The notes below the pieces were generated by a model, which was not told the DNA's origin, ran no database searches, and was given only the letters and a program-made list of their open reading frames with translations. From an uncultured Verrucomicrobiota bacterium (GTDB lineage Bacteria > Verrucomicrobiota > Verrucomicrobiia > Limisphaerales > UBA8199): a stretch of 64,000 bases of DNA. The stretch spans positions 3,462-67,461 of the forward strand of contig CAYNZC010000002.1 in assembly GCA_964401575.1 (NCBI GenBank), in the 5' to 3' direction. Both the position numbers and the translations under genes were made by a program. Position 1 is the stretch's first letter. Each line of letters begins with the position of its first letter. Below, piece by piece: positions 1-64,000 of the stretch.

Positions 1-1
1 C

Positions 2-166
2 CACAACCAAAGGATTGAGGATCTCACGAAATACCGGGCCGCAAGGCACATGCTGCACGCGGCCCACCTCGCGTTTGAGCACCCGCTGACCGGCAAGACC
101 ATGGAGTTCGATGCCCCTCTTCCGCCCGATTTCTCCGATGCCCTTTCGGCGCTTAAGTTGGAATAG
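2..166 (+). CDS. Pseudouridine synthase, RluA/RluD family (3' end only; gene begins left of the window)
   Basis: Frame 2 is open from the window edge to TAG at 164-166. It translates to ...RAARHMLHAAHLAFEHPLTGKTMEFDAPLPPDFSDALSALKLE, which resembles the conserved C-terminal block of RluA-family enzymes (LHA..L.F.HP.TG....F.APLP.D). Confidence 0.6.
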   Translation, partial: HNQRIEDLTKYRAARHMLHAAHLAFEHPLTGKTMEFDAPLPPDFSDALSALKLE

Positions 167-250
167 AGAATCCGGGCGGCACAACAGAACTCGAACACAA
201 ACCAGCTCGAACAAAGGGTCTCACTCTCCCCCGCCCTTTCAACCTATCCC

Positions 251-2233
251 TCAGGTTTCGGCTTTCGGGTTTTCCAGCCCCACAGTTTGCTGAAGGACTG
301 GGTTGCGGCCAAAGCTGCGCCACATCGAAAGCGGGAGCAATCCGAGCAGGATCAAGGCTGCCTGGCTTGCCATAAAGATCCCGATCCAGAATGTGGCGGC
401 ATCCATGAAGCCATACGAATGCAGACCAATCCCAAGCATGTTCACCCCGAACCACGAGAAGCTCGTAATGATATTCCCGAAGATGACCATGTTCATAATC
501 CCGCGAGACTTTATCAGGCCGCCCCAGCGCGCGTGCAGAATCACCGTGTTCCACAAAACGATTAACAGAGCACCGTTTTCCTTTGGATCCCACCCCCAGA
601 ACCTGCCCCATGACTGATCCGCCCAGATCCCGCCCAGCACGGTCCCCACAAAGCTGAACAGCGTCGAAAAACACACAATAGCATAGACCATCCTGGACAG
701 GGCGTGCCCGAGAGTCATCTGGCCTGCGGGTCGCTCCAGCATCGGGGTGAAGACACCCAAAAGCACGAAAGCGATGCCAAGGAGGCCCGCGACGAAATTC
801 GCCGAATACCCGATGGTGATCGTGATCACATGCGTGGTGAGCCAGAAATTCGAGTCGAGAACGGCGCGCATCATCTCCATGGTGTCGCCGCCCAGCGCCA
901 GGTTGTGTGCGATGATCAACGTCACAAAGCCGGTCAAAGCGCCCACGGCGCTCCCCAAGCCGATTTTGTAAAGCCGCTCAAGAATCAGGCCGAGGAGGAC
1001 AGCGCCCCAGCCGATGAAGACGGCGGAAGAATAGAGATTTGTTACGGGCGGGCGCGCCTCGAGGTACATCCGGAACACCAGGCCAAACGTGTGAACGGCA
1101 AAAGCCAGGATCACCAGGTAAAGCGCAGACTTTCGCAAGGCTTCTCCAAGACCCGGGGCGGCCGAAATCGTGAGCAGCGCCCCGCCTGCGAGCAGGAATG
1201 CCATGATGTAAATGATCAGGGCGTGCAGGAACGCCTTTGTATTGCTGAAGAAAAACTCATGCCGGCCTTTTCGGAGCTCAGCGGCAAAATCCTTCGATAG
1301 CCACTGCCTGTACCCCTCGACCGCCGCGTTAAACCCATCCCTGTCCCCGCCCGCGAATGCGGTTCCGATGGCCGCATAAGCTCTCACGGGTTCGGGAACC
1401 GACTTTGTTTGGAGCGAGCCCATCAGCGCCTGAGCAATCGAACTCCAATCTTCACGCTTCTGTCCGGGCTGGGCAGGCGGCACCACCATTGGATAGGCAT
1501 GACCCGCATTCGGGTCTCGGGCGGACGCCATGATGCCCATGATCGGCTCCCAGAATCGCGCCAGCATCTCCTTGTCGTGGTCTTTGCCGGCCTGTCTTGC
1601 GTTCAGCGCCTCTATCCCCGCCTCCATGCCTGACTCAAATGATGCGAGCTCCTTTTTGAAATCCGTCCACTCACGGGGTTGAATAGCAGACTTGAGAGAC
1701 TGATAAACAAACAGGGCGTAATGCAGTTTCACCACCTGCTTCTGAAATGAGTTCTGCTGTTTGCTGTCGGTCTTTCTCGCCTCGTTGGCGCGCTGCTCAA
1801 TTTCGGCCAGGGCGGGCCGGAGCTGGTTAAACGTATAGTAGCGCAACCCGGATTTTTCAACACCCTGTTCCCCGATCTTCAGCTCCTCGAGAATGTCGGG
1901 GTGATGTATCAAAAAGATCGGGCGCGTATCGGCCAGGTCCGGCTTGAAGAACACTTCCAGCAGCCACTCGCCGGGCTTGAGCTTCCTGGGATGATGCCAG
2001 AACTTCCACGACGGCACCTGTTCGAGCGGCACCTCGCCCGTCGCGCGGATCTGTAGCAGGGAATTTCTTCCCACAGTATCAATGGGCTGAATGCGTCCGT
2101 TCATTAACACCGGCAGCCGCGAGAACTCGCGCAGATGCCAGTCGCCCTCCCCCTTGGGCACGTAAACAGCCACAATCTCGGCTCCGAAAAGCGCGACAAA
2201 AAACCAGGGAATTAATTTGTAGAGCCGCTTCAT
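251..2233 (-). CDS. ccsA: Cytochrome c biogenesis protein CcsA/ResC (system II haem-handling subunit), long form with ~330-aa N-terminal periplasmic region
   Basis: Trp-rich haem-binding signature WGRFWGWDPKENGALLIVLWN and multiple TM helices. The ATG at 2233 (MKRLYKLIPWFF...) overlaps the resB stop as ATGA. The longer ORF-track start at 2329 would run 100 nt into resB. Confidence 0.85.
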   Translation of the reverse strand: MKRLYKLIPWFFVALFGAEIVAVYVPKGEGDWHLREFSRLPVLMNGRIQPIDTVGRNSLLQIRATGEVPLEQVPSWKFWHHPRKLKPGEWLLEVFFKPDLADTRPIFLIHHPDILEELKIGEQGVEKSGLRYYTFNQLRPALAEIEQRANEARKTDSKQQNSFQKQVVKLHYALFVYQSLKSAIQPREWTDFKKELASFESGMEAGIEALNARQAGKDHDKEMLARFWEPIMGIMASARDPNAGHAYPMVVPPAQPGQKREDWSSIAQALMGSLQTKSVPEPVRAYAAIGTAFAGGDRDGFNAAVEGYRQWLSKDFAAELRKGRHEFFFSNTKAFLHALIIYIMAFLLAGGALLTISAAPGLGEALRKSALYLVILAFAVHTFGLVFRMYLEARPPVTNLYSSAVFIGWGAVLLGLILERLYKIGLGSAVGALTGFVTLIIAHNLALGGDTMEMMRAVLDSNFWLTTHVITITIGYSANFVAGLLGIAFVLLGVFTPMLERPAGQMTLGHALSRMVYAIVCFSTLFSFVGTVLGGIWADQSWGRFWGWDPKENGALLIVLWNTVILHARWGGLIKSRGIMNMVIFGNIITSFSWFGVNMLGIGLHSYGFMDAATFWIGIFMASQAALILLGLLPLSMWRSFGRNPVLQQTVGLENPKAET

Positions 2234-3519
2234 ACCATTTTGCGTCGCACAAACCCGATCAAATGCGCCCCGAACTGCACCATCAACCCCAGCGATACCA
2301 GCACGGTGGACAGATACGGCGTGAGCCAACCGGGGTTTCGCACCACCTGAAAGGTCGAGGAAGGCGTCATGCCCTGGCGCTGTGCCATTTCGCCTGCCGA
2401 CATCTGGTACTGATAAAACGTCTGGCCCGCGTATCGAAGCGGGGTGTTCATCTTGATGACCGTTTCGCGCGTTTCGCCCGTGACCGAATTGTCAATTCGC
2501 ACACGGCTGGCGAAGTTTTTCGGAATCTCTGTTCCCTTGTACTTCTCGTGCGTGGCCTTCAGCAGGGTAATGGTGAACGGATAATAGTACCGGGTGTAAC
2601 GCATCGAGACTTCGTAGGATTTGCCCCCGAGGGTGAATTGTTGCGGGTGCATCGCCATCGGCGAAACAAGAAAAGCCCCGGCAGAGGCTGTGCCATCGAA
2701 GAACTCGACCACCGCCGCAGGGGTGTTCCTCTCATCCATGTTTCGCGAGAGGGACTGCGGAACGACCAGCACTTCCCTGAGCTCGCCGGCTGTGGCGCCG
2801 GATGCGACACCCTTTTGCGCCGCGGCCCCGGCGGTGCCCGCCTGAACCAGCCCGGCATTGGACCAGTAGCGCCGCACCTCAACCCGAAAGGGCAGCACCC
2901 GGCTAGAGACGGCCCCGGTGGCTGTCAGCCGATGCCCGGAAATCGAATAAACCAGGTCACTCTCCGGGGAAGAGGTGTCTGCCACTGCCAACTCAAGCTC
3001 GCGGAAAGCCTGCGAGTAGTTCTTGCTCTCACCTTCGGAAAGCTGCATGGCGCTCTCAACGGAGAGCAGGTCGGTCAAAAGCTGGCCCACGAGCAACAGG
3101 ATCAGGCCAAGATGAATGAGCCAGATGCCGGCGCCGCGACGCCCCTTTGAACTGCCACTGAACAACGAAGCGACCAGGTTGAGCAGGAGCAAGCCACCGA
3201 CGAGGTAGCCGCCGGGCAGGATAGGAATTTTCCATGTTGCGCCCGCCGGTCCCCAAAAAACAAAGAAACTGCGAAAGTACTCCTCCTGCGCGCGATAAAG
3301 GCCAAGCTCGACCTGGGCCAGGGTTCCCAGCAGCACAAGCAGGCAGGCAAACAACAGGCAAACAACCGTGAGACGCAGCGATGTGAAAAAGTCCACCACC
3401 CCGCCAAGGAATTTATCCGGGATAGAGTTTCCTGCGCGAGCGGTCCCCTGCCCCGTTCCCGGTGATTTGCCCGGGGGCGAATCAGTACTTGGCTGATTTG
3501 ATGAATTTGATGAATGCAT
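2230..3519 (-). CDS. resB: Cytochrome c biogenesis protein ResB/Ccs1 (CcsB)
   Basis: ResB-like layout: an N-terminal TM pair (LRLTVVCLLFACLLVLLGTLAQ, WKIPILPGGYLVGGLLLLN...), a large periplasmic domain and a C-terminal TM. It sits immediately upstream of and is ATGA-coupled to ccsA. The start is ambiguous: ATG 3543 or 3519, or GTG 3399 (VVDFFTSLRL). The ATG starts overlap the upstream lipoprotein gene. Confidence 0.8.
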   Translation of the reverse strand: MHSSNSSNQPSTDSPPGKSPGTGQGTARAGNSIPDKFLGGVVDFFTSLRLTVVCLLFACLLVLLGTLAQVELGLYRAQEEYFRSFFVFWGPAGATWKIPILPGGYLVGGLLLLNLVASLFSGSSKGRRGAGIWLIHLGLILLLVGQLLTDLLSVESAMQLSEGESKNYSQAFRELELAVADTSSPESDLVYSISGHRLTATGAVSSRVLPFRVEVRRYWSNAGLVQAGTAGAAAQKGVASGATAGELREVLVVPQSLSRNMDERNTPAAVVEFFDGTASAGAFLVSPMAMHPQQFTLGGKSYEVSMRYTRYYYPFTITLLKATHEKYKGTEIPKNFASRVRIDNSVTGETRETVIKMNTPLRYAGQTFYQYQMSAGEMAQRQGMTPSSTFQVVRNPGWLTPYLSTVLVSLGLMVQFGAHLIGFVRRKMV

Positions 3520-4555
3520 CCTTTTCACGCTCCACAACGGCATCGTCGCCCATCAACTTATAAAACCACGTTTGCCCCGGCTGCGGAACAACCGCCCCGA
3601 TCAACCGGGCCGGCTGGCTGGTGCGCGCATCTGTGCCTTTTAAATCCACCAGAGTCGCCTCGCCCGAGTCCACTTGAAACTTCTCCACCTTCAACTCCCC
3701 GGCACTCGCCTCCGTGAGTCCCAACTGTCCCCGCCACCGATTGACATTTCCCAGCACCCCACCGCCATCACCTGCGGACACACTCACATTCACAGCAGCT
3801 TCACGCCCCCCATCCCCGGTGATCATGTACTTTGCGGCGAGAAACTGACCTGCGGCGCCCTCCTTCCATCCCGCCGGCACAACCCACTGCGGCTTGCTGC
3901 CCGGAGCCGAGGGCGTGGCGTCTCCTGCCACCCGTTCTGGTGAACCCGCCGGTTCCTCTACAAACACCACCGACTTCAAGAACTGCCGAAACTTCTCCTT
4001 TTGCGAGGACACCAATCCGTCGTCGCCGGTCATCTTGAAAAACCATGCCATCCCCTCCCTCCTCAGGATGGCGCCCATGATCCGTGTCTTGCCTGTCTGC
4101 CCGGGCTGCAATCCTGCCATCTCGTAAAGGTAACCGCTCGATCCGCCCACATCCACCGTTTCAACCGAACGCTCCAACTCTTCCTGCCCGATGGGCTCGA
4201 GTCCCACCTGGCCTCGCCAGCGATTGACGTTCCCGAGATCGCTCCCGGCCATCCCGGGCAAGGGAAACACACCCACGTCCGCCACTTCCTCCCCTGTTCC
4301 TTTCAGGCGGAAAGATGCCGCCCGCATCTGACCCGCAGGCACTTCTTCCCAACCCGCCGGAGTGCTCCACTTCAGCGTGGGCGTCGACCCCGTAACCCCA
4401 TGACCATGTGCGGAATGGGCGGCGGACATGGCTGAATTCTCACGGGGCGGCTTGCCAACCCGGTACGTGCGGATGTCATCACGACCGCAACCTGGCAGAA
4501 TGCATACTGCCGCAGCGAGACCCCAGAGAACAGAAAGTGAACACGGAAAACGCAC
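3482..4555 (-). CDS. Lipoprotein with two tandem copies of a ~135-aa domain (unknown function), first gene of the resB-ccsA operon
   Basis: GTG start. Signal peptide plus lipobox (AAVCILPGC-G). Internal duplication: residues ~61-198 and ~222-357 share W..PAGW.E, GNVNRWRGQ(V/L)GL, W(F/Y)(F/Y)K(M/L).GDD and F..F(L/I)KS. A His-rich linker SAAHSAHGHG follows the lipobox. Confidence 0.75.
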   Translation of the reverse strand: MRFPCSLSVLWGLAAAVCILPGCGRDDIRTYRVGKPPRENSAMSAAHSAHGHGVTGSTPTLKWSTPAGWEEVPAGQMRAASFRLKGTGEEVADVGVFPLPGMAGSDLGNVNRWRGQVGLEPIGQEELERSVETVDVGGSSGYLYEMAGLQPGQTGKTRIMGAILRREGMAWFFKMTGDDGLVSSQKEKFRQFLKSVVFVEEPAGSPERVAGDATPSAPGSKPQWVVPAGWKEGAAGQFLAAKYMITGDGGREAAVNVSVSAGDGGGVLGNVNRWRGQLGLTEASAGELKVEKFQVDSGEATLVDLKGTDARTSQPARLIGAVVPQPGQTWFYKLMGDDAVVEREKDAFIKFIKSAKY

Positions 4556-4612
4556 GGTTTCTTCTAATGGATGTTCAGGTGAAAATCAAGTGAAGGTTGT
4601 CGTGACGAGGAC

Positions 4613-4651
4613 AAAAAATGCAAAGCCGGGAACAGACTGTCGAGCCCGGCT
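4613..4651 (-). terminator. Rho-independent terminator of the large surface-protein gene
   Basis: Stem AGCCGGG (4624-4630) / CCCGGCT (4645-4651). On the minus strand it is followed by TTTTTT (complement of the A-run 4613-4618). It lies ~210 nt downstream of the stop at 4861. Confidence 0.5.
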
Positions 4652-4860
4652 CCTGTTTCCCAGGGTTTACAGGTGTCTCACCCTTGATTGGACGTTGCAG
4701 TGGTGTAAGCCGACAACATGTCTGCGTTCCGATCTGTCGGAGTTTCGCCCGCATTATGAAATATCCGGACCAAGGCTTCCGGGCCATGGCCCAGTGGTTC
4801 CTTTCGCAGCGCGAGGCCCGGCACCGGTGAGGACGGTTCCTGCTCCCGATGCCACGCCCA

Positions 4861-7800
4861 TCATGGCGTGGATTTCGCGCGGTAGAATTCCAGCACTGCA
4901 TTCGTCGTCGGTCCGACGATTTCCGCCGGTTGCGCCCCGAGGACGACATTCGTCCAAAGCGTCCAATGCACCAGGTTCGTGCTGGAGAGAATGTCGTAGG
5001 TCCCCGGCTCGCCGCTTAACACCAGCCGCAACTGTCCGCCGGGCAAGGGCTCTGCCACATCAAACTTCAGCGGCAGCAGAGGCGCCACGGCAAGGTTCGC
5101 CCCTGAACTCGTGACGGTGCCCGCCATGTTGGTGATCAGCACGGAGTATGTGCCGGCGTCGGATGCCTGCACACTGTTGCGCATGAAGGAGCTTGATGTT
5201 GCGGCAGGGATGGGAGTGCCGTTGAACCGCCACTGGTAGCCCAGGGTAGCCGTTCCCCCGGCTTGCACTGTAAAGGTGGCGCTCGCGCCCTCCTTCACTG
5301 ACTGGCCGGCCGGCTGCGATAGGATATACGGCGGCACATTAGTCACATACACTTCGAACTTTACGTTGTCTATCATGCCAAAGCTCATGTTCGTGTTGTC
5401 ACTGAGCGATGCGTAGCTGTCCCAGTAGCCGATGAAGAACTTGTTGCCGGGCAGCGAAGCCTCCGGAACGCTTGCGATCTTGTGTCCGTCAATGAACCAC
5501 TCCACCGTGCTGCCCTGCCGCGTAAGCATGATTTGCCTCCAGGCAAAACCAATCGTCCCGGCCTCCAGGCTGCCCGCCTGCCGCGAGTCGGACAGTTGCG
5601 CCGAGGGGGCGGTCTGGCCACCGGGGAACCGGGCCGTGTAATAGGCGCTCAGATTGTCGCGCGCATCCGACGCCGTGCCGGCCATGTACACACCTGATCC
5701 CGGGTAAAATGCCGTGGTCCCGTTGCATGCGTAGAAGTCGATCGCGCCCTGACCCTCGCCATCCACGGCGAACCATGCGCCATCCGCTGTCGATCCCGTC
5801 CCTATCCATTGCACGGGTGTTCCCGTGGTGCCCATGCCGACAGTTCCATGTTGGGTGGACCCGGTCCCGCCCGCCGGGAATTGGCCGTTGGCATTCATCC
5901 AGAGATAATAAGTGAGCTTGCAGTCCGCCGGAAAAACCCCGGAAGACGGGCTCATATTCAGCGCCGCCACCACGCCGTTTGCCATGTTCGCCTCGAACTT
6001 CGCCCCTCGCGTGCTTCCGCCTGTTGATCCGGGCGCAGATGGAATGCCATACGGCGAGTAGTCGTAGTTGAAGGTCACTCGCGTGTCCGTGGAGGATTTT
6101 CTCACCGTCCATCGCGAGGAAGAGTTGGTTTCAAAGAGATCCACAAAAGCCGTCTGCAGCACGGGTGCGACGGTGGCCTCCACCAGCGCCGCCAGGCTCG
6201 TGTCCGCGCCGAACGTGTTTGTCACCACCACATCATAATACCCGGAGTGGACCGGCTGGAAATTGGACTTCGTGTAGCTGGTCCTGGTCTCGCCAACAAT
6301 CGGAGTTCCGTTAAATCGCCACTGGTAATTGAGCGCCGGCGTGCCGCTGGCCGCCGCCGTGAGCACTACCGTGCCTCCTTGCAGCACACGAGTCGATGCC
6401 GGATCCGCCACGATTTGCGGCGGCTGGTTTGTGGGTATCCCGCTTAGCAGGAACGTCAGTGTGTCCGCCATGTAGGCGCTTCTCGTCGCACCTGCAGTCA
6501 TCGTCTCAAACGGAAAACCGAACAGGACCACTCGGCCTCCACCCGCCGATCCGTCATACTGGATTCCGGCATACCCGCTGGACACGCCGGAGTAACTCAC
6601 CGCGGCCACAGCTCCCGCACCCGCCGGTTGCATCACGTCCGGCATCTGCGCCCAGTAAATGCCCCGGCTGCCGTCGTCCACGATTGCATTGGCATTGCCC
6701 GCAAACACGCCGTTCGCATGCGCCGTCGCTGTGTAAGAAGCCGAATTGCTGCTCACGAATGTCGTGTGCAGATAATTCTGCAAAAAGTTCCGGTCCGCCG
6801 TGCTGGCCGCCGGCCCACCGAGATCCGTCACCAGATCCGCCCCGGAGACAAACATCGCCCCGCCCGCAAGCAAGTAGGTCGCCAGTCGGGACTGCTCGGT
6901 TGCGCTGATGGTCTCCTGGGCAATCGAGTCATTGCCGCACGCCCAAATCACGACAGCGTAATTAGCCAGGACCACCTGTCCGTTCGCTACCGCCTCGTTC
7001 TGGCAGGAATCAAAAGCCATACCGTGCGCGCTAATCGCCTTGCCGTGCTGCGCCACGTAATCAAACGAGTTGACCCGGCGCGGCCACACCCGCTCGATCG
7101 CCCCGGTGCTGTCCGGCGCCACCCAACCCTGCCGCGTGGTGTCCTGACGAAGGTTGCTCGTCCGGTCCAGGCGGTCGTATGCATTCACCACCAGCACCAC
7201 GGGCCCGTTGGTCGAGGATACCCTGCATCCCACCGTCTCCGATGGCATTGATTCGCCGCCGGCATTCGCCGCCGCAATGCGGAAGTAATGATCTGTGTTG
7301 GCAGGCAAATTGGTCACAGTGTAGGTCGTCACATTGCCCACGGACACCGGGTTTCCGAAACCATAACCGTCCGCGGACCGGTAAATGACGTAATTCGTCG
7401 GGCTTTGGCTTCCCCCGCTGCTCGTTGGGGCCGCCCACGTCAGGGTAATATTCCCTCCGCCGGAGGAGATCGCGCGGGGATTTACCGGAGGCTCAGGCAA
7501 AAACGCCAGGGGCGCCGGGCTGTTTGTGTCGTAGGTGTTCATGAACCGCACCAGTCCATGCAGCACAGACCTTGCGATCGCCGCGCGCCCCTTGGCATCG
7601 CGCATAATCTTTGCGTCATCCACACTGTCATGAAACGCCACCTCCACAATCGTTGCCGCCATCTCGTTGTTAAAGAGGGTTCCCGTAATCTCAGAGTAAG
7701 ACCCCGAGTAGGTGTGTGTCGTTCGCGTCGTCCACGCTACCTCCAGCGGGGGCGCCCCGAGCGCAGCCATGTCCTCATTTACTTCCTTGCCCGTCAACAA

Positions 7801-8952
7801 CGCCAACTGCGACTGGTAAGGCGTTGGGGTGCCGGTAATCAACCCTACTGCCCCGCGGCCGCCACCCGCGTTCGAGTGAAATCCAATGTGCGCCCGCTTG
7901 AACAAATCACCCGAAGCCTCGCGGTTCATCTCCGCCGTCATCTTAGGCGGCGCAGACCAACTATCGGACTCGTCATCCCCGGTCCCATCGTAAAGCGAGG
8001 AAGACTGCCCCTGGCCCAGGCTCGAACGAATCCAGTACCGGTTGCTCTCATCTTCCCGCGGGTAGCCCGAACCGCCGCCGCCCGTGTCCGTCGCCCCCAT
8101 CCCGTTCCCAAACCGGATTGCATCCGCAATGATCACACTCCCCGTCGCCGAACCACGCAGATTGCTGATCACCACCGAGCCCGACGCCGGGTTTGACCCG
8201 GCATTAAAATAATACTCGCCCAGGTAAACCCACCCTGCCCCCACCAGGTAATGCGGTATTCGCACCTGTGATTCCCCGCCAGTATGTTTGATCCGGTAAA
8301 GCTGGTCGCACCGGTCCGAACCGTGCAACGCCCATGTGTACACCGGATAATGACCCGCCACAGGTATGTTCGGGGTGTAGGTTGCCGTTGCGGACTCCGC
8401 ATCCGCCAGTGACGCGTACCGATACGGCACATCTCCCGACGACCCATAGAATTTAGTCGAACTGCTGTTCGCCCACGACCCCGCAAACACCACCCCGGAA
8501 CTGTCATTATCCAACACCACTTCGTTCGTCTGCTGACCCAGCGGGCGAAACGGCACCACGACAGCTCCCGCATTAAAGCAGTACATCCCAAAAAAATTCA
8601 TCTGGTCCACATTCCCGTAGTCCTCGTTCATGTCGTTCAGATTTCCCCGGAGCAAACGCCACGGCGGCGTAAAATCCGCGTCATACGTCCACCCATGACC
8701 CGCATTCATGTAAATCACTCTGCCGGACAACGCCCCCTGCGGCTGGCGCGTGGCCGACGCCATGGCGCCGAATGTGTAGCTCGGCCGACCCTCTGAAAGC
8801 GCCGGGCCGGGCGCCGGCGGAGGCGCCGGCTCGCACCAGTCCGGCGACTGCGGCACCGGCGGATCGTCCACAAAACGGTCCTCAGAAGCTGGAAGCACAG
8901 GGGTCAACGCCAGGGAAGCGACAACGAACAAACGAAACATCAGGTACCGCAT
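4861..8952 (-). CDS. Large secreted multidomain protein: split amidase_3-like domain + FN3 + two Ig-like (I-set type) modules + LamG/concanavalin-like region
   Basis: Signal peptide MRYLMFRLFVVASLALTPVLPA. MurNAc-LAA-like motifs NAGHGW, GFHSNAGGG and VEVAFHDSVDDA, separated by a ~150-aa insert. FN3-like segment (ITLTWAAP...YVIYRS...YFRIAAANAGG). Two Ig-like repeats each contain YQWRFNGTPI. Start taken at ATG 8952; a GTG at 8991 is also possible. Confidence 0.8.
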   Translation of the reverse strand: MRYLMFRLFVVASLALTPVLPASEDRFVDDPPVPQSPDWCEPAPPPAPGPALSEGRPSYTFGAMASATRQPQGALSGRVIYMNAGHGWTYDADFTPPWRLLRGNLNDMNEDYGNVDQMNFFGMYCFNAGAVVVPFRPLGQQTNEVVLDNDSSGVVFAGSWANSSSTKFYGSSGDVPYRYASLADAESATATYTPNIPVAGHYPVYTWALHGSDRCDQLYRIKHTGGESQVRIPHYLVGAGWVYLGEYYFNAGSNPASGSVVISNLRGSATGSVIIADAIRFGNGMGATDTGGGGSGYPREDESNRYWIRSSLGQGQSSSLYDGTGDDESDSWSAPPKMTAEMNREASGDLFKRAHIGFHSNAGGGRGAVGLITGTPTPYQSQLALLTGKEVNEDMAALGAPPLEVAWTTRTTHTYSGSYSEITGTLFNNEMAATIVEVAFHDSVDDAKIMRDAKGRAAIARSVLHGLVRFMNTYDTNSPAPLAFLPEPPVNPRAISSGGGNITLTWAAPTSSGGSQSPTNYVIYRSADGYGFGNPVSVGNVTTYTVTNLPANTDHYFRIAAANAGGESMPSETVGCRVSSTNGPVVLVVNAYDRLDRTSNLRQDTTRQGWVAPDSTGAIERVWPRRVNSFDYVAQHGKAISAHGMAFDSCQNEAVANGQVVLANYAVVIWACGNDSIAQETISATEQSRLATYLLAGGAMFVSGADLVTDLGGPAASTADRNFLQNYLHTTFVSSNSASYTATAHANGVFAGNANAIVDDGSRGIYWAQMPDVMQPAGAGAVAAVSYSGVSSGYAGIQYDGSAGGGRVVLFGFPFETMTAGATRSAYMADTLTFLLSGIPTNQPPQIVADPASTRVLQGGTVVLTAAASGTPALNYQWRFNGTPIVGETRTSYTKSNFQPVHSGYYDVVVTNTFGADTSLAALVEATVAPVLQTAFVDLFETNSSSRWTVRKSSTDTRVTFNYDYSPYGIPSAPGSTGGSTRGAKFEANMANGVVAALNMSPSSGVFPADCKLTYYLWMNANGQFPAGGTGSTQHGTVGMGTTGTPVQWIGTGSTADGAWFAVDGEGQGAIDFYACNGTTAFYPGSGVYMAGTASDARDNLSAYYTARFPGGQTAPSAQLSDSRQAGSLEAGTIGFAWRQIMLTRQGSTVEWFIDGHKIASVPEASLPGNKFFIGYWDSYASLSDNTNMSFGMIDNVKFEVYVTNVPPYILSQPAGQSVKEGASATFTVQAGGTATLGYQWRFNGTPIPAATSSSFMRNSVQASDAGTYSVLITNMAGTVTSSGANLAVAPLLPLKFDVAEPLPGGQLRLVLSGEPGTYDILSSTNLVHWTLWTNVVLGAQPAEIVGPTTNAVLEFYRAKSTP

Positions 8953-9118
8953 TGCCAAACAATAACATAATTTGACGTGACCAGCAATCACTGAGAAGCG
9001 CTAATTCGCCCACCGCCCCGTCACAAACAGCTCGCTCATGAGCCCAGATCCGACAGTGCCCTATTCTCCCAACGCCCCAGTCCTGGATGTCTTTCACCCT
9101 CCATTCCTGGCTGTCGGT

Positions 9119-9135
9119 CGGACAAAAAATGTCCG
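9119..9135. promoter_or_regulatory. Perfect inverted repeat CGGACA-N5-TGTCCG next to a TTGACA hexamer, upstream of the 9213 operon (candidate operator)
   Basis: CGGACAAAAAATGTCCG at 9119-9135, with TTGACA at 9140-9145. It lies in the 260-bp divergent region between the surface-protein gene and the seven-gene operon, 78 nt upstream of ATG 9213. No convincing -10 box was seen. Confidence 0.25.
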
Positions 9136-9212
9136 TTCTTTGACAAATCTGCCGTAGCTCTTTTTTCACATTCCTCTCACCCTTTCATCGGATTAGACTC
9201 TTCGAGTCGTTT

Positions 9213-9434
9213 ATGCGCATAGATCATTTCATCCGCGGTAGCCGACGCGACTTCTTCAAAGCCGCTTCGAGATATGCTTTTCTGGCGGGGTTGAGCGCCC
9301 TGGCGGCCACCGTCCTGCGCAAGCCCTGCCCGCAGCCGACCCGATGTCCGGGCCAGAATGTCTGCTCGAATTGCACATGGTTTCAATCATGCGCATTACC
9401 ACAGGCTGTCTCCGAACGCGCTTCGATCCATTGA
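9213..9434 (+). CDS. Small (73 aa) twin-arginine-signal protein with a Cys/Trp-rich ~40-aa mature region
   Basis: MRIDHFIRGSRRDFFKAASRYAFLAGLSALAATVL carries a near-consensus Tat motif (SRRDFFK) and an h-region. The mature part is RKPCPQPTRCPGQNVCSNCTWFQSCALPQ... with 5 Cys and 1 Trp. GC3 by hand count (~64%) is coding-like. The stop TGA (9432-9434) overlaps an in-frame TTG (9431) of the next gene. Confidence 0.55.
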   Translation: MRIDHFIRGSRRDFFKAASRYAFLAGLSALAATVLRKPCPQPTRCPGQNVCSNCTWFQSCALPQAVSERASIH

Positions 9435-10441
9435 CCAAGCCCCTCCAAATCAACAGACGCCGCTTTCTGGAAGTCGCCTCCGGGACACTGCTATCCGCGC
9501 CGTTTATCCTCCAGGGGGCGCAACCCGGGAAGCCAAACCGCCTGGCCTATGACATTTCACGATTCACGGTTACGGACCGGAAGCTGATCGCATACGAAGA
9601 GCAGCGACGGTTCGAAAAGGTGGCGGAGAGTCCGCGCCGTCTTTGGGTCGAGAAGTCGGGCGCCTTTCTCGTGGCTTGCGCCAAAGGGGTAGTCGGAGTG
9701 GGCGCATCCGGACAACCGGAACGCGAGTTTCACACTCCATCCCCCGCCGGTTGTGTGTGCCGCGACGCCTCAGGCAATACCTGGGTCGGCACGCGCAACG
9801 GCATTCATCGTTTCGACCCTTCCGCAACTCAATCCGGTTTCTGGCCAGCGCCAAATTCGCAATCGTGGTTCACAGCCCTCGATACAGATGGGGATGACGT
9901 GTTTGCGGCGGACTCCGGCAACCGCGTGGTGCTGCGCTACAATCTTTCCGGAAAAATCCTCGGACGCATCGGCACAAAGGACAACGCGCGGAACATCCCC
10001 GGCATTGTGCTGCCGAGCCCATACCTCGATGTGCGGTGCGGACCGGACGGCCTGCTAAGGGTGAACAACAGCGGACGCCACTGCGTCGAACTCTACACGC
10101 GGGACGGCGACCGCGAACTCTCCTGGGGCAGGCCTGGCGCGGGCATCGAAGGCTTTTGCGGCTGCTGCAATCCCGTAGCGCTCGACACCCTGCCGGATGG
10201 CTCCTTTGTGACATGTGAAAAGGGGCTGCCGCGCGTGAAGGTTTATTCTGCCAGAGGAGAGTTTCGGTCCGTGGTCGCCGGACCGGAATCGTTCCCGGAG
10301 AATCCACGGCACGGCGCTGCGACCACCGCCCGAGGCGGGCCCGTCAGCGGGTTGGATGCCGCAACAGGACCGGATGGGTTGATCCTGGTGCTGGACCTGG
10401 CCACTGCCAATGTACATGTGATGCAACCGAAGAAATCATGA
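9431..10441 (+). CDS. Tat-signal NHL-repeat six-bladed beta-propeller protein
   Basis: Tat motif INRRRFLEVASGTLLSAPFILQGA. NHL-like blades (VFAADSGNRVVLRYNLSGK; DGLLRVNNSGRHCVELYTRDG; DGSFVTCEKGLPRVKVYSARG; DGLILVLDLATANVHVM). Unusual FCGCCNP motif. The stop overlaps the next ATG (ATGA at 10438-10441). Start ambiguous: TTG 9431 gives an 8-aa n-region, while ATG 9389, 9377 or 9344 would overlap the small ORF. Confidence 0.8.
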   Translation: MTKPLQINRRRFLEVASGTLLSAPFILQGAQPGKPNRLAYDISRFTVTDRKLIAYEEQRRFEKVAESPRRLWVEKSGAFLVACAKGVVGVGASGQPEREFHTPSPAGCVCRDASGNTWVGTRNGIHRFDPSATQSGFWPAPNSQSWFTALDTDGDDVFAADSGNRVVLRYNLSGKILGRIGTKDNARNIPGIVLPSPYLDVRCGPDGLLRVNNSGRHCVELYTRDGDRELSWGRPGAGIEGFCGCCNPVALDTLPDGSFVTCEKGLPRVKVYSARGEFRSVVAGPESFPENPRHGAATTARGGPVSGLDAATGPDGLILVLDLATANVHVMQPKKS

Positions 10442-10995
10442 ACGACAAGCCCCGGGAATCCAGGCGAGAGTTTTTGACCAACGGCGCGCGGTTTACAGCC
10501 GCCGCCGGGCTTGCCGGCCTGGCAGGCCTTCTGGCCGCCCGCGGCACCGCCAAAGGCACGGTGTGGCAGATCGACCCCGAGAAGTGCGTGCGCTGCGGGA
10601 ACTGCGCCACACACTGTGTGCTCGAGCAATCCGCCGTAAAATGCGTCCACGCCTACGCCATGTGCGGATACTGCCAGCTTTGCACAGGTTTCTTCGAGCC
10701 CGAGCCCAACGACCTCAACACAGGAGCCGAAAACTGCCTCTGCCCGACCTCCGCCATCAAACGCACGTTCATCGAGGATCCCTATTACGAATACACCATC
10801 GACGAAAAGCTCTGCATCGGCTGCGCCAAATGTGTCGAGGGTTGCGCCCGCTTTGGCAACGGCTCGCTCTTCCTCCAGGTGCGGCACGATCTCTGCGTGA
10901 ACTGCAACGAGTGCGCCATTTCGAAGGTCTGCGCCGGCGACGCCTTCGTCCGTCTGCCTGCGGATCGTCCCTATCTGCTGAAAACGGGTCACTGA
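10438..10995 (+). CDS. Tat-signal periplasmic ferredoxin with four Cys clusters (NapG/MauM/NosG-like)
   Basis: Tat motif ESRREFLTNGARFTAAAGLAGLAG. Cluster motifs CVRCGNCATHC, CGYCQLC...CLCP, CIGCAKCVEGC and CVNCNECAISKVC. Confidence 0.85.
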   Translation: MNDKPRESRREFLTNGARFTAAAGLAGLAGLLAARGTAKGTVWQIDPEKCVRCGNCATHCVLEQSAVKCVHAYAMCGYCQLCTGFFEPEPNDLNTGAENCLCPTSAIKRTFIEDPYYEYTIDEKLCIGCAKCVEGCARFGNGSLFLQVRHDLCVNCNECAISKVCAGDAFVRLPADRPYLLKTGH

Positions 10996-12410
10996 TGCGT
11001 TCCTCTTTTTCATACCGGCTGCTGCTGGCCACGTTCCTGGGCTGGATGTTGATTTTCAGCCTTGATGCCCGGGCCGCCCAACGCTTTCCCCCGCCAGACT
11101 TTGAATCGGGCCACTCGCTGCCGGAAACGACCGTGCCCGCCGCGCGCGCCGTGGCGCTGGAATACCTGGACATCGCAGTCCTGGCCGTAGCGCTCAGCGT
11201 GGCTTCCTGGATCATCTTCAGGAAGCGGTCCCGCAAGGCCATGATCGGTCTTTCCGTTTTCTCTCTGCTCTATTTCGGCTTCTGGAAACAGGGCTGCGTC
11301 TGCGCCATCGGCTCCGTGCAGAACGTCGCCCTGGCGCTTGCTGGAAACGGTTACTCCCTGCCCGTATCTGTGCTGGCATTCTTTGCTCTGCCCCTGGGTG
11401 TGGCGCTGTTTTTTGGACGGGCCTTTTGCGCCGGCGTTTGCCCGCACGGTGCGCTGCAGGACCTGGTTTTAAGGAAGCCCGTGAAGGTGCCCGCATGGCT
11501 CGAGCACGGGCTGGGCGTGCTGCCGTTCGTTTATCTCGGCGCGGCGGTTCTCTTTGCCGCCACCGGCAGCGCCTTCCTCATCTGCCAATACGATCCCTTT
11601 GTGCCGGTGTTCCGCATGAGCGGGAGGTGGTTGATGGTGGCCGCAGGCGTGGCCCTGCTGGTGCTGGGCGTGTTCGTCGGCAGACCCTATTGCCGGTTCC
11701 TCTGTCCGTTGGGCGCGTTGCTCAAGATCAGCGCCACCGTCTCGCGCCTGCACGTTCGCGTCACCCCCGCCACCTGTACGCAATGCCGGCTCTGCGAGCA
11801 CTCATGCCCGTTCGGCGCCATGCGAAATCCCGAAACGCCGGACCCGCGCGCTCTCCAGAAAGATCGGCGCACTCTGACGGCACTGCTTGCCGCCGCGCCA
11901 GTCATTATTCTCGCCTCGGCCTGGGTCGGATGGACCTTCAGCGATGTTGCTGCCCGGATGCATCCCACGGTTTCTCTGTCAGAACGTGTGGTTCGGGAGA
12001 AGGGGACGCCGACCCCCACCGGGGTGCTTTCGCCGGACGACCTCGCGTTGGAACGGGCGCGGCAGGCGCCGGACAAGTTGCTCAACGAAGCCGTGCAAAT
12101 CCGCGACAAGTTCAGGATCGGCTCCTCCATGTTCGGCGCATGGGTGGGCCTGGTCATCGCCGTCAAACTCATCAGCCTGTGCCGGCGCCGGATCCGAAAG
12201 GATTTCGAACCGGACCAGGGTTCCTGCGTGGCTTGTGCCCGTTGCTTCGAGACCTGCCCCGATGAATGGATCCGCCGCGGCCTCACCCCACCCTCGTGGC
12301 AGGCTCCAGAATCAGAACAGGCGGGAGGACGTTCATCCCAGGAAACCCAAAACTCTTCGGAACGGGGACATCCCGTCGCCGAACCGCCCAAAAGAAGGGA
12401 GTCCTTATGA
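10995..12410 (+). CDS. Integral-membrane polyferredoxin, NapH/MauN/NosH-like
   Basis: ATG at 10995 shares one base with the upstream TGA (TGATG). Several TM helices. Two NapH-type CX3CP motifs (GRAFCAGVCPHGALQD; GRPYCRFLCPLGALLK). Two 4Fe-4S motifs (CTQCRLCEHSCP; CVACARCFETCP). The 144 codons upstream in the ORF track are an Arg-rich out-of-frame overlap of the ferredoxin gene and are discounted. Confidence 0.85.
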   Translation: MRSSFSYRLLLATFLGWMLIFSLDARAAQRFPPPDFESGHSLPETTVPAARAVALEYLDIAVLAVALSVASWIIFRKRSRKAMIGLSVFSLLYFGFWKQGCVCAIGSVQNVALALAGNGYSLPVSVLAFFALPLGVALFFGRAFCAGVCPHGALQDLVLRKPVKVPAWLEHGLGVLPFVYLGAAVLFAATGSAFLICQYDPFVPVFRMSGRWLMVAAGVALLVLGVFVGRPYCRFLCPLGALLKISATVSRLHVRVTPATCTQCRLCEHSCPFGAMRNPETPDPRALQKDRRTLTALLAAAPVIILASAWVGWTFSDVAARMHPTVSLSERVVREKGTPTPTGVLSPDDLALERARQAPDKLLNEAVQIRDKFRIGSSMFGAWVGLVIAVKLISLCRRRIRKDFEPDQGSCVACARCFETCPDEWIRRGLTPPSWQAPESEQAGGRSSQETQNSSERGHPVAEPPKRRESL

Positions 12411-14221
12411 CCTCCGTCTGGCGCTCCCTTCGCAATGCCGCAGCCCTCTTTACCCTCGCAGTCGGGCTCGTCATGGTTTTCGACTACGTCAGCGCCCGCA
12501 GCGGGGATCCGCTAAATTCTCCACAACTCCAGGCCCTGAAGGATGATCTCCGCGCAACCCCGGGAAGTGACGATCTCAAGGCGAAGATCCGCGAGCTCGA
12601 TCTCGACCTGCGCCAGCGCTATTTTCGATACATCGCCCGGATGAACTCCGGCGTCTGGCTTCTGATCATCGGCGCCACCGCAGCCCTGGTCGCCGCCGCG
12701 CGCGCCAGGTTCCCTCACGCATACGAGAGTATTTCCGAAAACGGGCGCGTCTCGCTCGCGCCTCAATCCGAAACCCGAGGGGCCCCGACCCAGCGGGCGT
12801 ATAATTATCTTCGTACGAGAGCGACGCCAGACGCACCCGCATCTTCGAAGAACAAAGCGTTCAGTGCAGTCGCTGCAACGGGACTCGCAACGCTCCTGTT
12901 CCTGGGTTGGCTGGCAGTCACCTCCGCTCCATCCGCCCTGCCCTCGCGCATGGCCCGCGCGGAAACCCCATCCGGCCCGGCCACGGAAGATGGCCCGGAT
13001 TGCGCTTCCCCCGCAGAATTGAATCGCAATTGGTCCAGATTCCGTGGGCCCGGCGGCAACGGCGTCGCCCTCGCGGGCAAAGCCCCCATCTCATGGAACG
13101 CTGAAACCGCCTCAGGCATCGCGTGGAAAGTCCCCTCTCCCGTCCCGGGTTTTAATTCCCCAATCGTTTTCGACAGCCGCATTTTCATCGCAGGCGGGGA
13201 TGCCTCGAAACTCGAAATCGTTGCCCTCAACCTGAACGACGGGCAGGTCGTATGGCGTCAGCCCATCCAGGCTCCTTCGGGCACCCAAACCGCCGAAGTC
13301 CCCGAGTCCACAGGCTATGCCCCGTCCACCATGGCCACAGACGGACGCCGCGTCTATGCCATCTTCGCCAACGGCCTGCTTGGCGCCATCAATGTGGACG
13401 GCCGGCCCGCCTGGACGAAATCCTTTGGCGCACTCAGCAATCCCTACGGTCACGCCATTTCCCTCGTTACCTGGCAGGATCGCGTCATCGTCCAGCTCGA
13501 CCAGGGCGAAAGCGGCGAAGGCAAGTCCGTTCTTTACATGCTCGACGGCCGGACCGGAAGACCCGTCTGGCAGAAACCACGCACCCTCGGCGCTTCATGG
13601 GCCTCACCCATCGTCTTCGAAGCAGCGGGCCATCACCAGATCCTCACACTCTCCATCCCCTTTGCCATCGCTTACTCGGCTGCCAGCGGAGAGGAACTCT
13701 GGCGCGCGGATTGTCTTAACGGCGAAGTCACTCCATCCCCCATCTTCGCCGGCAACCGCCTGATTGTTGCCAGCCCCTCCGATCGCATTATGTCCATCCG
13801 GCCGGACGGACGGGGCGACGTCACAAAAACACACATCCAGTGGAGCTTCGACGAGGATATTCCGGACGTCACAAGCCCGGTCGGCAACGGCGAGTTAATC
13901 TTCTTTGTCAGCACCCATGGCGGCCTGACTTGCATTGACGCAAAGGATGGCAGCAAGGTCTGGACTCAGGACCTGGAGTTCGAATGCCACGCCTCCCCGG
14001 CCATTGCAGGCGGCCACCTCTACCTGTTCGGCCAGGAGGGCTCTGTCGTCATCGCCGAGGTCGCCCGCCAATACATGGAAGTCTTTCGCACAAAAATGCC
14101 CGACAGCTTCCACGCCAGCCCGGCATTTGTTCAGGACAGTATCGTAGTGCGCGGCATGTCCAGTATGTGGCGGCTGGGGTCCGTCACTACGCCGGAAGCC
14201 GGGGGAGGCCCCAAACCATGA
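12407..14221 (+). CDS. Membrane-anchored PQQ-like (BamB/PQQ_2-type) beta-propeller repeat protein
   Basis: ATGA overlap with the upstream stop. Three N-terminal hydrophobic segments (AALFTLAVGLVMVF; VWLLIIGATAALVAAA; AVAATGLATLLFLGWLAVT). Recurrent PQQ-like blade signatures follow: NLNDGQVVWRQP, LDGRTGRPVWQKP, SAASGEELWRAD and DAKDGSKVWTQD. Confidence 0.8.
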   Translation: MTSVWRSLRNAAALFTLAVGLVMVFDYVSARSGDPLNSPQLQALKDDLRATPGSDDLKAKIRELDLDLRQRYFRYIARMNSGVWLLIIGATAALVAAARARFPHAYESISENGRVSLAPQSETRGAPTQRAYNYLRTRATPDAPASSKNKAFSAVAATGLATLLFLGWLAVTSAPSALPSRMARAETPSGPATEDGPDCASPAELNRNWSRFRGPGGNGVALAGKAPISWNAETASGIAWKVPSPVPGFNSPIVFDSRIFIAGGDASKLEIVALNLNDGQVVWRQPIQAPSGTQTAEVPESTGYAPSTMATDGRRVYAIFANGLLGAINVDGRPAWTKSFGALSNPYGHAISLVTWQDRVIVQLDQGESGEGKSVLYMLDGRTGRPVWQKPRTLGASWASPIVFEAAGHHQILTLSIPFAIAYSAASGEELWRADCLNGEVTPSPIFAGNRLIVASPSDRIMSIRPDGRGDVTKTHIQWSFDEDIPDVTSPVGNGELIFFVSTHGGLTCIDAKDGSKVWTQDLEFECHASPAIAGGHLYLFGQEGSVVIAEVARQYMEVFRTKMPDSFHASPAFVQDSIVVRGMSSMWRLGSVTTPEAGGGPKP

Positions 14222-16650
14222 GCAGCCTTCTCGAAGCGCCGGCGGCCATCGTTCGACCCGAGCCCGACCTCGCCTACGTGGACGAGGCCGTAGAGCGCTA
14301 CGGACGCCAACCTGACGCCGTCCTTCCAATCCTCCAGGCCCTGCAGGACCATTATGGCTACTTGCCACATGCGGCGCTCGAAAAGATCTGCTCCGTCACG
14401 AGAATTACCCCCGCCGGCGTCTCCGGAGTCGCTTCGTTCTATGACATGTTCCGGCTCCAGCCTGCCGGCAAACACATCATCAGGGTCTGCCGCGGAACCG
14501 CTTGCCACGTTAACGGCGCCGAACGCGTCGAAGACGCTCTGAAGCGCGAGTTGGGCATCGTCCCCGGCCAGGATACCGATTCCCAGGGTCAATACACGGT
14601 TGAGCAGGTCGCATGTCTTGGTTGCTGCACGCTCGCCCCGGTCGTTCGAATCGAAAATGCCACGTTCGGCCATGCCACTCCCGAACGCGCGCATGCTATC
14701 CTCCGCGAGTTCTCCGAGCTGAAACTTAACGGTGGCGGCGCGCGTTCCACCGAGGAACTGCTCCAACCCGCAGCCGCCAAAGGCGAAATCAGGATCGGGC
14801 TTGGCTCCTGCTGTATCGCCAAGGGCAGCGACCAATTATTTCACGCCTTACAGGACGAAGTCGCCCGCACCAACGCGCCCGTCAACGTCAAACGCGTCGG
14901 CTGTGTGGGCATGTGCCATCGCACGCCGCTCGTGGAAATCAACGCTCCCGGCGCCGACCGATCCCTCTACGCCGGTCTCGCCGCGCCCGATGTTCGCGCC
15001 CTGGTCCGACGCCATTTCCGTCCGCGCGGCATCCCGAACAGGGCCAAACAAATTGCGGATGGAATGATCGATGCCCTGCTTGGCGTTCATAACCACGAAG
15101 TCATCTCGAGCGCCGCCCTGCGCCCGCAGGAGCCGTCCGTATGCGACTTCCTTGGCGGACAGGTTCACATTGCCACCGAGCATTTCGGCGAGTCCGACCC
15201 GCTCGACCTCGACGAATACGTGCGTCACGGCGGCTTCACCGCCCTGGCCCGCTGCCTCGGACCCGAATCGAAGCCGGAACCTCTCGCCTCCCCGCTGCAA
15301 GCCATCCCTCCCTCCGCCATTCCAGACCTCCTGGACCGGGCAGGCCTGCGCGGACGCGGCGGCGCAGGATTCCCCACCGGCGCAAAGTGGCGCATGGCCC
15401 GGGAGCAGACCTCAAACTCCAAATACATCATCTGCAATGGCGACGAAGGCGATCCCGGCGCTTTCATGGACCGCATGCTTCTGGAATCCTTTCCTTTCAG
15501 GATCATTGAGGGCATGGCAATCGCGGCCGTCGCCACAGGCGCCCATGAAGGCTTTCTTTACATCCGCCACGAATATCCGCTGGCCCTCAAACGCGTTCGC
15601 GCCGCCATTAAACTTTGCGAGCGGCGGGGCTGGATCGGGCAGCGCCTGCTCGGCGCCGACTACCCTTTTCGCCTCACCATCAAGCAAGGCGGCGGGGCTT
15701 TTGTTTGTGGTGAGGAAACCGCTCTCATCGAATCCATCGAGGGGCGCCGCGGCATGCCCCGCTTGCGCCCTCCGTTCCCTGCGGTCAGCGGCTTATGGGG
15801 CAAGCCGACCGTTATCAACAATGTTGAAACGCTGGCCATGGTCCCTTGGATCATCTGCAACGGCCCCGAGGCTTTTGCCGCACTGGGCACAAAGAATGGG
15901 CGCGGCACAAAGGTCTTTGCCCTCGCCGGCAACGTCCGCCGCGGTGGCCTCATCGAAGTCCCCATGGGCATGACTATTCGACAGATTGTCGAGGGAATCG
16001 GCGGCGGCGTCCGCCCCGGCCGCACGTTCAAAGCCGTTCAGATCGGCGGGCCCTCCGGCGGCTGCATTCCCGCAAGCCTCGCGGACACTCCCATCGATTT
16101 CGAATCTCTCCGCGCCGTTGGCGCAATTATGGGCTCGGGCGGTTTGGTCGTGCTCGACGACACTGCCTGCATGGTGGACATCGCCCGCTATTTCCTTCAG
16201 TTCACCCAGCAGCAATCCTGCGGCAAGTGCACTTTCTGCCGCATCGGCACCCGTCGCATGCTCGAAATCCTCAACCGCATCTGCGCGGGCAAGGGCCATG
16301 CGAAAGATCTCGCCATGCTCGAAACGCTGGCCCAGCAGGTCGCAGCCGGCAGCCTCTGTGGCCTTGGCAAAACCGCCCCGAACCCTGTGCTCACAACGTT
16401 GCGCTATTTCCGCGACGAATATCAGGCGCACCTGCAAGGTCGTTGCCCCGCCGCCGCCTGCACCGCACTGATCAAGTACCGCGTTCTCGACAATTGCACA
16501 GGCTGCACCATTTGTGCGCAGCATTGCCCCACCGATGCCATCCCGATCACCCCCTACCAGCGGCATTGGATTGACATGGACAAATGCATCCGCTGCGATT
16601 CCTGCCGCCAGGTTTGTCCGCATCAGGCGGTGGAAAAGGCGTCCCCATGA
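14218..16650 (+). CDS. NuoE-NuoF fusion flavoprotein (NADH-binding, FMN, multiple Fe-S; HydB/HoxF/FdhB-like)
   Basis: ATGA overlap with the upstream stop. NuoE-type 2Fe-2S (CRGTAC...CLGCC). A second thioredoxin-like 2Fe-2S (GSCCIAKG...GCVGMCH). NuoF motifs GRGGAGFPTGAKW, ICNGDEGDPGAF and SCGKCTFCR...LCGLG. C-terminal 2x4Fe-4S (CTGCTICAQHCP; CIRCDSCRQVCP). Confidence 0.9.
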   Translation: MSSLLEAPAAIVRPEPDLAYVDEAVERYGRQPDAVLPILQALQDHYGYLPHAALEKICSVTRITPAGVSGVASFYDMFRLQPAGKHIIRVCRGTACHVNGAERVEDALKRELGIVPGQDTDSQGQYTVEQVACLGCCTLAPVVRIENATFGHATPERAHAILREFSELKLNGGGARSTEELLQPAAAKGEIRIGLGSCCIAKGSDQLFHALQDEVARTNAPVNVKRVGCVGMCHRTPLVEINAPGADRSLYAGLAAPDVRALVRRHFRPRGIPNRAKQIADGMIDALLGVHNHEVISSAALRPQEPSVCDFLGGQVHIATEHFGESDPLDLDEYVRHGGFTALARCLGPESKPEPLASPLQAIPPSAIPDLLDRAGLRGRGGAGFPTGAKWRMAREQTSNSKYIICNGDEGDPGAFMDRMLLESFPFRIIEGMAIAAVATGAHEGFLYIRHEYPLALKRVRAAIKLCERRGWIGQRLLGADYPFRLTIKQGGGAFVCGEETALIESIEGRRGMPRLRPPFPAVSGLWGKPTVINNVETLAMVPWIICNGPEAFAALGTKNGRGTKVFALAGNVRRGGLIEVPMGMTIRQIVEGIGGGVRPGRTFKAVQIGGPSGGCIPASLADTPIDFESLRAVGAIMGSGGLVVLDDTACMVDIARYFLQFTQQQSCGKCTFCRIGTRRMLEILNRICAGKGHAKDLAMLETLAQQVAAGSLCGLGKTAPNPVLTTLRYFRDEYQAHLQGRCPAAACTALIKYRVLDNCTGCTICAQHCPTDAIPITPYQRHWIDMDKCIRCDSCRQVCPHQAVEKASP

Positions 16651-18242
16651 GCACCGCCACCGTCACTATTGATGGACGCAGGATCGAGGTCACGGCAGAG
16701 CAGACCATCCTTGATGTCGCCCGCAAGGCCGGGTTGGATATTCCCACGCTCTGTTACCTCGAAAAATGCGGCCCTCTCAACACCTGCCAGGTGTGTCTCG
16801 TAAAACTGAACGGCAAACTTGTTCCCTCCTGCGGCACAATCGCGGAGCCGGGAATGACGATAGAAAGCGAAACCGAGGAGGTTTATGAAGCACGCCGCAC
16901 CGCACTTGAATTGCTCTTTAGCGATCACGTGGGCGATTGCCTCGCCCCCTGCCAGCGCCTTTGCCCCCTGGGACTAAACATTCCCGGGTTGCTTCGCCAG
17001 GTCCAAAGCCAGGACACCCCGGGGGCAATCCAAACGGTCCGTGCCACTCTTCCGCTCGCGGGTGTTCTTGGCGTCCTTTGCCATCACCCCTGCGAGCAAG
17101 GTTGCCGCCGCGGCCATTGGGATGGACCTGCCACAATCCGCGACATCGAACGCCATGTCGCCGAACTCGAAGATGATCGGATGTTCGCCGGCATCCAGAA
17201 AGAATGCGAACCGGGTCGTCCCTCCCTCGCAATCATCGGCGCCGGCCCATCCGGCCTTGCTGCTGCCTTCTACCTCGCCAGGGCCGGCACGGCAGTCACG
17301 GTCTTCGATCGCAACAAGGAACCTGGTGGCACACTCCGCATGGAACAACTTCCAGCCGGCATTCTTGCCCGCGAAATTTCCATCCTCCAGCGGCTTGGCG
17401 TTAAAATTGAGACCGGCATCGAACTCGGCTCCGGGGTATCTCTCACAGATCTGTTGGCAAAATTCGGCGCCGTCCTCGTCGCCATCGGCGACCCCGTCGG
17501 TCAAACCGCACTCGGTCTCCCACTGTCGTCCGGCCGGATCCAGGTGGATCCGCATACTCACCTCACCCCCTTGAAAAATGTCTTTGCCACCGGCGCAGCC
17601 GTCCGCTCCACACGCCAACTCGTCCGTGTGATGGCCGAGGCCAAAGCTGCCGCAGATTGCCTCCGGGATCATCTCAAGGGCATCGCGCCCAAAGCCCTGC
17701 AGCGGCCCTTTTCCAGCGTCATGGGTCGCCTTTCACCCCTCGAGCTCAAGCACTTCATTTCAGTAAACAACGCAGCCGCAGCCACAACCCCATGCAATCG
17801 CTGCGCCTCCACAGGGAAATCCGATCCGGCGGGACACGGGCATCCCACCCCGGCACTGCAAACTCTCTTCACGCCCCTCCAGGCGACGACGGAAGCCTCA
17901 CGCTGCCTCCATTGCGATTGCGCCTCCTCGGGCAACTGTATCCTCCAGCACTACGCCCAGCTTTACAACGCCGATGCCAACCGGTTCAGGTCAGAGCGCC
18001 GTCCCTTCGAGTGCCAGGTCATGCCAGGGGGCATCATCTTTGAACCCGGCAAATGCATCCTGTGCGGCATCTGCGTCAAAATCACCGAGCTGGCTGCCGA
18101 ACCCCTGGGACTCACCTTCATCGGCCGCGGTTTTGATGTTAAACTCGCCGCGCCCTTGAATCAGACGATCGAAGACGGTCTGAGAAAATGCGCAAAGGAG
18201 TGCGTTGATAACTGTCCGACCGGCGCATTATCCATGAGATAG
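16647..18242 (+). CDS. Fe-S flavoprotein: NuoG-type 2Fe-2S domain + GltD/NfnB-like FAD domain + NuoG-like 4Fe-4S domain
   Basis: ATGA overlap with the upstream stop. N-terminus VTIDGRRIEV...CYLEKCGPLNTCQVCLV. GltD-like Fe-S segment CLAPCQRLCPLG...CHHPCEQGC. One dinucleotide fold, AIIGAGPSGLAAAFYLARAG...VFATGAAV; I found no second GxGxxG. C-terminus CLHCDC...C, CILCGICV, CAKECVDNCPTGAL. Confidence 0.85.
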   Translation: MSTATVTIDGRRIEVTAEQTILDVARKAGLDIPTLCYLEKCGPLNTCQVCLVKLNGKLVPSCGTIAEPGMTIESETEEVYEARRTALELLFSDHVGDCLAPCQRLCPLGLNIPGLLRQVQSQDTPGAIQTVRATLPLAGVLGVLCHHPCEQGCRRGHWDGPATIRDIERHVAELEDDRMFAGIQKECEPGRPSLAIIGAGPSGLAAAFYLARAGTAVTVFDRNKEPGGTLRMEQLPAGILAREISILQRLGVKIETGIELGSGVSLTDLLAKFGAVLVAIGDPVGQTALGLPLSSGRIQVDPHTHLTPLKNVFATGAAVRSTRQLVRVMAEAKAAADCLRDHLKGIAPKALQRPFSSVMGRLSPLELKHFISVNNAAAATTPCNRCASTGKSDPAGHGHPTPALQTLFTPLQATTEASRCLHCDCASSGNCILQHYAQLYNADANRFRSERRPFECQVMPGGIIFEPGKCILCGICVKITELAAEPLGLTFIGRGFDVKLAAPLNQTIEDGLRKCAKECVDNCPTGALSMR

Positions 18243-18517
18243 GTTTTCTTGTTCCTCTGGCTCTTGAGATTCCTGGCTTGATTCAACGCGTAGAAAGCCC
18301 CGGCCAACCCGGCTAAAAGGATCAGGATCGTCAGGACGGTCCAGAAAACTGTCCGCTTGCTGACTCCCGCAGCCTCGATCTCCGGTGTCTCAAGCACGAG
18401 CTCTGTCACTTGCTTACAGCTCGGGCATTGCGCCGCAGTGCCAACCATAGGCGCAGGATACCGGATCGGCTTCCCACAATGCGAACACGGCCCCTGCAGA
18501 AATTTCGTGCCTCTCAT
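18161..18517 (-). CDS. Zinc-ribbon membrane protein (CxxC...CxxC + one TM)
   Basis: MRGTKFLQGPCSHCGKPIRYPAPMVGTAAQCPSCKQV, then the TM segment VFWTVLTILILLAGLAGAFYAL and a basic stretch. The last 27 codons overlap the convergent 3' end of the 16647-18242 gene by 82 nt. Confidence 0.55.
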   Translation of the reverse strand: MRGTKFLQGPCSHCGKPIRYPAPMVGTAAQCPSCKQVTELVLETPEIEAAGVSKRTVFWTVLTILILLAGLAGAFYALNQARNLKSQRNKKTYLMDNAPVGQLSTHSFAHFLRPSSIV

Positions 18518-18646
18518 TTTCTCTCTCTTTCAATGCACGCTCGCAACTGATTTGTCCAGCCTCGTCACCCCTCAACCTGTCCGCCCCAAAAAGGAAACGC
18601 ACTGAACTGTGCCGATCTCTTCCCGCAAATCCGACAAACCCGACCT

Positions 18647-19489
18647 ATGTCACATGATCAAGCCGGGGCATGCGATGGAACCTTCTTCCCATCGGGCCCG
18701 CTTTTTCTGTATGTTGCCGCGGTGCCAGACGATTCTTCTTCCTGCACAGCGAGCCCCGGCCTGCCGGCCAGCTCCAGAGGGGGCCCACCTGTCTTCGCAA
18801 CCACGCACTGGTCCGTTGTCGTTTCGGCTCAGAACACGGCATCTGCCAAGTCAGCGGAGGCACTGGAAGCCCTCTGCAGGGCCTACTGGAAACCGTTATA
18901 CGCCTACATCCGCAGAACCGGAAAGGCGCCCGGCGACGCTGAGGACCTGACCCAATCGTTTTTCGCAAAGGTGATCGAGAAGGGTTACCTGCTTGCGGCA
19001 GATCCGAATAAAGGCCGGTTCAGGACATTCCTGCTCACGGCACTGAAGCGGTTCATGGCCAACGAATGGGACAAGGAACACCGCCAAAAGCGTGGCGGCT
19101 TCAAGCAGGTGGTGCCCATTGACATGGAACTGGCAGAGTCAGGAATCGTCCCTGCGCCCGACCGGGACTTCCGGCCCGATATTCTCTTCGACCGGCAGTG
19201 GGCACAAACTCTTCTTGAACGCACGGTTGCAACGCTTCGCCAGGAATACCTGGTCACGGGCCGCTCTGCACTTTTCGAACATATCCAGCCCTGCCTCGTC
19301 AGCGGCGAGTCTGCCTTGTCTTACATCGAAATCGGCAGAACGCTCAACCTGTCTGAAGCCGCAATAAAAATGGCCGTGTTTCGTCTGCGCAGCCGTTTCC
19401 GCGACCTGCTCCGGGCCGAAGTATCCGAAACCGTTGCCTCCCCGGATGAAGTGGATGACGAAATCCGAATCCTTTTCTCCTCTTTTTAG
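18647..19489 (+). CDS. ECF-type RNA polymerase sigma factor (kinase-associated type)
   Basis: FATTHWSVV N-terminal block, region 2 DAEDLTQSFFAKV and region 4 HTH LSYIEIGRTLNLSEAAIKMAVFRLRSRF. Lies directly upstream of a Ser/Thr kinase. The start may be GTG 18722 rather than ATG 18647. Confidence 0.8.
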   Translation: MSHDQAGACDGTFFPSGPLFLYVAAVPDDSSSCTASPGLPASSRGGPPVFATTHWSVVVSAQNTASAKSAEALEALCRAYWKPLYAYIRRTGKAPGDAEDLTQSFFAKVIEKGYLLAADPNKGRFRTFLLTALKRFMANEWDKEHRQKRGGFKQVVPIDMELAESGIVPAPDRDFRPDILFDRQWAQTLLERTVATLRQEYLVTGRSALFEHIQPCLVSGESALSYIEIGRTLNLSEAAIKMAVFRLRSRFRDLLRAEVSETVASPDEVDDEIRILFSSF

Positions 19490-19555
19490 CCTGCGCCAGC
19501 CAATATTCAGAAATGCCACGTTACTTCTCAAAGTCTTTGCTTAAGTCTATGGTGA

Positions 19556-22500
19556 ATGAGCAATTCTCCTGATTCAAAAGCGAGTTCAGAGCAGTCCGGT
19601 TTTTGCATGCGCTGTGGCGCACAGTTGCCGGCGGGAATCACTGCCGATTTTTGCCCCAAATGTCTATTGGGCGCCGCCATGTCCACTGTAGAGATGGAAC
19701 CGCAGACCCGCTCAGCCGAAAGCGTGCCCGGGAGCCACGAATCCGAACTCCCTGCCGGACAGGTTTTTGGCCATTACCGCATCATTCGGCTTCTTGGCCG
19801 GGGCGGCATGGGAGCAGCCTACGAAGCTGAGGACCTCGATAACAGCCGGCGGGTTGCGTTGAAAATACTGAGTCACAAACTGGACTCCCCGGAGTCAAGG
19901 CAGCGATTCTTTCGCGAGGGCAGGCTCGCCGCGTCCGTGAACCATCCGAACAGCGTCTATATTTTCGGAACCGAAGAGATCGGCGGCACGCCTGTGATAG
20001 CGATGGAACTGCTTTCGGGCGGAACGCTGCATTCCCGTGTCCTGCAGCGGGGACCCATGCCGCACGTCGAGGCGGTGGACGCGGTTCTTCAGATTCTGGA
20101 AGGTCTGGAGGCGGCGCAAAACGCGGGAATACTGCACCGGGACGTAAAGCCCTCGAATTGTTTTGTGGATGTGAATGGCACTGTGAAGATTGGGGATTTC
20201 GGACTTTCCATCTCCACCGCGGTGCGAACGGAGCCGGCACTCACCGCCGACGGCTCGTTCCTGGGGACGCCCGGGTTCTGTCCGCCAGAGCAGATCCGGG
20301 GCGAGGAACTTAACAGTCAATCCGATATCTATTCTGTCGGGGCGACACTCTTTTACCTGCTCACCGGGCGAACGCCTTTCGAAGCTCACAACACCGTGGC
20401 TCTCATTGCCACCGTGCTCGAAAAGCCCTCGCCCTCCCCCCGCGAATTGCGCCGCAGCATCCCCGAGGGACTTTCACGAGTGATCCAGCGGTGCATGCAC
20501 AAGGTTCGCGGGGAACGTTTCAGGAACTATGCCGAATTGAGGCACGCCCTCGAGCAGTATTCCTCCGCTGCGCCCGTGCCCGCTGGTTTGGGCATTCGCT
20601 TCCTGGCAGGTTTCGCGGATTTCATGTTGTTAAACCTTCTGGTTCACGCTTCAGCCGTTGTAACCTTTGGCGGATTCGCCAGCTTGATTGAGACGATCTC
20701 GAACCCCGGTCCACGGGTCCTTCTGTTTGTTTTCACATCCATGCTCATGGGTATTGCATACTACGGCGTGCTTGAAGGCAGGTTCGGCGCTGCAGCCGGG
20801 AAATTCGTCTGCAGGCTACGCGTGGTCGGCGCGAACAAGGCCCCGCCGGGTATCTGGCGCGCATGTGCCAGGGCTGCTGTTTACATGCTACTGCCTTTTC
20901 TGCCGTTCTGGACCATTTGCGCCGTATTATATCCCGGCAGCGTTTCCGATCTCATCAGTCGTCCAGGCACCGCCCTCGTCTGGGCCGTGGAACGCCCGTG
21001 GTTTAACCTTCTGTCACTCACAGCTTACGCGATGATGGTTATGCTGTTTGTGACGGCGAGGCGCCGGAACGGATACCGGGCTTTGCATGACTTCCTCACA
21101 AACACTCGCGTCGTTTCGGCCAGCACGCTCCCGGCGCGCTCGCAGGCATTCACCGCAAAGCAACCGCGGCTCCTTGCATCCGGCAGCTCAACGCAGGTGG
21201 GTCCATATCGCCTGATCGAGACGATCGCCGAAACCCCGGGATCACGATGGCTGTTGTGTTATGACACCCGGCTTCTCCGCAAGGTTTGGGTCCACCAACT
21301 GGAACCGGGCGCCGAGCCTTTCCCGCTGCACCTCAGAAACGTTGGCCGGCCAGGCCGGCTCCGCTGGCTTACCGGACGGCGATCCAGCACAGAGGCGTGG
21401 GACGCCTTTGAAGCCGCAGACGGACAGTCTTTTCACACAATCACCGCATCGCCGCAACCCTGGGAGCAAGTTCGCCTTTGGCTCGACGAACTTGCGATGG
21501 AAATCGCAGCCGCCAGACGGGACCACACAGAACCATCGCTGCTTTCGCCGGACCGGATCTGGATCACGGAACAGGGCAAAATCAAGCTTCTCGACTTCCC
21601 CGCACCGGGCGTCACCGTGCGTGCGGCCTCCTGCGCAACACCCGGGGAGTTCCTTTCGGTTGTCGCCGGCATGGCATTGTCCGGCGGACGGCACCGCTCC
21701 GCGGAGAATGTGCCACACCCTATGCCATTGCACGCCCGCCGTTTTCTTTCGGAACTCGCAGGGTTGCAGGATCCGAATGCTGTTGTGCTCAAGCTGGCGC
21801 CATTATTGAGGCTGCCCACGAGGGTGTCAGGTTATCGGAGGGCGGCAATTGTCTGCGGTTGCGTGGCTTTCCCCTTGTTTGTTGCTGTGATGGGCAAGAT
21901 CGGGAACGAAGTGATGGAACAGTTTGAACGGCTTCATCCGGATCTGCTGCCAGTCCATCAACTTTTGTCCATGCGGGAGGGAATCCGCTGGGGAAAGGCT
22001 GCCAGCCAGGTCTCAGACGAGGATTTTGCGATCGTCGTTGCATCCAGGTATCGAAACTTAATCACCAACAGGACGGAATGGAACAGTCCCCTGGCCAGCA
22101 TTCTCATCAAAGGTGAGGCCAGACGTTTTGCCGAGCAAAGCATCACGAATTATCCGAACCTCACGCCCGAACAAATCAAGCGGGCTGCAGGTATCCTGAA
22201 ACTGCCGTCACTGTCAGACATCAAAAAGCGGTTGGGAATGGGCACCCTCCTTCAAATCCTGTTTTACTCGACGCTACTGATTTATGTGTGTTTCCCGGCC
22301 CTGCTTTGCGCAATCATCCTCAAAGGCGGACCCGTGCAACGCCTCGCCAAAGTGACCTACGTCCGAAAGGACGGAGCGCCGGCCTCCAGGCTCAGAGTCT
22401 TCTGGCGGGCATTGGTTGCGTGGGGGCCTGTTGCGGTCCTGGCCGTAACCGGCATCACTATCGCATCGTTCGCCGCTCCCACGCTGACACCGTCCGCACA

Positions 22501-22666
22501 CGATGCAATGATTGTCTCAACCACCTTGAGTTCCGCCTTCATGAACATTCCCTGGCCTCCTATCGCCTCAGGATTTCTGCTGCTGGCTTTGACGGTAATT
22601 TCACTGGTGTTGCCGGAGCGCAGCCTCCAGGACCGCATGGCGGGGACGTGGCCTGTGATCAAATGA
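19556..22666 (+). CDS. Multidomain Ser/Thr protein kinase: Zn-ribbon - kinase - RDD - degenerate kinase-like region - TM - RDD
   Basis: CMRCGAQL...CPKCLLG. Kinase motifs GRGGMGAAY, VALK, HRDVKPSN, DFG and GTPGFCPPE. RDD-type endings LHDFLTNTRVV and LQDRMAGTWPV. Residues ~548-745 resemble a kinase fold (YRLIETIA...RKVWVH...SPDRIWITEQGKIKLLDFPAPG) but lack HRD. Confidence 0.85.
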   Translation: MSNSPDSKASSEQSGFCMRCGAQLPAGITADFCPKCLLGAAMSTVEMEPQTRSAESVPGSHESELPAGQVFGHYRIIRLLGRGGMGAAYEAEDLDNSRRVALKILSHKLDSPESRQRFFREGRLAASVNHPNSVYIFGTEEIGGTPVIAMELLSGGTLHSRVLQRGPMPHVEAVDAVLQILEGLEAAQNAGILHRDVKPSNCFVDVNGTVKIGDFGLSISTAVRTEPALTADGSFLGTPGFCPPEQIRGEELNSQSDIYSVGATLFYLLTGRTPFEAHNTVALIATVLEKPSPSPRELRRSIPEGLSRVIQRCMHKVRGERFRNYAELRHALEQYSSAAPVPAGLGIRFLAGFADFMLLNLLVHASAVVTFGGFASLIETISNPGPRVLLFVFTSMLMGIAYYGVLEGRFGAAAGKFVCRLRVVGANKAPPGIWRACARAAVYMLLPFLPFWTICAVLYPGSVSDLISRPGTALVWAVERPWFNLLSLTAYAMMVMLFVTARRRNGYRALHDFLTNTRVVSASTLPARSQAFTAKQPRLLASGSSTQVGPYRLIETIAETPGSRWLLCYDTRLLRKVWVHQLEPGAEPFPLHLRNVGRPGRLRWLTGRRSSTEAWDAFEAADGQSFHTITASPQPWEQVRLWLDELAMEIAAARRDHTEPSLLSPDRIWITEQGKIKLLDFPAPGVTVRAASCATPGEFLSVVAGMALSGGRHRSAENVPHPMPLHARRFLSELAGLQDPNAVVLKLAPLLRLPTRVSGYRRAAIVCGCVAFPLFVAVMGKIGNEVMEQFERLHPDLLPVHQLLSMREGIRWGKAASQVSDEDFAIVVASRYRNLITNRTEWNSPLASILIKGEARRFAEQSITNYPNLTPEQIKRAAGILKLPSLSDIKKRLGMGTLLQILFYSTLLIYVCFPALLCAIILKGGPVQRLAKVTYVRKDGAPASRLRVFWRALVAWGPVAVLAVTGITIASFAAPTLTPSAHDAMIVSTTLSSAFMNIPWPPIASGFLLLALTVISLVLPERSLQDRMAGTWPVIK

Positions 22667-22874
22667 GCCGCGCGATGCCGCGCATTGGAGGCGTTGTTTT
22701 GAGCTCCAAATAAGCCCGATTCTTCTTAGCCATTTCTAGGCGAAAGTAATGACCGGCGGAATTTTACGGTTTGCCGTTGTCCGGTCTGCAGAGAAAACAC
22801 AGGTATTGACGGTGAATGTCTTTGGCTTAAGCTTCGTCTATTGTTAAGGACGTTCAGTTCAAAATATCTTAAAT

Positions 22875-24251
<1,377 letters not shown>

Positions 24252-24289
24252 TTGCGGGATTGCGCGGGTGAAGTCTCAAGTTTGCTATG

Positions 24290-24315
24290 CCGGGGTTGCT
24301 CTCAAGCAACCCCGG
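24290..24315 (+). terminator. GC-rich hairpin after the oxidoreductase gene (weak T-tail)
   Basis: CCGGGGTTGC (24290-24299) / GCAACCCCGG (24306-24315) with loop TCTCAA, followed by TTTGG. It lies 39 nt after the stop at 24251. Confidence 0.45.
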
Positions 24316-24335
24316 TTTGGCGTATGCAGCTCCTC

Positions 24336-24375
24336 AAAAAAGAGATCAGGCGAACGCTTTCATTCCGTTCGCCTG
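24336..24375 (-). terminator. Rho-independent terminator of metK-ahcY
   Basis: CAGGCGAACG (24347-24356) / CGTTCGCCTG (24366-24375) with a 9-nt loop. On the minus strand it is followed by ATCTCTTTTTTGAG. It lies 26 nt after the ahcY stop. Confidence 0.6.
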
Positions 24376-24400
24376 AAATCCACCACAAGATACGTTTGGG

Positions 24401-25852
24401 CTAATAGCGGTAGTGCTCGGGCTTGTAGGGACCTTCAACCGGCACACCGATGTAGTCCGCCTGCTTCTTGCTGAGCTTTGTAAGTTTCACCCCAATCTTG
24501 TCCAGGTGCAGGCGGGCCACTTCTTCATCCAACTTTTTGGAAAGCCGGTAAACCTGTGGCTTGTAGGTCTCCCTGTTGGTCCACAGGTCCAGTTGCGCAA
24601 GCACCTGGTTCGTGAACGAGTTCGACATCACAAAGCTCGGATGCCCTTCCGCACAGCCCAGGTTGACCAGGCGTCCTTCCGCAAGCATGTAAATGCTGCG
24701 ATCGCCCGGAATATCGTAACGGTCCACCTGCGGCTTGATGTTCACTTTCGTTACTCCTTTGGCGGCGTTCAACCGGTCCACTTGAATTTCGTTGTCAAAA
24801 TGACCGATATTGCACACGATCGCCTGGTCCTTCATCTTCAACATGTGCTCCAAAGTGATTACCTCGCAGTTGCCGGTGGCCGTCACGTAAATGTCCGCGA
24901 TTCCAAGTGTGCTCTCCACGGTGGTAACCTGGAAGCCTTCCATGGCCGCCTGCAACGCGTTAATCGGGTCCACTTCCGTGACAATGACCCGGGCGCCAAA
25001 CCCGCGCAGGCTATGCGCGCAACCCTTTCCAACATCGCCGTAACCACACACAACAGCGGTCTTGCCGGCAATCATCACGCCCAGCGCGCGCTTCAAACCG
25101 TCCGCCAGGGATTCCCGGCAACCGTATAGATTGTCGAACTTGGACTTCGTCACCGAATCATTCACATTGATTGCCGGGACCAGAAGTGTGCCGGCTTCAA
25201 GCATTTGATACAGGCGATGGACCCCGGTGGTGGTTTCTTCGGAGACTCCTTTCCAATCAGCCACAGCCCGGGTGAACCAGCCCGGTCGCTCCTTCGAGCA
25301 TTTCTTGAGAAGCTTCTTGATAACCTCCTCCTCATGGCTTGTGCTGGGAGTATTCACCCAGTTACTCCCATGCTCCATCTCGTAGCCCTTGTGAAGCAGC
25401 AGCGTGGCGTCCCCCCCATCGTCCACCACCAATTGTGGCCCCTGGCCAGCAGGGTGGCTGAGGGCCGCCAACGTAAACTCCCAGTATTGATCGAGGGTCT
25501 CACCCTTGAACGCAAACACCGGCGTGCCCGTTTTTGCGATGGCAGCCGCCGCCTGGTCCTGTGTGCTGAAGATGTTGCAACTTGCCCAGCGCACCGAGGC
25601 GCCCAGCTCGACCAGTGTCTCGATAAGCACCGCAGTCTCGATCGTCATGTGCAACGAACCGGACAGGCGCACCCCCTTGAGCGGCTTTTGCCGCCCGTAC
25701 TTCTCGCGAACGGCCATCAGGCCCGGCATCTCCTGCTCGGCCACCTGGATCTCTTTTCGTCCCCAATCGGCGAGCGAAATGTCCGCCACGTAAAAATCGC
25801 CTTGTTTGCCGGCAGCTCTCCTGCCGTTGGTTCTCTGAATTGTTGCTGGCAT
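24401..25852 (-). CDS. ahcY: Adenosylhomocysteinase
   Basis: Full-length match to the AhcY pattern: [51 protein letters not shown] and C-terminal [10 protein letters not shown]. Confidence 0.95.
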
Positions 25853-25894
25853 AATTAATTTAATGGTTGCTAAACGCTTCCGGAGACGCCCCCC

Positions 25895-27124
25895 TCAGCG
25901 GCGGGAACAGCTCCGACTCATGCTCACGGTCCGCCGCAGCGCATTCTTGAGAGCCCCAGCCTTGTCTGTCCGTTCCCAGGTTATATCGGGATCGCTCTTG
26001 CCGAAGTGACCGTAGTTTGTCGTCTTCTTATAGATCGGACGGCGCAGGTCGAGTTGCTCTATGATGTCCGCCGGCTGAAAACTGAACACGCGGTTGATCG
26101 CCGCCACGATGGCCGATTCATCCTCGCGCGCGGTGCCGAATGTATCCACATTCACGCTGACGGGATCGGGGTAGCCAATAGCATAGGCGAACTGCACTTC
26201 GCACTTCTCGGCCAAACCGGCCGCTACCACGTTCTTGGCAATCCAACGCCCAAGGTATGCCGCGCTGCGATCCACCTTCGTCGGGTCCTTGCCCGAAAAA
26301 GCGCCGCCACCATGCCGGCCCATGCCTCCGTAGCTGTCCACGATAATCTTGCGGCCCGTCAACCCGGTGTCGCCCTGCGGACCACCCGTGACAAATCGGC
26401 CAGTCGGATTAACCAGATACTCGGTCTTGCGCAACATCTCCCTGGGCAAGACCGCCTTGATGACCTTCTCAATACAGAATTTCTCAATCTCCGCATGCGA
26501 GACCTCCGGGGTGTGCTGCGTGGAAATGACAACATTCCGGATCGCCACGGGCTTGCCATCCACGTATTCCACGGACACTTGGGATTTTGCATCCGGCCGC
26601 AGCCATTTCACACGGCCTGTCTTGCGGATTTCCGTGAGTTTCCGGCCGAGCCGGTGCGCGAACATAATCGGCGCGGGCATCAGCTCGGGCGTTTCGTTGC
26701 AGGCATAACCGAACATCAAGCCCTGGTCCCCAGCGCCCTGCTTCGCCGTCTTCTTGCCCTCGGCTTTGCGGGCATCCACACCCTGCGCAATATCCGGCGA
26801 CTGCCCGGTAATCAGGCAGTTCACAAACACTTTCTCGGCGTGGAAGACATCATCGTCATTGACGTAGCCGATGTCGCGAATCGCCTCGCGCGCGAGACCG
26901 TCAAAATCGATGACCCTGCTCGGATGCAGAAACTTGATTTTGGGGATGGTTATCTCGCCGCCCACGATCACAGTGTTCGATTTTGCGTAGCATTCGCAGG
27001 CCACGCGACTCATGCAATCCACATCGAGGCATGCGTCCAGAACGTAATCGGAGATGGTATCACAGACTTTGTCCGGGTGTCCTTCCCCGACAGACTCGGA
27101 AGAGAAGATATAGCTATTGCTCAT
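25895..27124 (-). CDS. metK: S-adenosylmethionine synthetase
   Basis: [47 protein letters not shown] and a slightly extended C-terminus. Confidence 0.95.
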
Positions 27125-27144
27125 ATTGACGTATCAGGATAAGA

Positions 27145-27154
27145 TGATATATCA
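27145..27154. promoter_or_regulatory. 10-bp perfect palindrome TGATATATCA in the 80-bp metK / regulator divergent region (candidate operator)
   Basis: TGATATATCA at 27145-27154. TATCAG occurs twice (27132-27137 and 27150-27155). This is the most AT-rich patch between the metK start (27124) and the regulator start (27205). Confidence 0.35.
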
Positions 27155-27204
27155 GAATTGAGGCCCGTCAATGGCCATCTACCAGGAAATAGCACTTTTT
27201 TCGC

Positions 27205-28131
27205 ATGAGCAGCACGCTTAAGCATCTCAGGGCTCTCGCCGACCCAACCCGGTTACGACTCATTGGTTTGCTCCAGGGCGATGAGCTGTCGGTCAACGAA
27301 TTGCAGGAGATCACCCGGCTCGGTCAGTCACGAATCTCGACGCATCTCGGGCAGTTGCAGGAGGCTGGGCTGATCGAGTCCCGCCGCCAGGGGAAGCGGA
27401 CTTTCTACAAGCTGCTGGAAGGCAATGGGAAAGAAATCGTGAGCCTGGCAGTGCGGGGAGCAAAGGAATTAGCCGATCATGAGAGCGATCAGATCAATCT
27501 GAGGCGAATGCTGGCCCTGCGCAAGGAACAGGCGCGTCTGTTTTTCAACCAGGTGGCCGGGCGTTTCGATCGCGTTTACGGCCCAGGAAGATCATGGCAG
27601 GCGTTTGGCCACCTGCTGCTGAGAATACTGCCCCCGCTGGAAGTTGCGGATCTGGGCTCCGGCGAGGGATTACTCAGCGAACTGCTCGCGCGCCAATGCA
27701 AACGGGTGATCGCAGTGGACAACTCGGAGCGGATCGTTGCGTTCGGCGCTGAGAAAGCCCGCAAGAACAAGCTGAGGAATCTCGAGTTCAGGCTGGGGAA
27801 TCTCGAGGACCCGCCCATCGCCGATAACGCTGTTGATCTCGTCATTCTGAGCCAGGCGCTGCACCACGCCGAATCGCCAGGCATCGCCTTGCAAAGCGCG
27901 TTCCGGATTTTGCGTCCCGGCGGGCAGATCATGATTCTGGACCTGGCAAAACACGACTTTGACCGCGCACACCAACTCTACGGAGACCGATGGCTGGGTT
28001 TTGCCGAAAGCGATCTGCACCGATGGCTCGAATCGGCCGGATTCAAGAGGATTGATATCAGTGTGGTAGCCCGGGAAGAGCAGCCGCCGCATTTTGAAAC
28101 CCTGCTGGCTTCCGCAACCAGAGAACAATGA
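27205..28131 (+). CDS. ArsR-family wHTH fused to a SAM-methyltransferase-like domain (SahR-like regulator of the methyl cycle)
   Basis: The N-terminus LADPTRLRLIGLLQGDELSVNELQEITRLGQSRISTHLGQLQEAGLI is an ArsR-type HTH. The C-terminus has methyltransferase motif I, VADLGSGEGLLSELLA. Divergent from metK-ahcY. Confidence 0.8.
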   Translation: MSSTLKHLRALADPTRLRLIGLLQGDELSVNELQEITRLGQSRISTHLGQLQEAGLIESRRQGKRTFYKLLEGNGKEIVSLAVRGAKELADHESDQINLRRMLALRKEQARLFFNQVAGRFDRVYGPGRSWQAFGHLLLRILPPLEVADLGSGEGLLSELLARQCKRVIAVDNSERIVAFGAEKARKNKLRNLEFRLGNLEDPPIADNAVDLVILSQALHHAESPGIALQSAFRILRPGGQIMILDLAKHDFDRAHQLYGDRWLGFAESDLHRWLESAGFKRIDISVVAREEQPPHFETLLASATREQ

Positions 28132-28133
28132 CG

Positions 28134-28155
28134 ACCGGTCCCGAATTGGACCGGT
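28134..28155. terminator. Hairpin between convergent genes (no T-tract)
   Basis: ACCGGTCC (28134-28141) / GGACCGGT (28148-28155) with loop CGAATT. It starts 3 nt after the regulator stop codon. Confidence 0.3.
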
Positions 28156-28229
28156 GTGCGGGCAAGAGTGAGGTTTCGTTGATACGCCCGGCTTGAACAT
28201 GCGATTCATTCCGGCTCATTTGGGGGGTG

Positions 28230-29198
28230 TCAGGACAGGCCTGCCGTACGCTCGATGATCCTGCGCAAGGGCGTGTTCGGACGGAAGCCGGTCACTCTCT
28301 CCAATCTGGCCACGTCCGGTTTTCTGCGCCGCATATCCTCGAAGCCGGGAGCATACGCTTCCGAGTACGAAACATATTCCACCCCGGATCCTGAGCCCAA
28401 CACTTCGATCACCGATTGCGCAAGCTGCCGGATCGTGATTTCCTCCGTCCCCCCCACATTGAAAACCCCTCCGACTGCGGCAGAAGTGCTTTGCAGCCGC
28501 ATCAGGGCCTCAACCGTGTCAGCCACGTAACAGAAGCACCGGGTCTGGAGTCCATCGCCATACACCTTTAAGGGCTTCCCTGCCCTTGCTGAAGCGATGA
28601 ATCTCGGGAGCACCATCCCGTACCGACCGGTTTGGCGCGGCCCGACTGTGTTAAAAAGCCTTGCCACGCGGACCGGGAGCTTGCGCTCGCGCCAATAAGC
28701 CATGGCGAGGAATTCGTCCATGAGCTTTGAACATGCATAGCTCCAGCGCGATTGGTGAGGGGGTCCGATCAACAGGTCGTCCTCCTCATTGAACGCCGGT
28801 TGAAGGCTTTTGCCATAGACCTCGGATGTCGAGGTCAGCAGGAACGGCACCGGATGCGCCGCCGCGGCGGAGAGCAGCACCTCTGTCTCCCACAAATTTG
28901 CCTCCAGCACGTGTATGGGAGATTTGACCACCAATTCAACGCCGACTGCCGCTGCCAGGTGATAAATGGAATGCGCGCCGGCGACATATTTTGCAAGGTC
29001 CTCGCACGCTGAGATCTTCGACTTTACAAAGGTCAGCCCGGGTTGCGATACCACGCATGCCAGGTTCTGAAGACTGCCGGTGGACAGATCGTCAATCACG
29101 ACCACCCGATCTCCGCCCGCGAGCAATCGCTCCACTAGATGCGAACCGATAAAGCCCGCCCCGCCTGTGACCAGCGCATGTGGTGATTTGGCTGTCAT
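28230..29198 (-). CDS. NAD-dependent epimerase/dehydratase (UDP-sugar SDR family)
   Basis: ALVTGGAGFIGSHLVERLL Rossmann fold and YACSK catalytic motif. ATGA-coupled to the upstream amidase gene. Confidence 0.85.
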   Translation of the reverse strand: MTAKSPHALVTGGAGFIGSHLVERLLAGGDRVVVIDDLSTGSLQNLACVVSQPGLTFVKSKISACEDLAKYVAGAHSIYHLAAAVGVELVVKSPIHVLEANLWETEVLLSAAAAHPVPFLLTSTSEVYGKSLQPAFNEEDDLLIGPPHQSRWSYACSKLMDEFLAMAYWRERKLPVRVARLFNTVGPRQTGRYGMVLPRFIASARAGKPLKVYGDGLQTRCFCYVADTVEALMRLQSTSAAVGGVFNVGGTEEITIRQLAQSVIEVLGSGSGVEYVSYSEAYAPGFEDMRRRKPDVARLERVTGFRPNTPLRRIIERTAGLS

Positions 29199-30367
29199 TG
29201 TCCTGAAAGGATTGTGCTGTTTTGATCTGCGGGAATCAACAGCGGCCGCAACGCCTCGGCCAATGCCCGGGCCAGTTCCTGCCGATGCGCGGCCGATGCA
29301 ATCCTGCGCGCTTCAACCGGATTTGAAAGGTAGCCGCCCTCGATGAGCACAGCCGGACGATTCTGGGTGCGCAACACGGCAACGAACCGAGCCCTGCGTA
29401 TGCCCCGGTCCAGACGCCCATTCACCTTTAACAACGCCGAGTGCAGCTTCATCGCCACAAAAATGTTCGAGGCGTCGAAGGAGTTGTTCGGCAAGGTTTC
29501 GTTCAGCTCGTCAGAATACCCGCGCGTTAAAGTGGAAGGCACGCCCGCCGGCGTCAGGCAATAGGTCTCAAGCCCTGCCTTGTCCGGGACGGACGAGTTA
29601 AAGTGCAGGCTGAGGAAGAGATCCGCGTTCTCAGCATCGGCAAGGGCAACCCGGTTGGAAAGAGTCACTTCAGTGTCCGTGGATCGAGTCAGCACTACCC
29701 GCCAGCCATCCGCCATGAGCAGATCCCTCAGTCGCAATGCCCAATCCAAAGTGTACTCATCCTCATACCCACCGGCCACACAACGGGCGCCGGAGTCTGC
29801 CCCGCCATGGCCCGGATCAAGAACCACTGTTTGCCCGCGCGCAAAAACCGGCGGTGCCCCGCACAAAAGCGGTTGAATGGTCGAACGGATATCCTCGATT
29901 TTGAGATACAACTGATTCCTCACCAGAACCGGAGGAAAGCCCAGGTGCACCTCCATTCCGTCCCACCGCACAACATTGTTGTTTGCTTCCAGCCACAGCC
30001 GGCCATTCGGGCTGCCAACGTTGAACGCTCCCGCATTCGAGGGGCTCTGCGCCGGCGCGGCAAGACCCTCACCGGCGACCCAGTCCCGCAGCGCAACAAG
30101 GCCGCTCCTGGATGCGGTGGGTGGAGGAGAGACGGCAGTCGCGCCGGGTTCGTGGGCCGGCGTCGTCAGGGGTACTGGCTCAGCCGCGGGTATGGTATCT
30201 GAAGGTGAGGACTGTCGCCCGGGCCATTGCCAGTTGGCAGGACGCGACTCGCCGGCATTGCGGGTTGTAGCACAACCGCCGCACACCGCAGCCACCACCA
30301 GACCGACCAGAACCTTTGCAACAACCCGCACCATCCTATTGTGCGGGTTTGGCCGGCACTCACTCAA
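29195..30367 (-). CDS. N-acetylmuramoyl-L-alanine amidase (amidase_3), lipoprotein-like N-terminus
   Basis: VVLDPGHGGADSGA, LFLSLHFNS and AVLIEGGYLSNPVEARRI. The N-terminal hydrophobic segment ends in CGGC. Confidence 0.85.
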   Translation of the reverse strand: MSECRPNPHNRMVRVVAKVLVGLVVAAVCGGCATTRNAGESRPANWQWPGRQSSPSDTIPAAEPVPLTTPAHEPGATAVSPPPTASRSGLVALRDWVAGEGLAAPAQSPSNAGAFNVGSPNGRLWLEANNNVVRWDGMEVHLGFPPVLVRNQLYLKIEDIRSTIQPLLCGAPPVFARGQTVVLDPGHGGADSGARCVAGGYEDEYTLDWALRLRDLLMADGWRVVLTRSTDTEVTLSNRVALADAENADLFLSLHFNSSVPDKAGLETYCLTPAGVPSTLTRGYSDELNETLPNNSFDASNIFVAMKLHSALLKVNGRLDRGIRRARFVAVLRTQNRPAVLIEGGYLSNPVEARRIASAAHRQELARALAEALRPLLIPADQNSTILSGQ

Positions 30368-30469
30368 GCGTTTATGCGGACAATTCGAGCCATCCGTCGG
30401 TCGCAGGATCGCTGCTGCCTGTCCGCCATCGGCACCCGGGGTGCGGTTCCAATCTCAAGAATTCAATGG

Positions 30470-32608
30470 CTAGAAGAACAATGCCAACCGAGCGCCAAAA
30501 GTCGCGGGTGCGCCGTTCTCTCCGACATAACCCGATGGGGCGCCTAACGGACCGTAAGGTATGGCGATGGGAACGTACTCCTGATCGAAGGCATTGGCTA
30601 CCCAGCCTTCCAAAGACCAGTTCTTCCCGCGAAGTCCCGCCCTGAAATCCACTAAAGAGTAAGCGTCTTGCGATTCGTCGTTTGAAGCATCGTAATGGAA
30701 CTCTCCAAAGCCCGTCACTTGTCCCCGCACAAAAAGCTGAAGGTCGCGCCTGAATGCCCAACGCGCCTCTGCTCCGCCGTTCACCGTGAACTCCGGCGCA
30801 AAAGGCAGGGACCGGCCCCCGACCCTTTCGTTCACCCCCTCGTTGGCATTGAAAGATGTCGTGCCGCTCAGGAACTCGGCGTCCATCACCGCGATGCTTC
30901 CAAACAGGTCGAGCCAATCCAGGGGACGCGCGGTCATCTGCAGTTCGATTCCCCTGCTTGCCGCCGCGCCCGCATTGCCAATGTAATACTGGCTCGCCAG
31001 CCCGGGATATTGCTGGTTTAGCTGCAGGTCATCCCAGTGGATGTAAAACAGCGCAAGGCCGGTCTCGATCTTCGAATCAAACAACCGCGCCTTGTAACCG
31101 ATTTCGTAATTCCAACTGTGTTCCGGGTCGTAGGACTCGGTGTTTGCAGGGCCGGGCACGCCGGAGGGCGCCGGATTGAATCCTCCCGCCTTGTAGCCGG
31201 CCGCCACAGTTCCGTAGAACCGGTGGCATTCGGCGGGCTTCCAGGCAAGCCCCACCTGCGGCGTCGGCTCAAAGAAGTCTTCGTCGAGATCCTGCCGGGC
31301 CGAGGCGCTGGTGCTGAGCCTGGCATCCTTCTGCTCGTAATCCAAGCGTCCGCCTGCCGAAAGCTCAAAGCGCTCAGCAAAGCTGAACCGCGCCTGCCCG
31401 TACAACCCGGCCCCATAATCATCAAGAGCGGCATCGCTGCTGCCCGATAGCGGGGACAGCGGCGCTGCGAAACGATTCGCGGTCCGTTGATCGTAATCAG
31501 AGTAAAAGGCGAAGATTCCGCCTTGCCACTCGAGGTCCACAGCATCAGAAACTGCGATTGGTGTGTCTTTTGGAGAGGATAGCCTGAATTCCTGCGTAAA
31601 TTGGTTCTGTTCTGCGTTGTTGCTCCGGGTTGCGTCTAAAAAGTAATTCCCGGGGGTGGCCACCCCGTAATCCAGATCCGTCAGCGCGTCACTCTTCCAA
31701 TAGACGAACCCCGAGATGGATTCCGCTTCGATCGCCGTTCCGTACCAGTTCAGAATCAGAGTCGGCGCGAGCAGGTCACGATCGTTGTAGCCATCCGTGA
31801 AATCACGCCGGACCCGCCATGGATCGCGCTGCAACCGTTCCAGGTCGCCAAGGGCATAATCCCCATCGCGGTTCCTCTCGCCCGAGAGGAGAAGCCGGGC
31901 TTCGAACTGCTCTGAGGGTGTGAAGAGCATCTGCGCCTTTCCAAAGAGGGCGTCCCGGCTGTCAAGATCTCTGCCGTCATAAAGATTCTTTGTGTAACCG
32001 TCGCGCGCCAGGGCGCCGCCGGAGATGCTCATACCGATCGCATCGCTCTTAACAGGACCGGAAATCCCGCCTCGCACGTCCCAGTAATCAAAATCGCCGA
32101 AGGTAGCGCTCGACCGCGCTGCCCAGACACCGGAAGGCCTCGCAGATACGATGTTGACAAGCCCGCCCGGCGTGTTGCGTCCGAAGAGCGCGCCCTGGGG
32201 CCCGCGGATAAACTCCACACGTTCCACATCCAGCAGCTCGATATTCGACGAGTAACTGTTCAACTGTGGAACACCGTCAATATATGTTGTGACGCCGGGG
32301 TTGGCCGGGCTGCCGCCAATGCCGCGGAAAAAAGGGTTGCTCAGAGCTGGAGGAGTAAATTGGTTGATATACACTCCAGGCGCCACTTTGGCCGCCTCAC
32401 GGATCACAATCGGCTCCACACTCTTGCTCACAGCCACGGCTGAGACGCTCAACGGCAGTTCCAGCCAGTCCTCGGCTTCCTTTTGCGCGGTAACAACCGT
32501 CGCAGGCAGGGTCACAGGTTGCTCCTGGGCGTAAAGAGACAGGCCGAACACCAGCAGCCCGGCACCGCAGGTGACCCACCCATGAGATTTCAATGGACGT
32601 TCTGTCAT
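30470..32608 (-). CDS. TonB-dependent outer-membrane receptor
   Basis: Signal peptide. Plug region (TLPATVVTAQKE...IRGPQGALFGRNTPGGLVNI). Long beta-barrel with a C-terminal aromatic residue (...RLALFF). Confidence 0.85.
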   Translation of the reverse strand: MTERPLKSHGWVTCGAGLLVFGLSLYAQEQPVTLPATVVTAQKEAEDWLELPLSVSAVAVSKSVEPIVIREAAKVAPGVYINQFTPPALSNPFFRGIGGSPANPGVTTYIDGVPQLNSYSSNIELLDVERVEFIRGPQGALFGRNTPGGLVNIVSARPSGVWAARSSATFGDFDYWDVRGGISGPVKSDAIGMSISGGALARDGYTKNLYDGRDLDSRDALFGKAQMLFTPSEQFEARLLLSGERNRDGDYALGDLERLQRDPWRVRRDFTDGYNDRDLLAPTLILNWYGTAIEAESISGFVYWKSDALTDLDYGVATPGNYFLDATRSNNAEQNQFTQEFRLSSPKDTPIAVSDAVDLEWQGGIFAFYSDYDQRTANRFAAPLSPLSGSSDAALDDYGAGLYGQARFSFAERFELSAGGRLDYEQKDARLSTSASARQDLDEDFFEPTPQVGLAWKPAECHRFYGTVAAGYKAGGFNPAPSGVPGPANTESYDPEHSWNYEIGYKARLFDSKIETGLALFYIHWDDLQLNQQYPGLASQYYIGNAGAAASRGIELQMTARPLDWLDLFGSIAVMDAEFLSGTTSFNANEGVNERVGGRSLPFAPEFTVNGGAEARWAFRRDLQLFVRGQVTGFGEFHYDASNDESQDAYSLVDFRAGLRGKNWSLEGWVANAFDQEYVPIAIPYGPLGAPSGYVGENGAPATFGARLALFF

Positions 32609-32914
32609 AAGCCGATGTCTAAATGCAAAATCCTCAGCATCAAAACAATAACAATTCTATTCCTAAGCGGACCGATGGCCCGGAGTGGCATGGCTCGGCC
32701 TTGGCAGGGATGACGCACTGCTCAGCATGTATGGGCGGTGCATCAGATATGTATCGAGTTCCTCCCGAGGTCATTGAACGGTTCGGACTTCAGGAGCTTG
32801 GGGACGGAGAATATGAGCGGCTGTTTTCGAGCGACCAACCCGGAAGGTGTACGGCTGCGTAGCGCGCTTGGGTAAGAAAACCTGATTCACTACTCTTGGC
32901 ACAAAAACAGGATT

Positions 32915-33124
32915 ATGCCGGCACCCAACAACGGAGGGCCCACATGGGTTGATGGCGTTCACCTGGCGGTGATCCCGAAGCCAGGGGCCCTTGCTTTGCT
33001 TGTTGTGAGCAGCGGCCTTTTATGCCTATTTGGACGCCGACGCGTGCCAGGTTGGACGATGGAAATCAAACAATCCACCCTCGCCTCAGCGGGCGGCATC
33101 CGGACTTTAGGCCCAGGGATTTGA
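32915..33124 (+). pseudogene. Short ORF carrying a PEP-CTERM-like tail (possible remnant)
   Basis: VIPKPGALALLVVSSGLLCLFGRRR (32969-33043) has the PEP-CTERM layout, with PKP in place of PEP. Only ~18 codons precede it, with a stop at 32873-32875 upstream in frame, and 26 codons follow the RRR. Confidence 0.25.
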
Positions 33125-33206
33125 GCAGATTTGAATAGGGGGCCTGCGTTCAAGCTGATGCCTGGCAGTGGCAGACAAGGTGCGTCGTTCGGCGGAGAAA
33201 AGTAAC

Positions 33207-33908
33207 ATGAACAACCCGTGGCAATATGACGAGACGATCCAGGTTGGCACTGATTATCGTGACCAAGCCGAGGTGGCCGGTTACGACGAGCGGATGCAGA
33301 AGCTGCGCGATATCCAGGAAGAGACCCGGGCCGTCAAGGCGGCACTGTCACTCTCGAAAGACTGCACGGTTTGGGAGATCGGCACCGGCACCGGCGAATG
33401 CGCCCTGGCCCTTGCTCCTGGCGTGGGGCATGTCTATGCGACGGACATTTCCCCGACGATGCTCAGGTATGCAGGTCACAAAGCGAAACAACGCGGCATT
33501 TGCAATGTGACCTTCAAGAAGGGAGGGTTTCTGTCCGGCTTTCGTCCGCCCTGCCCAGTGGATGGGGTGGTCACTCAACTGGCACTGCATCATTTACCTG
33601 ACTTTTGGAAGTCGAGAGCCCTTGCCGGGATCGCAAGTCGTCTTCGCCCCGCCGGGAAGCTGTATCTTCGCGACGTTGTGTTTCCCTCGGACATCAATGA
33701 TTCCGATGTTTTCTTTGCGAGATTGATAGAGAAGATCCGTCGCGATGCTGGCGATGAACTGGCCCGGCAGACCATACAGCACATCAAGAAAGAGTTCTCG
33801 ACATTGGATTGGATACTGGAGGGAATGATGACCCGCAGTGGCCTGAGAATTATCGAGAAAGACTGTAGCGGCTTCTTATCCGTCTATGTTTGCGAGAAAT
33901 GCGTGTAG
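33207..33908 (+). CDS. Class I SAM-dependent methyltransferase
   Basis: Motif I VWEIGTGTGECALAL and post-I DISPTML. Start taken at ATG 33207; the ORF track begins at GTG 33168. Confidence 0.8.
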   Translation: MNNPWQYDETIQVGTDYRDQAEVAGYDERMQKLRDIQEETRAVKAALSLSKDCTVWEIGTGTGECALALAPGVGHVYATDISPTMLRYAGHKAKQRGICNVTFKKGGFLSGFRPPCPVDGVVTQLALHHLPDFWKSRALAGIASRLRPAGKLYLRDVVFPSDINDSDVFFARLIEKIRRDAGDELARQTIQHIKKEFSTLDWILEGMMTRSGLRIIEKDCSGFLSVYVCEKCV

Positions 33909-34035
33909 AACCACCTGAAACCCTGCCCTGCCCTCCCAGGCACCAGCGATGCGGGATAGTGTCATAACAAATTCTGTCGCATTTCTGCAGTGGCATTAAG
34001 ACTGCTGGTGTAGAAGGACTGAACTTAGATTCTAA

Positions 34036-37000
34036 ATGAATCGACCCCTGCAGATCCTGCACCTTGAGGATGAGGCGGACTATTCCGACCTCGTGCAAGA
34101 CCTTATTTCGCAAGAGGTTCCGTCACGTTTAACCCGGGTTTCGACCCGAACAGATTTTGAGGCTGCGCTCGCCGGAGGGCCGTATGACCTGATCCTTGCG
34201 GATTATTTGCTGCCCGACTTCGATGGGCTGAGTGCGCTGCAAATAGCTCATCAGCAATGTCCGGAGACACCCTTTTTGATCTTGTCCGGCACGATGGCAG
34301 AGACCGAAGCCATCGAGACAGTAAGGCGAGGCGCCACGGATTACGTGCTAAAGGCGCTGCCTGAACGACTGCTTCCGGCCGTGAAACGGGCGGTGGCGGA
34401 GTCGGTTGAACGGACGGCGCGGCGAAACATTGAGAGAGAACTGAAACAGAACGAGCGGCATTTTCAGACCTTTACGGAGAACGTGCTTGACGTTCTGATG
34501 ATCACAAATGCCGAAGGCAACCTGCTCTACAGCAGCCCGTCCCTCAACAACGTGCTTGGGTTTGGACCAGCGGAGGTGCGCGGTCGCAGCCTCATGGATT
34601 TGGTGCTTCCGTCTGACCTTGAGACAGTGAAGGCACATTTTGGCACGTTGAGGGACGCCCCTGCGAATACCCTGCGATTTGACCTGACGTTGCGGCACAA
34701 GGACGGGACCACGAGGGAACTTGAAGCCGTTGCGGAGAACCGGCTGACGGATCCTGAGATTGAAGGCATCGTTCTCACCGCTCATGACGTGACCGAAAAG
34801 AGACGGGCGGAGCGCGAACTGCGGGAAAGTGAGCAACAATACCGGCTGATTTTCGATGGCAACCCGAATCCGATGTGGATTTTTGACCAGGAAACGCTTG
34901 AGTTTCTGGAGGTAAACGACGCAGCCGTTCAACACTACGGCTATTCCAGGGAGGAATTCCGCTCGATGCGTCTTTCGGATCTGCGGACCGACTCAGAAGA
35001 CCCTTCGCCCGAGGAATACCTGCACAGGCTTGTTCCGCACAGCTCGGACGCCAGGCTGGGCTATGCTGGAAAATGGAAGCACGTAAAACGGGACGGCTCC
35101 GTCATTCACGTCGAAGTAAAGTGGGCGCCCATTCGTTTCAAGGGCAGAAATGCATCCCTCACGCTGATTAACGACGTCACAGAACGCTGGCGGGACGAGA
35201 AGCGCGATTCCGCCCTGTCCAAGCTTGGCCAAAGCCTCAACGCGACGAGCCACCCGACGGAGGCCGCGCAGATCATTCGATCCATTACGGACGAATTATT
35301 CACCTGGGATGTCTTCACTCTGAATTTGTACCTGGCCGACAGCGACGAACTTCTGCCGCTTGTGAACCTGGACACTGACCGGAGCGGCAACCGGTTCGAG
35401 GTGGTGGTGGATGGCGGAAAAATGGCGCCCGGCGGCCTTACCCGCCGTGCGATTCAGCACGGAGGGCAGCTCATTCTGCGCCCACACCCGGCAGTGATGG
35501 GAGGCGACAGCATCGCCATTGGTGACAAGGCACACGCCTCGGCGTCCCTGATGCTGGTGCCCATCCGCAACCGGACGAAAGTGATCGGAGTGCTTTCGCT
35601 TCAGAGCTACAAGCAGCGAGCCTACAACCAGCGCGACCTGCAAACACTGCAAACCCTCGCGGACCACTGCGGCGGCGCGATCGAGCGCATCCGCGCCGAG
35701 CAGGCTTTGCGCGAAAGTGAAATGCGGTTCCGGGAATTGTTTGAAGGATCGCCCGACGCCATTTTTGTTCAGGACTTGAACGGTTACCTCCTGGATGTAA
35801 ACCTCACCGCCTGCAAGCTGCACGCGGCAAGCCGGGAGGATCTGATTGGCAGGCATATTTCACAGCTCGTGCCCGAGTCAAAACGAGCGGCTTTTGCTTC
35901 CGCCGTTCCGTTAATGGCTTCCGGGAGGCTCAAACAGATCGAAACCTCCAGCCTGACCTGGGACGGAGCGGAGGTGCCAGTCGAGATCAGCGGCAACCGC
36001 GTCAGCTACGCAGGCAAGTCGGCGTTGCTCCTGCACGTTCGGGACATCAGTGAGCGCAGGCGCTCAGAGGAGGAGCTGCGCAGCTCGGAGATGCTATTCC
36101 ATTCCGTGTGGGAGAATTCGGTTGATGGCATGCGCCTCACCGACAGGGACGGAGTAGTTGTCGCCGTGAACGAGGCGTTCTGTCGCATCGTAGGCATGCC
36201 CCGCGATCAGATCGAGGGTAAGCTCTTCACCGTGCCGTATGCCACCTCGGAGAATCACGATTACCAGCTTAAACATTATCGCGAGACCTTTGCCGCCCGT
36301 ATCGTGGACAAACAGGTTGAGAGAAGGCTGAGACTTAAGAGCGGCGCAGCCTTGATCCTTGAGGACACGAGCTCCTACGTGGAGCGCAAAGGCAAAGAAC
36401 CGCTTCTGCTCTGCCTATTCCGGGATGTGACGGCTCAGCGGAAACTGGAGGAGCAGCTCAGGCAATCGCAAAAGATGGAGGCCATCGGCCTGCTGGCGGG
36501 CGGGGTTGCTCACGACTTCAACAACATCCTCACGGTCATCCACGGGCACGCCTCACTTCTGGCCACTCAGTGCGATCCGTCCTCCACCGCAACCCGCTCG
36601 GCCCAGCAGATTCTTCAAGCAGCGGAACGGGCCGCGGGTTTAACACGCCAACTATTGACCTTCGGCAGGCGCACGATGATACAGCCGCGCCGCCTGGACG
36701 TGAACGAATTGCTGGCGAACATGACCAAGATGCTCGGCCGCATTCTTGGAGAAGACATCGCGCTCAAATTGCAATACTCAGCGCAACCGGCCGTTATTCT
36801 TGCGGATGCTGGAATGATTGAGCAGGTGCTTCTGAACCTGGCTGTGAACTCACGCGACGCCATGCCGAAGGGAGGCGTCCTCTTCCTGAAGACTTCCATC
36901 CAGGAGGTTAGCGGAACCCAGCTTCTCGAGCATCCGGATGCCGCATGCGGAAGATACGTCTGCTTGAGCGCAGTGGACACAGGTTGTGGCATTCCGCCGG

Positions 37001-37605
37001 AGAACCTCAAACGCATCTTCGAACCCTTCTTTACCACCAAGCCCACCGGAAAAGGCACCGGGCTGGGTCTGGCCACCGTGTATGGCATTGTTGATCAGCA
37101 CCAGGGCTGGATTGAAGTGGACAGTGGCCCCAACCAGGGGGCGGAATTCCGGATTTACCTTCCATACCGGGCAGAACAGGTTGACAGACCGGACGAGACC
37201 AACTCCACTTTGACCGTTCGTGGCGGACGTGAAACGATTCTGGTTGTGGAGGATGAGGAACCGGTCCGCGAACTGGTGTGCTCCGTTTTGTTGGCCCATG
37301 GCTACAGAATTCTGAAGGCCGAGTCGGGCCCCAAGGCGCTCGAGGTTTGGCGCACGTCCAAGAAGGAGATTGACCTTCTCCTAACCGATATCGTGATGCC
37401 GGAGCAGATGACAGGGCGTGAGCTTGCCGAAACGCTCCTGGCTGAGCGGCCGGACCTTAAGGTTATTTTCACCAGCGGGTACAGCGCCGATTCGTCCGGC
37501 AAGGATTGTGCGGGACCCAAGAACGCGCCATTCCTGCCGAAGCCCTATCACCCAGGCCGGCTGGTCAAGACCGTTCGGGAGTGCCTGGACACATGCCACA
37601 AATAG
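34036..37605 (+). CDS. Hybrid sensor histidine kinase: REC - PAS x several - GAF - PAS - HisKA - HATPase_c - REC
   Basis: N-terminal receiver (ILHLEDE...LILADYLLPDFDG). Repeated PAS blocks with S(E/D)xR(Y/F)R linkers. H-box GGVAHDFNNIL. N and G boxes (NLAVNSRDAM; GTGLGLATVYG). C-terminal receiver (ILVVEDE...DLLLTDIVMP). Confidence 0.9.
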   Translation: MNRPLQILHLEDEADYSDLVQDLISQEVPSRLTRVSTRTDFEAALAGGPYDLILADYLLPDFDGLSALQIAHQQCPETPFLILSGTMAETEAIETVRRGATDYVLKALPERLLPAVKRAVAESVERTARRNIERELKQNERHFQTFTENVLDVLMITNAEGNLLYSSPSLNNVLGFGPAEVRGRSLMDLVLPSDLETVKAHFGTLRDAPANTLRFDLTLRHKDGTTRELEAVAENRLTDPEIEGIVLTAHDVTEKRRAERELRESEQQYRLIFDGNPNPMWIFDQETLEFLEVNDAAVQHYGYSREEFRSMRLSDLRTDSEDPSPEEYLHRLVPHSSDARLGYAGKWKHVKRDGSVIHVEVKWAPIRFKGRNASLTLINDVTERWRDEKRDSALSKLGQSLNATSHPTEAAQIIRSITDELFTWDVFTLNLYLADSDELLPLVNLDTDRSGNRFEVVVDGGKMAPGGLTRRAIQHGGQLILRPHPAVMGGDSIAIGDKAHASASLMLVPIRNRTKVIGVLSLQSYKQRAYNQRDLQTLQTLADHCGGAIERIRAEQALRESEMRFRELFEGSPDAIFVQDLNGYLLDVNLTACKLHAASREDLIGRHISQLVPESKRAAFASAVPLMASGRLKQIETSSLTWDGAEVPVEISGNRVSYAGKSALLLHVRDISERRRSEEELRSSEMLFHSVWENSVDGMRLTDRDGVVVAVNEAFCRIVGMPRDQIEGKLFTVPYATSENHDYQLKHYRETFAARIVDKQVERRLRLKSGAALILEDTSSYVERKGKEPLLLCLFRDVTAQRKLEEQLRQSQKMEAIGLLAGGVAHDFNNILTVIHGHASLLATQCDPSSTATRSAQQILQAAERAAGLTRQLLTFGRRTMIQPRRLDVNELLANMTKMLGRILGEDIALKLQYSAQPAVILADAGMIEQVLLNLAVNSRDAMPKGGVLFLKTSIQEVSGTQLLEHPDAACGRYVCLSAVDTGCGIPPENLKRIFEPFFTTKPTGKGTGLGLATVYGIVDQHQGWIEVDSGPNQGAEFRIYLPYRAEQVDRPDETNSTLTVRGGRETILVVEDEEPVRELVCSVLLAHGYRILKAESGPKALEVWRTSKKEIDLLLTDIVMPEQMTGRELAETLLAERPDLKVIFTSGYSADSSGKDCAGPKNAPFLPKPYHPGRLVKTVRECLDTCHK

Positions 37606-37745
37606 CCAGGGGACCGGGGATGGTGCGTCGCCAAGCGAGGCGTTTTCACCTTCCGTTCTCCGGGCCGTGCATTTTCAGGCAGCAGCACGCGTCACTCATC
37701 CGGGAACCTGCAGTCCTGGTCCTTAGAGCCGGCTTGGCGCAGGCA

Positions 37746-38765
37746 TCAGCGGTAATCACGAACTACGGGCGCCTCACCCTCGTATGTGACCCACGTCGCC
37801 GAAGAGCCGGGAAAGCGGCGCAGCAGGGACCGTGCATGTGCCGGCCCAAGAATCCGCAAGGCTGTCGCCAAGGGATCCGAGCAGGTCGCGTCGGGTGCCA
37901 CGACCGTGACCTGGGCACGGTTTGTCAGGCCAAGGCCTGTCCGGGTGTCCAGGATGTGCGAATAGCGTGTTCCGCCGATTGCCACGAATTGTTCAGTGTC
38001 GCCTGAGGTGGACACGGCCCGGTTTCGAAGTCTCAACGTCTTTGCCGCCCGCTGGCCGCTGTCTCCCGGCATGGAGATCGCCACCGACCAATGCTTTTGC
38101 CCGGGAGGTGGATCGCCAACGGCAATATCACCGCTGGCGGCGACGAGGCACCGCTGAAAACCCAGCTCTCGCAGTTGCCGTAAAGCGGCATCCGCGGCAT
38201 ACCCCTTTGCGATGCCGCCTGCATCCAACCGCATCCCAGGAACGCTCATGGTTACCGTTCGCTTCTCCGGATCCAGCAACAGCTTCTCATGGCCCACACT
38301 GTGCCGGGCGGCGGCAAGTTCCTCCCCGGAAGGGAGCACCCTCCTCTTCCGCGAAAAGCGCCACAATCGCGTGTAGGGTCCGGCGGTCACATCGAACGCG
38401 CCGACGGTCGCCTCAGATATCCTCCTCGCCCGCCAAAGCACCTCGAACAAATCATAACTCACCCGGGCAGGCACACCGACCGGTTGCTCACGCAAGAGCG
38501 AGAGTTCGCTGTCCGCCTGATAATCGCTAAGAATTTCCTCGAGCCGATCCACGCGGTCAAAGGCGGTGTCGGCTGCGGCTCTGGCCACGTCCGCATCCGC
38601 TGCGAAGATCGTTATTCTGAACTGAGTTCCCATGGCGGCGCGTACAAAGACATGTTTTCGGAGCGGCTGCTCCGGGACCGGTGTGCGGCAAGCGGACAGC
38701 ATCAGCAACAGTGCGACTGCCATCAGCGCGCAAAGCTTTTTTGATAAGGTGAGACTTGAATTCAC
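37746..38765 (-). CDS. apbE: FAD:protein FMN transferase (ApbE family) lipoprotein
   Basis: ApbE-like core (MGTQFRITI...DAGGIAKGYAAD...SGD...RYSHILD). Lipoprotein signal KKLCALMAVALLLMLSAC. I prefer GTG 38765 because a hairpin occupies 38772-38803; alternatives are ATG 38723 and TTG 38825. Confidence 0.85.
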   Translation of the reverse strand: MNSSLTLSKKLCALMAVALLLMLSACRTPVPEQPLRKHVFVRAAMGTQFRITIFAADADVARAAADTAFDRVDRLEEILSDYQADSELSLLREQPVGVPARVSYDLFEVLWRARRISEATVGAFDVTAGPYTRLWRFSRKRRVLPSGEELAAARHSVGHEKLLLDPEKRTVTMSVPGMRLDAGGIAKGYAADAALRQLRELGFQRCLVAASGDIAVGDPPPGQKHWSVAISMPGDSGQRAAKTLRLRNRAVSTSGDTEQFVAIGGTRYSHILDTRTGLGLTNRAQVTVVAPDATCSDPLATALRILGPAHARSLLRRFPGSSATWVTYEGEAPVVRDYR

Positions 38766-38771
38766 GATGAA

Positions 38772-38803
38772 AAGGCCGGCCCGTCGAAGAACGAGCCGGC
38801 CTT
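38772..38803 (-). terminator. GC-rich hairpin between the Gfo/Idh/MocA gene and apbE (partial terminator or processing/stability element)
   Basis: AAGGCCGGC (38772-38780) / GCCGGCCTT (38795-38803) with a 14-nt loop. On the minus strand the stem runs into TTTTCATC immediately before GTG 38765. Confidence 0.35.
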
Positions 38804-38821
38804 GCGACAGAAAAAGGATTC

Positions 38822-40153
38822 TCAAGCCTTCAGTTCCGCAAAGACCGGTGGGTCAGCGAAAATATCGTGCTGGCTTGGCATGGGCGGACGCAGTGTCCGA
38901 AACGGCCCGAACTTCAGAGCGGAAGCATTCTCGTACAGGTCGGCCGGACCATAAGCGAACTTGGAATTGAGGGCCGTTTCCCAATCCACCTCCTTGCCGC
39001 TGTAGGCGGCCTCGCGCCCCATGATTGCGGTCAATGTGCTGTCGGTGACGCGAGCGGCCTCGTTGAGGTCTGTGTTTTTGACGATCGCGTTGATGAGGTC
39101 CACATGCTCCTGGACAAACGGGTTGGTTGCCTCCTCCCGATAGCGCCACATAGTGCCATCATTCTTGCGGATGGACCCGGACGGGTTGGAGGTGCCCTTC
39201 ACGCATTGAACGGCCTCGCTGACGTTGGATTTGTCCCGTTTGATCTGGCCGCAGTAGCTGTACATCCGAATCCCGTTGGCGTACTCGAACTCGACGGCGA
39301 AGTTATCCCAAATCTCACCCGGTTTATCGCCGAGCTGCTGGCGGGCGCCCATACCCCAGCACTTCACCGGGTGCGCGTCATCCATCAGCCAGTTGCAGAC
39401 GTCAATGTTATGGACGTGCTGCTCGACAATGTGATCGCCGCAAGTCCAGATATAGTGGTACCAGTTCCGAATCTGCCGTTCGATTTCGGAGTCTCCCTGC
39501 AGACCTCGATGCCATATCGGACCGCCGTTCACCCAGTAGGCCCGGAGGCTCATGACATCGCCGATCTCACCCGCCTTGATTCTTTTGATGGTCTCGATAT
39601 AGGGCGCGGAGTGACGCCGCTGGGTGCCGACGGCAACCTTCAGTCCCTTCTTCTTTGCGGCCTCGGCAGCCTCGTACATGATACGGCAGCCGGGTCCGTC
39701 CACTGCGACCGGTTTTTCGGCAAAAATGTTTTTTCCGGCCGCCACAGCCGCCTTGAAGTAAGCGGGTCTGAACCCGGGCGGGGTTGCCAGGATAACGTAG
39801 TTCACCCCGGGCTGATTCAGCGCTTTGAGGTAACCATCAAACCCGGTGAAAAACCTTTCCTGGGGCACGCCATAGGCTTCCGCCGCCCTGGCCGCCTTTG
39901 TGGGGAACAAATCGGCAACAGCGACGATGCTTCCCTGCACGCCGGCCACGCCGCACGCTTCGAGAAAGTTGCTCGCCGCGCCTTCGCCACGACCCCCGAA
40001 CCCGATGACGACGGCATTCATTTTGACTGCATTTTGGGCAAGGGCAATGCCCGGAAATGCGGCTATTGCGGCAGCTGAAGCGGTCATCAATGAGGTGTTT
40101 CTTAGAAACTCCCTGCGCGATTGCGCCGGGCCGATACTCTTTTGGTTTTGCAT
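38822..40153 (-). CDS. Tat-signal Gfo/Idh/MocA family oxidoreductase
   Basis: Tat motif QSRREFLRNTSLMTASAAAIAAF, Rossmann segment MNAVVIGFGGRGEGAA and EKP motif IFAEKPVA. Confidence 0.85.
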   Translation of the reverse strand: MQNQKSIGPAQSRREFLRNTSLMTASAAAIAAFPGIALAQNAVKMNAVVIGFGGRGEGAASNFLEACGVAGVQGSIVAVADLFPTKAARAAEAYGVPQERFFTGFDGYLKALNQPGVNYVILATPPGFRPAYFKAAVAAGKNIFAEKPVAVDGPGCRIMYEAAEAAKKKGLKVAVGTQRRHSAPYIETIKRIKAGEIGDVMSLRAYWVNGGPIWHRGLQGDSEIERQIRNWYHYIWTCGDHIVEQHVHNIDVCNWLMDDAHPVKCWGMGARQQLGDKPGEIWDNFAVEFEYANGIRMYSYCGQIKRDKSNVSEAVQCVKGTSNPSGSIRKNDGTMWRYREEATNPFVQEHVDLINAIVKNTDLNEAARVTDSTLTAIMGREAAYSGKEVDWETALNSKFAYGPADLYENASALKFGPFRTLRPPMPSQHDIFADPPVFAELKA

Positions 40154-40201
40154 GGTTTGATCTCAGTTACTCGGGCGGCGCAAGCCGCCCGGATTGTTTT
40201 T

Positions 40202-42352
40202 CTAATCCCTTTCCACCCCGCTCGTCCAGAACTTCTGCATTTCCTCGGGTGGCGGCACTTTTAAGGGACGCACGACTCTGAAACCCACGAATTGCGCGTC
40301 CGAAAAATACCAGATGCTCTTGGGGAGCTGCGGATCCTGCATCTTCCACGAACGATCCGAGCCGCGCCGGGCCGCGCTGCGGCAGCTTGCCTCCGGGTCA
40401 TCCCAGGAGCCGCCGCGCACCGCGTGTGGATACGGCCTGGTGGCCTTGTTCCATGGATCTATCACAACGGCGGTCGCCGACGTTTTGTAAAAGTCCGGGT
40501 CGTACTGATCAAGCACCCACTCGACCACGTTGCCGCACATATCATGAAGGCCCCACGGGTTGGGCTTCTTTTTGCCAACCTTCTGGTATTTGAAATCGCT
40601 GTTCATTTCGAACCAGCCGTATTCGGCAAGTTTCGAGGAATCCTCACCAAAGAAGTAGGCGGTGGTCGTGCCGGCCCGGCACGCGTATTCCCATTCCGCC
40701 TCCGTCGGCAGCCGATAAAACTCGCCGGTCTTGGCGCTCAGCCACTGGCAATACTTGTTGGCTGCGTGCTGAGTCATGCTGATGGCCGGGAAACCCTCCT
40801 TGCCCATGCCGAAGCTCATTTCAACGTACGGTCTTGATGGATGTGTCACCGCGTCCGCCAGCTTGTCTCCATCCGGATCCGTCGCAACGGTCGTCCGTGA
40901 CCGCTTTTCCTCGTCCGGGTACATGAACAATTCATATTCGTTCCATGTGACTTCGCACTGCCCCATCCAGAACGGAGAGATTTTGACCTTGTGCTGCGGG
41001 CCTTCGTCAGGCTTGCGCTTTGCCTCGGACTCGGGGCTGCCCATCGTGAATTCCCCGCCCTTGATGGGGACCATAACGTAGGTGACGCGTGTGCCCGGTA
41101 TGGTGTTGGTGTAGAATTGCATCCCGCCTTCATCCTTCACGGTCGTTTTTTTGACGATCCTGGAGTGGATGTCGGGAATGGTGACGTTGTCGTTGTCTGA
41201 TAGGGATGAAAGCCCACCATAGGGTCCCGCCTTGGCGCCCGAAGCATCGAGTGTGTAAAGGTTGTAGCGGGTTGAGAATCTTCCATTCGGAGAGCTGGCG
41301 AACAGAGCAAGCCCCGCCGGCGTATCCATGACCCCGGTGATCACGTTGTTCGTCGAAACCAGCGTGGAGGAAGGCTGCACAGCGTTTCCCGCGCAGCGGA
41401 AAAGAGCGGCTTTCTCACCCTTGGCATTAACGGCCAGGATGTGGCCTTCGAGAACCAGCACTTCTTTCACAGGTTCGACCAGGTCCAACATCGTTTCCTT
41501 GCCCAATTGAAGTTTGTCGCCAGTCCGCCCAATCGTGCGCAGGGTGACCTTTGACTGGCCCGGCTGGTAAAACACAAAATCCACGCTTTCCTTGACCAGG
41601 CTACCCACCGCGTATTCCGCATCCGCGGGCAGTCCAGCGGCTTCGATCACACGCACTGCCTTTCCAGTGGTCAAATCCTCAATCACAAACTTGCTCGATT
41701 GCTCCTCCCGGATGATCCCGCAGAGGTAATCCGGCCCCCCTGCCCTCAGGACCAGGCGGCTCCCGCGCAATAAAGGGCCTTTGAGCGTCGCCTCCCCGAC
41801 TTTTGGAAAACCGGCTGCGTCGTTTCGGTGCAGCGTCGCAAGGTTCTCGTCCGGCGAGTTGTAAATACTGCCCACAACCAGGTCGGCCACGGGTGTATTA
41901 CCCTCACCGCCGATGTCCAGAGCAACAACGTTGTTCGGGCCGAGCGCATCGGCAAATGGCACAGATACGGGCTTCTGCGGCGCGGCTGGACTCGAGGCCT
42001 CGACGATCGAGAAACCATTGGCGTCCGGCGAGGTGAACACCAGGGCTGGCACATCCGTGTTCAACAGGTTGCCGATACTGAAACCCGAAACGGACTTGAT
42101 ATTCCCGTTCCGGCAGTCCACCCAATCGTAAAGACCGTTCACCCCGAGATAACCAACGCGGAACTTGCCCGAGGCCTTATCCACAATGACGATATCTTTG
42201 CGGCCATCCTTGTTGAAATCGGCACTGCCAAAGAATTCGAGGGGCGTCTCCCGGATCAGGCCGGGCTGGTCGCCAAACGCCTGGCTCAGGAAGATGGATA
42301 AAACAAGGGATGCGACTCCCCAGGAACGTCCAACGTAAGCAGCTTTTATCAT
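40202..42352 (-). CDS. Secreted FG-GAP/VCBS-like repeat region fused to a formylglycine-generating-enzyme (SUMF1/FGE-sulfatase) domain
   Basis: Signal peptide. N-terminal segments such as FNKDGRKDIVIVD and VPALVFTSPDANG. C-terminal FGE-family motifs (PFWMGQCEVTW.EY, YRLPTEAEWEYACRAG, GLHDMCGNVVEWV, VRGGSWDD). Confidence 0.85.
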   Translation of the reverse strand: MIKAAYVGRSWGVASLVLSIFLSQAFGDQPGLIRETPLEFFGSADFNKDGRKDIVIVDKASGKFRVGYLGVNGLYDWVDCRNGNIKSVSGFSIGNLLNTDVPALVFTSPDANGFSIVEASSPAAPQKPVSVPFADALGPNNVVALDIGGEGNTPVADLVVGSIYNSPDENLATLHRNDAAGFPKVGEATLKGPLLRGSRLVLRAGGPDYLCGIIREEQSSKFVIEDLTTGKAVRVIEAAGLPADAEYAVGSLVKESVDFVFYQPGQSKVTLRTIGRTGDKLQLGKETMLDLVEPVKEVLVLEGHILAVNAKGEKAALFRCAGNAVQPSSTLVSTNNVITGVMDTPAGLALFASSPNGRFSTRYNLYTLDASGAKAGPYGGLSSLSDNDNVTIPDIHSRIVKKTTVKDEGGMQFYTNTIPGTRVTYVMVPIKGGEFTMGSPESEAKRKPDEGPQHKVKISPFWMGQCEVTWNEYELFMYPDEEKRSRTTVATDPDGDKLADAVTHPSRPYVEMSFGMGKEGFPAISMTQHAANKYCQWLSAKTGEFYRLPTEAEWEYACRAGTTTAYFFGEDSSKLAEYGWFEMNSDFKYQKVGKKKPNPWGLHDMCGNVVEWVLDQYDPDFYKTSATAVVIDPWNKATRPYPHAVRGGSWDDPEASCRSAARRGSDRSWKMQDPQLPKSIWYFSDAQFVGFRVVRPLKVPPPEEMQKFWTSGVERD

Positions 42353-42407
42353 AGCTTAAGCAGTGCCAGTGTTTACACCGGCTGAGTTGGTGTCAAGTAA
42401 ATCGGCC

Positions 42408-43439
42408 TTAGCAGCCCGCCAGCGGCCACGAAGGCCGAATGTCGGCATCCAGCATTCCCGGCACACTCGCCGCGTGCCATTTTTGTTCTGCAAGCACACC
42501 GATCATGGCAGCATTGTCTGTGCAGAGGCTCGGCTCTGCCACGCGCAATTCCATACCCTCGCGAGCGCACGCCTCACCCAGCCGCGCCCGCAGTTCGCGG
42601 TTGCAGGTCACCCCGCCTGAAGCCGTTACACATCGGACGTTCAAACGGCGTGCAGCCTTCAATGTTTTGCCGACGAGCACGTCCACAATCGCCCGCTGTA
42701 TGCTCGCGCAGAGATCCCGCAACCCCTGTTCGGAGCTCACCAGAGCAGGGTTGTCTCTCAGGCGGTATCGGATGGAGGTTTTCAGCCCGCTGAAACTGAA
42801 GTCATCCGAGCTTTCCTTAAGCATGGGACGCGGAAAATCAAACGCACCGGGATCGCCATTTGCGGCGAGTTCGTCAATTCTCGGCCCTGCCGGGTAAGGC
42901 AGTCCCATGAGCTTGCCCGCCTTGTCAAAGCATTCCCCGGCGGCATCATCCACGGTGGAACCAAGAACGACATGGCGCATCAGACCCTGCACATGCACCA
43001 GCATGGTATGGCCACCGCTGACAATGAGCGACACGTTGGGCTGAAAACGCCCGAAGTCGGCCACGGGAGGGTTGCCCCGGATCCAGGATGAATAGAGATG
43101 GGCCTCATGATGGTGGATTCCGAAGAAGGGCCTGCGCAAGGCGTAGGCGGTCGCCTGCGCTGCCTTCAGTCCCGCCATCAATGCGCCCGGGAGCCCTGGC
43201 CCGCGGGTTGCCGCAACCGCTTCAATGGCCTCAACAGTTATCCCGGCAAGTCGCAATGCTTCCCGCGCGATGGGCAGCAGATTGCGTAAATGCTCGCGTG
43301 CGGCTAATTCCGGAACCACGCCTCCATACTCGATGTGGAGGCGGATCTGCGAAGAGACGGGATTCGAAAGAACGCGGCCATTGTGCACGACAGCCGCGCT
43401 GGTTTCATCGCAAGAAGTTTCAAAAGCGAGCAAGGGCAT
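42408..43439 (-). CDS. tsaD: tRNA N6-adenosine threonylcarbamoyltransferase
   Basis: LAFETSCDETSAAV, HH.EAHL and SGGVTCN match the Kae1/TsaD pattern. Confidence 0.92.
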   Translation of the reverse strand: MPLLAFETSCDETSAAVVHNGRVLSNPVSSQIRLHIEYGGVVPELAAREHLRNLLPIAREALRLAGITVEAIEAVAATRGPGLPGALMAGLKAAQATAYALRRPFFGIHHHEAHLYSSWIRGNPPVADFGRFQPNVSLIVSGGHTMLVHVQGLMRHVVLGSTVDDAAGECFDKAGKLMGLPYPAGPRIDELAANGDPGAFDFPRPMLKESSDDFSFSGLKTSIRYRLRDNPALVSSEQGLRDLCASIQRAIVDVLVGKTLKAARRLNVRCVTASGGVTCNRELRARLGEACAREGMELRVAEPSLCTDNAAMIGVLAEQKWHAASVPGMLDADIRPSWPLAGC

Positions 43440-43454
43440 GGGGGCGAACCCGGC

Positions 43455-44786
43455 TCAGTTGGCGCCCACACCTGTTCCCTGGGCCATCCGCCGCGATGGC
43501 TCGGATGAGCGTCCCGTGAAAAGCGTGATGCCTTTCAGAAGATCGAAGGCGCGGTCCAGTTGCGGGTCTCGCGCGTTCAAGATCCGCGATCGTTCCGGTT
43601 CCTCCAAAGATTCCACCCCCCCGGGCGCCCGCATCATGATCACATCCAATTCCTCCTGTTCGTTCAGGGGCACGAGAATATCCGGCGTGATGCCCTCGCC
43701 GTGAATAACCTTGTGACTGGGTGTGTAGTATTTGGCGGTGGTTAACCGAAGCGCCGAGCCGTCCTGCAACGGAAGAATACTTTGAACCGAGCCTTTCCCG
43801 AAAGTGGTTTCCCCAAGGATGATGGCCCGATTAAGGTCCTGAAGACAGCCCGCCACGATTTCCGATGCGCTCGCGCTGCCAAGGTTCACAATCACCACGA
43901 TCGGCATACCGTTCAACTCGTCACCGCGTCCGCGAGCCCTGCGAACCGAATTCTGCGAAGGATTGGCGCCTTCAGTCGTCACCACGACCTGCCCGCGCGG
44001 CAGAAATTTCTCGCAGACATCCACCGCCTGCTCAAGAAGACCGCCCGGATTCCACCTCAGGTCCAGGACCAGCGCCTGCATGCCCTGAGCCTTGAGTTTC
44101 TTCAGCGCCCTTTCGAGTTCGTCCGCCGTCCTTTCTCCGAACTGGACCAGGCGGACATACCCGATCTTGTTTTCGCTCAACGGAAACTCCTTCCGGTTGT
44201 TGATGTCCTTGACCATGTCCACGTTAATGATGGCCCGGGTCAGTTTGTACTCCTTCACCTTGCCGGTGGAGGGCCTCAGGATGGTCAACCGCACGGTCGT
44301 GCCCGGTTCGCCCCGCAGATACTTGACGGCATCCTGCAGCGACAGCTTGTCCGTGCTTCGGTCATCAATCTGCATGATCCGGTCTCCAGACATGATCCCC
44401 GCCTTGAAACCGGGACTGTCTTCCATGGGAGAGACAACGGTAAGGAAATTGTCCTTGGCCGAAACGACGATTCCCAGCCCGCCAAAAGCGCCCTGCGTGT
44501 CATTTTGAAGCTCTTTATACTTGGCCGGCTCCATGAATTCGCTGTGAGGATCGAGCGTGGTGAGCATGCCTTTGAGGGCGCCGTACACCAGGTCCTTGTA
44601 GGTCAGCTTCTTGCCGTCCACATGGTCCTTGCGGATGCGCTCCATGACAAAGGAGAACAGCTCGAGGCTCGGATATGCCGAGTCCTTTTGCGCCGCCTGA
44701 GCGGAGGAGATATAAACACTGGCGCCGATCAGCAGGTTCAGGCAAAGAACCAACGCGACAGCACCGAAAATCAAACGACGTTTCAT
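43455..44786 (-). CDS. Carboxy-terminal processing peptidase (S41 family)
   Basis: Signal/TM segment at ATG 44786 (MKRRLIFGAVALVLCL). PDZ segment (GLGIVV...GDRIMQIDD). S41 motifs (GSASASEI; TFGKGSVQ). Confidence 0.85.
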   Translation of the reverse strand: MKRRLIFGAVALVLCLNLLIGASVYISSAQAAQKDSAYPSLELFSFVMERIRKDHVDGKKLTYKDLVYGALKGMLTTLDPHSEFMEPAKYKELQNDTQGAFGGLGIVVSAKDNFLTVVSPMEDSPGFKAGIMSGDRIMQIDDRSTDKLSLQDAVKYLRGEPGTTVRLTILRPSTGKVKEYKLTRAIINVDMVKDINNRKEFPLSENKIGYVRLVQFGERTADELERALKKLKAQGMQALVLDLRWNPGGLLEQAVDVCEKFLPRGQVVVTTEGANPSQNSVRRARGRGDELNGMPIVVIVNLGSASASEIVAGCLQDLNRAIILGETTFGKGSVQSILPLQDGSALRLTTAKYYTPSHKVIHGEGITPDILVPLNEQEELDVIMMRAPGGVESLEEPERSRILNARDPQLDRAFDLLKGITLFTGRSSEPSRRMAQGTGVGAN

Positions 44787-44834
44787 AGTCCGTCCGTAAC
44801 CTACCAAGCCCTGAAAGGAAAATCGAGGAGCGAA

Positions 44835-45713
44835 CTACCTGGATTTTCTGAGGTGTTCGTCAAACCAGTCGGCGAAGATTCCCATGTCCTTGTCCATGCC
44901 GGCCCAGCCATGGAGTTTGCCCTCGCGAACGTCCAGCCGTGCTATGGCTCCGGCCTGCCTGGACTTTTCCACAAAGGTTTGCGCCTGGCGCAGCGGCACC
45001 AACTTGTCCGCGTCACCGTGTAGGATCAAAACGGGCGGCTGGTTCGAGCGAACGAAATAGATGGGCGATATTTCTCTGCCGAACTCGCGTCTCTTCTCAA
45101 CGTCGGGCATGTCGCCGCCGAAAGCAGCTTTGAAATTCTTGAGCCTGCCGATTCCAACCGCCTCCTCGCCCGCCTCGCCGTAGTTCAGGAAATCTGTTGG
45201 CGGAAAGAAGCAAGCCACCGCCTGCACCTCGCTGCTTTGCCGCTCGACTGCATCCTTTGCCATCGCATTCCCCGGCCCGCCTTTCACAGCCATTGTCAAC
45301 GACAAGTGTCCGCCCGCGCTGGCCCCCGTCATCCCGAGCTTGTCCGGCGCGATTCCAAACCGATCCGCATTTGCGCGCACAAACCGCACCGCGCGGTGGA
45401 TGTCCTGCACGATCTCGGGAATCGTGAACTTGGGTTGGGACCCGTGGACCACCGCGAAAACCGTGTAGCCGTGCTCCAGCAACGATTTGAAGAAGGCGGG
45501 ATTAATGGCATCGTGCGAAGAGAACCAGCCACCGCTGATCAGGACCAGGACTCCACAGCCATTTGCCCGGGCCGGCGTGAACACATCCAGCGTGAGGGCC
45601 GTGCCGTGCTTGCGACCGTAGATAACGTCCTCCGTCCGAGTATAGTCGTTGTCAGCCGCCGCGCAGGAGAGGATGGCGACGGTCCAAATAAGGAACCAAA
45701 GCTTCGCTTTCAA
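44835..45713 (-). CDS. Alpha/beta hydrolase (esterase/lipase-like), secreted
   Basis: Nucleophile elbow GASAGGHLS and oxyanion region LISGGWF. Signal peptide if started at TTG 45713 (MKAKLWFLIWTVAILSCAAA). The ORF-track start at 45770 overlaps the upstream gene by 47 nt. Confidence 0.75.
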   Translation of the reverse strand: MKAKLWFLIWTVAILSCAAADNDYTRTEDVIYGRKHGTALTLDVFTPARANGCGVLVLISGGWFSSHDAINPAFFKSLLEHGYTVFAVVHGSQPKFTIPEIVQDIHRAVRFVRANADRFGIAPDKLGMTGASAGGHLSLTMAVKGGPGNAMAKDAVERQSSEVQAVACFFPPTDFLNYGEAGEEAVGIGRLKNFKAAFGGDMPDVEKRREFGREISPIYFVRSNQPPVLILHGDADKLVPLRQAQTFVEKSRQAGAIARLDVREGKLHGWAGMDKDMGIFADWFDEHLRKSR

Positions 45714-45723
45714 CAGGACGAGT

Positions 45724-46458
45724 CTAGTAGAACCGGCGTGGCACAGCAAGACGTCCCATGCGAAACACAAGGAACAACTCTGCGCCTATCCGGCGCATCC
45801 GCCGCAAACCCAAAGGCACAGCCTGGGCCAGCCTTTGCGACCCCTCGCCATCGCAGATGGTTGGCGCCTGACGGCCGCCAAAAATCAAAGGGCATATCGT
45901 GAGATGCAGCTCGTCCACCAACCCGCCACGGAAAAGGGCGTCGTTGAGTTCTCCCCCGCCCTCGCACAACAACCGCCTCACATTCCATTCCCGACCCAGC
46001 CATGCAAGAGTCCCAGCCCAATCGATTTCATTCTTACCGCAAATTCTGACCTCATCAGCGACCCGCCTCAAGCTATCGATCCGCCTTTGTCCCGCGCGGT
46101 GTGTGGTCAAAACAATAATCCGCGAAAAGCGTTTGGTAAAGATGTGCGCCCCCGGATTGATCGATCCGCTCCGGCTGACAATAATCCGCAGGTTGTACTC
46201 GGCCAGGCCGCGCTGCACACGAAGCCTGCGGTACTTCGCCGGGCCGGGCCCCATGTTCACCCTGTTCAAATCAACGGTCCGGGCGCCTGCCATCACGGCG
46301 TCCACGGTCGAGCGCAGTTCGAGCAGGTTTTGTTTGTCCCGGGAACTGCCAAAAGAGGATACAGCCCGATTGGCAGTCGCGATTTTACCATCAGCGGTCA
46401 TCGCCATGTTCACCAGGAGAAACGGCAGCGCTCGCTTTTTCGGGTGTCGCTCAGTCAT
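45724..46458 (-). CDS. RibD C-terminal-domain (pyrimidine reductase / DHFR-like) protein
   Basis: FLLVNMAMTADGKIA, ELRSTVDAVMAGARTV and LLCEGGGELN are typical of the RibD_C reductase fold. ATGA-coupled to queA. Confidence 0.75.
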   Translation of the reverse strand: MTERHPKKRALPFLLVNMAMTADGKIATANRAVSSFGSSRDKQNLLELRSTVDAVMAGARTVDLNRVNMGPGPAKYRRLRVQRGLAEYNLRIIVSRSGSINPGAHIFTKRFSRIIVLTTHRAGQRRIDSLRRVADEVRICGKNEIDWAGTLAWLGREWNVRRLLCEGGGELNDALFRGGLVDELHLTICPLIFGGRQAPTICDGEGSQRLAQAVPLGLRRMRRIGAELFLVFRMGRLAVPRRFY

Positions 46459-47531
46459 AGGAGCAGCATCGCATCACCGTAGCTGAAAAACCTGTATTGC
46501 TCACGGACAGCCTCGGCATAGGCGGACAAGACCCAATCGCGCCCGTCCATGCTGCCCGGGGCGGCAAACGCGCACACCAGCATGAGCAGGGTCGAGCGAG
46601 GCAGGTGAAAGTTGGTGAGCAGCGCATCCACCACACGGAACGTGCCCGGCGGATGCACAAACAGCCGCGTCCTGCCCGTGCATGGCGGCACGGTTCCTTC
46701 GTGTTCACGTGCGACGGACTCCAACACTCGCAAACTTGTCGTCCCCACGGCCACCACGCGTCCGCCGTTTGCTTTGGTGCGAGTGATCTCCGCCGCCGCC
46801 GCCGCCGAAACCTCGTATCGTTCCTCGTGCATTATATGCGACTGGATGCGCTCTGCTTTCACGGGCGCAAACGTTCCCAACCCGACGTGCAAGGTCACAA
46901 AACAGACCCGCACGCCCATGTGCTTTAACCGGCTAATCATGTTCTCCGTGAAGTGCAGCCCCGCCGTTGGCGCAGCCACGGAACCGGGTGCCCGCGCAAA
47001 CACGGTCTGATAACGGGATCTGTCCTCCTCCGCCCAATCGGAGCTATTGCGCTCGATGTAGGGTGGCAAGGGGACCTCGCCCAGAGTCTCAATCATTTTC
47101 AGAATGTCATCAGCGCCTTCGAATCGCACCCGGCGGTGCCCCTCTTCGTTGGACTCCAGCACGATGCACAGGACGCCCGAGTCTCCGCCTGTTTTGTCCC
47201 AAATCCGGATCCGCGTCCCCGCCCGCGCACGTTTGCCGGGTCGCATCAACGCCCACCAATCATTTCGGGTGTTTTCCACGAGGAGAAATACCTCAAACCG
47301 GCCGCCGGTCGCAGCGTTGCTTCCCTTCAAGCGCGCCGGCACAACCTTCGAATCGTTCAGGACCAGCAGATCCCCCGCACGCAGAAACTCCGGAAACCGG
47401 CTGAATCGCGAATGCTCGACTTCCCTGCGCCCCCGATGCAACACCAGCATCCGCGAAGCATCCCGGATCGCTGCAGGATGCTGCGCGATCAACTCTCCAG
47501 GCAGGTCGTAATCAAAATCCACCGTCCGCAC
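46455..47531 (-). CDS. queA: S-adenosylmethionine:tRNA ribosyltransferase-isomerase
   Basis: DFDYDLPGELIAQHPA, VLNDSKV, TAGLHFT and LTNFHLPRSTLLML. Start taken at GTG 47531 (VRTVDFDYDLP); the ORF-track start at 47615 overlaps the GH97 gene. Confidence 0.9.
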   Translation of the reverse strand: MRTVDFDYDLPGELIAQHPAAIRDASRMLVLHRGRREVEHSRFSRFPEFLRAGDLLVLNDSKVVPARLKGSNAATGGRFEVFLLVENTRNDWWALMRPGKRARAGTRIRIWDKTGGDSGVLCIVLESNEEGHRRVRFEGADDILKMIETLGEVPLPPYIERNSSDWAEEDRSRYQTVFARAPGSVAAPTAGLHFTENMISRLKHMGVRVCFVTLHVGLGTFAPVKAERIQSHIMHEERYEVSAAAAAEITRTKANGGRVVAVGTTSLRVLESVAREHEGTVPPCTGRTRLFVHPPGTFRVVDALLTNFHLPRSTLLMLVCAFAAPGSMDGRDWVLSAYAEAVREQYRFFSYGDAMLLL

Positions 47532-47586
47532 ATCACAACTCTGGTGAAGAACGCGTTCCCCGTCAAACCGCCTCTGATGCGCCCGC

Positions 47587-49473
47587 TCACCGAATCCGAA
47601 CGACAAATCCACCACCGCGGCTCAAACGAATTTCGCGAGTCGTCCTGGCGTTCACGGCTACTCCCCGGTCAACAGCGAATTTCAAAGGTTCTCCAGGGGT
47701 GTCCATGACGAAATCGGCCATTCGCTGGCCCCGGCCAAGGAAGGAAAGATCCAGCGTATAGCTCTGTTCGTCACCGCCGTTGACCGCTCCGACGCACCAG
47801 GACTTTCCGGAGCGGCGGGCCAGGACGGCCAGTTCGCCAATGCGGCTGCCGGCCAGCACGCGGGTTTCGTCCCAAACCGCGGGCATCGTGCGTATGAAGT
47901 CCACCACGGGACTATCGAGATAGACCTCCGGCTTGTCGGCCCAGCAGAGAATGGGGGAAGACGTAATGACTGCACAGGCTAACTGCTGGGACACCGTGGT
48001 GCCCTTCACATTCTTGCTTTGGAACGTGGTAGGGGTGAAATCCCCGTGCCCGGCGAGATATCGAGTGAACGGCAGTGTGGCATAGTGCGCCTCCGGCAAA
48101 ACATCCCACTTGTTGTATTCCAGGCCCCGGATGCCTTCGCGAGTCATCTCGTTTGGCCAGGTCCTGGCTTCGCCCGCAGGCTTGTTCGCGCCATGAAAAT
48201 TTACCATCACTTTGTATTGCGCCCCGAACCGGAGACAATCCTGGTAAAACTCCAGCATCTTGTGCGACTCACTGTCCATGAAATCAATCTTGGTTCCTTT
48301 CACGCCGGCCTCCTGGCACCGCTTGAAGAAAGTCTCGCGCTTTTCAGGAGTTTCCAGTCCCGGCCAAAGTCTCTTTGGATTATGCGTCCATCCACTCCAG
48401 ATCCAGATATCCACGCCCTTATTCCTGGCGTAGTCGCACAATTCTTTCATGCGCTGCCACGCCGTTTTTCCTTCGGTTGACCATTTCTGGTCCGGGTGCT
48501 CCCAACCTTCGTCCACGAGATAGTACTGGCAGTTGAGAGCCGCCGCGCTGTCCACAAAGTAATGCTGCTTTTCCCAAAGCGTCCCGGCATTGTCAAAGGC
48601 CCACCATTGCCACAAACAGCGGCCGGGTTTGAGCCAGCCGGTGCGAACGCCCTTCGGGAACAGCGCCTTGTCCGGAGCCGCGCAAAGAGCAGGAACCACG
48701 TCCGACCCTTGCACCAACCTGTCGAGACTATCCCCCACGAGCAGCACACGCCAGGGTGTTCGCACGTCTCCATCCATCATCCATCCTTCGGGATCGTCGC
48801 AAAATGCCGATTTCAATGTCCACGTGCCCGTGGCCTCGGCCGTCATCCCGCTATAGCCCATAACTTCCGCCTCTGTAAGCGCCGCGTAAAACCCGCCCGC
48901 CAGTTCAAAAGTAATCGGAAAACCAATCCCCCTGGAAAACTCTTTGGACGGGATTTCATTCACACGATGCTTCCGGTAAACTCCCTCGTAATTCAGTGTG
49001 TCGGGATTGCACCATGCTACCGTTCCCTGCGGCAAAGTCCAGGCCGTCCGTTCCCCGGTGACCCTGTGCTCTCCAGCGCCGGGCACGACCGCCCTCCACG
49101 CCACACCATTATTAAAACAGCGAAACTCTAATTCCCATCCGCGACCGGAGGCGTGCTTTGCCTCAATGACCACCTTTGTGCCCCGCAGATCAATTTTGGA
49201 TTTGTTCCCGCGCCAGGCGAATTTCTCGCGGATGGTGCTGCTTTTGACGCGGCCTAATTGATCGGACGCCCCGTAGGAAACCCCGTCCAACTCCACCCCG
49301 ACAGGCGAAGGGGCAAGGATCTCCCGGCCCTGATAGAATACGCCGTAGGCAATTCCTCCGCCTTCATCAGAAACGGTTACCTTGAGGTGTCCGTCCGGAC
49401 TGTTGATTTGCATCCCGGCAAAAGCGCAAACAGAAAGCCCGGCTGCGAAGAGATTCAAAATTCTTTTCAGCAT
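47587..49473 (-). CDS. Glycoside hydrolase family 97 (alpha-glucosidase/alpha-galactosidase type)
   Basis: Signal peptide. GH97-like blocks (YYLVDEGWE; GVKGTKIDFMDSE; NFHGANKPAGEARTWPNEMTREGIRGLEY). Confidence 0.85.
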   Translation of the reverse strand: MLKRILNLFAAGLSVCAFAGMQINSPDGHLKVTVSDEGGGIAYGVFYQGREILAPSPVGVELDGVSYGASDQLGRVKSSTIREKFAWRGNKSKIDLRGTKVVIEAKHASGRGWELEFRCFNNGVAWRAVVPGAGEHRVTGERTAWTLPQGTVAWCNPDTLNYEGVYRKHRVNEIPSKEFSRGIGFPITFELAGGFYAALTEAEVMGYSGMTAEATGTWTLKSAFCDDPEGWMMDGDVRTPWRVLLVGDSLDRLVQGSDVVPALCAAPDKALFPKGVRTGWLKPGRCLWQWWAFDNAGTLWEKQHYFVDSAAALNCQYYLVDEGWEHPDQKWSTEGKTAWQRMKELCDYARNKGVDIWIWSGWTHNPKRLWPGLETPEKRETFFKRCQEAGVKGTKIDFMDSESHKMLEFYQDCLRFGAQYKVMVNFHGANKPAGEARTWPNEMTREGIRGLEYNKWDVLPEAHYATLPFTRYLAGHGDFTPTTFQSKNVKGTTVSQQLACAVITSSPILCWADKPEVYLDSPVVDFIRTMPAVWDETRVLAGSRIGELAVLARRSGKSWCVGAVNGGDEQSYTLDLSFLGRGQRMADFVMDTPGEPLKFAVDRGVAVNARTTREIRLSRGGGFVVRIR

Positions 49474-49729
49474 ATCAGTTCAAATTCTGCGACAGGTCTT
49501 AAACTACGAAACGCAACCAAACAAGAACGAAAAGCCTGCCGCGCAGCAACTTTGAAACGCGGAGGCAGCCAAGGTGTTGACCCTTGGCCCAAGAGCACCC
49601 CTCATGCCTGCAACCAATGCAACCTCTGCCGCTTTGGTTCTGACCCCGCGAGGAGCCACGGCGTGAAAGCTTCATTGAGCCTCATGTCCTTCGTTTCCCT
49701 ATTGTCGTGAATCCGCTATATTCGAACCG

Positions 49730-50932
49730 ATGCAACTGGAAGCTCTGATCAGAATGGCCCAACAGGAAGGGGCAAGCGATTTGCATATTGAGCCCGGCCT
49801 GCCCGCCGCACTGCGCGTGCGGGGAAATCTCAAGACCGTCGGCGAGCCTTTGGCCGCGAAAGACCTGCAAGATCTTGCAAGGGGATTGCTGGGCGATTCC
49901 GAATGGACCGCCTTCCTTCAGCAACGATCTCACGACTCTTCCCGGACGATCCAGGGAGTGCGCTGCCGCATCAACATGTTCTACTCGTCGCGCGGAGTTG
50001 GATTTGCCATTCGAATCCTGACGGCTTTCCAGGCTACTATCGAGCGGCTCAATCTCCACCCGGACCTCAAGAAGCTCATGAACAACCCGCATGGGTTGAT
50101 CCTGGTCAGCGGCCCCACGGGATCCGGCAAATCCTCCACCCTCGCAGCGCTCATCCAGGAAGTGAATCTCTCCCAGGCACGCCATATCATCACGCTCGAA
50201 AGCCCCATCGAGTATTTCTTCCGCCCGCGAAAGGCTTTCATCCGCCAGAGGGAAGTTGGACGAGACACGCCGAGCTTCGAGCAGGCGCTCCTGGATTCAC
50301 TCCGCCAGGACCCGGACATTCTCATGGTCGGCGAAATGCGCGATCCGGAAACAATGCGCCTCACACTCAGCGCGTCTGAGACCGGCCACCTCGTGCTCGG
50401 CACGCTGCATTCCTCGACCTGCGCCGAAGCGCTCCAACGCGTTGTCAGCGCGTTCCCCGCCGAATCGCAACCGTCTGTTGCCGCGCAACTCTCGGACTCG
50501 CTGGTGGCAGTCATCACACAACGACTGCGCTTTCGCCCCGAGTTGAACATCCGCGTGCCGGAATGCGAAATCCTTGTCGCAACGCATGCGGTCAAGAACT
50601 TCATCCGCAATCGCGACTTTTTCAAAATCGCTTCCGCGCTCGAGACGGGCGCCGATCACGGCATGTGGAGCTATCAGCGCTATCGCACATGGCTCGATTC
50701 GCGGAAGAACTGGGTTCTCCCCGCTGACAGCCCCGAGCCTCCGGACGAAATGCCGGAAGCCAGTTCAGCCGGCATCCCACAAACGGGACTTGTGGCTCCC
50801 GCCACAAAAGCGACGCCTGCAGCGCAAGCCACGCCACCCCTTGCTTCCACCGCCCAAGGCAAAGAACACCGCATCGACATCGAGCCCGAGGAAACCGAGT
50901 TCGGCAAAATCCTGCGTCCGCCCGAAGCCTGA
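49730..50932 (+). CDS. pilT: Type IV pilus retraction ATPase PilT-family protein with Pro/Ala-rich C-terminal extension
   Basis: GASDLHI, Walker A GPTGSGKSST, Asp box MVGEMRD and His box TGHLVLGTLHS. The last ~70 aa are low complexity. Confidence 0.85.
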   Translation: MQLEALIRMAQQEGASDLHIEPGLPAALRVRGNLKTVGEPLAAKDLQDLARGLLGDSEWTAFLQQRSHDSSRTIQGVRCRINMFYSSRGVGFAIRILTAFQATIERLNLHPDLKKLMNNPHGLILVSGPTGSGKSSTLAALIQEVNLSQARHIITLESPIEYFFRPRKAFIRQREVGRDTPSFEQALLDSLRQDPDILMVGEMRDPETMRLTLSASETGHLVLGTLHSSTCAEALQRVVSAFPAESQPSVAAQLSDSLVAVITQRLRFRPELNIRVPECEILVATHAVKNFIRNRDFFKIASALETGADHGMWSYQRYRTWLDSRKNWVLPADSPEPPDEMPEASSAGIPQTGLVAPATKATPAAQATPPLASTAQGKEHRIDIEPEETEFGKILRPPEA

Positions 50933-51006
50933 CCCGCACATATGCATGAACGAGGAATCGAAAACGCCATTGATGGCCGGGCTGCAAAACTGTAGGCTGC
51001 GCCCGG

Positions 51007-52050
51007 ATGAAACATCAGCTCGATTTTGAGAAGCCGATCCTGGAGCTGCAAAGCAAGCTCGATGAACTCAAGCGGCATTCCGGAGAGCACTCGCTCGGCA
51101 TTTCTGTCGAGGACGAGGTGCATCTGATTGAAAAGAAGCTGGAGGAGACCCGGCGGCAGATCTTTCAAAACCTGAGCGCCTGGGACCGGATCAAGATCGC
51201 CCGGCATCCCAAACGTCCCTTCACCCTGGATTATATCCGGATGGCGTTTACAGACTTTTCCGAGTTGCACGGTGACCGGCTGTACGCTGAGGACCGGGCG
51301 GTGGTAGGCGGTTTCGCCGCGATCGGAAGCCACAAAGTGATGGTCATCGGCACCCAAAAAGGGCGGGACACGAAGGAAAACATTCTCAGGAATTTCGGCT
51401 CCGCTCATCCGGAGGGCTACCGCAAAGCCTTGCGGCTGATGCGACTGGCTGAGAAATTCAACCTGCCGATTATCTGCATGATTGACACTGCGGGCGCTTA
51501 CCCTGGCATCGGCGCCGAAGAGCGACACATCGCCGAGGCCATCGCGGTCAATCTTCGCGAGATGATGCTTTTCGAGGTTCCCATCATCGCAGCGGTCATC
51601 GGAGAAGGAGGCTCCGGCGGCGCCCTCGGAATCGGTGTGGCCGACAAGGTTCTGATCATGGAAAACGCTTATTACTCCGTGATCAGTCCCGAGGGTTGCG
51701 CGGCAATCCTGTGGAAGGACCGCTCCGCAGCGGCGAAGGCGGCCGAGGCCCTCAAAATCACTGCAAAACACCTGCTGACCCTTGGGTTGGTGGACGAAAT
51801 CATTCCCGAACCACTCGGCGGCGCACACGGCGCTCCCGAAGAGGCGGCTGCCATTCTTAAGCAGGTTCTTTTGAAGCACCTGGAGGCCCTGATCGCTGTT
51901 CCCACACAGGACCGCTTGAAATCGCGATACGCCAAATTCCGCGCGTTCGGTCATTTTGTAGAAAAGAAACCCGAACCGGCGGAACCCGCTGAGGGAACCA
52001 GGTCTGTTGCTGCGCCAGCGTCGAACGGCGAGCCCCGGCAGACCCCGTGA
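51007..52050 (+). CDS. accA: Acetyl-CoA carboxylase carboxyltransferase subunit alpha
   Basis: LDFEKPILELQSKLDEL, IARHPKRP, GAYPGIGAEERHIAEAIA and GEGGSGGALG. Confidence 0.92.
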   Translation: MKHQLDFEKPILELQSKLDELKRHSGEHSLGISVEDEVHLIEKKLEETRRQIFQNLSAWDRIKIARHPKRPFTLDYIRMAFTDFSELHGDRLYAEDRAVVGGFAAIGSHKVMVIGTQKGRDTKENILRNFGSAHPEGYRKALRLMRLAEKFNLPIICMIDTAGAYPGIGAEERHIAEAIAVNLREMMLFEVPIIAAVIGEGGSGGALGIGVADKVLIMENAYYSVISPEGCAAILWKDRSAAAKAAEALKITAKHLLTLGLVDEIIPEPLGGAHGAPEEAAAILKQVLLKHLEALIAVPTQDRLKSRYAKFRAFGHFVEKKPEPAEPAEGTRSVAAPASNGEPRQTP

Positions 52051-52115
52051 GCAACTGCAGGTGTGTCTCAGATTTTCAACCCGTTCCGGGTGGACAGCTG
52101 TGAAGTTGAGCTTTT

Positions 52116-53090
52116 ATGACGCTCTACCCCCTGATATTTCAGCCTATCTTTAAGGATCGCGTCTGGGGCGGAAGACGGCTCGAGACCCTGTACGGCAAGA
52201 AGCTTCCCCCGGCAATCCCCGTCGGAGAGTCATGGGAGGTGAGCGACAGGCCCGGAGACCTCAGCGTCGTTGTCAACGGCCCACTGGCGGGCAAGGACCT
52301 CCACTGGCTTATAGAACACTATCGGACCGCTCTCGTGGGCCACTCAAGCCTCCATAATGGCAGATTTCCGCTCCTGATCAAAATCCTCGATGCCCGCGAA
52401 AAGCTCTCTCTTCAGGTCCATCCCCCGGCCCAAAAGGCTCGGGAACTGGGCGGCGAGCCCAAAACCGAGTTGTGGTACATCGCCGATGCTGACCCCGGGG
52501 CCGAGCTCTTTGTTGGTTTGAAACAGGGAATCACTCGCGCGGAGTTCGAAAAGCGGATCGCAGCCGGAGACATCGAGAAGTGCTTTCACAGAATTCCCGT
52601 GAAAAGCGGCGATGCGATGTTTCTCCCCAGCGGCCGCGTCCATGCAATCGGGGCAGGCCTCGTGATTTTCGAAATCCAGCAAAACTCGGACACCACCTAT
52701 AGAGTCTTTGATTGGAATCGCGTGGGCCTGGACGGCAAGCCTCGGGAACTGCACCTGCGCCAGTCCCTCGAAAGCATTGATTTCACTGACTTCGAGCCTG
52801 CCCTGGTTCCCCCTGCCTCCCCGCAGCCGAGCGCCATCTCTATTCGCCCACTCGTCCGTGATCCCCTCTTTAAGGTCTCAGCTTGCAGGCTCCCGGCAAA
52901 AACACAAATCGCACTGCCTGCCGGAGAAATGCGGATTCTCGGAGTAACCTCCGGCGCCGCCGAGGTTCACTGCAGTTCCTTTGTCCAGCATCTTGGCCCG
53001 GGAACATTCTGCCTCGTTCCTGCCGGGTTGGCCCGGGAATGCATCCTCCTTACAGACACCGGCGCAGAGTACCTCGAAACGCTGGCCTGA
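52116..53090 (+). CDS. manA: Type I mannose-6-phosphate isomerase (cupin)
   Basis: IWGG, ESWEVSD, LLIKILDAREKLSLQVHP, TELWYI and GDAMFLPSGRVHAIG. Confidence 0.8.
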   Translation: MTLYPLIFQPIFKDRVWGGRRLETLYGKKLPPAIPVGESWEVSDRPGDLSVVVNGPLAGKDLHWLIEHYRTALVGHSSLHNGRFPLLIKILDAREKLSLQVHPPAQKARELGGEPKTELWYIADADPGAELFVGLKQGITRAEFEKRIAAGDIEKCFHRIPVKSGDAMFLPSGRVHAIGAGLVIFEIQQNSDTTYRVFDWNRVGLDGKPRELHLRQSLESIDFTDFEPALVPPASPQPSAISIRPLVRDPLFKVSACRLPAKTQIALPAGEMRILGVTSGAAEVHCSSFVQHLGPGTFCLVPAGLARECILLTDTGAEYLETLA

Positions 53091-53172
53091 GCCGGAGAGC
53101 ACTGAGAAGCGGACTGCTTCCGTGCCCTGCCCCGAGCCGATTCGTTTTAACGGGCAAGCCCCACCATTGGAT

Positions 53173-53892
53173 CTACATTTTGAGATTCCAGTCGGTGCTA
53201 CTGTATTTTTCACGCACCAGCGATCTCATGCGCTCCAGCGGCACGGTGGCCAGCATCTCTGCGGCGCCCCATGCAGCCTTTAAGGCGGATTTCAGGTCGT
53301 CACCGGCGACATTCAGGGTGGTGAGAAAGTCGGTGTGGGCGCGACCATGCCTGTAGTCCGGTTGCTTGGATGGCATTTGCAGAACTTGCTCCATTAGCAC
53401 GAGATCGCAGTCCAAAAGGAAGCAACCGTGAAAGATGAGGAAATGCCTGCGGCGGCGCTGGGCGTTTCCGCAGAATTTTCGTCCTGCAGTGGCAAGATCC
53501 GTGTGGCCCCTTCGTTCAACGGCCAGACCAGTCAGGGCCGATATGCAGGCCCGATTGGCCTCCATCACGAATTCGTTCGTTCCAGTGATCCCCTCAAGGC
53601 TCGGGTGCGAATCCATCCGCAGTATCAGCGTGTAGTTGAGGCACCCGGGCGCTTGAAGGACAGTTCCCCCTCCCGTGCAGCGCCGGAAAACAGGCACACC
53701 CAGGCGTTCGCAGGCGGGGAGATTCACCTCCTGCGCTACCCGGTTGCCGTAACCAATGACAACAAATGCGGATGCAGGCTCCCAAAACCGGAGAACCGGC
53801 CCGACAAGACCGTCCTCACAAGCATCGAGAAGCGCCTCGTCAAAAGCGAGATTCTCAGCCGGGCTTTGGAACGTCAGATCGCAATAATACAT
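53173..53892 (-). CDS. Lipoate/biotin protein ligase family (BPL_LplA_LipB) protein
   Basis: VVIGYGNRV, RRCTGGGTVLQ and GRKFCGNAQRR are catalytic-domain motifs of LplA-like enzymes. Confidence 0.75.
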   Translation of the reverse strand: MYYCDLTFQSPAENLAFDEALLDACEDGLVGPVLRFWEPASAFVVIGYGNRVAQEVNLPACERLGVPVFRRCTGGGTVLQAPGCLNYTLILRMDSHPSLEGITGTNEFVMEANRACISALTGLAVERRGHTDLATAGRKFCGNAQRRRRHFLIFHGCFLLDCDLVLMEQVLQMPSKQPDYRHGRAHTDFLTTLNVAGDDLKSALKAAWGAAEMLATVPLERMRSLVREKYSSTDWNLKM

Positions 53893-54026
53893 TTAGAATC
53901 GCAGCGACAACCTGCCACAAAGTTGAACCGTACGGTGGCACGGGGGCGCCAGCAAGCTGCCGACCCCCGGTCTTTTTGATTCAAATTTCAGAACTCAGCT
54001 TTTTCTGCCCCGCCCCTCGCCTGTGC

Positions 54027-55391
54027 CTACGCGTGCAAGTACTGCCTGGGGAACTTCCAGGGCGCACGATACTTCGGGACGGCAAGATTTGACGCCTCCT
54101 TGTCCCCCACAATTCTCTCTTTGACCGGATCAAACCGAATAGAGCGCCCCAGTTTGAGCGATAGCAGGCTTAACTGAACCGGAACATCCACGCGAACGTG
54201 GTAATTGGGATTGCAACTGGGCTGTTGGCGTGCTTTCACACAATCCAGCCATTCACGCTCGTGCCCGGGCGAGGGCGGAATCGATTTTTCGGGCTCCTGC
54301 AAATCCTTCATCTTGTCCCCCTCAGCCACGATTCTCATCGTGCCGTAATTGGCCATGAGGGTTCCGTTGGTGCCGTGAAAATAAACGCCCAGGCGACGCT
54401 GCGGCACGGGGTTGCCATGAAAATCGAACCCATAGCTGTTAGCGAGCGAACACATCCACGTCATTGTGCGTCCCGGGTACTGCCAAAGCACTTCGTGATG
54501 ATCGTAAACATCTCCGTCATCCTTGAGCACAAAACGCCCGCCAGCCGAGCTGGTATTGATAGGGAAGCCCAGATCCAGCGCCCACACCGGCAGATCAATG
54601 ATGTGCGGCGCCATGCCCGGGGTCCATCCGCCGCTGTAAGCCATCCAGGAACTGTGATTGTACGCATCGTGCGCCAGCGTCGGATTGAACGGCCTGAGCG
54701 GAGCCGGCCCGCACCAGAGGTTCCAGTTCAAACCGAGGCTCTCCGGGGTTTGTTGCGCCGTCACCCTGCCGATGCCATCCGGATGCTGATTCAACACATT
54801 GAAGGTCCGTACGGCGCCGATGTGACCGAGGTTTCCCGAACGCACATATTCCACAACGCGCCGGTAGTTTTCCGAGGCATGGATCTGCGTGCCGACCTGG
54901 CAAATCCGCTTGTGTTTATTCACCGCGTTGCGCAAGGCGAAACTTTCGCCCAGGTGCATAGTCATCGGCTTCTGCACATAAAGATCCTTTCCTGCTTCAC
55001 ACGCCGCAACGGCCACGAGAGTGTGCCAATGTGGCGGTGTGGCGATGATCACTGCGTCCAGGTTCTTCTGCTTCAACATTTCACGGTAATCCTCGTACCC
55101 CTTGCAGGTGTCCTTGAAGCGCTCCACGATGACCTCCAGCCGCGCATCCCAGACATCGCATGCCGCCGTCACCACCACATCCGGGAACCGGGCGCAGACG
55201 TTGAGGTTTGATACCCCCATGCTGCCGCACCCAATGATTCCCAAATTAATTCTTTCGCTTGGCGCTGTCGTCCCGTTCGCCCCGAGCGCGCTACCCGGTA
55301 TGATCGTGGGAATCGCCAGCACAGCAGCCGCTGTGCCCGTTGTGCGAAGAAACTGTCGCCGCGAGACTCCGGAGGAATGATCTTTAATCAT
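54027..55391 (-). CDS. Tat-signal Gfo/Idh/MocA family oxidoreductase
   Basis: Start at ATG 55391 gives MIKDHSSGVSRRQFLRTTGTAAAVLAIP. Rossmann segment INLGIIGCGSMG and motif LYVQKPMT. Confidence 0.85.
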   Translation of the reverse strand: MIKDHSSGVSRRQFLRTTGTAAAVLAIPTIIPGSALGANGTTAPSERINLGIIGCGSMGVSNLNVCARFPDVVVTAACDVWDARLEVIVERFKDTCKGYEDYREMLKQKNLDAVIIATPPHWHTLVAVAACEAGKDLYVQKPMTMHLGESFALRNAVNKHKRICQVGTQIHASENYRRVVEYVRSGNLGHIGAVRTFNVLNQHPDGIGRVTAQQTPESLGLNWNLWCGPAPLRPFNPTLAHDAYNHSSWMAYSGGWTPGMAPHIIDLPVWALDLGFPINTSSAGGRFVLKDDGDVYDHHEVLWQYPGRTMTWMCSLANSYGFDFHGNPVPQRRLGVYFHGTNGTLMANYGTMRIVAEGDKMKDLQEPEKSIPPSPGHEREWLDCVKARQQPSCNPNYHVRVDVPVQLSLLSLKLGRSIRFDPVKERIVGDKEASNLAVPKYRAPWKFPRQYLHA

Positions 55392-55565
55392 GCTGACGTT
55401 GTAGCCCCACAAACAGAGCCGCGCAAGCCAAACGCGGCCCCTGCGCCCGGGGAGCTCCGGATTCGACGTTGGAAGCTGAATGCGCGATTTTGTTCTCATA
55501 TCGCGATCCCCTCTCGTTTCACTTTTCCCATGCAAACTGCGCCGGCTCTGCTAAGTTGCATCAAC

Positions 55566-57764
55566 ATGATCCTGAGCCAGGAAGAATTGCGGAGTTTGGT
55601 CGAGGTTCGCAACGGGTGTCCGCACCAGTTGCTCGGATTACACCCCCTAGGCCCCGGAAAGGGCCTCGTTGCCAGGGCCTTCGCTCCCGAGGCTGCAAAA
55701 GTACGCATTGAGCCTGTCCTTGAAAAAGATAAACCCGTTATCCACCTCAAGCGCATTCACGGCACGGATGTCTTCGAAGGCGCCGTCAAAGAGGTGGACC
55801 GCGTTTATTCGTACGACCTCGTAGTCACAGACCGCGAGGGAAATGTCCGGCGGACCAGGGATCCCTACTCGTTCCTGCCCACGCTCGGCGAATCAGAATT
55901 GTATCTCTTTGGCAAAGGCGACGAGCGACGGATTTACGAGAAGCTTGGCGCGCAGTTGCGCACGATCGACGGCGTCTGGGGAACCAGCTTCGGCGTTTGG
56001 GCGCCAAACGCGCAACGCGTCAGCGTTGTGGGTGATTTCAACCAGTGGGATGGGCGCCGCCATCCCATGCGGTCTCTCGGCGCCTCCGGCGTCTGGGAGA
56101 TATTCATTCCGGGCGTTGGCGAGGGGGCTCACTACAAATTTGAGATTCGCAACTGCCACGGCCACATTGTTCTTAAGACCGATCCGTACGGATTCTTCTT
56201 CGAGCGCCCCCCCAAAAACGCCGCCATCGTCTGGAACAACAGCAAGTTTGCCTGGACGGACGCCGCTTGGCTTGCCCAGCGGGGCAAACGTGATCCACTG
56301 GCCTCGCCACTGAGTATCTACGAGGTGCACATTGGTTCCTGGCGCAAAAAATCCGTTGGCGAGTCTCTGAGCTATCGCGAACTGGCGGAACCCCTTGTGG
56401 CTTACGTGAAGGAAATGGGATTTACTCACGTCGAGTTCCTGCCCGTCGCCGAGCACGCATACTACCCCTCTTGGGGCTATCAGGTCACAGGCTTTTACGC
56501 CCCGACCAGCCGTTATGGCACTCCAGAGGACTTTCAATTTCTCGTCAACGCGCTGCACAACGCAGGTATCGGCGTCCTGATTGACTGGGTGCCCGCTCAC
56601 TTTCCCCGAGACGATTGGGCGCTGGCCCAGTTTGATGGCACCGCCTTATACGAGCACGAGGATCCCCGGCGTGGCTCGCACCAGGACTGGGGCACCCTCA
56701 TCTTCAATTTCGGACGGCACGAGGTTAGCAATTTCCTGACCGCCAACGCCCTCTTCTGGTGCGACCGGTTTCATATCGACGGCCTCCGCGTGGATGCTGT
56801 CGCCTCAATGCTTTACCTCGATTATTCCCGGAAGGAAGGCGAGTGGCTTCCCAACCAGTACGGCGGACGCGAGAATCTCGAGGCCATCGAGTTCATGCGG
56901 AAATTTAACCATCTGGCACACACGGAATTTCCCGGCGTGATCACCATCGCGGAGGAATCAACCGCATGGCCGCTGGTCACAAGGCCGCCTTACCTTGGAG
57001 GTCTGGGTTTCAATTTCAAGTGGAATATGGGCTGGATGCACGACACCCTCCACTACTTCTCACGCGATCCCGTCTTTCGCCGCTTCCATCAAAACGACCT
57101 GACCTTCGCGATGCTTTATCACCACCACGAGAACTTCATTCTGCCGCTCTCACATGATGAAGTTGTGCATGGCAAAAACTCGCTCCTTGGCCGCATGCCC
57201 GGCGACGATTGGCAGCGCTTTGCCAACCTGCGGCTTTTGCTCGCGTATCAATGGTGTTTTCCCGGCAAAATGCTCCTCTTTATGGGCGGCGAACTCGGCC
57301 AAAGCGCCGAATGGAACGCCAACGGCCAGGTGGACTGGTGGCTCCTCAAGTCCGGCCCCTACCATGCCGGCCTCCGGAACTTCGTCAAAGACCTCAACCA
57401 TCTTTACCAGGCCCAACCCTGCCTCTGGCAACTGGACCACGAACACCACGGCTTTTCATGGATCGATTGCTCGGACCATGACAACAGCGTCCTGTCATTC
57501 ATCCGTCGAGCCAAGGACGCCCCCTCAATGGTGGTCATTATGAATCTCACGCCCGTCCCGCGATCCGACTACCGTCTTGGTGTGCCGTGCCCGGGCAAGT
57601 GGCGTGAAGTCCTCAATAGCGACTCGGCCGTCTATGGCGGCAGTAACGTCGGAAATCTTGGCGGCGTATCCGCGGAAGAGGTCCCGTCCCACGGCCAACC
57701 CTGCGCCGCCTCATTCACGCTGCCTCCGCTCGCGATCGTGGCTTTTCAACCAGATGCGGTCTAA
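55566..57764 (+). CDS. glgB: 1,4-alpha-glucan branching enzyme
   Basis: HQLLGLH, FGVWAPNA, GH13 catalytic blocks (DWVPAHF; GLRVDAVASMLY; ITIAEEST; LSHDEVVHGK). Start taken at ATG 55566; the ORF-track start at 55377 overlaps the divergent gene. Confidence 0.92.
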   Translation: MILSQEELRSLVEVRNGCPHQLLGLHPLGPGKGLVARAFAPEAAKVRIEPVLEKDKPVIHLKRIHGTDVFEGAVKEVDRVYSYDLVVTDREGNVRRTRDPYSFLPTLGESELYLFGKGDERRIYEKLGAQLRTIDGVWGTSFGVWAPNAQRVSVVGDFNQWDGRRHPMRSLGASGVWEIFIPGVGEGAHYKFEIRNCHGHIVLKTDPYGFFFERPPKNAAIVWNNSKFAWTDAAWLAQRGKRDPLASPLSIYEVHIGSWRKKSVGESLSYRELAEPLVAYVKEMGFTHVEFLPVAEHAYYPSWGYQVTGFYAPTSRYGTPEDFQFLVNALHNAGIGVLIDWVPAHFPRDDWALAQFDGTALYEHEDPRRGSHQDWGTLIFNFGRHEVSNFLTANALFWCDRFHIDGLRVDAVASMLYLDYSRKEGEWLPNQYGGRENLEAIEFMRKFNHLAHTEFPGVITIAEESTAWPLVTRPPYLGGLGFNFKWNMGWMHDTLHYFSRDPVFRRFHQNDLTFAMLYHHHENFILPLSHDEVVHGKNSLLGRMPGDDWQRFANLRLLLAYQWCFPGKMLLFMGGELGQSAEWNANGQVDWWLLKSGPYHAGLRNFVKDLNHLYQAQPCLWQLDHEHHGFSWIDCSDHDNSVLSFIRRAKDAPSMVVIMNLTPVPRSDYRLGVPCPGKWREVLNSDSAVYGGSNVGNLGGVSAEEVPSHGQPCAASFTLPPLAIVAFQPDAV

Positions 57765-57767
57765 AAA

Positions 57768-57792
57768 AGCGGCGGACAAATTGTCCGCCGCT
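57768..57792. terminator. Hairpin terminator between convergent glgB and the TIM-barrel gene (T-run on the minus strand)
   Basis: AGCGGCGGAC (57768-57777) / GTCCGCCGCT (57783-57792). The A-run at 57763-57768 reads TTTTTT after the stem on the minus strand. The hairpin begins 4 nt after the glgB stop. Confidence 0.55.
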
Positions 57793-57855
57793 TCTGAATC
57801 AAGTCGAAAAACCTAACTTCCTGTTTTTTTGGCCCCCAAGCAGCCCACAAGGTTC

Positions 57856-58782
57856 CTACACGCCGAATAGAGGCCTGAGAACATTCCCCGCCACCTTTAG
57901 CGCTCGCTGCCGTCCTGCAAGCGTCTTGCCAAACGTGTCGTCCTCCACCTCGATGCACAGCGGCCCATTGTAACCAACCTCGTTCAGCTTCGCCACGTAC
58001 CTCGCCCAGTCGATATCACCAAACCCCGGGATTCGGGGCGTGTGCCATTCCTTCGGAAATGCAAAGATTCCCACCTCGTTGAGCTTCTCGGGATGCACCA
58101 CCATGTCCTTCGCATGCATGTGGAACAGTTTGCTCTTGAACTCGCGTAGCGGCGACAGCGGATCCATCCGCTGCAGGACAAAATGCGAAGGATCATAATT
58201 GAGCCCGAAGTTATCCGAATCGATATCATTGAACATTCGCCGCCACACCACGGGCGACACCGCCAGGTTCTTTCCGCCGGGCCACTCATCTTTCGAGAAA
58301 GACATCGGGCAGTTCTCGATGCCCACCTTGATTCCGTTGTCCTCAGCAAAGGCAATCAGCGGCTTCCAGACCTTCAGAAAGCGCGGCCAGTTTTCGTCGA
58401 TCGTCTTTGTCCAGTCCCGGCCGACAAACGTGTTGGCATGCTTCAGACCCAGGATCCTGGCGGCTTTGATGACTCTTTTGAAATGCGCCACGGATTTTCG
58501 TGAGACTACCGGGTCGGGATCCAGGGGGTTCGGATAATAACCAAGTGCCGACAGGCTCACCCCGTATTTCGCGCAAAGACCGTTCACCTCATCAGCCCGC
58601 CCCTTTGTCAGGTTGGTAACATCAATATGCGTCACACCCGCAAACTTCCGTTCGGCCTTGCCCGTCGGCCAGCAGGCCGCCTCGATGCACGAGAACCCGT
58701 TCCGGGCCGCAAAGGCCAGAACACTATCGAGGCTCATATCCGGAAGAATCGCTGTGAAGAATCCTAGTTTCATAAGTGACAC
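57856..58782 (-). CDS. Sugar phosphate isomerase/epimerase (xylose isomerase-like TIM barrel)
   Basis: AP_endonuc_2-type pattern (KLGFFTAIL...GFSCIE...GIENCP...HMHAKD...LCIEVED). Confidence 0.8.
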   Translation of the reverse strand: MSLMKLGFFTAILPDMSLDSVLAFAARNGFSCIEAACWPTGKAERKFAGVTHIDVTNLTKGRADEVNGLCAKYGVSLSALGYYPNPLDPDPVVSRKSVAHFKRVIKAARILGLKHANTFVGRDWTKTIDENWPRFLKVWKPLIAFAEDNGIKVGIENCPMSFSKDEWPGGKNLAVSPVVWRRMFNDIDSDNFGLNYDPSHFVLQRMDPLSPLREFKSKLFHMHAKDMVVHPEKLNEVGIFAFPKEWHTPRIPGFGDIDWARYVAKLNEVGYNGPLCIEVEDDTFGKTLAGRQRALKVAGNVLRPLFGV

Positions 58783-58890
58783 CGAATGTGAACAATCCCG
58801 CCTGCAACGTCAACAGCAGTCGTTTCTCGCGTCGGTTTCCAGTCCTTTTTTCTGGCGCTCGGGCCATTTTTTCCACTTAATTCACGCCCG

Positions 58891-59937
58891 ATGAACAAGA
58901 AAGCTTATGCGCGCGCCGGAGTGGACATTGACCTCGGCAATAGAGTGAAGGCCGGCCTTCCAGACCTGCTCGCATCCACCCATCGCAGAGAGGTCCTTGG
59001 CAAGGTTGGCGGCTTTGGCGGTCTTTTCCAGCTCGACCTCGCCAAATACCGCCAGCCCGTCCTGGTCTCCAGCGTCGATGGCGTGGGCACCAAACTCAAG
59101 CTCGCCTTCGCCATGGATCGCCACGACACCATCGGTCAGGACCTGGTCAATCATTGCGTCAACGACATCGCCGTCCTGGGCGCCGAGCCACTCTTCTTCC
59201 TCGATTACCTGGGCACCGGCAAACTGCAGCCGGGCGTCTTCAAGCAAATCATCCGCGGCTTTGCAAAAGCCTGCGCCGAAAACAAGTGCGCTCTCATCGG
59301 CGGCGAAACCGCTCAGATGCCCGGCTTCTACCAGACCGGCGAATACGATGTCAGCGGCACCATCGTCGGCGTGGTCGAGAAGAGCCGGATGATCACCGGA
59401 AAAACAATCCGTCCCGGGGATGCGGTGATCGGGTTGGCCTCAAGCGGTTTGCACACAAATGGCTATTCTCTCGCCAGACAGGTCTTGTTCGAGAAACTCA
59501 AGCTCAAGCCCCGGTCCCGGGTGCCCGGAATCCGCAACACCATTGGCGACGAACTTCTCAAGGTTCACGTCAGCTATGGCCCGCTGATCCAAAAGCTCCA
59601 GGCGAAATTCAATCGCAACGCAACGCGCCACATCAAAGGCATGGCGCACATCACCGGCGGTGGATTCATTGACAACATCCCGCGTGTCCTCCCCGGGAAC
59701 TGCAATGTCGTTATTCGCAAGGGCTCCTGGGAGTCATTGCCGATTTTTGATCTCTTGAAAAGCAGAGGTGGAATTCCTGAACCCGAGCTTTACCAGGTCT
59801 TTAACATGGGCATCGGCATGGTTATTATCGTTTCCGCTCAAAAGGCGCGGGAAATCCTAGCGTTCACCCGAGAACACCATTCATCATGGATTATTGGAGA
59901 GGTGGAACGCGGCGTTGGGAAGGTGCGGGTCCTCTGA
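58891..59937 (+). CDS. purM: Phosphoribosylformylglycinamidine cyclo-ligase (AIR synthetase)
   Basis: YARAGVDID, VSSVDGVGTKL, DLVNHCVNDI, GGETAQMPG and HITGGG. Confidence 0.93.
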   Translation: MNKKAYARAGVDIDLGNRVKAGLPDLLASTHRREVLGKVGGFGGLFQLDLAKYRQPVLVSSVDGVGTKLKLAFAMDRHDTIGQDLVNHCVNDIAVLGAEPLFFLDYLGTGKLQPGVFKQIIRGFAKACAENKCALIGGETAQMPGFYQTGEYDVSGTIVGVVEKSRMITGKTIRPGDAVIGLASSGLHTNGYSLARQVLFEKLKLKPRSRVPGIRNTIGDELLKVHVSYGPLIQKLQAKFNRNATRHIKGMAHITGGGFIDNIPRVLPGNCNVVIRKGSWESLPIFDLLKSRGGIPEPELYQVFNMGIGMVIIVSAQKAREILAFTREHHSSWIIGEVERGVGKVRVL

Positions 59938-59943
59938 GGGCGC

Positions 59944-59993
59944 AACAAAACAGAGAATCTCTCTGCGACGTGATTTTCTCTGTTGTTTTCTCT
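59944..59993 (+). terminator. Possible purM terminator (AU-rich bulged stem + T-rich tail)
   Basis: ACAGAGAA (59950-59957) / TTCTCTGT (59976-59983). The stem is extendable with a 2-nt bulge and is followed by TGTTTTCTCTT. Confidence 0.35.
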
Positions 59994-60055
59994 TGCCAAC
60001 CCCGGCGCATTGTCCTAAGAGTAGGCTCAGTCCTAAAAATCATACTGCATTCACA

Positions 60056-60655
60056 ATGAAAGCCTTAATCCAAGCCTGTGTGCTCGCCCTTGCTCTCTCA
60101 GTCCATGGTCAGGGCTACGTCGAATGTATTTCCACCTTCCCAATGAATGCTGCCGGCGGTTCCTGGCAGGGCACTATCGGCTTCACATTCAAGGCGAACG
60201 AGGCCATGTCGGTCGTTCAACTTGGCGTCTTCAAGAGTGTCGCAGATACGGGCAATTTCGATGTCGGCCTCTGGGGGCCCTCCGGTATGATCGGATCGGT
60301 CACCGTTACCCCCCTGAGCCCTGAAACAAATTTCACCAGGTATGAAACTCTTCCCGTAATCGCCTCGTTGATGCCGAACGAAGTGTACTTCATAGGCGCC
60401 TATGTGCCCGTGCCCATTTCCCTGCACTTCGCCGGCGCGCTCTTTGGAAACACATTCGAGGTCCTTTCCACCATCACAGATGTCGGTCTGGCCCAGGACA
60501 CTACCAGCCCTACGCTCACAAAACCCACCCTGGTGAATCAAGGCGAAGGAACCTTGCCGGGAATTGTAAACTTCCGGATTATTCCCGAGCCCGGTCTGGG
60601 TCTTGGCGCCATAGCCTTGGCTGCTTTTGTCGCGCGCAAAGCCTTTTGCAGATAG
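60056..60655 (+). CDS. PEP-CTERM sorting-domain protein (secreted, unknown function)
   Basis: Signal peptide MKALIQACVLALALSVHGQG. C-terminal tail IIPEPGLGLGAIALAAFVARKAFCR. Confidence 0.75.
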   Translation: MKALIQACVLALALSVHGQGYVECISTFPMNAAGGSWQGTIGFTFKANEAMSVVQLGVFKSVADTGNFDVGLWGPSGMIGSVTVTPLSPETNFTRYETLPVIASLMPNEVYFIGAYVPVPISLHFAGALFGNTFEVLSTITDVGLAQDTTSPTLTKPTLVNQGEGTLPGIVNFRIIPEPGLGLGAIALAAFVARKAFCR

Positions 60656-60766
60656 GATGCCTGCGCCGTCCGGTGCTGCTTCCAAAAAAACTTTTTATAA
60701 GAGCTTGACGCACAACACAAAAGGAGCTAAACAGCTCCTGAAAGCCAATATCAACCAGTCACCTAT

Positions 60767-61096
60767 ATGACTCTGACAAAAAGAGACTTGGTGGGCCGCA
60801 TCAGCAACGATACAAAGCTCGGACAGCAAGTGGTCTTGAGCGTCATACAAAAAACCCTCGACCACATCTCCGAAGCTCTCGCCAAGGGCGATAAAGTCGA
60901 ATTGCGCAACTTCGGCGTGTTCGAGGTCAAAGTGCGGAAGGCCCGGATCGGTCGCAACCCGAATGCGCCCGAAACCGATGTCCCGATCCCGCAGCGGTCT
61001 GTGGTGAAGTTCAAACCCGGCAAGGAAATGCGGGCGGAGGTTATTAAGCTCAGCCCCTCAAGGGTTGCCAACAATCCCCCGGCTTCTCCAACCTGA
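60767..61096 (+). CDS. HU/IHF-family DNA-binding protein (IHF beta-like)
   Basis: TKRDLV..I, GDKVELRNFGVFEVKVRKARIGRNPNAPETDVPIPQRSVVKFKPGKEM. Confidence 0.85.
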   Translation: MTLTKRDLVGRISNDTKLGQQVVLSVIQKTLDHISEALAKGDKVELRNFGVFEVKVRKARIGRNPNAPETDVPIPQRSVVKFKPGKEMRAEVIKLSPSRVANNPPASPT

Positions 61097-61207
61097 TCCA
61101 GGCGAGCGGGCATGCGCCCGCGCCCTGCCCTTTATCCGGCAAAACGGGCCTTGCGTCCGCAAGTATTTCTGTTGAATTTTATGTGAACGCCGTTCGCGCT
61201 GCGTGCT

Positions 61208-61624
61208 TTAAGGTCTCCACCACTCCCCGTTCAAACGAAGTTCCTCCAGCAACTGCGCGTCGGCCTCCGGAAACTCGTAGGCCCCGAGCTCAAGCTTGTT
61301 AACCCAGCGAAAGTCCGAACACCCTAATGTGCATGGCTCATTAGACAACCACCTGCACAAAAAAAACTTCAGATGAACGCTTTTCTCGGGGTAATCGTGA
61401 GAAATGCTCGCAACCAGGCAACCAACGTCCACCTCGATGCCGAGCTCCTCCCTCAACTCCCGCGCGACACAATCTTCCCACGCCTCCCCATTCTCTTTTT
61501 TTCCACCAGGGAATTCCCAAAGACCTCCGAGATGCGCCTTTCGATGTCGTTGCGCGATGAGCAATCGCCCACCGCGAAAGACCAGCGCCGCCGCCACCTC
61601 GATGGACTTTCGCGCTTCCGGCAT
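61208..61624 (-). CDS. NUDIX hydrolase (MutT-like 8-oxo-dGTP diphosphatase)
   Basis: Nudix box GGLWEFPGGKKENGEAWEDCVARELREELGI. ATG 61624 lies 4 nt after the ugd stop. The longer ORF-track start would overlap ugd. Confidence 0.8.
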   Translation of the reverse strand: MPEARKSIEVAAALVFRGGRLLIAQRHRKAHLGGLWEFPGGKKENGEAWEDCVARELREELGIEVDVGCLVASISHDYPEKSVHLKFFLCRWLSNEPCTLGCSDFRWVNKLELGAYEFPEADAQLLEELRLNGEWWRP

Positions 61625-61628
61625 CTGC

Positions 61629-62924
61629 TCAAACCTCTCGGCCAATGCTCTTGTATATGAACCCGAGCTTCTCCATCTCATCAACATCGAACAGATTCCG
61701 TCCGTCGAACAGGATTGGGTGCGTGAGCGACTTGCGCACGCGCTCCAGATCCAGCTTTTTGAACTCATCCCACTCGGTGGCCACGACTAGAGCGTCACAA
61801 CCCTCAGCCACTTTGTTCATATCCTCCACGAATTCCACCCCCTGCAGTACTGCGCGGGCCTTGTCCATGGCCTTGGGATCATGCACACGCAAGAGAGCGC
61901 CCTCTTTCTGCAAACGTTGGCAAAGATCAATTGCCGGAGACATCCGCACATCATCGGTGTTTTGTTTGAACGCCAACCCCAGAACTCCAATCCTCTTGTC
62001 CTTCAACACCCAGAGCGTGTCCGTGATTTTTTTCACGAACCGGTTCATTTGCTCCTCGTTGATTCTCTGCACCTCCTTCAATAGCCGGAAATCATATCCG
62101 ATCTGCTCGGAGATTTTGATGAAAGCGCTCAGATCTTTTGGAAAGCAGCTTCCGCCGAAGCCGAGCGACGGACTCAGAAACCTGCGCCCAATACGTTCAT
62201 CCATCCCCATGCCATTAGCCACCTCCTGCACGTTGGCGCCCGTTGCTTCGCAAATGACAGAGATGGCATTGATGTAAGAAATCTTTAGCGCAAGGAATGA
62301 ATTTGAGGCGTGCTTGATCAACTCCGCGGAGTTGATGTCCGTTACGATCACCGGCGCCTGAAAAGGCTTGTAAACCTCCATCATCGCGGGAACCGGCCTC
62401 CGTGACTTCACCCCAACGACAATCCGGTCCGGGTGCATCAGATCCTCCACCGCGAAGCCCTCCCGCAGAAACTCCGGGTTGCTGACGACATCGAACTCGA
62501 CCCTGGCCTTGCAGTAACGCTTGATCGTCTCGGCCACCTTCTCACCCGTCCTCACGGGAACGGTGCTCTTATCCACTACAATCTTGTAGCTGGTCATGGC
62601 GGCGGCAATCTCCCGGGCCACCTTTTCGATGAAGCTTAGATCGACGGAACCGTCCGGTAGCGGGGGCGTGGGGACAGCGATGAAGACCACATCGGATTTT
62701 TCGACTCCTTCGGCGATGCTGGTGGTAAAGCTGAGTCGTCCTTTGGCGACGTTCTCCTGAACCAGGTCCTCCAGACCCGGTTCGTAGATGGGAATGCCAC
62801 CCCCCTGCAAAAGTTTTACCTTGGCAGCGTCGTTATCAACGCAAATCACACGGTGACCCACTTCGGCAAAACACGTGCCTGTCACGAGGCCCACGTAGCC
62901 CGTCCCAATAATCGTCAACTTCAT
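61629..62924 (-). CDS. ugd: UDP-glucose 6-dehydrogenase
   Basis: MKLTIIGTGYVGLVTG, GFGGSCFPKD and overall length match UDPGDH. Confidence 0.92.
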   Translation of the reverse strand: MKLTIIGTGYVGLVTGTCFAEVGHRVICVDNDAAKVKLLQGGGIPIYEPGLEDLVQENVAKGRLSFTTSIAEGVEKSDVVFIAVPTPPLPDGSVDLSFIEKVAREIAAAMTSYKIVVDKSTVPVRTGEKVAETIKRYCKARVEFDVVSNPEFLREGFAVEDLMHPDRIVVGVKSRRPVPAMMEVYKPFQAPVIVTDINSAELIKHASNSFLALKISYINAISVICEATGANVQEVANGMGMDERIGRRFLSPSLGFGGSCFPKDLSAFIKISEQIGYDFRLLKEVQRINEEQMNRFVKKITDTLWVLKDKRIGVLGLAFKQNTDDVRMSPAIDLCQRLQKEGALLRVHDPKAMDKARAVLQGVEFVEDMNKVAEGCDALVVATEWDEFKKLDLERVRKSLTHPILFDGRNLFDVDEMEKLGFIYKSIGREV

Positions 62925-63008
62925 AGCGGAATTTGTTTACCGCCGCCTTTCATTGCGGCAAGGATCACCACGCCGCCACAAGAACCCCGGCCTCCGGTAC
63001 AAGGCAGT

Positions 63009-63737
63009 TTACTTGCTGACCGCCGGCTTCGGAGCAGTATTGGTGGCCGGAGAAAGCACAGGTGTGACCGGCTTGACCTTGGCGGCGATTTCCGGATGCT
63101 TCTCCTTCAACTCGTCCACCCGGGACCTGGCCTCGCCAGCCAGACTGCCAAAACCATCCCGGCTCACATCCTGGTAAAGAAGAAACGCCCGCTCCAGGGT
63201 TCCTTTTTCCTCGAGCAACCGGGCCAGTGAAAACTTGGCCTGGGCCAACACGGGGCTGTTCGGGTAACGTTCGACAGCGCTGCTGTAGGCCTCGATGGCC
63301 TGCTCTTTCTTTCCAAGCGCTTCCTGGGAGGCCCCCGCGCCAACCAGCGCCTGCGCTGCAAACGGGCTGCCCGGATTTTCGCGCGAGAATCTCTGGTATT
63401 CAGCGAGTGCCGGCTCGTACTTGCCCTGCTCAAAAAGTGTCGAGGCGCCCATTAGGGTGGCCAGTCGGGCGGCTTGTGTGTTCGGATGCTTTCGTGCCAC
63501 CTCCAGATAGGCCTCCGCGTTCACGTTAGTCTGCGGCTTGTCTGCTTCGCTGGCAAAAGCGGCGGAAAGCGCCCGACTGGCTTCAGCGCGCTTCTCCTCA
63601 CGCTGCCACACAATGAAATAAATGATCAGGCCGATCAAAATGGCGGCAACGGTCCCCATAATGACCTGCTTGCGGTTCTTTTCGAACCATGCCCAGGCCC
63701 GATACAGCAGATCGGAGTGTACGATGTCTGATTCCAT
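63009..63737 (-). CDS. Membrane-anchored tetratricopeptide-repeat protein (YfgM-like layout)
   Basis: N-terminal TM segment VIMGTVAAILIGLIIYFIVW, followed by TPR-like A/L/Y-rich repeats. Confidence 0.75.
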   Translation of the reverse strand: MESDIVHSDLLYRAWAWFEKNRKQVIMGTVAAILIGLIIYFIVWQREEKRAEASRALSAAFASEADKPQTNVNAEAYLEVARKHPNTQAARLATLMGASTLFEQGKYEPALAEYQRFSRENPGSPFAAQALVGAGASQEALGKKEQAIEAYSSAVERYPNSPVLAQAKFSLARLLEEKGTLERAFLLYQDVSRDGFGSLAGEARSRVDELKEKHPEIAAKVKPVTPVLSPATNTAPKPAVSK

Positions 63738-63879
63738 ACTAAATCAATTAAAGGGTTTAATTCTCAGGAGGATGGTCTAAAACGCAAGCATGAATTCCTC
63801 GCGCGCAACGGGCGCGCTGAGGTAAACCGGGAAAAAGGTGCCCTCGCCGACGCTCTCTGGGAATTTGATTTCCAAACCG

Positions 63880-64000
63880 CTACTTCTTCGTGGCCGCGGG
63901 TGGGGCCTTCTGCGCCGGAGCGGTGGCTGGAGCCGGCGCGTTGGTTGCGCCCGGCATAGCGCGGAGGTTGTACTTGTCGAGGATTGGAACAAACTGGGGA
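63880..64000 (-). CDS. 3' end of an unidentified gene entering from the right edge
   Basis: Open frame from the window edge to TAG (63880-63882): ...PQFVPILDKYNLRAMPGATNAPAPATAPAQKAPPAATKK. Its codon pattern looks more coding than the overlapping Arg/Pro-rich ORF 63777-63992. Confidence 0.3.
   Translation of the reverse strand, partial: PQFVPILDKYNLRAMPGATNAPAPATAPAQKAPPAATKK

Follow-up and report, generated by a model that had tools for sequence, protein, structure and literature searches.

A conserved small gene for a Tat-signal, four-cysteine protein in a redox gene cluster of Verrucomicrobiota and Planctomycetota

Introduction

In Escherichia coli, the RseC protein contains a C-x5-C-x2-C-x5-C domain that assembles, upon reconstitution, an O2-sensitive [4Fe-4S]-type cluster with a 420-nm spectrum, and the last three of the four Cys are the conserved ones (PMC11729352). 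RseC is a small, membrane-anchored protein: its Cys loop lies in an N-terminal cytoplasmic domain that is followed by two TM helices, and its partner is a membrane electron-transfer complex with polyferredoxin and NuoF/RnfC-like subunits. The shorter string C-x2-C-x5-C also occurs within other [4Fe-4S] ligand sets, namely those of cluster N5 of complex I (H-x3-C-x2-C-x5-C) and of SPASM domains.

Several other described systems resemble the one reported here. HiPIPs are small, soluble, Tat-exported periplasmic electron carriers with a single cluster and four Cys, which are spread over ~35 residues. In Rieske proteins, the twin-arginine signal may remain uncleaved and serve as the anchor of a small periplasmic Fe-S domain. 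MauA (MADH light subunit, cofactor TTQ) and QhpC (QHNDH gamma subunit, cofactor CTQ) are small, Cys-rich exported peptides whose genes adjoin beta-propeller and NapG/NapH-like (MauM/MauN) genes. Lastly, the TIGR02811 family ("formate dehydrogenase region TAT target") consists of Tat-signal proteins of at most 70 aa that are found beside periplasmic redox enzymes and have an aromatic/His C-terminal motif.

Here, we analyze a 73-aa open reading frame (ORF) in a stretch of 64,000 nucleotides (hereafter the window) from an uncultured Verrucomicrobiota bacterium, together with its gene neighborhood and its family.

A small gene hidden by its neighbor

The frame translates to exactly the 73-aa sequence quoted in the original prediction, and no start codon lies between the upstream stop and ATG 9213. 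Its third-position GC, counted by hand as about 64%, computes to 0.644. Two details of that prediction had to be corrected: the first Cys gap is x5 rather than x6 (C39-x5-C45-x5-C51-x2-C54-x5-C60), and 38 aa rather than 40 remain after the signal. The string C-x5-C-x2-C-x5-C appears once in a six-frame translation of the 64-kb window, against 0.14 occurrences expected.

A word-indexed search with this one sequence as query gave no homologue, but an exhaustive phmmer search succeeded: among 1.84 billion representative proteins (clusters at 50% identity), it retrieved 189 homologous clusters at E<=1e-3. The original prediction had proposed looking for the frame in syntenic loci and measuring its dN/dS. 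Of 81 syntenic loci, about 77 have a homologous small ORF within the same cluster of genes, and the dN/dS of close pairs is 0.15-0.5, which indicates purifying selection. Together with the invariant residues described below, these results sustain the claim that the frame is coding, and on such comparative grounds the 73 codons are a real gene that annotation has missed.

How it was missed can be read from the public record of this genome, in which the NHL gene yields a 365-aa product from ATG 9344. The small ORF escaped public annotation because the next gene was called from this overlapping start; the prediction had described it as unannotated-looking and, in fact, no protein in a collection of 15 billion has exactly these 73 aa. 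As was also noted there, a TTG at 9431, in frame with the NHL gene, shares bases with the TGA of the small ORF (9432-9434), and from this TTG the NHL protein would begin MTKPLQINRRRFLE. An identical 4-nt overlap is found in three other loci (L006, L029 and L033). TTG 9431 is probably the start of the NHL gene, translationally coupled to the small ORF, which agrees with the proposal that the small ORF is the first cistron of the operon. In three near-identical contigs (L083-L085), the DNA is identical over the region and offers no substitutions to compare between the overlapping frames.

Table 1. Features of the small gene and of the gene cluster that it heads (positions in the window).
Feature	Position	Strand	Evidence
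Small ORF, Tat signal and Cys4 module, 73 aa	9213..9434	+	Translation; 189-cluster family; synteny
Twin-arginine motif S10-R-R-D-F-F-K16	9240..9260	+	A1 conservation; TIGR01409 and PF10518 matches in homologues
Long helix, residues 11-36 (signal h-region or uncleaved anchor)	9243..9320	+	AF2 pLDDT 83-97
Cys4 module C45-x5-C51-x2-C54-x5-C60-A-L62-P63-Q-A65, proposed Fe-S site	9345..9407	+	Invariant Cys; RseC spacing
TTGA overlap: small-ORF stop and probable NHL TTG start	9431..9434	+	Sequence; same 4-nt overlap in three loci
NHL beta-propeller, six-bladed, own Tat signal INRRRFLE	9431..10441	+	PDB profile matches to NHL/PknD/TRIM propellers
NapG-like periplasmic polyferredoxin, Tat signal SRREFL	10438..10995	+	Fer4 family matches
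NapH/NosR-like membrane polyferredoxin	10995..12410	+	PF12801 Fer4_5 1.8e-17; weak TIGR02163 napH and NosR
PQQ_2/BamB-like beta-propeller, N-terminal hydrophobic segments	12407..14221	+	PF13360 1.5e-26
NuoE-NuoF fusion, C-terminal 2x[4Fe-4S] domain, cytoplasmic NAD(P)H module	14218..16650	+	TIGR01959 2e-134
NuoG N-terminal [2Fe-2S] domain and GltD-like NAD(P)-binding flavoprotein	16647..18242	+	Family-model matches

The gene cluster

The cluster comprises seven genes (Table 1). Apart from two propellers, it encodes Fe-S/flavin electron-transfer proteins only; one of the propellers, the NHL protein, bears an invariant E-G-F-C-G-C-C-N-P motif (nt 10148-10174). The NapG/NapH-like proteins to which the original prediction drew a link are encoded in it. 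From the 384 relatives found, 80 genome loci were fetched, and all 80 keep the gene order NHL-NapG-NapH-PQQ-NuoEF. In Verrucomicrobiota the small gene lies upstream of NHL, whereas in Planctomycetota it stands between NHL and NapG; in one locus (L081) it overlaps the NapG start. It may be dispensable because some clusters, such as L072, appear to be without it. Across the 80 loci, neither the cluster nor the region upstream of it has a recurrent maturase of the radical SAM, MauG-like or flavoprotein kind, and scans of the window for Rfam families and tRNAs were empty. We found no description of an NHL/NapG/NapH/NuoF-type cluster in the literature on Verrucomicrobia and Planctomycetes. Judged from its sequence, it is a redox gene cluster widespread in these two groups and their relatives.

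A four-cysteine family

Family members are 70-90 aa long and share a signature: twin arginines, a single hydrophobic helix and the string C-x5-C-x2-C-x5-C-x-L-P-x-A. In an alignment of 69 sequences (A1), R11, R20, C45, C51, C54 and C60 are invariant, and R12, F14, L62, P63 and A65 reach 90% conservation or more. The same Cys pattern is present in 147 of the best 150 phmmer matches, the four conserved Cys all fall inside a 16-residue span, and the distance from the RR pair to the first of them (Cys1) is tightly fixed at 32-38 residues. The window protein displays the whole signature (RR-x-F, Arg at +9, 32-38 residues to Cys1, Cys4-L-P-x-A) in the canonical cluster. Where variation occurs, in L019, L055 and the fusions described below, it affects only Cys1 or the first spacing, and C-x2-C-x5-C is kept. 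Two residues that stand out in the window protein are not family traits: its first Cys, C39, is not conserved, and the position of its only Trp, W56, is occupied by A (30%), V (23%) or L (13%) in the family, the core of which has no Trp at 2% or above in any position.

The family is uncurated: it has no Pfam or NCBIfam model, and its homologues are all named "hypothetical". In fact, Pfam and NCBIfam scans of the 69 members returned signal-peptide models only, at E<=1. The only two matches of a PDB profile search, to a zinc-binding RNA polymerase stretch and to a conotoxin, were non-significant, and Foldseek detected no structural neighbor in the PDB for the AF2 model, in which the Cys region has a moderate pLDDT of 55-77. 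Neither the small protein nor its 69 homologues match Fer4; the protein is without C-x2-C-x2-C-x3-C ferredoxin motifs and is an accessory module. A haem c reading was set aside, there being no CxxCH in the sequence.

Among the options that the original prediction saw in Tat export of a protein of this size was a bound cofactor, and all of this evidence agrees with it. By analogy with RseC, we infer that the four-Cys module carries an Fe-S cluster, likely [4Fe-4S]; Zn or Fe binding, or pairing into two disulfides, would suit four Cys equally well.

Predicted export and anchoring, and gene fusions

The motif S-R-R-D-F-F-K matches the S/T-R-R-x-F-L-K consensus and, given the conservation of R11, R12 and F14, the earlier description of a near-textbook Tat signal is supported. 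Across the 69 members, the Tat-signal models matched 16 (TIGR01409), 9 (PF10518) and 21 (TIGR02811, best E 3.5e-4) sequences; the window protein itself matched none, even at E<=1. The form RR-x-F-[FL]-x4-R is common to the signals of the small protein, of the NapG-like protein and of E. coli NapG. The AF2 model has a single helix ahead of the Cys module and no further TM segment. This helix includes the invariant R20 and the h-region Y21-L35 (mean Kyte-Doolittle hydropathy of residues 21-35, 1.87), and ends with the basic R36 K37, where the Planctomycetota homologues have a KRRRL c-region. The family has no conserved AxA or small-x-small site between the h-region and Cys1, and in the fusions only R-K-R separates the two. 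These features and the fixed RR-to-Cys1 distance fit an uncleaved anchor, although the signal may instead be cleaved. A lipoprotein reading was discarded for want of a lipobox before Cys1. The small protein is thus predicted to be Tat-exported and, probably, membrane-anchored.

Gene fusions point to a partner. In a Victivallales MAG (L065), a single ORF at 4860-5519 of that locus encodes the RR signal, the h-region, the Cys module (with KLPEAL) and a NapG-like body; there is no second signal, so that the signal of the small protein replaces the Tat signal that the NapG-like protein otherwise has. The same in-frame N-terminal fusion is found in at least 16 distinct metagenome contigs (within L087-L104; 52-64% identity), all in an NHL-[fusion]-NapH context. 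By this evidence, the Cys module belongs to the compartment and to the complex of a Tat-exported polyferredoxin. Moreover, in Planctomycetota the NHL propeller is without a Tat signal of its own and has a Sec-type anchor instead, and the small protein keeps its RR-x-F there, as it does in every lineage. Because many independent contigs fuse the small protein to the NapG-like ferredoxin, its direct partner is probably this ferredoxin rather than a propeller. The original suggestion of a small subunit of one of the propellers thus survives in part: a small periplasmic subunit fits the evidence, with the ferredoxin rather than a propeller as its indicated partner.

Comparison with described systems

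The Cys spacing of the window protein is identical to that of RseC (C45, C51, C54 and C60 against C20, C26, C29 and C35-G), with a small residue following in both, and the first Cys is variable or dispensable in both. Like RseC, the small protein would be an anchored partner of a membrane electron-transfer complex with polyferredoxin and NuoF-like subunits. Unlike RseC, it has one RR-signal helix before the motif, its module is predicted to be periplasmic, and no rnf/rsx genes occur at its cluster. Aligned with hhalign, the two families are in register over the 22-residue Cys motif only (E ~0.02, probability 2-3%); an RseC profile made from enterobacterial homologues only, at >=73% identity, added nothing to this profile-profile test. 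The RseC model PF04246 matched none of nine family members and one of 69 at E 0.7, against 1.5e-32 for E. coli RseC. Homology with RseC is therefore unproven by the profile tests, and we keep the resemblance as a motif-level analogy.

With NapG/MauM-type proteins, the small protein shares the type of Tat signal (RR-x-F-L-x4-R) and the Fe-S context with a NapH-like membrane partner; its gene adjoins the NapG-like gene and is fused to it in Victivallales-type loci. The module is nevertheless an addition that E. coli NapG lacks. The general plan of HiPIPs is also the one predicted here, but the Cys spacing differs, the module is half the size of a HiPIP and probably anchored, and the HiPIP Pfam model did not match the family at E<=1. 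The Rieske proteins offer a parallel for the uncleaved anchor, and two family members weakly match PF10399 (UCR_Fe-S_N); the small protein has neither the Rieske fold nor its Cys/His ligand pattern. TIGR02811 proteins are alike in size, signal and setting, but the matches rest on the signal peptide, and that family is without the Cys4 module just as ours is without its aromatic/His C-terminal motif.

The MauA/QhpC analogy, on which the original prediction had built its idea of a Trp-derived quinone, is close in genetic setting and fails in detail. There is no conserved Trp column that could provide a TTQ- or CTQ-type cofactor, neither C39 nor W56 is conserved in the family, the cluster has no MauG dihaem peroxidase, QhpD radical SAM or QhpG flavoprotein with which such a cofactor could be matured, and the fusion partner of the small protein is a ferredoxin instead of a propeller.

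Discussion

On balance, we favor the view that the small protein is a Tat-exported, probably anchored Fe-S module, holds a single cluster and acts together with the NapG-like ferredoxin. The small ORF would be translated as the first cistron, and the TTGA overlap, read directly from the sequence, would couple the NHL gene to it. In the cytoplasm, C45, C51, C54 and C60 would receive an Fe-S cluster, most likely [4Fe-4S], and the folded holo-domain would be exported through Tat by means of its S-R-R-x-F-F-K signal, as the sequence and the fusions suggest. The signal helix would probably stay uncleaved, as in Rieske proteins, so that the 35 residues of the cluster module would be held against the membrane on its periplasmic side. 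There the module would act as an extra cluster of the NapG-like polyferredoxin, with which gene fusion shows it to be associated. Electrons may then pass, in one direction or the other, between the cytoplasmic NuoEF-/GltD-like NAD(P)H module and NapH-like membrane ferredoxin on one side and the periplasmic NHL and PQQ-like propellers on the other.

What the Cys hold is the point on which alternatives carry most weight. The module could be metal-free, with two disulfides (a mini-knot) or a redox-active CxxC dithiol, and the small protein would then serve the periplasmic complex as a structural or thiol-redox subunit: thiol:disulfide oxidoreductases, too, are marked by an invariant C-x2-C, the only PDB matches of the family profile, both non-significant, are the zinc-binding RNA polymerase stretch and the conotoxin, and the invariant CxCC of the NHL partner is a possible thiol target. 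We find this unlikely, since periplasmic disulfide peptides normally take Sec and DsbA, while the strictness of the Tat motif across phyla implies cytoplasmic folding or cofactor loading; moreover, the module is fused to a polyferredoxin in an operon that is Fe-S based throughout, and the same spacing assembles an Fe-S cluster in RseC. A mononuclear site in a small anchored subunit, be it rubredoxin/desulforedoxin-like Fe(Cys)4 or structural Zn(Cys)4, would agree with four invariant Cys across 16 residues and with the weak match of one member to the rubredoxin-like zinc ribbon PF12172 (E 0.79). The spacing is unlike the paired CxxC...CxxC knuckle of rubredoxins and zinc ribbons, and the variants that lose or shift Cys1 while keeping C-x2-C-x5-C better fit an RseC-like cubane with three Cys plus one, which makes a mononuclear site distinctly improbable to us. 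The idea that the protein supplies a peptide-derived cofactor (Trp/Cys quinone or thioether crosslink), as its precursor or as the small subunit acting with a propeller, draws on a resemblance in architecture: one cluster combines a beta-propeller with MauM/MauN-like genes and a small, Cys-rich peptide bearing a Tat signal. It is scarcely credible now and largely refuted by non-conservation: W56 is unique to the lineage of the window, the module conserves neither Trp nor Tyr, nor does the family conserve C39, and the missing maturases, the missing haem-binding motif and the ferredoxin fusion all speak against it. An Fe-S cluster hence remains our preferred reading of the module.

Its placement in the periplasm and its very existence can also be disputed. 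If the RR pair were not a Tat signal and the helix were oriented N-out/C-in, the Cys module would be cytoplasmic and would dock on the Fe-S domains of the NapH-like, NuoEF-like and GltD-like proteins, much as the identical motif of RseC is cytoplasmic and touches RsxB and RsxD. The very basic post-helix stretch of Planctomycetota members (KRRRLLREGK) would favor a cytoplasmic C-terminus under the positive-inside rule, and the window sequence fails the Tat HMMs. Yet basic c-regions are a known Sec-avoidance trait of Tat signals, R-R-x-F is consensus-like and invariant or nearly so, and in the fusions this signal is the sole export signal of a NapG-type ferredoxin, a protein that Tat exports to the periplasm; the reversed topology therefore seems very unlikely to us. 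As for the suspicion that the frame is a chance ORF in GC-rich DNA and that the NHL gene truly starts at ATG 9344, gene callers did choose that ATG here and in three near-identical contigs, and the window is rich in ORFs of similar size. However, the frame is kept in at least five phyla with its invariant residues and under purifying selection, elsewhere 2-390 nt separate the small ORF from the NHL gene or their order is reversed, the 29-aa N-terminal extension created by ATG 9344 has no counterpart in homologues, and NHL homologues carry a Tat motif near their start. These comparative data refute the chance-ORF reading, to which we give next to no credence. The preferred reading is thus that of a genuine small gene whose product would face the periplasm.

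The locus is an example of a conserved small gene lost because the downstream gene was over-extended across it, and the correction of the NHL start (here to TTG 9431) also concerns the near-identical relatives of this genome. It defines a new family with a sharp signature and a testable biochemical hypothesis, in which the Cys motif is tied to the NapG-type ferredoxin by fusion and to Fe-S binding by the RseC precedent. Tentatively, and with more doubt than confidence, we envision a larger picture: no smaller natural Fe-S electron-transfer protein would be known than this family's ~35-residue module on an uncleaved Tat anchor, and the family would be a dedicated subunit of an unrecognised periplasmic redox machine, in which NAD(P)H electrons would flow through a non-flavinylated NapH-like conduit to two propellers, one of them with its E-G-F-C-G-C-C-N-P site being a new type of periplasmic reductase. 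If true, this machine would be widespread in Verrucomicrobiota, Planctomycetota, Lentisphaerota, Poribacteria and some Bacteroidales. The core gene order is constant across several phyla. With the small protein as a tag on the complex, one could purify the latter and look for its substrate. The small family may connect two poorly understood matters, the mechanism of RseC and membrane-surface electron transfer by NapH/NapG-type modules.

A conserved small gene heads a redox cluster

Translation from ATG 9213, the first start codon past the preceding stop, gives exactly the protein of the original prediction, MRIDHFIRGSRRDFFKAASRYAFLAGLSALAATVLRKPCPQPTRCPGQNVCSNCTWFQSCALPQAVSERASIH. The small ORF had also been described as unannotated-looking, coding-like in third-position GC and first in its operon, and all of this was borne out: a collection of 15 billion proteins has no entry with this exact 73-aa sequence, GC3 is 0.644 and the ORF heads a run of seven genes. 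Two details needed correction: the first cysteine gap is x5, not x6 (C39, C45, C51, C54, C60), and the stretch after the signal has 38 residues, not 40. Start and stop codons overlap by 1-4 nt throughout the run, implying tight translational coupling of all seven genes. Between the small ORF and the divergent genes upstream of it, we found no full match to a sigma-70 promoter.

Features of the gene cluster, its surroundings and two homologous loci
Feature	Coordinates	Start/stop overlap	Description
Divergent upstream genes	window 251-8991 (-)		1376-aa surface protein with Golvesin_C, fn3 and Ig domains; ResB-like and CcsA-like cytochrome c biogenesis proteins
Divergent intergenic region	window 9119-9146 (+)		terminator-like hairpin with T-run (9119-9135), then directly TTGACA
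Small ORF	window 9213-9434 (+)		twin-arginine signal, four-Cys module
NHL gene, public record	window 9344-10441 (+)		365-aa product from ATG 9344, overlapping the small ORF
NHL propeller	window 9431-10441 (+)	9431 TTGA	NHL-type, six-bladed, Tat signal; PDB profile matches PknD and TRIM NHL domains
NHL motif	window 10148-10174 (+)		E-G-F-C-G-C-C-N-P, NHL residues 240-248
NapG-like protein	window 10438-10995 (+)	10438 ATGA	polyferredoxin, Tat signal
NapH-like protein	window 10995-12410 (+)	10995 TGATG	NapH/NosR-like membrane polyferredoxin
PQQ_2 protein	window 12407-14221 (+)	12407 ATGA	PQQ_2/BamB-like propeller
PQQ_2 N-terminal region	window 12407-13100 (+)		long, about three hydrophobic segments ahead of propeller
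NuoEF	window 14218-16650 (+)	14218 ATGA	NuoE-NuoF fusion
Flavoprotein	window 16647-18242 (+)	16647 ATGA	NuoG-N-terminus/GltD-like
Downstream genes	window 18647-22666 (+)		ECF-type sigma factor; Ser/Thr kinase with RDD domain
Fusion	L065:4860-5519		single ORF, small protein and NapG-like body
Inserted genes	L081 12085-12468, 14258-14620		two 23S_rRNA_IVP (PF05635) four-helix-bundle genes between cluster genes

The public record starts the NHL gene inside the small ORF, as do the gene calls in three near-identical contigs, where the DNA is identical across the region and so leaves no substitutions to compare frame by frame. We regard the ATG 9344 extension as an annotation artefact, because NHL homologues carry their export signal near their start and lie 2-390 nt from the small ORF or on its opposite side. 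The conserved Tat motif and the homologues' starts favour TTG 9431 as the probable start of a 336-aa protein opening with MTKPLQINRRRFLE; as originally claimed, this codon is in frame and is overlapped by the stop of the small ORF (TGA 9432-9434).

A word-indexed homologue search with the small protein gave no matches; phmmer against 1.84 billion representative proteins returned 189 clusters at E<=1e-3, nearly all 67-120 aa long, and 147 of the 150 best share the four-Cys pattern. Both comparisons proposed with the original prediction agree: dN/dS between close pairs of homologues is 0.15-0.5, and a small ORF is present in about 77 of 81 syntenic loci. Together with the conserved residues, these results refute the reading that the small ORF is not a gene; it is a conserved coding gene and a fixed member of the cluster. 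In the window, C-x5-C-x2-C-x5-C occurs once in six frames over 64 kb, at this ORF (0.14 expected).

A family built around four cysteines

In an alignment of 69 homologues, R11, R20, C45, C51, C54 and C60 are invariant and R12, F14, L62, P63 and A65 at least 90% conserved; C39 shows no conservation. Among 236 sequences the core consensus is C-[IVL]-N-x-G-[IVL]-C-x-G-C-x-[AVL]-[FLY]-x-x-C-x-L-P-x-A-[LV]-S-A-[KR], at a fixed distance of 32-38 residues from the RR motif to Cys1. Pfam and NCBIfam scans of the 69 members hit signal-peptide models only (TAT_signal, TIGR01409, the signal part of TIGR02811), besides one weak RseC match, and a PDB sequence search with the family gave no matches. The AF2 model has a confident helix (residues 11-36) and a short C-terminal helix, with moderate confidence in the Cys region (pLDDT 55-77); Foldseek found no structural neighbour for it. 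The family is uncurated, undescribed and unusually small, with a predicted cluster module of about 35 residues.

The signal has the form RR-x-F-[FL]-x4-R, common to the small protein, the NapG-like protein and E. coli NapG. In Verrucomicrobiota-type loci the NHL propeller has a twin-arginine signal (49/80 genome loci, L001-L080), and in Planctomycetota-type loci a Sec-type hydrophobic anchor that lacks RR. Even there, RR persists in the small protein and in the NapG-like one, so Tat dependence would be the small protein's own property.

Fusion to the NapG-like ferredoxin

In L065, a Victivallales MAG, no separate small ORF is apparent and the NapG-like gene is longer. Its single ORF opens with MKETGKKQDRRDFLRSIGRSIAFGALAVLCGSLALRRK, the RR signal and helix, continues with the Cys module C-x7-C-x2-C-x5-C-KLPEALEIK and ends in the NapG-like body (VWQLDATKCVQCGKC...) without a second signal. 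Searching metagenomes with this protein turned up at least 16 distinct contigs (L089-L104; 52-64% identity) that carry the same fusion, always in NHL-[fusion]-NapH-PQQ context. So many diverged contigs with one context argue for a real, old architecture, not an assembly error. The small protein is therefore physically fusible to the NapG-like ferredoxin, and the family exists in split and fused forms. In fusions the first Cys spacing is 7-12 residues and C-x2-C-x5-C is constant; the split variants L019 and L055 lack Cys1 only.

The fusion puts the Cys module into one complex with a Tat-exported polyferredoxin, and hence into that protein's compartment, marks the NapG-like ferredoxin as its closest functional partner and suggests that its RR signal works as an export signal for such a polyferredoxin. 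The signal form shared with the NapG-like protein, and the RR motif kept by the small protein where the NHL propeller has lost its own, add support.

A candidate iron-sulfur subunit

C-x2-C-x5-C also lies within the ligand sets of complex I cluster N5 and SPASM-domain auxiliary clusters. The four-Cys motif C-x5-C-x2-C-x5-C recurs in E. coli RseC (C20, C26, C29, C35, then Gly; sequence checked). Its last three Cys are conserved and functionally required (Lee et al. 2024, PMC11729352); its isolated N-terminal domain, reconstituted anaerobically, shows a 420-nm absorption typical of [4Fe-4S] that decays in air, and RseC touches RsxB and RsxD of the Rnf-type SoxR-reducing complex (PMC11729352). 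We treat RseC as a functional precedent, not a relative, because hhalign puts the motifs in register without statistical support (22 columns, E ~0.02, probability 2-3%), PF04246 does not match the family, and helix and motif come in the opposite order. An RseC-like cytoplasmic orientation is unlikely, given the invariant RR-x-F and the fusion to a NapG-type protein.

Alternatively, the cysteines could form a metal-free disulfide or thiol-redox module, which we consider improbable, or a mononuclear Fe or Zn site, to which we give somewhat less credence still. The Trp/Cys-derived quinone originally proposed is not supported: most members have A, V or L in place of W56, the only Trp, maturases are absent and the fusions join the small protein to a ferredoxin. 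We favour a [4Fe-4S]-type cluster that would be loaded onto C45, C51, C54 and C60 in the cytoplasm before Tat export. The signal helix would probably be kept as a membrane anchor, as suggested by the lack of a conserved AxA, the fixed RR-Cys1 spacing and the mere R-K-R between helix and Cys1 in fusions. The small protein would give the NapG-like ferredoxin one more cluster, on its membrane-proximal side. It would thereby lie on the path that joins the two periplasmic propellers to the NapH-like protein, which the NAD(P)H module (NuoEF-like and GltD-like) would feed. Méheust et al. 2021 (PMC8238504) describe NapH-like proteins as modular conduits that carry electrons through the membrane for extracytosolic oxidoreductases, mostly flavinylated; the window's NapH-like protein lacks an FMN-binding domain. 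The type is already known: a small Tat-exported Fe-S subunit serving a periplasmic redox system.

Elsewhere in the cluster, the NHL motif is invariant across 80 homologues and T-x-E-K-G-x-x-R-V-K-x-Y, farther along, is likewise conserved; together they look like a putative metal or redox site. The PQQ_2 protein's N-terminal region suggests a polytopic membrane anchor. The redox cluster itself contains no cytochrome genes. The sigma factor and kinase adjoining its downstream end are possible regulators.

Distribution

Scanning 185,579 species genomes yielded 384 relatives of the NHL protein, and NHL-NapG-NapH-PQQ-NuoEF order is preserved in 80/80 fetched loci, from Verrucomicrobiota, Planctomycetota (Pirellulales, Phycisphaerae, Sedimentisphaerales), Poribacteria, Latescibacteria, Victivallales and Bacteroidales. 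In the 50 Verrucomicrobiota-type loci the small ORF lies immediately upstream of NHL; elsewhere, Planctomycetota-type loci included, its place is between NHL and NapG. In the metagenomic locus L081, two unrelated genes, for a glyoxalase and an acetyltransferase, split it from NHL, yet it overlaps the NapG start. Planctomycetota-type loci (L047-L080) have an extra PQQ_2 propeller upstream of the cluster (35 loci in all) and often an FtsX-like ABC permease of about 1100 aa (17 loci) with its ATPase (13 loci); the window has none of these at the equivalent position. Database homologues of the small protein are all called 'hypothetical protein', without any Pfam domain. The small-protein family marks a widely distributed gene cluster.
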